A stretch of DNA of 63,588 nucleotides, counting the filler, from Neolecta irregularis DAH-3 (taxonomy: Eukaryota): assembly GCA_001929475.1 (NCBI GenBank). It is 14 parts of 14 records of this genome, joined end to end, with 100 filler letters (N's around TTAATTAATTAA, not from the genome) between each part and the next. Parts side by side here need not be neighbours in the genome. Positions count along the whole stretch, not along the records: positions 35,551 to 46,310 come from LXFE01000173.1; 13 more parts are not named here. One strand, written 5' to 3'. The notes under the pieces were generated by a model. It did not search any database, had not been told where the DNA came from, and worked only from the letters and a program-made list of their open reading frames with translations. Below, one piece after another: positions 1 to 63,588 of this stretch (position 1 is the stretch's first letter; the number at the start of each line of letters is the position of its first letter). Position numbers and translations under genes: made by a program.

Positions 1-1019
1 AGGTCATATGCGACCGACCAACCCTCCATCACATCTATCTCAACCTCTCCCTGCCAATATTACTTTGAATAGTCATACCCTCAAAACCAAGCCATTCTCA
101 ATTTCGTAAAGACTTTGGGACTTTAAAATCTCCTTGATTGCCAGCAATTCTGAAAGAAGAAACGGCTTAATAGTTTTAGTTTATTCATTAGGATAGAAAG
201 TCAATGATGCCTTCCATTTTATTTTATTCAGAATATCTCGAATTAGCGAGGATGACATTGCTTTTCAGCAGTCTGTTGGCACACAGATTCCAATCGGTGT
301 TTACAGTAAGTTTTGACTGCTTTGATGAATGGTAGATTCTTGGTGGAAATGGGGTTGAACCCTTGTTGTGCGAGGACGGGGTCTTGTAGCGAGGAATCAA
401 GTTAAAGAGAAAGACTACTCACTATTCACACAGTATCCTCGTCTATATAAAAGAAACCTTTGCAGGCCTTTTATCCTATCCGCAGAACACACGCTATGCC
501 AAGTGGCTCGGAGAAACAAAGATGATAGGTAAGTAAGTAAATAGAAATAAAAGATATATTCTAGTAGAGGGTAGAAGTGAGGGAGATGAGGTTTGTCGCT
601 GTAACAAGAAAATGAAGAAATGCATGTTTCCGTGTTACTTGCGACTAGTCTCAACCTGTTTTCTATACGCACTCAACATCTCTGATGATGTTCTGTTTAG
701 CGCTTCCATCTACTCTATTTTCGGATTTTTAAAGATCAAGAATAGAAAGATAAGGACATCAGAAAAATATAACCCGCCTGCTGATTGTCTCTTCTGTCCT
801 ATTAATTACTCTTGCAGCCATCCGCGATATCTGTGCCTTACGCCGAATGAACTGGTCTGGAGGTAGTTTGCTGCCTTGCGGGAGGGTGGCAGCGGGAAGC
901 CGGTTGCCCCACTGTATCTGCGAGTCACCGTACCTGTGTGGATTCCCGGAACCCCCACAGCCACCAGAGACAGATAACCATCGCCACCGGCCAGGAAAGC
1001 AAGGACATCCTCAACCCGC

Positions 1020-1300
1020 GATCGACCTCTCTATCCGCAAGTAGAGCTAGGAAGCTCAATAAGGATGTTAGCCGCTTCCCTATCAAGGGAGTGGCAATAC
1101 CGTTGACCCACGATCGAGTCCTATGTCCGCAAGAGGAGCGCAGCAGCTCAAAGAGGAAGTCAATCTCGTCATTGACAAACAGAGCAGCAATATCCTCACG
1201 GCGTGATCGATCGAACACTCCGCAAGAAGAGCTAGTGAGCTCAATGAGGAGATGTGCAGAACGGATGAGGCTCCTTAGAGGAAGGAGCGAATAGGCAGCA
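1020..1300 (+). repeat. Three degenerate tandem units of ~92-93 bp
   Basis: GATCGA...TCCGCAAG-x-AGAGC/GGAGC...AGCTCAA-x-RAGGA recurs with TCCGCAAG at 1034, 1126 and 1219; units translate as SASRARKLNKDV / SARGAQQLKEEV / SARRASELNEEM across a frameshift. Confidence 0.6.
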
Positions 1301-1705
1301 GCGAGCGCGCCTCAAGGAATTACTATATAAGGAGGTCCACATCTGGCTAGCAGAGGGACTTTAACCGTGTAAATTGATTTTAAACGTAGTTGCCTTTACT
1401 CAAAGTAGCTGCCGCACTATCAGCATACCAACCTAAGTCCACGAGCGACAAAAAGGAACACCTGAAGGCTCACAGTACCCATCTCAAACCTGTACATAAT
1501 ACTTCCCTCCCGTCTAACTTGGTGAACCTGTGTGCTATGACGAGGATTTTCCATTGGTTTCAACCTTTTCGTGAAGCCTCCTTTAGTCGCCCGTAAAATG
1601 ATTAGTCCTCTCCTAGACCATGCCTCTAATTTATTTTTAAGTTTTCAAGCACAAAGAATTGAATAATAGGGGCATATCAATGGTATCTTGAATCTATACT
1701 TCGAT

Positions 1706-3111
1706 ATGACCTCGCAACATGTCCAGCAAGACTTGAAGAATGACCTGGAGTTTTCCAGAGCTCTTCATGGAAATAATGTATCTGCTAAGAAAGGGTTTTC
1801 TGCAATGCTCAGCAAGAGCTCCAATGCTCAGCAAGCAACAGTGAGCTCCCCTGAATTCCGGTAATATTTGATCCTGATGTAGCGCAGGTAAAGTCATATT
1901 TCTCTTTCTGGGGCCAGAAACCTGGTCAAGAGACAGAGGAAGAGAAGAAGGCATTGTCGTCAAATTACTACAAAGTAGCAGACCGCTATTATGATCTTGC
2001 AACGGCATCAGTCTTGTATTTCGAGTGTCTAATTTCATAGGATTTCTATGAGGTAAATTGACTGCATATCATGCATTTTTCCCGTCTGATTCAAGCAGTT
2101 TGGGTGGTGTAAATCATTTCATTTCTCGCGATACTATCCTGGAGAACCCTTTCATCAAGCAATGGCTCGTCATGAGCATTATATAGCATCGAAAATGAAC
2201 ATTCAAGACAATTACAATGTCCTCGATGTTGGATGTGGTGTTGGTATATATATCACATTTCCAAGGTGCTCATTAATAGGTGGCCCTGCTTGTGAGATAT
2301 CTACTTTCACAGATGCAAACATTACTGGATTGAATATCAATGATTACCGTATGCTTTGACAATTCAGCTCTAGCCTGAAATTCTAGAAATTGAGCGAGCA
2401 AGGAATTATATTGCTCGCCGTGGGCTTTCAGAGAAAATCAAGTTTGTGAAGGGTGATTTCATGCAAATGCCCTTCGACGACGCAAGTTTTGACGCCGCGT
2501 ATGCTTTCGAAGCCACATGTCATGCTTCAAAATTGGAAGGGGTATATGGTGAGATTTATCGGGTGCTAAAACCTGGCGGTATCGTGCGTAATTGGTTTTG
2601 AAAGGATGCTAAATGCCAGTGTGGAATGAATGAGTGGGTGATGACTGATGTTTACGATGCGTCGGACCCAGAACAACAAAAGCTTAAGCACTATATTGAA
2701 ATTGGAAGTGGCGTTACCAAATTGTCCACCTTGTCTGATGCCCGGAATGCATTTAAAAAGGTTGGGTTTGAGATTTTACTTGAAGATGACTTGGCTGCTC
2801 ATGGCGATATTATTCCTTGGTACTATCCTATTGCTGGTCAACTCAAGCATGTTGCGAATTGGAGTGATTTCTTCATGATGCTCGCAATTTCAAACTTCGG
2901 TCGTACTATAGTGAACTACATAATCGGTGGATTGGAAATGATTGGCCTTGCCCCTGCAGGTACTCAGCAATATCACAAAATCTTGACTCGTAATGCGGTT
3001 GCTCTTGTCGCTAGTGGAGAGGTATGTCTTGTTCTTATGCCCAGTCTGATGGCACAGAAAGGGATCTTTACCCCAATGATGCTCTTTGTATGCAAAAAGC
3101 CGGAAGCATAG
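1706..3111 (+). CDS. ERG6: Sterol 24-C-methyltransferase (multi-exon)
   Basis: Spliced translation [22 protein letters not shown]...[22 protein letters not shown]...MARHEHY...[11 protein letters not shown]...FEATCHA...EWVMTD...[17 protein letters not shown]-binding motif and SMT region I. Confidence 0.93.
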
Positions 3112-3182
3112 AGTTGAACAATTTGATGGACAAGTAACAGCCATCTGGCCACTCTTTTGGTATCAACTTAAAGATCCTACCT

Positions 3183-4669
3183 TTATATAGGAGCTTTAAA
3201 TATCTTGAAATCTGTTGACTTTAATCGATTATCGCGAACCAGGGCATTGGCCCAGTTATCAATGGCCTTTTTGATATCTGTTGAGGTAGATTTTCCTTCA
3301 ATTTCTTGAGCCAGTTGTGACATCTCTTCGGGCTGCATATTTGCCAATACCGCATCGACTTCGTTCAAAACAGAATCAATCATGGCAGGAGATGATTCGC
3401 CAGAAATAGCAAAGTAGTTGCAGTCCTTTAGCGATCCTTTGATAATTCGCTTGTCCTTCTTCGCAGCCTTCTTTTGAGCTTCCTTATTCTTTTTGGCCTC
3501 AAGGGCTTTATTCTTCTCGGCCATTTCTTGTTCCTCCTGTTTACGCACTTCCTCTTCCGCAGTTTTCTTTGCCTCTTCTGCGGCTTGTCGGGCTCCGGCC
3601 TCGCGATCCCATTTTCTTCTTTCCTTCTCTTCTTTCTCTTTTTGCTTAAACATTGCTATTCGCTTATCTTGTTCGAGACAATCATCGACGAGTTTTCGGA
3701 GTCTGGCAGTGTCTTCAGTCTTCTTGCGAGCACGTTCAGCTTTGTTTTTCTTTTCTTGGTAGCGTTTGTTGTCTCGACTAGATCATAAACAAATGTAGGA
3801 ATAAGATCCTCTCACTTATCTGAATCATCTGGGATATCTTTATCCAGATATTCAAAAGATCTCCAAGAGTCAAACTTGTACCAAAAATCGTAAAATTGCT
3901 CGACTTGTTCTCGGGTAGAATCCTCGTTTCCCAGCACTGGGACTGGACGACGCTTAGAAAACCTTGAGTTTAGAGAAAGTGTATGATCCTTCTGCCTACC
4001 GTCCCTCTGCTTCGAATACTCTTCCCCAAAGTTTGTAAAAATTATTCCCTTTTGCTGCTTGTTTCTTAGAAGGTGGATCGACATTGGCTCCCTCGTCAAC
4101 GGAATCAAATTGAGAACGTCTGATTGGATCAGAAAGTACTTCCATCGCTAACACTAAAGACGAGAGATATGGACTGGTATACCTTTCTGAATGCACTTGA
4201 AGAAAGAATCATCATTGACATTGCCGCTTGAAGCCTTCTTGTCTGGATGGTGTTTCAAGACTTTTCTTCGATCTGACAACGTCAACAGACTCAATTGTAG
4301 AGATTACATACAAGCACGCTTGATCTGGTCGTCGGTGGCCTTGTATCTGTATTTTGAGAGACCGAGAACAGCATAATGATCTTGCTGCTTCCATTCTTTG
4401 GGATCTTGAGAAAGAAGACCAGCAGTTTCTGACTCCTCTTCGCTTTCATCGCCTTCATCTTCAACCTTTTTGACGTTGGCCCCTGCTTGGATCCTGTCGT
4501 CCTCGCTAAAAGTTCTGTTGTGACGAGTTCTTCGTGCATGGGCTAGAAACTGGGGGCCTGCGGGTTCAATAGAACGGATTACTGGAGCGGAAATAAAGGC
4601 ATGCGGGAAGAAAGCAGAGATGGAGGCATCGAGGTCTGCAGGAACGGGCGGCAGAGCAATTGAAGCCAT
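3183..4669 (-). CDS. ZUO1: Zuotin, ribosome-associated J-domain co-chaperone (multi-exon)
   Basis: IEPAGPQFLAHARRTRHNRTFSEDD, DPKEWKQQDHYAVLGLSKYRYKAT, HPDK J-domain motif, FYDFWYKFDSWRSFEYLD, charged C-terminal RAC head. Confidence 0.95.
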
Positions 4670-4848
4670 GATGAATGAAAGAAGTTTTCAGACTGGGGGA
4701 TTTGGGTCACCACCGACCTTACCGGGTTGAAGCTGCTACATTACGAATGCTTCAGAGAGCCAGCAAAGGATGGCCCATGTATGCATATATGCTCCTTCTG
4801 GGATGAATCCACAAATGACTTTGACGCACCGACATACAATGACTGACG

Positions 4849-13029
<8,181 letters not shown>

Positions 13030-13201
13030 TAGGAAAGTAGTTGCTTGTGGTAGCTGCAGTTTGCTCCCATATATTTATAATCATAGTTAATAGCAACTGG
13101 TAGACGGAATATGCAGGTGGTTATCTATAGAAGTGTCAGCTGGGTGAAAACGCACAGACGCCGCTCTTTCCCCATATTAACCTCTAGCTTTCCCCATAGA
13201 C

Positions 13202-14675
13202 ATGACTACTCGATATAGAGTCGAATACGCTCTCAAACACCACCGCAGGGATAATTTTATTGAATGGATTAAAGGCCTTCTTGCAGTTCCATTCGTGCTG
13301 CACTCTCTTCCCAGCACTCCATTATCATCTATAACCCGAGAGGACACCAAAAATAATACAGAAGATGCTCGTAGACGATATCGCGAGATTCTGAGGGATG
13401 TTGAAGAATTGATTAACGAAGATAGTGAGTTCTCAATAATTAATAGAAGTATCGCTTACGCAAAATCGCAGTTGCACGAATTGCAGCCGGCACCAAAAAG
13501 AAATCCAAGTTGAAACTCTTGGTCCCCACCATTGGACATTTCTTTACTCCTTTGCCATTGGAAGAAGCTTTTATGGACGTTGATGACCGCGTTGCAATCA
13601 GTGGGCGCCGGAACGTACCTCCGTCCTTTAATGATGTCAGATTCATTTTGGCGTACGCGCAGTTGTTACAACTTGGACGAGATGGTGTCAAGTTGGTTAC
13701 TTTCGATGGGGATCTCACACTTTACGAGGATGGATTTGATTTGCTACCCGATTCACCAATCGTTGAACGTCTCGTTGCTCTTTTGCGCCTCGATATCCAT
13801 GTCGCTATTCTTACAGCGGCAGGATACTCTGAAAAATCCGGTATTCGTTATAAAAAGCGGCTTCAAGGCCTCTTTGATGCTCTTTCTAATGAGAATTGTG
13901 GGTTAACGGACGATCAAAAACACAATTTGCATGTCCTCGGTGGTAACAATGGCCCTCCAGGTGATCGCTAACCCTATACAGGGGAAAGCAGCTATATGTT
14001 TCGTTATCACCCTGAAAAAAATGACCTGGTTTGGGTGGAAGAAGACGAATGGATGTTGGAAGAAATGAAAAACTGGAACAAGAGTGACATTGAGACTTTT
14101 CTTGATATTGCGCAAAAAGTGCTTGAACAAAGGTACCTTTTCTTGACGCAAAGTATGAAATTGACTTTGGTGCAGTGTGAGTTCCATGAAACTGTCAGCA
14201 GACGTTATTCGAAAGGATCGGGCGGTGGGTATGTATACTAACTTGTATTCTGATGTCAATTTTAGGGCTTGTCCCACGAGGACGTAAATTACAAAGAGAG
14301 CAGCTAGAAGAAGTTGTTTTAGCGGCACAGCGAGAATTATCTGCATCAGAAGTGTCCGAAGGTATCACATTTTGCGCCTTCAACGGAGGGTTCGTCTGAA
14401 CTCACCACAGTATTTTGATAACTAGCTCTGACGTATGGGTTGATCTTGGGGACAAACGACTGGGAGTTTTGTGTCTTCAAAAACTTTTGGGCAGAAATTT
14501 ACCTATCGAAGGTAAACAGACGCTACACGTTGGAGATCAGTTTCTATCGCTTGGAAGCAATGACTTTAGGACAAGACGTGCAGCGACAACTGTATGGACC
14601 CAAGGCCCGGATGAAACATGTGAACTTCTGGACCAGCTCATGCTGTATCTCAAGAATCAAGGTCAAAGGGTCTAA
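13202..14675 (+). CDS. ISN1: IMP-specific 5'-nucleotidase (HAD family, multi-exon)
   Basis: MTTRYRVEYALKHHRRDNFIEWIKGLLAVPF, LVTFDGDLTLY, ILTAAGY, AFNGG/SDVWVDLGDK, LHVGDQF. Confidence 0.95.
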
Positions 14676-14765
14676 ATAGGTCATAATTGTATAATATTGA
14701 GCCTGGAATTCCATCAAAACACCATAGCCTTTTTCTATATGATAACCCCTTTGCCGTACTCCAAT

Positions 14766-16496
14766 ATGTCTGCGGGGCCAGGTACGCTGTCAGATGAAAT
14801 TGCGAGGATTATTTCGGACAGGGGATCTTTTCGGAATATTCAAGAGGAGAATCTGCAGGGAACTACAGTTCCATCCAATGCTTCAAGTCCCTCGCCTAGC
14901 AATGACCAACCCGCCCTGCACGAAAAAGTTCTGCAGCTGATCGCGTATGCTTGAGATTATCTGATGCTCACAAACTCTCAGAAATGCTCAAAATGAGGCG
15001 TCGCTTGCACTTGAAATGACGTCTCTACTGCTTTCTGCATGTCGAACGAGCGCTGAAACTGCAATGTCTCCGGTTCTCCGGGAAAGGATACCGACTGGCT
15101 CGCTTGGAGCTGCCCGAATCAGGGGAATTGAACCTAAGAGCGACAATACAGTTCCGAAAGCCTGGAAAGACCAGGTGATACTTAATTCCTCGACGATACT
15201 TCGTCAAGCTTCGGACTCGTCAAATCTGGCAATTGAATCAGAGGCAGCAGTTTGGACAGAATTGATACATTTATTAGAGAACAAATGGACTATTTCTCGC
15301 GGGAGATCTGGAAACCTGGGTGTCTTGCTTGATCCCAAAATTTGTATCTTTACGCCGATCAAATAGGTTAATAATTCCCACAGCGATACGCTTGAAGTGC
15401 CCCAATTTTCTGGAAATTCCTTTGAAGGAAAACCACACAGAAAGCCCTGCCGGTGTTTCTCTTCAGGTATCATTGCTGTCCCCTGATGGGCAGAGTGCTC
15501 TCGCCACGTCAACTGATATTATTCGAGATATTTCACCACTTGAAAGAATTCAAGATGAAATATATGAGCAGGATTTGTTTAGGGAGGTAAGGTTAGTCAT
15601 CCTATCACTCTCATGGAATAGCTATCTGAAGAAGCTTCAATAATGTTTCATCTGGGAGTCCAGGTGAATGGAGAATCGATTACGATCCCGGCGGGGGAGG
15701 ACGGTCTATTGTCGATACAGCTGACAAAAATATCCGAACAAACGGATGCAAGCCCTCATGAACATGCTATCAATACTTGTCAAGCTATTCTGCTGTTCTT
15801 ACGCTTGGCTTACTTTCATTTCTTGAAACAAGGGGAAGGTCTTTTGCCGGTGTACCTCACTGCGAACAAACCCATGTACATTCTCCCAAATCGGGTTCTC
15901 ATGCTAGTCGTGATACGCCACGAAGCCTGCAGACGATCATCAATTGGATGAATTACCGGACGGAAGTGAAGAATCTAACCGGTCAACTCGCTACAAGGCA
16001 AGCAGTTCTGAATGAGAATTCGATTACTTTTGCGGTTAAGCGGGGAGCCTCGTTCCAGATTCGTGGGGATTCTCAGGCAGTACTTGTGCAGGATATAATG
16101 AAGCCAATAGAGCAAGAATTTGAAGTGACGCTGCCTGGTGGGAGCAGGGCGATGCTTGTGATCACTTTGGGCGAGATTATCTGTTACACGGTACGGATTA
16201 TGGGAAGACAGAATTCTGGACCAGCCCAGCATTTTAATATTGCAGAGGTTTTACGACAACTCGACTGGGTCACGAAGGAAGATATTATCGGGAGTATCCG
16301 TGAGTGTGTTCCGGGTGCAAGTTGGCAATCTCGCGGTGATAATGTAGTTTTGAGGAGCGGAGGGCAGACGTATCACTTCACTGTGATGTATGACGGGCAG
16401 AAAGTAGCACGTATACTGTGTCACCGCAGGAGCGAGAAGACGCGGGAAGAGTCTGTGGGAGCGTTCATGTCGCGGATAGGCTGTAGGGAAGAAACA
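14766..16496 (+). CDS. MED17: Mediator subunit 17 (Srb4), 3' end truncated at linker
   Basis: LSDEIARIISDRGSFRNIQEENL, AQNEASLALEMTSLLLS, MSPVLRERIPTGSLG, DEIYEQDLFRE match fungal Med17 motifs. Confidence 0.75.
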
Positions 16497-16596
16497 NNNN
16501 NNNNNNNNNNNNNNNNNNNNNNNNNNNNNNNNNNNNNNNNTTAATTAATTAANNNNNNNNNNNNNNNNNNNNNNNNNNNNNNNNNNNNNNNNNNNN
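16497..16596. other. Artificial contig linker N44-TTAATTAATTAA-N44 (also 17723-17822, 19740-19839, 21956-22055, 23149-23248, 26963-27062, 29469-29568, 33455-33554, 35451-35550, 46311-46410, 52192-52291, 53468-53567, 62430-62529)
   Basis: Identical 100-nt spacer with stop codons in all six frames repeated 13 times; genes are cut abruptly at these points. Confidence 0.98.
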
Positions 16597-16915
16597 CCCC
16601 CCAGCCACTATTTTGAAAAGCCACAATATTCAAAAAAATGGAATATGCTTTATGGCGGGAGAGGTGGGAGGGCGAGTCAGGTGGGAGAGGTGGGTGAGAG
16701 GTGAGAAGACTATGTATATCAGCAGGGTTAATTGCAAGTGTTCTGATTCAAGTTATCATTGACTTCTTTGTTCATCAAGGCATATTAACAATGGAAAATG
16801 AACTAGACTATATAGAAATAATCTCACGATTGCAGAAGAAAATGCCTTTTCCACAGCAATAGGATATTATACCTATATACATTTCTAATGCTGTTATAGA
16901 CATTAAGATGCTTTC

Positions 16916-17722
16916 CTAATTTAAAATACATTCTTTTACGCCTTGTTCGTTAGGAAAAAGAGACTGCAGGAATGATACGTTCAACGATTTGCATGATTGC
17001 TTTGGATGCAGGACTTTCCGGGTACTCATCCAAGAAACAAGTCCCATAATCACAGCTCTTTCCAATTCTTGGATCTAAAGGCACAGCACCCAGGAATGGT
17101 ACTTTCATTTCTTTAGCAAGACCAATTCCCCCACCAGTTGTAGCTACGAATATCACTGATTCGCCCTGTAAATATCAATATCTCGAAGAAAAGACAACAT
17201 ACGTGACAACTAGGACACACAAAACCACTCATATTCTCCACCAAACCGAGTACTTTGATTCCTGCCTTTTGACAAAAATCAATTTCTTTCCGTACATCCA
17301 ACAATGCAACTTCCTGGGGCGTAGTGATAACCACCGCCCCATCAATGAGAGATTCCTTTAGAAACTGCGCGACACTCAAATGCTCATCGCTGGTTCCAGG
17401 TGGTGTATCGACGAGCAGATAATCTAATTCACCCCAGTCAACGTCTTTCAAGAATTGCTTGATAAGACCATTTTTCTTTGGTCCCCTCCAGATAACAGCG
17501 TCATCTACATTAGGCAACAGAAATCCTATTGACATGACCGCAAGATTATCTGCGACATAGACCGGCGACCATCCCATGTTGGACGAGTGGATCTGTTCTG
17601 TTGCACATCCCATAACTCGGGGCATCGAAGGCCCGCAAATATCTGTATCCATGATTCCCACCTTGTGTCAGCATGGGATCAAAACATATTCAAAGTACCT
17701 GAGAACGCTCATCTCGACTCAA
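16916..17722 (-). CDS. NBP35: Cytosolic Fe-S cluster assembly P-loop NTPase Nbp35, 5' part missing
   Basis: [83 protein letters not shown]; last exon RVKECILN*. Confidence 0.9.
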
Positions 17723-17822
17723 NNNNNNNNNNNNNNNNNNNNNNNNNNNNNNNNNNNNNNNNNNNNTTAATTAATTAANNNNNNNNNNNNNNNNNNNNNN
17801 NNNNNNNNNNNNNNNNNNNNNN

Positions 17823-18205
17823 CGCTGCTCAACATCCACTGGTTCCTCGACAAGACCGGCCGCACCGGCAGCCGCGCGCAGATCCTCAACGGCGTCCTGC
17901 TCGTGCTCGTCTTCTTCGCCGCCCGCATCGCCTGGGGCTGGCTCGTCGCCTTCCGCATTGCCCGTACCCGCCCCCCGCCGCCGCGCTGGCTGCGTTCTAA
18001 CCGCCCAGGCGACTGTGCCGCGCTGCCCGCGCTGCCCGCCTGGCTCGTCGGCTACACCGCCGCCCAGATCGCCGTCCTCTGGGCGCTCAACCTCTTTTGG
18101 TTCTCCAAAATGGTCGCCGCTCTGTCGCGCCGCTTCCGGGGCCAGCGCGGCTCCAACAGCCCAGCCGCTGCCGCATCGCAGCCACAGCACAGCCATAGCC
18201 TGTAG
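17823..18205 (+). CDS. TLC (TRAM/LAG1/CLN8) domain membrane protein, C-terminal fragment
   Basis: LLNIHWFLDKTGRTGSRAQILNGVLLVLVFFAARIAWG...LNLFWFSKMV, typical TMEM56/Tda4-like TLC C-terminus; open from the contig edge. Confidence 0.85.
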
Positions 18206-18271
18206 TGCGGCCTGCCGCTGCCAAGCAATCGTGTATTATAAGCAACGTACACACTCTACCAACTATGCCTA

Positions 18272-19496
18272 TTAAATGCAAATATAACTGTTGATCCGCC
18301 CCTTTTGGTTCCTGCGGTCAGCAATGCTTGCCCGGCTACTTACTGCGCGACACACTCGGCTATCCACACAATGTTCCGGATCTCCTGCTCCTTCAATCGC
18401 ACCCACGCATAAACAATCCCGTAGTGAAACTGCTGTCAGCGCCCCGGCAATCCCAATCCCGACCTGGCTCAGAAACGCATTCTTGTTCAGCTCAACCTCC
18501 CGCTCAAAAAACCAGTCCTCAAGACTCTTGTTCCCCTGCTCAAAAAACCGCCGGTACTCCACAACCCCCGCCACCGCCCCCTTGACCCCCTCCACGTCTT
18601 CCGCCCTCGACAGCATAAACGACCCTTCAGGGTACAGCATCCCAACCCTCGGGTAAAGCTTTTGTCGGTCCTCCCGAGAAAGATCCGTGCCAAACGAGTT
18701 GAGCGTAATGTTGATCGCACGCCGGTCCGCTTCAAACTCGAGTATCTCGCCCATAATCTCCCCAGTCGGTGACGGAAGCGTCTGCACGAACCGATGGAAA
18801 TCCTCAAGATACGATTTATATAACGTGTTTCGTATGATTTCAATGTGGAGATCATCCAAATCTGCTGCAACAAGACAGTCTTTAAAGTACCCCGCTTACG
18901 TCAACCGCGAAGACAACAACACATACCAAGCGGCGTCTCCACGAGCACAGCATTGTACAATTCTTCAACGCTTGTAGCGACGCATAACGCTGGCATCGTT
19001 TCAAATTTCCCCAGAGGATGGCATCGATCGAGCAATTCATGCGTATCGCGCTCATGTAATGTCCCCGTAATAAGAAGAATAACATTATCAATCATATACG
19101 AATACGTAATATAATCCAGAAACTGCCTCTATTAGCCTATTCTCCAACAGGGCAAAACCCGATTCATCTCATAAGACGCATTCAATTTGAGATATTTGAA
19201 TTCATTCACCATCTTCTCCGTCGCTTTTTCGCCAATGCAACTAGTACTCAAAACTTGCTCCTGGCCCAGGAAATTCGCATAGTCAGTAGTAGCAAGCTGC
19301 ATTTTTATATCTGAATCAACAAGCGTCGTAAAGAGAGGGTACCTTGTAGAGAATCGCATTGTGTGAGATTATGGTATACCGTGGAATCTACCAGTCCTGA
19401 TCTATACCCTCGTACCACTCCTTCCAAATAGCCGCTTTCAATTAGTCGGGTCTTTTGGTATCAATACTTGTCGACGTTAAAGTATAAACCTTCCAT
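18272..19496 (-). CDS. VMA6: V-ATPase V0 subunit d (multi-exon)
   Basis: [81 protein letters not shown]. Confidence 0.95.
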
Positions 19497-19839
19497 TGCG
19501 TTGTAGTAGGTAAAGTTCACTACCCGACGACCCAATAATATACAAATGAAGAATATCTATCCCTTTTACAACATACAACTAAGAATATCTAGCCCTATTT
19601 TGCCTTGGATTTCTTAGAGTTCTTGCGAGTAGATTCTCCATCTATATTTCGATCTTTTGTTTCTCAATGTTAGATTAGCATTCACAGATATACCTTTTCT
19701 TTCTTTTTGCGTTTTATATTCTCCTCTCCAGTTTGTTCCNNNNNNNNNNNNNNNNNNNNNNNNNNNNNNNNNNNNNNNNNNNNTTAATTAATTAANNNNN
19801 NNNNNNNNNNNNNNNNNNNNNNNNNNNNNNNNNNNNNNN

Positions 19840-20703
19840 CCAGCTGCAGCGCCGTCTCAGACTCCTGCCACGAGTTCAGGTCGTCTGTCCGTCAGCCGCC
19901 CGCCCCCGCCCGCACCCCACGTACACGGCTGCTCCCCGCCAAGCCACTCCGGCAGCGGCCGCCACACATTCGGCACTATCACGTCCTTGTCGTGGTGCAT
20001 CAGATCCTGCCGCTTAGCCCCCCCCGCCGCTCCCGCTACTCACCTCCAGTATCGTCGCCGGAATGCTCTCCACGTCCGCGTCCCTCCAGTACACCCACGA
20101 GTACTCCGCCTTGATCGCATTCGTCAGCAGCCAGTTGCGTGCTTTCGCCATCAGCTTCCTCCGCGACGCTTGGGCTTCAATCGCATGCCGGTCGGAAAAA
20201 CTCTGTCCGATAGCCTGCCCAAAATCCTTCTCGATGACGCTGATCTCCCCAAACGCAAGCTCGCTCCCCTGCAAATCGTCAAGCGCCTCTAGCAGCCTGC
20301 TCAGCGTATTGTCTTTGGAATCAGATACAAGAAATGCAATGTCAATCAGCCCGTGAGGATACGTCATCTTCTTCAAGTGGCTGAAAAACATCGATATGTG
20401 AGGTTCCGCATCGCGCAAAGGCACACACATCAGCACCTGTTCACCCCTCTCCCATCCACGATTAGTCCCCTTGCTCTCCCCCAAATCGTAGTATTCCACA
20501 TTAGGCAAACTAAACGGATTCTCCACTTCGTAGGTCTTACTAGACATCACAGACATCATATAGATTACGATAATCGCTCCACAAACAACTCGCACTATCA
20601 CAGATTTATAGAGCGGCGTCTTGTGTGGGGGTTGAAATCGATTAGGCGAAATATGGAAATGATTCTTTTTTTTAGTCGACCGGCCCAGGAGCGGAGATAT
20701 CAT
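19840..20703 (-). CDS. Anp1/Van1/Mnn9-family mannan polymerase subunit (GT62), 3' end truncated
   Basis: Type II TM anchor, YYDLG..GWERGEQVLMCVPLRDA, MTYPHGLIDIAFLVSDSKD, RRKLMAKARNWLL, WVYWRDADV (DXD), DLMHHDKDVIVPNVWRPLP, DLNSWQES; Van1/Anp1-like. Confidence 0.9.
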
Positions 20704-20883
20704 TTCGGAATTGTCAAGGAATAGGAATGAGAAGAGAATGAGAATGATTGGCGGTGATATCGAGGTGTCTAGAAATAGCCAATTACACGTGAGTATCATG
20801 ATCATGTATTTTTAGATAGAAGCACGCTCGTAGTTACACATAGATAATTATCTCTTAATTATTATATAAAAATATTCACTTCA

Positions 20884-32576: not shown

Positions 32577-32870
32577 AAGTGTTGGAGCCAGACTTGCCAA
32601 CAAGTAAGTAAGTCCAAGTCTGGACTTTGGACTTGCTTACTTGCATATTTCAGGCCTTTGGACTTGCTTGGACTTACTTGCTATTTTACTTGCAAGTTTG
32701 GACTTGCTTGTCTGGACTTGCTAGATAAATTTCTTTTACAGTGTGTCCACCCGCCCGCCTGACCCCGCCAGAGACCCTCCAGCGGGCGGGCATGTCAATC
32801 AATCTCCGGCAGGCGGGCGGGCGGGTCAAAACGTTTCCGGCAGGCGGGCGGGCAGGCGGGCGGCTCGTCC
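32577..32870. mobile_element. Cluster of hAT-like transposon/MITE ends with subterminal repeats
   Basis: AGTGTTGG start followed by many GGACTT/AAGTCC repeats; CAGTGTGTCC at 32739 followed by CCCGCC/GGCGGG repeats in both orientations. Confidence 0.55.
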
Positions 32871-33391
32871 TTTTAAACAATTAGGGTAGGTGCAATACAA
32901 TATTCACTAATAACCAAAATTACTAACATTAAATGATTTCTATCTGGCCATTTCTTTCATTGGTGAAGTGTGCTGCACATATAAAGTTCATGTCGAATCA
33001 TCCTGGTCACCTTGTCACGTGATCCGTGACAAATCTTGCGAGTGTAGCTTCGAGCAAATGGCAATCAATTCACAGTTGAACAACCAACCAATGTATTCAA
33101 ACGAACAAACACTATCGGGATCAAAATTTAAAGGCAAAACTAACGGTCTGCGAACAAATCCAATACAGGAAAGTCAAAGGGGGACCTTTGAAGAAACATC
33201 ATATGGAGGAAAGTACCAAACCGCCATATAACCTAACAGCCTGCCAGAACATTCTCCAGGTGGGTGATTGGATCTCTTGGTGAAGGCGGGAGGCATAAAA
33301 ATCCGGCCTGAGAGCCCCACCCGCCAGAGAGGCTCTGGTGGGCGCACAGATCAGATTTTTCCGGGAGGCGGCCGGCATACTTATCGTTCCA

Positions 33392-33454
33392 CAGTGTTGT
33401 GGATGGACCATGGACTTAATCCAGTCCATTAAAAGTTCATGGACTGGACTATGG
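33392..33454 (+). mobile_element. hAT-like terminal inverted repeat end
   Basis: CAGTGTTGTGGATGGAC followed by TGGAC/GTCCA repeats; 16/17 match to the reverse complement of 54104-54120. Confidence 0.6.
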
Positions 33455-33909
33455 NNNNNNNNNNNNNNNNNNNNNNNNNNNNNNNNNNNNNNNNNNNNTT
33501 AATTAATTAANNNNNNNNNNNNNNNNNNNNNNNNNNNNNNNNNNNNNNNNNNNNGCAGGCCCCACAGCGCACGGCGGTACCATCCCCACGTTTCTACAGT
33601 GCGCCAAACCCTGACCCTTAGCACTCTGACCGCAGCGATCTGCAAGTCCTCCAATCTCGGTTCTCATATCATCAAAAAGAATATTCATCTTCAAACAGTG
33701 GTGGCTGCGCATGATTTGGCGCCTGGATATTGCTACTTCAACTCTTAGCTGATCTCAGCCAAATGTTTCATTATTTATGGCTTTTTCAGAGACAGCAAGA
33801 AATGCGAAATAGAATCCTTGCGACATCTATAAAAGGACTTGATGCCATCAGGTTACCCAACTCTTCACTATACCGCATCCTTTCTCTACGCAGTCCATTA
33901 CCCTATATT

Positions 33910-35204
33910 ATGTTTAAGCTCTTGTGGTCGATCGTGCTTCATACGAATCTCCTTTGCGCCGCATCCTATCTAGACCAATTCACAGAAGTCGAAGTTAGAT
34001 TCGATAAAAGCGGAGCAGGCAATTTTCGTCATCGGGGCCCTAACGAAGCCTCTGTACAAAAGATATCTGAATGTGCACAGAGATGCTTCTTGGAAAAGTA
34101 TTTCTGTAGTGCATTCACCGTCTTTGCTCAGAGGTCAAATTCCTTCCTATGTATGACATATGCGAAACCTCATTTACCATCTCCGCCTCTATTTTCATCC
34201 GCTTATTCAATGATAGCATTCTACATGTAAGCATCTGTGAGTATGCATATTGATAATATAGTGTCAAACCACGAAATTTTGACGTTGTACAAGAGTTTTC
34301 TCGTAATATAGAATGCAGTACAGAGTGGATCGATAACATTAAAAATGGATATTCAGAATCAGTACAGAAAGAATCCTGGAAACCTTTTTTGCGTGGCTGC
34401 TGGAACTCTGCGGTTTTTGGCAAACCTGCAACTGTAGTCGATATTATTGAGCAAAGGGATACAGGTGATATTGAGGAATATGATACAGGAGAGCGACAGA
34501 CAAAAAAACGCAAAATCTCTGGCCATTCGATCGATGAAGAAATCAGCGTTGGCCTCAAATCATGGCCAGATTATACTGGATCTTCAGATTTCTTAGACAT
34601 CATTGCGCTGGCTTTTCTCGATATATTCAGCCACAACATTGATCGAGATTTCACTACTGTTTTTGATCCAATAAAGAAGTCTTTGTTTATCCATGGAGAA
34701 GACTTTTACCTTTTCATCGTTTCAGATGGCAACGACGATTACGTTATGATACAGTACCATTCCAATCTACCTGCAAATCAACCACTCATATATACATCGG
34801 GTTCCAAACGGGATATCAAGTCCGAATCTGCCATGAAAATGTTTCAAGAAGCTATGAATCTTCTAGGCCACCAACGGCCCTTTTTATCTGAAATCGCAGT
34901 TCCACTCATTACGGATCCTAATCGTGGTCATACAGAGTCAACGTTAGCTGTTCTATTAGGGGCCACAAAAATCCTTCTGCAGCCTAAATATTTCTACAGT
35001 GATATATTCAGATTCACAGCGGATGATAGCCTGAAATGTCTTATCGACATGGTTCCATTTGTGCTCTCTAAAGTATATGAGAAGAACATTAGATCCAAGA
35101 TAACTCAGTCTCGATTATTGAAAACCAGTGTGGAAACCCATTTTACAGATATTGATATTATTACAGTTCCCAAAAGCGATTCTGGAATAGGTAATGGGAC
35201 CTAG
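33910..35204 (+). CDS. Secreted PAN/apple-like + unknown-domain protein, family copy B (2 exons; intron 34227-34261)
   Basis: Hydrophobic leader MFKLLWSIVLHTNLLCAA; CAQRC..YFCSAF..LCMTY; GTAAGC...TTGATAATATAG phase-2 intron joins to ORF 34389-35204 in frame (…AFYI/VKPRNFDVVQEF…EWIDNIKNGY). Confidence 0.8.
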
Positions 35205-36021
35205 ATGGGGTTTATTTTGGTATATTTTGTATGGCCAGAGTAGTTTTTCTTTTTTCACTAGGAGACTTTATTGTTTGCAGATTATTACTTAAGGCCGCTT
35301 GTTATAACAGGCTATTGAACTAATATACGGGGCAGACAGGCGATCCCGAGTGAGTTGATGTTTCAATCATTCCTACAACGATCCTTTGACTTGGGTAGAC
35401 ACCATTAGTTTCACCTTGTGATTTGAATCCTACAATGGTCATTTCGATTGNNNNNNNNNNNNNNNNNNNNNNNNNNNNNNNNNNNNNNNNNNNNTTAATT
35501 AATTAANNNNNNNNNNNNNNNNNNNNNNNNNNNNNNNNNNNNNNNNNNNNGAGTTACAACACTTAGGCTAGAAATATATCCTGGTCTTATTTGTAACTTC
35601 TGGCGTTAAGCTTACAGTATTAGTCTTAGTACTCGACGCTAAGCAGCTCGATAATTTCTTTCTAGAATAATACTCCAAAACACCCAAGAATGAATACACA
35701 AACCGTGCAAAGAAACGAACGAGATGCAACTATTTCAACGAGTATGTAAAATGATGGGCAACTTTGCTCTATTATGATATGTCATAATTGCCTTGGAAGT
35801 CTTCAAGTTTCTAACAAGCGACTCGGTCGTTCCTTTGCATGCGAGGATTACATAGAATGTAATTCACAATAATGGAGAGCCATAGCGCAGGGAAAAAAAC
35901 AAAGAGAAGAGTATTCGTCGATTATTGGACCATTTGACCATCCGGCCAATAGTTCTTTTAGTAAGCACTATTAACTACCATCCAATACATGGAAACCCCC
36001 CGATCTCCAAAAAAAACTAGT

Positions 36022-39324
<3,303 letters not shown>

Positions 39325-39658
39325 TTATTTGTGTATATAGTAGGATTTTGAAAAAGTCGGGTTGCTTTCAATTCTATTTTGCGGCTTGCAAACTCGGTTG
39401 AGGTGGTGGCAACCAAACCGCCAACTCGAACGCTCGAAATAGGATTCGGCTCCACTTTTCATGCTAAAAAATGTCCGCACAAAGGACTAGGCAACGGTTT
39501 AAATGAAATATCGGCTATACAGTACTGACTTGTAGATCTGAGCGCAATCTCACACCTAATTTTGCGGGGAAACTTGGTGATGCTCCTGACCGGAAGGATC
39601 AGAAACACGTAAATCGAAAACAATTTCAAAAATGTTGACATTTTAGGTAGCAGACCGA

Positions 39659-41452
39659 ATGATGAGACGGTATTCGACGAAACCCGCTATAGGAGGAATG
39701 CCCGGAGGACACCAGGAATCATTTCCAGCAGGACTACGGGCAATTCAACAGACAGCAGTCGCTCAAGAAAACAAAAAACTGCCGCCTGTCAAACCAGCTG
39801 ATAAAAGTGGAAAAGTAGATCCATCGGCATTTTCTGCGTCGAATTTCAATGCCGAGCAATGTACTGCCTCCATGTTGTGTGATGCATTGACATGATAGAC
39901 GTCGAAGCATCAATTCGACATGCAAAGGAGTCGGAACTTCAAACCTTTTATTCTGATCTCAGGAGAATCAAGGAGGAAACCTATGTCAACCTCCAGCGAA
40001 ATGTGTTTCGCAATTACAAGGAATTTGTAGTAATCGCCAAAGAAGTCGCCCACCTGTCATCCGATATGAACACTCTCCGGGAATATCTAACGAATTTGCA
40101 ATCAATTACTGCTCTTCTCAAGAATGATCTTGATTTAGCCCAAGACGAAGACAACAGTATAATTGCACAACGTCGCCATGCAAAATTTAGAAATTCTATT
40201 GCAGATTTGACAACGATCTACGCAAGCCAACTTGCAAGCCTCTGGGAGCGAGTTGAAGGGAGTCAGAAATACGTACCATCATTCCCTGGCCGTCATATTA
40301 TCCGAGAATGTCCAAACTTTGTCGAATTGCACGCAGCTACTTATAAACCAAAGCAACCGGTGTATATTGTCCTACTGGACGATCATTTATTAGTTGCAAC
40401 ATCGAAAACTCGAGCAGGTGCCACCAAACTAGTCGCTGAGAAGTGCTGGAATTTGCTAGACATCGAACTCAAGGATATTCATAATTCATTACAACTCATA
40501 TTCGGAAATGAAACCTACGTGTATACCAGCGAGAAGAATGACGATATGAAAACATTGCTAGCAATCTATAAACGTGCTTGCGAGGAAATGAAGTCCAGCA
40601 TGTTCTGTTTACTAATCTGTTTTAATCTTTTAGGACAGAAATCTGGATCTGTGCCACGAGCCAGAATTCCCAGTACAATCCTGGAGCCCGCAAAGGATCT
40701 TCGTTGGATTGAGGACCGAATGGACGAACTTGACGAATGGATCGCTCATAAGAATTTCGACGACGCCGTAAACTCCATCACCCAGGGTATCATACTTGTG
40801 CTTTCATTTCTGATTCCGTTCAAGGCCGTACAATTACTTTAAGCCAGCAATTTGATGGACCAACAACCGAGATTATTGGTTCAAAGCTTGATGAGCGAGC
40901 TCAACGGCTCTGCATTATACTCTGCACAGAACTATCTGAGAACGCTGGAAAGAAAAATGTGGTTAGACGCACCGTTAGATGGCTCGTTGAACTCGGATTC
41001 GAAGATCGTGCTAGGTCTGCGTTTTCTAGTAGTCGTGACGCTATGATCAAGCAAAGAACAAGGTGTTACTTAACTTCCATATTTACTAACTGACACAGGC
41101 AAATCCTTTTCCAGGGAGAGATTCCGCAATACCTGTCCGACTTTGCACTTGTGCAATTCACTTTAATGAAAAACACATGGGAAATGTGGCAACTGGCTTT
41201 TCAGGAGAACCGGATGGCTTCTGGTATGGGCTGTTTACTTGTGTGAATTCTGATATGCTAGGTTTCGCGGCCTGGGCTGCCAACCAAATTGCACGATTCA
41301 AGGAAACCTTTAGTCGACAGCTCGATGGATTTTCTACCACCGGTGATGAATATAGGAACAGCATTGAGGCCGTTCGAAACCAGATTCCTGTGCTGAGAGA
41401 AGTTGGGATGGACGCTAGTTTTTTATTGAAAGAGATATTACAGCAGGCGTAA
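39659..41452 (+). CDS. EXO84: Exocyst subunit Exo84 (multi-exon)
   Basis: Vps51/Exo84-type N-terminus (LQRNVFRNYKEFVVIAKEV), LWERVEGSQKY..GRHII PH domain, DELDEWIAHKNFDDAV, LREVGMD C-terminus. Confidence 0.88.
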
Positions 41453-41863
41453 GGGTTAGTAGGGATCTTGGGGCTATGTATATTCAAGTTCGTAACTTCT
41501 GTTTGGAATGATTTAGCCTCAACGCAATTTTGTATTTGCCTTACTTTTAGCAAGAAACATCCAGGTTGTACAGCTGCAATGGAGAAGAGGAAAGACAAGA
41601 AAGAAGTAAAAAAGTGATCGAGATCTGTCCAACAAGCACAGTGGCACTTGTCGACTGTCGTCGAATGTCAACGAGAAATCTAAAGCGAGAGGGAAACGAG
41701 ATAAAAAGTCCTCAAGGTCGAAAGAAGAAAAGAAGGACTGGAGAGAAGATCAAGGAAAAGGATGGAATAAGCCAAAGAGATTGATTCTGGGAGGCGTCCT
41801 GATTCAGATATCAAAAGATTTCAGACGACTGAAACAAGATTGCAACAATAGTCTGTGATATTA

Positions 41864-42671
41864 CAGTCGAACCCCGCTATAGGGAACCTCAGTGCAACGA
41901 ATTACTCCTTATAACAAACCCAACTGCTTCCCAAAATTAATTTGTGTGAGGTCTAACGAATCTATCTCTTACTACAAAGTTCGTTAGATTAATGCGAAAT
42001 TCGTTATACTATGAAATGCCGTTCCGCTATCACAAATGAGCAAAAGATTGCTTTGGGTGCCCACCACCTGAATCCTCATCTGGAATATAAGGCTTTAACC
42101 AGTGGTTTATTGAGCAATACAATAGACCGATCTATCACTGCATCATATGCCTCTGAGATACTCTCACCACAGTATAATAGCCTTGATTCTGACATAGCCT
42201 CAAGTAGCCAACAATACCAGAAGCAAAGTACTGACATGGTGAGCAATAGCTTGAATTGGATACAAATAGACTACAAGGATAGAAGAGCATATTATAATAT
42301 CGGAAAGTGTTGAAAGTAATCGATGCAGTCTCGATATCCAGGCAGCAGGATCCGGCGCAGCTACCACTTTTTGAATCCCAGCAAGAGATTCCGAAGCGAA
42401 TTCGTTGGATAACGTCCGGTCATTTTGTAATGGAAGACATGATGTTGGGACATTCTCTCGTAGTCGTGCTAGAAGCGTTGAAAAACCTCATATACATCAC
42501 CATCAAGATAAAGATGGCTGAATCAAGTAATTTTTCTCTCTGATTCATTTGGATTGGATTGGATTGGCTAGGATCTTTGCTTTTTCTATTTTACTATCAT
42601 GATACAACGAATCCGCCTTGTACAAATTCAACACCCTTGAACGCCCCATCCGTTGTAAGCAAGTTCGACTG
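41864..42671 (+). mobile_element. Internally deleted pogo/Tigger-type (Tc1/mariner) DNA transposon
   Basis: TA|CAGTCGAAC...GTTCGACTG|TA termini with TA TSD; internal remnant RSAITNEQKIAL..ASEILS resembles the CENP-B/pogo N-terminal HTH; no DDE region. Confidence 0.85.
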
Positions 42672-42729
42672 TAGCCGTCCTTTCTGGGGTAGTTCTTGCT
42701 TCATTTTCATAATTTTCACTCCAGTTGCC

Positions 42730-43628
42730 ATGCCAAACGCATCTAACCTTAAGCTTAAAGTCACAGCTGGTTCTTGTAAAGATCGTTCTAAGTGCACATT
42801 GGTTTCGATAAACGACCCGACAAATCCAATTCATATTTTGTCCGAGCACTTTGAAGGATATCTCACAGTTCGGGTGAAAGATTTCAATGGCATCTCCTAT
42901 AGTTCGAAAATCATCGTCCAGGACGAGAAATATTTCTCTGATACAAAAGACACAAGTAGTATACAATTCATTGGGAAATTCAAAGGTCGTTACTCCACAA
43001 ATGATATTCTATGGGGTGTATGCCTCTATTAATTCCGTTTCAAAACTGATAAGAGAACGACTTTGACGAGCCCATCAAATCTCATCTTCCAACTGGAACT
43101 TCAGTTGGTTTGTGGGCTCTCAAGATGATCGATGCTGCACTTGAGACGGATCTCTATGCCCCTGAACCTTGGGCGTATTCGCCACTGTACTCAACAATGA
43201 CTCTTCTCCGTACCTCGACCGGTCCACTGCCATCATTTCCAGTCTTTACTCGGCTGAATGAAGATACGTCGTCAATTGTTCCTGACAATCAATCATTATC
43301 ATCATCTTTACGGAGAGAATTCTTCGCAAAAGAGTCGAACCGAAGAACTGTCAATATAGACGAGTCTGTACTTGTAGAAGGCGACTTCTCCCACCCATTT
43401 ATTAACTTCAATAAGATTGCCGTGCATTTACCCGTTGTCGGGCTCGACGTTGATATATTGAAATATTGGAATGGGTTGCCGTTCAGATACGTTTGCAAGA
43501 CGCGAGACGGAAATACCGTCTTCTTTTGCATATATTTTGAACTTATTGAAGAAGAGAAGGAAAAAAAAAGAAATAGAATCGAGAAGGAAGAAACGAAGGA
43601 AAACGATGATGCAATGAGTGTCGACTAG
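42730..43628 (+). CDS. DUF1769 family protein (one intron)
   Basis: LKVTAG, ILSEHFEGYLTVRVKDF, SIQFIGKF, WG/NDFDEPI..LP, IDAALETDLYAPEPWAYSP, PFRYVCKTRDG..FFCIYFEL. Confidence 0.85.
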
Positions 43629-43944
43629 ACATTTTGAGGGAATTCGCCATATGTATTATAATCATTGAAATAGTTGACGAGCCGGTACAGCTCTTCATCA
43701 GTGCGGGAGTGGCATATTCAAAATACACCAGTAATCCAGTTACCAACAAAAACAAGCTTGAACCACCTGTGAACACTCTTTATAGCTTTCCATTTATTTT
43801 CCGGTACTTCAAACAGCGAAGACCTATCAGAAGAATTCTGTTCTTCCCAGTTAACTTTGATGTCCATTGCATTCTAATAACCACAAAAGAAAACATTCGG
43901 AAACAATCGCTATTGTCTGGTTCTTTCGTGGCACCTCAAATAGC

Positions 43945-45978
43945 ATGGTTTGCGATGACTTCCAAATTGATCAATGGATTCAAGATATCTCTCCCTCTGA
44001 CAGACCGCATACATGGGGAACAGTATCTGATGAAGACACATCTGAAGACAAAAATGCTGGGCAACCCATAGAAATATCTGCCATCTTTGGGAAAGTCAAA
44101 ATGTTGGACGGACTAAAATGCTATGATGGAAATCTACTGTTGCTCGATCAGTGGCTCAGTGAAGTAGAGCAACATCTTAAAATTCGGAATCTACCTATAT
44201 ACGGTGGATATTTCAGTGGAAATTCTTCTGATGGGACTATCAGAAGTTGTCTATCAACAACATGCGGATCCGAGGCCTCCTGGTCATTCATGCTCTATCA
44301 GCTTCGGGAAGTAACTGAAAAGTTGACCGGCACGGCGAAGGACTGGTATGAACGATACTGTCATGATGGTTTTATGCCCCCTAACTGCTGGAGGAAAAAC
44401 GAGGATAATGACTATGCGGGAGAGGTTGGACTTTATCAGCTGCTGACAATTCATTTTCGAAGCATACAAGATGAAAATCTTTCCGCAAAACCATTTTGCG
44501 ACCTCAAACTCCCGACCCTCGATTTCCTTGACGGGGAACTAACTACAATTTATCCTACAGGCCCTCTATTTGAGAAGGAAAGTCCAAGTCAAGAATTTTT
44601 GAAGGGCAAAATCCAGTCACTCATTCGTTGCAATAATTGCTGGGGATATGGGCACTTGGCTAGAAAATGCCCCTCGCCTCTGACATTAAACTCATTAGCA
44701 TACAAGGAGCCTATTCGATATGCTGTACCGGCGCATTTTCAATCACCTGCTCCAGACACATTTACTCCGCCAACAACCCCTCTACTATCCCCATTATACC
44801 AGACAAATCAACAGAACTGTATACATCAGGTGGAACATTTTAGTCCTGGGAAGGATGTGTCAACTTTTCCATTCACTGCTGTTCCTCCTGTAAGACTTCC
44901 CCGCCCACAAATGTTACAGGGATTTCGCTCACAAGTTCGTTTGACGACAGACTTGGCCGCAGTCCGACACTCTCGTTCAGTCAGGGAAGACAAGATTCTG
45001 GAATCCACCTGCCTCTATCTTCTACAAGGCAAGATTACCTTTCCTCCTGAACTCAACCATGCTATCAAAGACTTTATTCAATTTCGAGGACTTCGGGTAC
45101 AAGGCGATGTTGTAATGGATCGCAAGAACCGTATAGTTGTTTCATCTTCAGCTGAGAGAGAGAAAATATACCTCGACTTTCATAGGTCTTCTGGTCATCA
45201 ATATATCAGTGGCACAATGACTACAATCGCAGAAAACTATTGGTGGCCTTGTTTTGCTCATTTCGTCCAATCTAGGATCAGTTATTGCCAAGAATGTTTG
45301 AAATATGCTCGGCCTCTGAATACTGCAAATACAGTAGCTTTTCCTACTCTTCCGTCGCACATTTTTGAACGATGGATGGTTGTTGTATCACCTTTGCTCA
45401 AAACAACTTCCGGAGGTAACAGATATCTCGTCATAGCAGTCGAAATCTCTACTCGTTGGATTGAGGCAATTCCCGTACAGAATAAAGAACCAATTACAGT
45501 GGCTTCGCGTCTCTACAAAATATTTGAGAAATTCGGTGCAGCCAAGTTTCTCCAAAGTGACCACGGTGCAGTTTTCATTAATGCAGTAATTGATGAACTA
45601 AATATTCTCTCCAATGGTCATCTTCATATTTTCACACCATATCATCCACGTACTCGAGGTTGGATAGAAAAGATTAACACATTCGGGTTTGTGAATAAGT
45701 TAACAAAGGAAAGTCAAACTCAATGGGATGAAGCACCTCTTGAATTGGCATTGATCACTCAGCGATCCTCTCTGGATCCAGCCACAGGCGAGAGTCCGTT
45801 ATGGCTTGTTTGGGGTCATCTCTCATGCTCTGCAATTGAGTCGTTTGGAGATGTTGACAAGAAGGGTGTACTTCAGAGGATCCAAGCTGCCTTTGCGCTG
45901 AACATCCAAACGAAAAACATAACATCTGGGTTAGGCGATGGAATTGAAAAGATTGCATACCGTCTGGACAAGGTGTGA
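43945..45978 (+). CDS. Ty3/gypsy-derived Gag-CCHC-integrase fusion ORF (677 aa) lacking PR/RT/RNase H
   Basis: Capsid-like YDGN..LDQWLSEVE, LTGTAKDWY; CNNCWGYGHLARKC knuckle; H2C2 (FHRSSGH..YWWP..CQEC); core SDHG-x35-E intact but first Asp position reads WMVV; no stops. Confidence 0.85.
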   Translation: MVCDDFQIDQWIQDISPSDRPHTWGTVSDEDTSEDKNAGQPIEISAIFGKVKMLDGLKCYDGNLLLLDQWLSEVEQHLKIRNLPIYGGYFSGNSSDGTIRSCLSTTCGSEASWSFMLYQLREVTEKLTGTAKDWYERYCHDGFMPPNCWRKNEDNDYAGEVGLYQLLTIHFRSIQDENLSAKPFCDLKLPTLDFLDGELTTIYPTGPLFEKESPSQEFLKGKIQSLIRCNNCWGYGHLARKCPSPLTLNSLAYKEPIRYAVPAHFQSPAPDTFTPPTTPLLSPLYQTNQQNCIHQVEHFSPGKDVSTFPFTAVPPVRLPRPQMLQGFRSQVRLTTDLAAVRHSRSVREDKILESTCLYLLQGKITFPPELNHAIKDFIQFRGLRVQGDVVMDRKNRIVVSSSAEREKIYLDFHRSSGHQYISGTMTTIAENYWWPCFAHFVQSRISYCQECLKYARPLNTANTVAFPTLPSHIFERWMVVVSPLLKTTSGGNRYLVIAVEISTRWIEAIPVQNKEPITVASRLYKIFEKFGAAKFLQSDHGAVFINAVIDELNILSNGHLHIFTPYHPRTRGWIEKINTFGFVNKLTKESQTQWDEAPLELALITQRSSLDPATGESPLWLVWGHLSCSAIESFGDVDKKGVLQRIQAAFALNIQTKNITSGLGDGIEKIAYRLDKV

Positions 45979-46142
45979 ACTGTTGATCTCACTGTTGTTG
46001 GCTTTTTCGCTTATCATATTTGTATCGCTGGGTCTGGACTGCATATCAAGTCCAAGCCAAGCATTTATTCATGTCAACTCCTGTTATAATCTATTGGTGT
46101 AGATAACCAGGTGAATTGATCCATGTTTGTCTGAGGTGTGAG

Positions 46143-46240
46143 CAGCGTTCCTAACCGACTGGACCAAATAGACCGACCAGACCAGGGCCTCTGGTCTTGT
46201 CGGTCTAAGTAGACCATAGACTGGTCCAGACGGTCTACAC
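46143..46240. mobile_element. hAT-like MITE/end fragment
   Basis: CAGCGTTCC start with repeated GACC/GGTC motifs in both orientations (AGACC...GGTCT). Confidence 0.45.
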
Positions 46241-46445
46241 CATACTATACATGTAGACAATATACTCTCCTTGGGAGTTAGATAGCTTAGCTTTTGTAGT
46301 ATATTTTATANNNNNNNNNNNNNNNNNNNNNNNNNNNNNNNNNNNNNNNNNNNNTTAATTAATTAANNNNNNNNNNNNNNNNNNNNNNNNNNNNNNNNNN
46401 NNNNNNNNNNGAGCTTGCAAGTAATAATAAATTTCTGATAACTAG

Positions 46446-47319
46446 GACACGTAAGCCAGTACAAGTTCAAGACATTGCTGCAAGGTTTTCTCACAATGAC
46501 TATACGAATGAAAATGATTGGGCTATTGAGATTCAAACTAGATATGGGCTATTCAAGGCACCTCCTGACATAAAACTGCTACATCAAGATGTTCTAAGGG
46601 TCTGCAACATTGCCATACACGGCGATCGACCAATGTCGGTAAATATTAGACGACAACTTATGGACCTACCCCTAAATTCGTGGGCACAGCATTCGACTCG
46701 CTACTCAGTCACCTTACCTGAAGGGTACGACACTATTGTATTGATTTTTCTCGAGATATTTAGCAAGAGTGCTGATAAAGATGTGATCACTATTTACGAT
46801 CCAACCGAGAAGATGCTTTTCATTCAAAGTAAAGACTTGTACCTGCTTATCGTTTCAATTGGGCCTGGCCATTATGAAGTATTAAGGCATTCTAAATCGC
46901 TCAACAATCTTATCCAAACTACGATAGTTGCAGGCAATGCTGAAATCGACTATGAACAAAACAATTATGCTTTCGAGCTATTTAAAAAAATAGTGACTCA
47001 TGTTGATCAGCATGCTACGATTCCTGATGCTCTAAATAGGGATACGGTTCGCTCCAACAACAAGGACGAGCAATCGATTGCAGCAACAGCATTGGGCACA
47101 GTGGCACAAGCAATTTTTCAACCTCAATCTCGCCCAAGGGGGGGTAGGTGGTGGGGTACGTGGAATAACGAGACAATATTTTATCGCGATATCGTAACAG
47201 CAGTGCTCTCTAGCTTACGTGAAAAGATTGAAGCTGGTCCGTTCCGCAAAAATTTGTTCCAAAAGGCCAAAACTGGCGCTTTCAAAGACACGAGTATCAT
47301 TATTACCTACCAAAAGTGA
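46446..47319 (+). CDS. Family copy C of the PAN-like + unknown-domain proteins; exon 2 only (exon 1 lost at contig edge)
   Basis: Acceptor CTGATAACTAG at 46435-46445 in the same phase, then ARFSHNDYTNENDWAIEIQTRYG..VLRVC..YDTIVLIFLEIF..TIYDPTEKMLFIQSKDLYLLIVSIGPGHY..YRDIVTAVL. Confidence 0.8.
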
Positions 47320-47691
47320 TGCTTGATTCAAAGTAAAACAAAGGTAAGACGTGGCTGGTTTTGTAACAATTTTTGTATGAAGACAATAGTTGGGCTATTC
47401 TGTAATCAAGTTTACTTTAGACGCAGCTATTTTTGTAATAGTTTTGAATGAATAAGACTAGGTTGTATTATTGGTAACTTGGCCAGGTCTGGACCGCCTA
47501 TCTATGATCATCAACGGATGTCCATCACTACCTAATTATCCACTCTCCAAGATGGCGTTGTTCCTGTATGTTTAGATTAATATATATGTTGGAATGGTTA
47601 TATATTTTGCATTGGCGTTGGATTATTATTTATTTATCAATGTGTTGTGGACGATTGATTGATTGTTTCCAGTGACTTGCGAAATATCTTA

Positions 47692-47830
47692 GGTCCGTTC
47701 CGCAAGAGTTTGTTCGAAAAGACCGAAACTGGCGCTTTTACTGACACTACTGTAAGTGATAAAAACAAAGGTCAGACGCAGCTATTTTTGTAGTAGTTTT
47801 GTAAGCAAGATAATATTTGGATTGTTCTAG
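47692..47830 (+). repeat. Degenerate duplicate of the 3' end and 3' flank of family copy C
   Basis: GGTCCGTTCCGCAAGAGTTTGTTCGAAAAGACCGAAACTGGCGCTTT vs 47236 GGTCCGTTCCGCAAAAATTTGTTCCAAAAGGCCAAAACTGGCGCTTT, followed by the shared AAAACAAAGGT.AGACG flank. Confidence 0.8.
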
Positions 47831-47915
47831 TAATTATGTTTGCTTTTGTAATCTATAATGAAATGTTAAAAAGTACTTATGAGGTATCCGTACACTGAGA
47901 TAACCAAACCCACCC

Positions 47916-48508
47916 AGCGATAACATTGGCGCTCCTAGAATTCTCAATGTCTCATGGGAAGATAAAGGTGGCCTGGTCAGCATTAAACAAGATATACTCG
48001 ATACAATTCAACTCCCATTACAACGTCCCGAACTCTTCCATTCCTGATGAAAAAGCGATCTGATATATTACTTTACAGGCCACCCGGGACTGAAAAAACA
48101 CTCCTCGTGAAAGCAGTAGCTACTACCTTTTCACTCAACGTTTTCAGTATAAAAGGATCAGAATTGTTAAATATGAATATTGGAGAATCTGAAGCAAATG
48201 TTGGCTGAGTATTTCAACGGGCACGAGATGCTAAACCTTGTGTTGTATTCTTTGATGAACTAGATTCGGTTGCTCCGAAACGAGGCAATCAGGGTGACAG
48301 CGGCGGTGTAATGGACTGTATTGTTTCTCAACTATTAGCTGAATTAGATGGAATGTCAACTACAGACGACGGTGGTGGTTGGAGCTACGGTCTAGATTTA
48401 TTTGATAGCGCGTTACTTCGACCCGGAAGATTTGATAAAATGCTGTATTGTGGCGTTTGTACAACTCATCAAGAACAACTCGGTATCCTACAAGCTCTCA
48501 CCCGAAAG
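47916..48508 (+). pseudogene. PEX6: PEX6 AAA-ATPase D2 fragment, decayed
   Basis: [31 protein letters not shown] [frameshift] [62 protein letters not shown]; stop at 48206, broken Walker A, deletion before LLRPGRFDK. Confidence 0.9.
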
Positions 48509-48584
48509 TACCTCCCCCTAGCAGAGTCAATAGACTAAATTGTACCGTCAATCCACGTAAGAATCCACATTCAAGAAACAGGTT

Positions 48585-49209
48585 TCAATCCATTCTCAAT
48601 CCGCGAAATTTCATCCAAATTAAGCTACCCATCGTTAACAATCTACTACAAAACACACGAAAAGAGATTACCCTAGCGAGTACTTTACCCTTTATTAAAC
48701 CAAGAGGAACAGGTCCATAGTCTCGCGAATCAATCGAATTCGACAAATTATCACCGACAATCCACACGTGGCCTTGAGGCACCTATATCCAATCAAAATA
48801 CTTTACTCGAAGCTGATACCTTGACACACTTCATTTTAGTCTGACTCGGATCAAAAAATACTACATCATTCGGCTACCCACAATCTCAGCAATCATCATA
48901 ATCTGGGTTTTCCCTTCATACCATCCCAATTATCCGCTTAGATACCAACACACCCAACTTTCTCGGCGATTCCGAAATAATGATATCCCCAACCCGACAA
49001 TCTCGTCCATTTTTGTACCGTATTTTATCCACAAATAGGTAATCGCCAACGCAATTTAGAGTAGGTAACATTGATGCCCCGTAACATAACTCAATATCGA
49101 AAATGTGGCCGCAGAATAACTGAACTGCACATCCCACTTTCAACGTCAAGCTAATCGCTTTACAAGAGCGTTTGTAGATGCTTTTGAACTTGGGATATAT
49201 CGATGTCAT
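48585..49209 (-). CDS. IMP1: Mitochondrial inner membrane peptidase subunit 1 (S26, multi-exon)
   Basis: GASMLPTLN (catalytic Ser), VSKRIIGM (Lys), [34 protein letters not shown]. Confidence 0.88.
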
Positions 49210-49579
49210 TTGAATGACAAAAGAACAAGAACCGTTTGATCGCTGGGGAAAAAGAAAAGAGGAGTATCGTGATCAGCGCGTTTGCCAAAAATAATTACCA
49301 GAGTGGAATAATAATTTGGCATTGGTGGCGTTTTTGAGTGCCTCACAGCATCCCTGGAATCGATTTGATGATTATTTGTATGTATAGTAAAATAAGTCTC
49401 TCTTCCCTTCTCCTGGGTGTATAGAAGCTTAAAAGGGGAAATTGGTGTCGCAAGCGATAATTCCGGAAAAAGATCTGATCGCCAAAACATTGCTTTTCCT
49501 GGGAAACTCGAGGTTCTCATCCTTTTGATCCGCCTCATCGTTCTACATAGGCTCACCTTTTGTCCAATTAAAAAAGGGC

Positions 49580-49800
49580 CATTTTGCAGCGGTAGCGCGG
49601 GGAGTGGGGACGGCCAAGATTGCAAGCGGGTTATTGGACAAGACTTACGAGTAGCTGTGGCGAGTGTATTCTGTGCAGATGAAGCTGGACAACAAGTTTC
49701 TGCCGTAGAGTCTGACGATTATGGAAGTGAGAGAGTTGACGAGGGAAACCGATAATAGGGACGGGGTGAATGTGCTGTTTGGGCTGGACATGCTGAAGGA
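49580..49800 (+). pseudogene. DDI1: DDI1 retroviral-like aspartic protease domain fragment, decayed
   Basis: FAAVARGVGTAKI/LWRVYSVQMKLDNKFLP*SLTIME/..VNVLFGLDMLK matches Ddi1 RVP; two intron-like gaps (49622-49654, 49727-49758), TAG at 49706. Confidence 0.75.
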
Positions 49801-49953
49801 GCTGGCGATAGGACAAATTATCAAAATGACGCTTGCAGATGAAGCAATCAAGTAGGTGAACACCCTTTTCGAGTTGGTATTACAGACATTTTTGGCAGGA
49901 CAAATGGCATTTCCAATTGTAGCATATTTTTATACAATTCCATATTTCCTTTT

Positions 49954-51233
49954 TCATAAGACATAATTTTGAACATACCACCCTGCTGCAATTGCAACAA
50001 ACATTGCTCCAGCGCTCAACAAGACGTGGGTATTACTCATTTGCTTATGACCATGCCTTCTAAGGTCTTTGATGGCTAATAGAAGCATCTCATCGCCGTA
50101 GCTCAACGTCATATTGTCCTCTATAGGAAGTCTAGAGCAACTGTGCTGTCCAATTCGGCGCCATTCGCCGAATGAGTTTGGCGGGTTTTGGGTGAAGAGA
50201 TCGCTTGCAGATTCAATCAAATCTTCAAAGGGGAGATTTGGCGGAATTCTACTGAGAACCGAATGCAGGATATCGTGATCATCTTGAGAAATATCGAGTA
50301 TTTCTTTTCGCCGATAGATTAAAATCTAAAAAAGTTAAATTAGAGTCCTCCGGCCGCGCAAGACGCACAATTGCCAAAAGATATATAGGCATCAACGGAT
50401 TTGAAGCAAGGAAGAAGTCAAAAAGTCTAGTGGCTGTTTCCAAATCCAGTATCTCATGGGAAAATAACGTCAGGAAAGGAGCAAGTGCGTAATGGGGCTC
50501 GACTTGAGATATATGATGACCTAGACGATAATCTGCTGCTTTCACCAGGGACGGAAGAAGGGAGAGGTAGGCCAGAACCGGCGAGAGATTCGGAAGCATA
50601 CAATCTACACTCAGACATTTTTTAGCAAAGATAGCAAGTACCTCGAATGTGAAAGAGCACAAAGTGGTCTATAATATCCGTGGAGGTTTTATAACCGCAT
50701 GTGAGAAGAAATACAGATGCAATGTCATGGAAGCCCTGGCCAATAAACCATTGCGGTTGAGGACAGGTGTACCTGGAAATACGATAATCCAGGGTGTCTC
50801 CTCAAAACCTGGACAATGAGTTCATTCAATTCCGTCTTCTTATTTTCTAGTTCTAACGGCGATAGATCTGTCGATATATTAACGTAATAAAGAAGAAAAT
50901 CCTACCGTTCGGATAATAAATGAACGACCTCTTCACGTCCAGGTCGACCTGTTCCTCCTGTTCATTGGGGACAATATTTCTCCATTTGTTTCCTGCCTCA
51001 TGATTTTCGGGAACTCCTAGCAGTAAAGGCCGGCGATGAGCCTTTATTCTTTGTAATGGATTCTGATACCAAGCTTGACGTCTGAAGCCATTGTGGATTA
51101 ACCCTCCGTCGGATAAACACAGCTGTTGCAATAATGGCCGATTTCGATTGGTGATTGCATCCGTGATTGTTTGTAGCCTATGTGCTCTGGTTTGTGTTTT
51201 CGTGCGTTTGAATCTTCGGGGTATGGGTCCCAT
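49954..51233 (-). CDS. TBC-domain Rab GAP, Gyp8/TBC1D20-like (multi-exon; possible extra 5' exon to ~51368)
   Basis: GGLIHNGFRRQAW/PLLLG, EEQVDLDVKRSF, YFQ/GFHDIASVFL, FLTLFSHEI..RLFDFFLA..PLMPIYL, C-terminal TM anchor. Confidence 0.85.
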
Positions 51234-51650
51234 ACTGATTGGAGGTGGTTGACTGATTTTGAATTTATCACGAGAGGTTGATTCCTATATTGCGAAACTC
51301 GTCCCGATGATTGATAACATATTCACAGTTTCATAAAACTGGAGGATGTGGATCTTATCATATGACATGAAACTTAAGTATTGTACCATTCATTCTTTTT
51401 GCGGTCTGGAGGTGAGATATTGCCAAGATGTCCGCTTCAATCATAACATCGAATTCTTGTATGTCACACAATACTAGTATGAATGAGACAATCTATCAAT
51501 CGAATCAACTGACAATCTAATCCAGCTACTTGGTACACATTCACATAGATGACATGCATCAACCGGCGATCTTCTATGAAATGAAAGCGATGTACTTGTA
51601 ATTAAAACACCTCTTTAACAATATATCACAAAGGAAGTACTGATGCACCT

Positions 51651-52191
51651 CTAGTGCTCACGGACCGAAAGTTTTATTGGTAAAGCACGTCTCTTTGAAA
51701 TAAACAAGTCCTCCAGTCCATATGGTTCGTCCTTGTTCACCAAATCACCATTAAAATGAAACACAAATTTCGCCAGGAACATTCGCATCTCGATATATGC
51801 CATGTTTCGACCAATGCAAGCCCGTGGACCATAAGAGAAAGGGTTAAGCGGGTCTAGCTGAACGTCTTCTTCAAGCCATCGTTCCGGTCTGAACGTGTAC
51901 GCCTCAGGATAGTATCGATCGTCATAGTGAATTGTCCAGGTGTGAGTACTGATCTGGGTGTCTGGAGGAATAACTTGATTCCCGATGACAATTCCATTTG
52001 ATCCCACGGTTCGTGGAAGACCGCCTTATAAAGTCAGAATAGTCTCTCATTGTTGAGTACCTGGGACTGGAGGAAACATTCGCAGGCCTTCTTCTATGCA
52101 TGCGTTGAGATAAGGAAGGTCTGTTAATTTTGCGGAGAGAATGTCCTCAGTTTTGGCAAAGTTGGAAAGTATTTCGTTGGAAAGTTTATCC
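51651..52191 (-). CDS. Cytochrome P450, C-terminal fragment
   Basis: LPYLNACIEEGLRMFPP (ExxR), FRPERWL (PERF), PFSYGPRACIGRNMAY (heme Cys). Confidence 0.92.
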
Positions 52192-52291
52192 NNNNNNNNN
52201 NNNNNNNNNNNNNNNNNNNNNNNNNNNNNNNNNNNTTAATTAATTAANNNNNNNNNNNNNNNNNNNNNNNNNNNNNNNNNNNNNNNNNNNN

Positions 52292-53423
52292 GAAAGGGCA
52301 CTCCGTTTAAGTGGGAGACTGCCCAAGAGACTGCATTTCAAAAGATTAAAGATCTAGAGGTTAGAACACCATGGTTGAAACCGATAGATGATAAAGCAGA
52401 TAAACCTATATGGGTAATCTGTGACGTGAGTGATTCTGGGATCAGCTGTATCCTTGCCCAGGGGATAGACTGGCATTCAGCAAGACCCATGTCATTCGAG
52501 AGTCGGCAGTATACGTCTGCAGAAGTGAACTACCCGACTCATGAAAAGGAGATGCTGGCCATTATTTTTCCACTCAAAAAATGGAGACACCATTTAATCG
52601 GCCTTCCTTTTGTGTTACTAACAGACCACGAACCGTTAAAGCATTGGTAAACGCAAACTCATCTCTCGCGCCAGCAGCTACTATGGCTCGACTTCTTGAG
52701 TGAATTCGATTTTGACCTACGTTATATCGAAGGTAAGGTTAACATCGCGGCTGATGCGTTATCACGATATACATCTGAGGATACTTGTGAGGATCAATAT
52801 TTAAAAGAGCAGGGGAAGCCCACCTCTTATACACATTGATTCAGACAAACGAACTTGGAGATCTACGAATCACAAACTATCGATAATACTATTGATAGGC
52901 CAGAACAATTACCAGCAAGTTTCACAAAGGCGAAGACAACTACGATCGGACAGAACGACACTAGAAGCGACTCAGGAGACAATTTGTTATACGACTTGTG
53001 GGACGAGACCGGTCGAGAACAAATTAAAATAACAATCGGCTTGGGAAACGGGATGAAAGAGGCAATGGGGCACCCAGAAACAAGGAGTGTGGCGGAACCG
53101 ACCACAAAGGAGGAGTGTGGTCGGAGCAAGGAACCTAATGAGCTGGCGACCGACAACACTCTGCCTCAAACAACACCATTAACAGATACCATTTGCAATC
53201 TTGCTTCAGCTCAAATTTTGCCTATGGAGATAACGGAAATTGTGGCCGCATACGAGGATGATCCTGTCCTCGGTCCGGTAAAGGCGAATCCCGAACGATT
53301 TTCAAATTATATAAAGAGGGACGAGCTCCTCTACATCAACCAACGCCTCTGCATTCCTCCCTTGTCTTCTGTTCTATCCCACCTCATCCACGCCTATCAC
53401 GATGTAACCAGCTCCTCTCTATA
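52292..53423 (+). mobile_element. Ty3/gypsy pol remnant (RT C-term/RNase H, start of integrase), disabled
   Basis: PFKWETAQETAFQKIK, CDVSDSGI, NYPTHEKEMLAI, TDHEPLKHW* (stop 52648), [25 protein letters not shown], later YEDDP..LLYINQRLCIP..YHD. Confidence 0.9.
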
Positions 53424-53784
53424 GAAGCTGATTAGTGACGATATGTGGAGCTTCTGTGCTCGCTGATNNNNNNNNNNNNNNNNNNNNNNNNNNNNNNNNN
53501 NNNNNNNNNNNTTAATTAATTAANNNNNNNNNNNNNNNNNNNNNNNNNNNNNNNNNNNNNNNNNNNNCATCGATTATAGAAGAAGTCGAGGAGGAAGTTG
53601 AAGATGAGGTATTAGAGACCTCATCTAATGATTCATTCATAGAAGTAGGGGATTGCGTGGGTCGCAGAACCCGATCGCATGCATAGCGCCGGCGGAGCCT
53701 GACCCAAAGCCCCATAAACCACGTTATCAAAGCCAGGTTTTTAAGTCTTATTTCCGAATTGGTCCATGAGCTGAAATATTACTA

Positions 53785-54452
53785 CAGTCAAACCTGGCTA
53801 TAGGGAACCTCCGTATAACGAATTACCCGTTATAACGAATCAATTGATTTGTATGGGGTTTAACGAATTTAAACCATACTACGAAGTTCGTAAGATTAAT
53901 GCAAGATTCACTATAAAAAGAATACATGAAATGCCCCTCTGCTATTACAAATGAGCAAAAGATTGCTCTGCGTACCCACCCCTGCGGAGGCTTGGGCTTA
54001 GCACACATGGGCCTGAATTTGCAGTCGGCAGGGAGGCAGGTTAGGCAACTGCCCTGAACACACTGCCTATTTAAGCCGGCGCTAAGCCCAAGCTAGTGGC
54101 GTAGTCCATCCGCAACACTGCCCGGCCCCGGCCCCGGCCTGGCCCCAGGATTACCACTTTTTGAATCCAAGCAAGAGATCCTGAAGTGGATTCATTAGAT
54201 AACATCTGGTTATGTTGTAATAGAAGACATGATGTTGCGACTTTCTCTCGTAGTCAAGGTAGATGTGATCAAAAATGGCATATAAATCATATTATAGATG
54301 GTAGGATCGGGTTATTTTTCTCTCCAATTCATTTGGTATGGATTTGCTTGGATCTTGTTTATTTTCTATTTGACTATCTCCATACAACGAATCCTCGTTA
54401 TAACGAACTGAAAACGCTGCCAAGCCACATTCGTTATAAACAGGTTTGACTG
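53785..54452 (+). mobile_element. Second internally deleted pogo-type element with unrelated internal sequence
   Basis: TA|CAGTCAAACCTG...CAGGTTTGACTG|TA; left ~200 bp and right ~300 bp homologous to 41864-42671; 53981-54149 replaced by a GC-rich hairpin and hAT-like end. Confidence 0.88.
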
Positions 54453-54786
54453 TATCATGAACAGTCCGTTATGTACAGTAAACATTTGATCTACGTGCTT
54501 TCTCAAGAATTGTTCCTCGTATGAAATCGGTTTCCATAGACGTGGCTCCTTTGATAGTTAATCATGTTCATCCTATTGGGTAATGCAGCTTTATAATTCC
54601 AAAGCTTTGGAAATTAGGCAACTGAGAGTAGTAAATATCTTTGGAAACCATTGAGTGTGTCATGCAAAATTCCAAGCCATAAGCAATGTTCATTCCCAGA
54701 TTGTGTGGAGGAAATACATTGAAATATAACAAATAGATCAAATATCGTACCGGGATCAAGAAGTCATCAGTGATGCTGCATGTACT

Positions 54787-56167
54787 TTATTTTTGCATCC
54801 GTTCGACTTGTCCCTTTCCAAGAACTTTTGGCCACATTTTCCTGCGTATGTAGTCCCGAAGGACTCCAAATTCATCATCAGCAGATATGTAGGGATGGTC
54901 GTAAACAAATGCTGTCTCGCGCTCAATTTTTGTGCCATCAACGCAAACTTCTGGGAGGTCAAAAAGCCCTGAATGAAATTGGGGAGCTAATGGGGTGACG
55001 GAGATGTTGGCCATCTTGAGAATATCGCTCCAGGTCGAAAGGATTTCGTCGTCCATTTGCGAGTAATACTCTCCTGGCAGAAGACGAGAGCGAACGAACT
55101 CAACCTTGATTTCGTGGACTTGACTATACAGCATAGCCATGTTGTATAGTCCTAAGTCCTGAGTCAAACTCAAAGTAACAGCATACGCAAATCAGATTTA
55201 TCCGCGAGGTTGAAAACTGGGGCAGTCTTATGAATCGGCTCGTACCATCTGGCAAGATGGATCATAGCTTTTGAAACGTCCTTTACACTAACTTGATGCT
55301 GTCTTGATCATTGGGAAACTGTTCAAATGGAGTGTCGATACCCTATCTCTGGATCTCCTAAAAGTACTAACTTGGCGCCTTTGTATTTGTAAATGTCAGC
55401 AAGAATGGGCCATGTATTCAAATTAGCAACCTCGACAAGGGAACGGAGACGTATATACAAGCTTCAATAGGACCGTAAGGACCATATACTATAGCAGGTC
55501 GGAGAATTACCAGGTTTAACCTAAGAATCATCAGTTAGAATTGACAACCAGTATTACCCCTGTCCTTTGAGTTTCTCAAGCTCAAGTTCTGCTTTGTACT
55601 TCCACCTTCCCGCTTTAGTGGTTGGTCTGACGCCAGATCCTTCTTCAAACTTGAGCTTTCCTGTTGGTTCATAGACCTAGGCAAATCAGCATCTCTGTGT
55701 TGGGCCTACAGTAATCTAACCAAATAACTGCTAAGGTGAAGAAAGAATTTGACTCTCAATTGTGCTGCTTTCTTGGCGGGTAGGACTGAAGCCCTTAATA
55801 CGGCATGTTCGTAGACCTGGATAATCAATCCAGTCAATCTCAGTTATCCGCAAACTTTATCATCTAAATTTGCCGGTACATCAGGACCCACGTTGAATAC
55901 CCAATCCCAGTTCTCGAGGGAGAATACTCTTTCAACATGAGCTGTCATATAAGCCATGTAACGAAGGCATTGCATACTCGGATTCCCCATATCTCCTTGA
56001 ACATAATAGGGGATAATGGCGTCCTCAGAGGCAGCATCCAAGAATGATACTTCAGGAACTCCTTTGTCCACGACACATAGTTTCGAAGCGACGTCATGTT
56101 GCTTGATATACTGGCAGAAATGGCGGCCTTTGAATGACAGTCCACCAATAACAAGAATTTTCGCCAT
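54787..56167 (-). CDS. NAD-dependent epimerase/dehydratase-like extended SDR (multi-exon)
   Basis: MAKILVIGGLSFKGRHF..VVDK..VQGD, later LRPAIVYGPY, DVSKAMIHLA, WSDILK..TPLAP..VDGTKIERETAFVYDHP. Confidence 0.75.
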
Positions 56168-56764
56168 TTCAAATTCCGGGCAATCAAATGGAGCCCAAGA
56201 GGTCTTGTAAAAAGGAGAAGATATAACGCAAGCCTTTAAGTGCATAGCTCATCTCCGGCAGGGATCATCCCAAACAGACGATCATCCAAAGTCTGACCAC
56301 GCGAAAATCCTGAACAGCTTACACTTACCTCCGCCAATACGCCGATCGTTAGGAAACTCTAGCAGAGGAGGAATGAAATTCAAACACAGTGACAAGCTTT
56401 TTCGTCTCACTCCATCCGGAAAAGTCGGCGAGGATAAGTATGTGGCTGAAGCGAGGATCAAAGTGTGTTTCGGCAACAATTCCCTTTCGGTCGATAAGCA
56501 GCCGATATAACTTTAACATCCGATGATAGGAATCGTTGCAAAGTTGTCCGGGAATTCATCCGCTCAACGAGCAGCATTAATAGTTCTGCAGAATCAATCA
56601 TCTTGACTTGCACAGTCTGGTTGCAGTTTTGACATATGAGATCTGCTTGGGACTTCCCTCAACTTATTTTCCCAAGTAAATTTTGGGTATATTGAATCAA
56701 TACATCATATTTATAAATACAGAATAATTCCAACTCAAACCAGTATCTTCATGCAATATCTTCG

Positions 56765-57806
56765 TCAAGCTTTTGCCAACAAGACATCGCTCTGGTTGTT
56801 CAGTTGTACGTACTGATTGGTTGGTTGATTTCTCTTCGGAAGAGACCACATGTCAAGGTTTCTATTGGACAGGCCGAGATATCTAACAATATTAGATCAA
56901 CGGTACTGAATGGGGGCGACTTACAGGTACAAGACAAGAACAATCAGAGTCGGCATTTCATTAAAGAACAGTCCGAGACCATCAACATTATAGCTGCGAC
57001 TTCCATAATTAAGGAACACCGCACGAGATATGAGCCAAACTAGCCGGATAACAAACAATGGAGCAACACCCCATGCAAGGACTCGAGTGACCTTCAATTA
57101 GAGTCATGTTTGGTACGGAGAAGAATAGAACCTTGTCTCTGGAGGACCGCGTTTGCCAATAAAGAATTTGCGAAGCGATGATCGCAGTTAGAAGAGAGAG
57201 TACCCAGATTATAACAGTTGCAACCCAAGCTGTGCCCGCGATCAGTAGACCATTTCTCGGATCCAACGACACTATGGTATTGGCTCTATTGAGAGATTTG
57301 ACTAATTTCCGAATTTCGACGAGAGAGGCGATGGTTCCAACCAGATTCAATGCAGCCATTAAGAACACCATGGACCACATGAAGAGAGCAGTGCTCCTGG
57401 TGTGCCGAGGATGATTGGCATGCAGGACTCGACGACGATGTTGCCATAAGTGGAACGCAGCGGCGACCCAGAAGATGTCGGCGAAATTAACAAACATAGT
57501 TCCCAAAACTTCGAGGATGACGAGACCTTGTCCCCAGTTGTTCTTGTGGTGCCTTAAGCTGGTTACTCGCACTAGCTTGAGCAAAAGACCGCAGCCGAGA
57601 CCTTGCCAAGTCAGATGCGATTAGAAGGACTATACAAAATGAAATAAGAACCGGCCATGTGAATGGTCCTCGCCCCTGTTTATTAAGTGCAGCTGGAGTT
57701 GTCAGACAAGGTTATGGAGACGCTTACCAATCGCCGAGCCAAACAGGACGAAGGAAACTCCAAACTGGACGGCATATAGCACAATGGTCACAATATAAGC
57801 AAGCAT
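56765..57806 (-). CDS. Seven-TM orphan membrane protein (multi-exon, ~300 aa)
   Basis: Spliced MLAYIVTIVLYAVQFGVSFVLF../FTWPVLISF/CLGCGLLL../..ADIFWVAAAF../..VAPLFVIRLVWLI..FFNEMPTLIVLVLY..; seven hydrophobic segments counted by eye. Confidence 0.65.
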
Positions 57807-58237
57807 AGTGACAGGTGTACAGGTTGAACCGCCCAATGTGGGAGAAAAGAATATATATATATCATGAGGCCGGATGCGGCACCTTGCTAGGAGGGCTTGG
57901 TTAGTCTTCGAATGCGGCGAAGGAATCTATGATAAACGGAATAGGATTAGAGTATGTAACATGACGCAAGAGGTAAGAAGAGGGCCTAGCAGGCCTTATC
58001 CGGAGTGGCTTGATGTTTTGAGCCGCATGCACCGAAACAAGCAATATTTACAATGGAGGATGGAGTTGGCAATATTTGGTTTTGCGAATATAACCCAATA
58101 ATCGAGTTCTACAGGAAGGAAAAAGCTGGAGGTTCATTATCAGACACATCTCTGACAGTAATGTTTGATCTGCGGTATCTTGCGGTGGCCACCAGACTGC
58201 CATTGCCATTTCTTGCCCCACGCCGGTGCTACCCACC

Positions 58238-63588: not shown

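Follow-up and report, generated by a model that had tools for sequence, protein, structure and literature searches.

An open Gag-like and integrase reading frame in Neolecta irregularis DAH-3, probably an immobile Ty3/gypsy relic with antisense transcription

A single open frame of 677 codons lies on the plus strand at 43945-45978 of the window, by which we mean the whole stretch of 63,588 nucleotides analyzed here and to which all positions refer. The frame begins with the ATG at 43945 and ends with the TGA at 45976-45978, and the nearest in-frame stop on its 5′ side is located at 43858-43860. The locus contains the following features:

42730-43628, plus strand: Duc1 (PF08588) gene, the upstream neighbor, with a 38-nt intron at 43018-43055 (Pfam, cDNA contig)
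43629-43944, no strand: 316-nt spacer from the Duc1 stop to the ORF start, covered by a single DNA contig (DNA contigs, flank alignment)
43945-45978, plus strand: intact 677-aa ORF (P0001) with a Gag-like region, CCHC knuckle, spacer, and integrase N-terminal domain and core (ORF call)
43945-44610, plus strand: Gag-like N-terminal region, aa 1-222 (home-made Ty3/gypsy Gag profile)
44629-44670, plus strand: CCHC zinc knuckle, aa 229-242 (motif and sub-cut-off Pfam match)
44677-45000, plus strand: spacer, aa 245-352, its first part Pro-rich, without similarity to relatives
45001-45306, plus strand: integrase N-terminal extension and HHCC zinc-binding domain with H413, H418, C448, and C451 (Pfam, alignment, AF2)
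45352-45819, plus strand: predicted integrase catalytic-core fold, aa about 470-625 (phmmer, alignment, AF2, Foldseek)
45382-45384, plus strand: codon GTT for Val480, at the site of the first catalytic Asp (alignment)
45559-45561 and 45667-45669, plus strand: catalytic D539 and E575, both retained (alignment)
45830-45871, minus strand: intron of 42 nt, GTACAC...CAG, in a minus-strand transcript (spliced out in a cDNA contig)
45926-45960, minus strand: intron of 35 nt, GTATGC..CTAAC..CAG, in a minus-strand transcript (spliced out in a cDNA contig)
45979-46142, no strand: downstream flank, covered by the single DNA contig shown (DNA contigs, six-frame profile search)
46143-46310, no strand: start of a multi-copy repeat that reaches the contig end, joined here by many contigs that differ upstream (contigs)
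46311-46410, no strand: assembly linker N44-TTAATTAATTAA-N44, followed by another contig (sequence)

Within this frame, a Gag-like region is joined straight to an integrase. No Pfam match to protease (PR), RT, or RNase H (RH) was obtained in the 677-aa ORF, tblastn with five full Gag-Pol relatives matched only 44977-46002 at this locus, and no part of 162 relatives, whether PR, RT, RH, or other, resembles the spacer (aa 245-360). The linker after the CCHC knuckle is indeed Pro-rich, with 16 Pro among the 81 residues of aa 243-323 versus 6.1% across the whole protein. These results agree with the first-pass annotation of this DNA, which had described an uninterrupted 677-aa ORF starting about 320 bp past a neighboring gene, in which Gag, a CCHC knuckle, and a Pro-rich linker are followed directly by the integrase H2C2 domain and core, with no PR, RT, or RH. 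Codon usage in the ORF is host-like (RSCU r of 0.595, versus 0.61 in host samples), and neither codon usage nor RIP-type dinucleotide indices told the ORF and host genes apart.

The integrase half is of the same type as that of Ty3/gypsy (Metaviridae) elements such as Ty3 (PDB 7q5b). Integrase_H2C2 (PF17921) matches aa 403-454 with an E value of 7e-10 (39.3 bits, cut-off 25.5), and the HHCC residues H413, H418, C448, and C451 occupy columns that are conserved in 99% of 141 relatives. The rve core scores 16.7 bits against Pfam, which is below the cut-off of 32.6. Nevertheless, we accept that the predicted core is an RNase-H-like integrase fold because of phmmer, AF2, and Foldseek evidence. A phmmer search with the ORF gave 19,740 matches at E<=1e-3 (best 2.8e-39), and for the best 150 of these the best stretches all fall inside aa 290-663. 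The AF2 integrase model has a pLDDT of 80.8, with values >90 in the core, and Foldseek matches this model to the PFV intasome (9.2e-17) and Ty3 integrase (1.5e-11). Furthermore, a profile of the ORF integrase plus 35 relatives matches Ty3-G Gag-Pol at 5e-71.

The catalytic D,D-35-E triad is incomplete. The column for the first catalytic Asp holds D in 99% of 141 relatives and Val480 in the ORF, and this GTT codon is one A-to-T change from Asp GAT. Both D539 and E575, which are 35 residues apart, are retained. Thus, alignment supports what had been read from the DNA at first pass, namely that the first catalytic Asp is lost, that the D-x35-E pair is kept, and that the usual AVD reads AVE. Among highly conserved integrase columns, the ORF keeps 20 of 24, compared with a mean of 22.7 for the 141 relatives (aligned in fast MAFFT mode).

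The ORF integrase also ends before the C-terminal SH3 domain, into which its relatives continue. Homology covers the stretch from the RH/IN boundary of complete elements (aa 971 of relative P0026 corresponds to ORF aa 353) to the ORF stop, past which P0026 extends for about 90 residues. A profile built from the C-terminal parts of the relatives (SH3_Tf2-1 / p58_C ± chromodomain) found nothing in six frames of 45850-46310. The first-pass annotation had overlooked this missing SH3 domain.

Evidence for the Gag-like half is of a different kind. Residues 1-222 score 7.0 bits against a home-made Ty3/gypsy Gag profile, whereas 1000 shuffles reach a maximum of 2.2. The profile matches are colinear, covering aa 67-84 and then aa 120-140 (the LTGTAKDWY motif), and a Gag-like motif followed by a CCHC knuckle is the usual Ty3/gypsy order. 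The knuckle itself, CNNCWGYGHLARKC at aa 229-242, is present as a motif and scores 15.8-16.9 bits against Pfam zf-CCHC, under the cut-off of 20.8. However, no Retrotrans_gag, Ty3_capsid, or other Gag Pfam domain was matched in the ORF. An hhalign comparison of aa 1-260 with a 30-row Gag alignment matched the knuckle alone (probability 7.6%), and a PDB sequence search with the same residues gave four nucleocapsid knuckles at non-significant E values of 0.17-1.2. AF2 modeling of aa 1-260 without an alignment was unusable (pLDDT 29.3), so the structure prediction that had been proposed as a check was informative for the integrase fold but not for the Gag part. Atlas scores of 0.86-0.88 for the Gag-like region serve as leads only. 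As a result, the 'capsid-like Gag' originally claimed is retained here as a weak Gag-like signal in the N-terminal half, suggested by the profile score and without a Pfam counterpart.

The flanks of the ORF bear on the question of long terminal repeats. No direct repeat pair was found in 38000-52000 or in the whole window, and local alignment of the two flanks gave a score of 19 versus a shuffle mean of 18.3, with the downstream side comprising the 332 nt to the contig end. Because the 316-nt spacer at 43629-43944 is represented by one DNA contig only and does not resemble the downstream flank, it contains no 5′ LTR. The lack of an LTR pair noted at first pass therefore holds within the contig. 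No domain remnant was detected in the 164 nt past the stop (45979-46142), and the window contains 0 tRNA genes, which were sought in relation to a primer-binding site or to Pol III targeting. The contig end and linker 332 nt 3′ of the ORF stop had likewise been overlooked.

Copy number was assessed from contig depth, which is not itself a copy number. The DNA-run contigs over the ORF have depths of 411.8 and 453.6, and a 5.7-kb helicase/Exo84 contig has a depth of 449.7. Depths summed per bin come to 2161-5228 over 41654-42730, 7536 over 35551-35909, and 4864 over the bin holding 46143-46310. Another contig, with a depth of 363.6, is 150/170 identical (roughly 88%) to 45179-45348. Per-contig depth thus suggests that the ORF, which occurs once in the window, is single-copy, with one roughly 88%-identical relative elsewhere in the genome. 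The copy-number check proposed at first pass accordingly points to one copy, not to many near-identical ones.

That second sequence raises the concern that the ORF could be an assembly artefact, in which two paralogous elements were joined as a chimera at the shared word 45322-45348. In both runs the contig graph is interrupted at 45319-45348, which is where the 150/170-identical contig ends. The assembly is also highly fragmented: the window consists of short contigs placed in series, and 13 linkers occur in its 63.6 kb. However, an independent DNA contig for 42533-45348 runs with 0 differences from Duc1 through the spacer, Gag, and the linker into the integrase zinc finger. Because this contig already crosses the Gag-to-IN junction, that junction does not depend on the join at 45322-45348. 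Moreover, the frame and the integrase alignment are continuous across the join, and depth is alike on either side (411.8 and 453.6). We therefore regard an artefact of this type as extremely improbable.

Relatives of the ORF are distant and cover the integrase only. The best are <=35% identical, and no relative above 35% identity and no orthologue was found in the protein collections searched or in a metagenome DNA scan. Likewise, the Gag half has no relative in these collections or in the scan, the exact 677-aa protein is absent from a collection of 15 billion, and a word-index search with aa 1-350 among shorter proteins left 0 of 431 candidates at E<=0.1. One metagenome locus, arising from 33 pattern matches, was rejected as a chance occurrence of the word KDWYERYC in an unrelated 525-aa frame. 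The relatives carry RVT_1, RT_RNaseH, Integrase_H2C2, and rve. In a FastTree phylogeny, the ORF integrase has a branch length of 2.32 versus a median of 0.65, and the smallest well-supported clade that includes it has 53 rows, of which 21 have RT before IN and 31 have an order that could not be assigned.

Gmr1-like elements are gypsy-like elements with the copia-like order Gag-PR-IN-RT-RH. Perhaps, then, the ORF is the 5′ part of such an element, having lost protease alone, with RT-RH past the contig end. Integrase precedes RT in 11 of 162 relatives, with a gap of 215-402 residues (44 in one row), and the relatives P0005 and P0033 have the order SCAN-CCHC-PR-IN-RT. P0005 is also the best 'longer' word-search match, and the contig ends only 332 nt past the stop. 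In contrast, 0 of the 10 IN-before-RT rows fall in the 53-row clade of the ORF, although the ORF is long-branched. No integrase C-terminal domain lies past the stop in any frame, 45979-46142 is free of domain remnants, the sequence beyond is a repeat, the copies of which are preceded by different sequences, and no trace of protease is present. On balance, this origin appears very improbable.

Transcripts from the locus are represented in run X2. Although this run is labeled 'DNA?', we read its contigs as cDNA because the introns of Exo84 and Duc1 have been removed (5 joints, GT/GC..AG). These contigs cover the whole ORF with 0 differences, their total cover is 43056-46170, and their sequences are identical to those of the DNA run over the locus. 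One cDNA contig is common to Duc1 and the first 1.4 kb of the ORF. The cDNA contig for 45319-46170 skips 45830-45871 and 45926-45960, both of which have CT..AC ends. When read on the minus strand, the two introns have 5′ splice sites and branch-point-like motifs like those of host introns. These minus-strand junctions are the only ones at the ORF 3′ end, and the unspliced form is absent there from the cDNA contigs, which can drop rarer forms. Part at least of the RNA from the locus is therefore a spliced antisense transcript, and this spliced RNA has no frame longer than 84 codons. The expression check suggested in the first-pass annotation is thus positive for cDNA cover of the ORF, but the contigs are strandless and both ORF junctions are on the minus strand.

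Given these findings, we consider that the ORF is probably an immobile, multiply deleted Ty3/gypsy relic that is transcribed at least partly in antisense. A single-copy retrotransposon of the Metaviridae type, 316 nt 3′ of Duc1 and presumably with the standard order Gag-PR-RT-RH-IN, would have lost both LTRs, the PR-RT-RH block, the SH3/chromo part of the integrase C terminus, and the first catalytic Asp. Because of these losses the relic would neither reverse-transcribe nor integrate, and nothing else would be able to mobilize it. The PR-RT-RH deletion may have kept the reading frame by chance. The open frame would mean either that the relic is young in point mutations or that its divergence mostly accrued in a still-active lineage. 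A spliced non-coding antisense RNA would enter the locus from the side of the neighboring repeat, and a host function would presumably be absent. If so, the locus represents ordinary retrotransposon decay in a compact genome and is notable solely for its clean Gag plus IN architecture.

Several points count against a relic. A frame of 2 kb free of stops and frameshifts, a pLDDT of 80.8, and the retention of 20 of 24 conserved columns would also be expected if a host gene were under purifying selection. For a chance outcome, it is somewhat tidy that three separate losses should spare precisely Gag plus IN, in frame and with a start that looks natural; luck, at about 1 in 3, is needed for the internal deletion only, which is our own estimate rather than a computed value. 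Also, several customary signs of domestication are present: the ORF is apparently single-copy, lacks terminal repeats, uses codons much as the host does, and has cDNA cover. Finally, the branch of 2.32 implies divergence that, had it accrued at this site with no constraint, would have disrupted the frame.

Several of these points would also favor a lineage-specific domesticated gene, in which a Gag-(dead) integrase fusion is retained as a nucleic-acid- or capsid-binding protein. The first-pass annotation had inferred an exapted host protein or restriction factor. Its Gag-IN anatomy, broken triad, and lack of LTRs all stand, and contig depths and cDNA cover point toward its reading, whereas the exaptation step is not borne out: no orthologue was found and the splice junctions are antisense. 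We judge domestication to be unlikely. In its favor are the intact 677-codon frame, the depths that suggest a single copy, the confident integrase fold (AF2, Foldseek), and the retention of HHCC, D539, and E575, the first Asp being the only catalytic residue lost. Furthermore, the related integrase sequence elsewhere in the genome is a possible target. By analogy with Drt2 and p22, both of which act on Ty1, a domesticated Gag-IN protein might poison particle or intasome assembly of a related low-copy Ty3/gypsy family. On the other hand, the missing orthologue (relatives of the organism may be unsampled), the antisense junctions, the marginal Gag signal, and a frame that stops where homology stops, beside a repeat and a contig end, all speak against it. 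A merely young in-frame deletion derivative would look like an exapted gene.

Precedents for such domestication exist. Saccharomyces cerevisiae DRT2 is a Ty1/copia-derived, Gag-only gene for which purifying selection and restriction have been shown experimentally (PMC13709905). DRT2 and the p22/p18 of Ty1 offer a model for a relic that restricts its relatives, being a fungal relic at a fixed locus, a decayed insertion in which the capsid ORF is still open; unlike DRT2, the ORF is Ty3/gypsy-derived, also carries an integrase, and is known here from sequence (PMC13709905). Vertebrate GIN1/GIN2 likewise have a gypsy-type integrase with the HHCC finger retained, and the DDE triad of GIN2 is not clearly kept; these genes derive from GIN DNA transposons, lack Gag, have introns, and have been conserved for hundreds of millions of years, whereas the ORF has a Gag part and no conservation in the collections searched (PMC3424704). 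Degenerate DDE triads are also seen in the Cbp1/CENP-B-like domesticated pogo transposases of fission yeasts, which are single-copy and lack terminal repeats. The report on these genes lists as signs of domestication no terminal repeats, a single copy, and the same locus in divergent strains. Cbp1 belongs to a different transposase superfamily, and the ORF shares with it the lack of terminal repeats and, as judged by depth, the single copy (PMC10085805).

A more specific proposal is a young, lineage-specific exaptation beside Duc1, in which Gag-CCHC fused to an integrase that is catalytically dead yet well folded (HHCC and core without SH3) would act as a decoy, co-assembling with particles or intasomes of the related low-copy Ty3/gypsy family and poisoning them, with its output tuned by the spliced antisense RNA entering from the neighboring repeat. 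We find this quite unlikely. If true, the ORF would parallel yeast DRT2 on the Ty3/gypsy side, its protein combining two interfering modules. More generally, if it is retained by the host, we know of no earlier fusion gene of Gag and integrase derived from Ty3/gypsy in a fungus-type genome (a literature search showed none among the 15 listed of 340 matching papers), and it would be a natural two-module candidate restriction factor against a related element in the same genome.

Two further candidates were set aside. LARD/TRIM-like internally deleted LTR elements keep their LTRs, are mobilized in trans, and usually occur in many copies. They resemble the ORF in having lost the polymerase block while keeping other parts, whereas the ORF lacks LTRs and is apparently single-copy; a still-mobile non-autonomous element was ruled out by the absence of LTRs and of any depth sign of near-identical extra copies. 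A Duc1-ORF fusion was ruled out by Duc1's own stop and by the in-frame stop at 43858 in the 316-nt spacer.

The ORF (P0001), which encodes the 677-aa candidate Gag-integrase protein, lies in the following setting.

43945-45978, + strand: the ORF, a single uninterrupted frame of 677 codons
ORF aa 228-244: zf-CCHC (Pfam 15.8 bits, under the 20.8 cut-off)
ORF aa 403-454: Integrase_H2C2 (Pfam E 7e-10, over the cut-off)
ORF aa 488-552: rve (Pfam 16.7 bits, under the 32.6 cut-off)
Upstream neighbor: the Duc1 (PF08588) gene, ending 316 nt before the ORF ATG

The first-pass annotation had described one open 677-aa frame starting about 320 bp after a housekeeping gene and carrying a CCHC knuckle and a Pro-rich linker, and all of these features are present. 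The knuckle reads CNNCWGYGHLARKC directly in the sequence, prolines make up 16 of the 81 residues at positions 243-323, and a stop in frame with the ORF sits 85 nt 5′ of the ATG. The remaining ORFs in the window belong to ordinary housekeeping genes of fungal type, including those for sterol methyltransferase, ATR, ISN1, Anp1, and Exo84.

The integrase half is genuine and, as judged from alignments and modeling, is predicted to be well folded and catalytically dead. A zinc-finger motif of the form H-x4-H-x29-C-x2-C can be read directly from the sequence. HMMER searching of 1.84 billion representatives yielded 19,740 matches at E<=1e-3 (best 2.8e-39), at identities of 35% or less, and for all 150 matches listed the best-matching stretch falls within ORF aa 290-663. 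The relatives examined with Pfam are polyproteins of Ty3/gypsy, the closest family to the ORF, and carry RVT_1, RT_RNaseH, Integrase_H2C2, and rve. By BLASTP, ORF aa 353-676 aligns to aa 971-1305 of the complete element P0026, beginning directly after its RNase H. The integrase profile matches Ty3-G Gag-Pol at 5e-71, and an AF2 model built from a 36-row alignment (pLDDT 80.8, core >90) is matched by Foldseek to the PFV intasome (9.2e-17) and Ty3 integrase. The H2C2 and core assignments made at first reading hold, as does the proposed loss of the first catalytic Asp with retention of the D-x35-E pair. Among 24 columns conserved at >=85% in a 142-row alignment, the ORF keeps 20 (other 141 rows: mean 22.7, 5th percentile 21) and has lost D480V, G483P, P533A, and R576K. 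Residue 480, which is D in 99% of the other rows, is Val (GTT), and D539 and E575 are retained.

Gag identity of the N-terminal half is weakly supported, and the earlier description of it as capsid-like survives only in part. A home-built profile of 30 Gag segments taken from relatives scores 12.2 bits in three colinear pieces (aa 67-84, aa 120-140 with LTGTAKDWY inside, and the knuckle). With the knuckle left out, aa 1-222 score 7.0 bits versus a maximum of 2.2 in 1000 shuffles, any score being reported for 645 of these. No Gag Pfam family matches the ORF, even at E 10. We found no relatives of this half among shorter proteins, PDB sequences matched it at the knuckle alone (E 0.17-1.2), and hhalign found nothing but the knuckle. 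A language-model atlas returned Retrotrans_gag/Ty3_capsid clusters at 0.86-0.88, a mere lead by the tool's calibration, and a single-sequence fold gave a pLDDT of 29.

On four counts the ORF does not qualify as an autonomous Ty3/gypsy member: it lacks LTRs, protease/reverse transcriptase/RNase H (PR/RT/RH), a complete catalytic triad, and the C-terminal domain of the integrase. The absence of an LTR pair and of PR/RT/RH had been recognized at first reading, and both observations stand. No flanking direct repeat pair was found, and the 316 nt upstream and 332 nt downstream of the ORF align at shuffle level (score 19; shuffles mean 18.3, maximum 27). Gag-Pol queries from five full relatives matched only 44977-46002 at the locus (tblastn), and the spacer (aa 245-360) resembles none of 162 relatives. 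The ORF ends where relatives run on into an SH3-like C-terminal domain, for which a profile found no match in six frames of 45850-46310.

Integrase precedes RT in 11 of the 162 relatives, and an ancestor of that order could have lost its protease alone, with RT now beyond the contig end. We consider this improbable: the smallest supported clade around the ORF (53 rows, 21 with RT before integrase) holds none of the 10 integrase-first rows, and the C-terminal domain is missing at the ORF stop. For these two reasons, the comparisons favor a standard-order ancestor that would have undergone a PR-RT-RH deletion. Three deletions would then lie behind the ORF, with an in-frame outcome required for the internal one alone. 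The ORF also forms the longest end branch among 142 integrases (2.32 vs a median of 0.65; FastTree).

The window consists of short contigs with 13 linkers (N44-TTAATTAATTAA-N44) between them. Each linker carries stops in all frames, and neighborhood across it is an assembly decision rather than an observation. The linkers fall within 16497-62529 (e.g., 46311-46410), and the joined contigs are about 1-11 kb. The ORF's contig (35551-46310) leaves 332 nt beyond the stop and has high-depth repeats at both ends (35551-35909 and 46143-46310). The latter contains palindromic GACCAGACC/GGTCTGGTC motifs, is abundant in cDNA as well, and has no second copy in the rest of the window.

Two public runs contain the locus. 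In the DNA run X1, the independent contigs 42533-45348 (Duc1, spacer, Gag, linker, zinc finger; depth 411.8) and 45322-46171 (depth 453.6) show 0 differences. Because these depths resemble that of a 5.7-kb helicase/Exo84 contig (449.7) and are far below summed bin depths at repeats (2161-5228 at 41654-42730, 7536 at 35551-35909, and 4864 in the bin with 46143-46310), the ORF is apparently single-copy, although the tool warns that per-contig depths are not copy numbers. A further X1 contig (depth 363.6) differs at 20 of 170 positions from 45179-45348, so at least one diverged integrase relative exists elsewhere in the genome. The contig graphs of both runs break at 45319-45348, a word shared with this relative, so a paralogue swap in the part after aa 468 has a small probability. 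That the ORF is an assembly chimera is very unlikely.

The second run, X2, is labeled "DNA?" and carries another organism label. Four introns of Exo84 and that of Duc1 (36-39 nt, GT/GC..AG ends) are absent from its contigs, and therefore we read it as cDNA of the same organism. These host introns are very short (39496-40633; 43018-43055), and the one at 40598-40633 in Exo84 has GC..AG ends. X2 shows 0 differences over the ORF and, among the differences listed, one away from repeats (at 36125); 122 further differences exist. One contig links spliced Duc1 with the ORF up to 45348, and a second spans 45319 to about 46170 but skips two introns.

45830-45871, − strand: 42-nt intron (CT..AC; minus strand GTACAC...CAG)
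45926-45960, − strand: 35-nt intron (CT..AC; minus strand GTATGC..CTAAC..CAG)

Their splice signals are of the same kind as those of host introns. Because both are spliced out and the resulting RNA has no frame >84 codons, a spliced antisense non-coding RNA certainly overlaps the ORF 3′ end. Here the spliced contig by itself (141.8 x 282/359) accounts for the whole bin depth of 111.3, and an unspliced form was therefore not assembled, although contigs can lose rarer forms. The 5′ part of the antisense transcript extends into the multi-copy repeat beginning at 46143. The cDNA contigs cover the whole frame and may in part come from a sense mRNA, but the sole strand-informative signal is antisense.

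Taken together, we regard the ORF as probably an immobile retrotransposon relic. The exapted host protein proposed earlier seems rather unlikely, even though the frame is open (composition-only probability 7e-18), apparently single-copy, free of LTRs, host-like in codon usage (r 0.595 vs 0.61), and covered by cDNA contigs, with a preserved integrase fold whose triad is damaged by a lone Val codon one base from Asp. These points fit a kept gene and a point-mutation-young relic alike, and none separates them. Furthermore, protein searches and a metagenome DNA scan revealed no orthologue, the ORF protein itself is absent from the protein collection searched, and strand-informative RNA is antisense only. 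The ORF end also adjoins a repeat and the contig end, within a stretch of other transposon debris (a pogo/CENP-B-like HTH fragment at 42011-42313 and an RNase H-integrase fragment with stops at 52294-53467). The closest functional precedents for domestication are yeast DRT2/p22 (PMC13709905), vertebrate GIN genes (PMC3424704), and the Cbp1 transposase genes of fission yeasts, in which the triad is degenerate (PMC10085805); the last of these papers also sets out criteria for naming a transposon domesticated. A limited literature search showed no fungal Gag-integrase fusion gene among the 15 papers listed of 340 matching ones, which does not prove its absence.

As the first-pass annotation had noted for other remnants, 52294-53467 (+) carries at least two in-frame stops. 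This separate contig starts within an RNase H domain belonging to a different Ty3/gypsy element, and at the contig end it runs into the start of an integrase N-terminal region; it is a decayed element that has no DNA similarity to the ORF. The multi-copy repeat at 41654-42730, just 5′ of Duc1, recurs at 53922-54454 and 27083-27202. Within this repeat region, a 100-aa frame encodes an HTH_ABP1_N domain of the CENP-B/pogo type (42011-42313). The summed DNA depth of the region is 5-12x that of its flanks, and variant contigs and joints are numerous. Within 46411-47846 (+), the contig after that of the ORF starts with a 302-codon frame (ATG ORF 46633-47319) that matches no Pfam family and is followed by a diverged direct duplication of its own 3′ end (47236-47418 vs 47692-47846, 67-86% identical).
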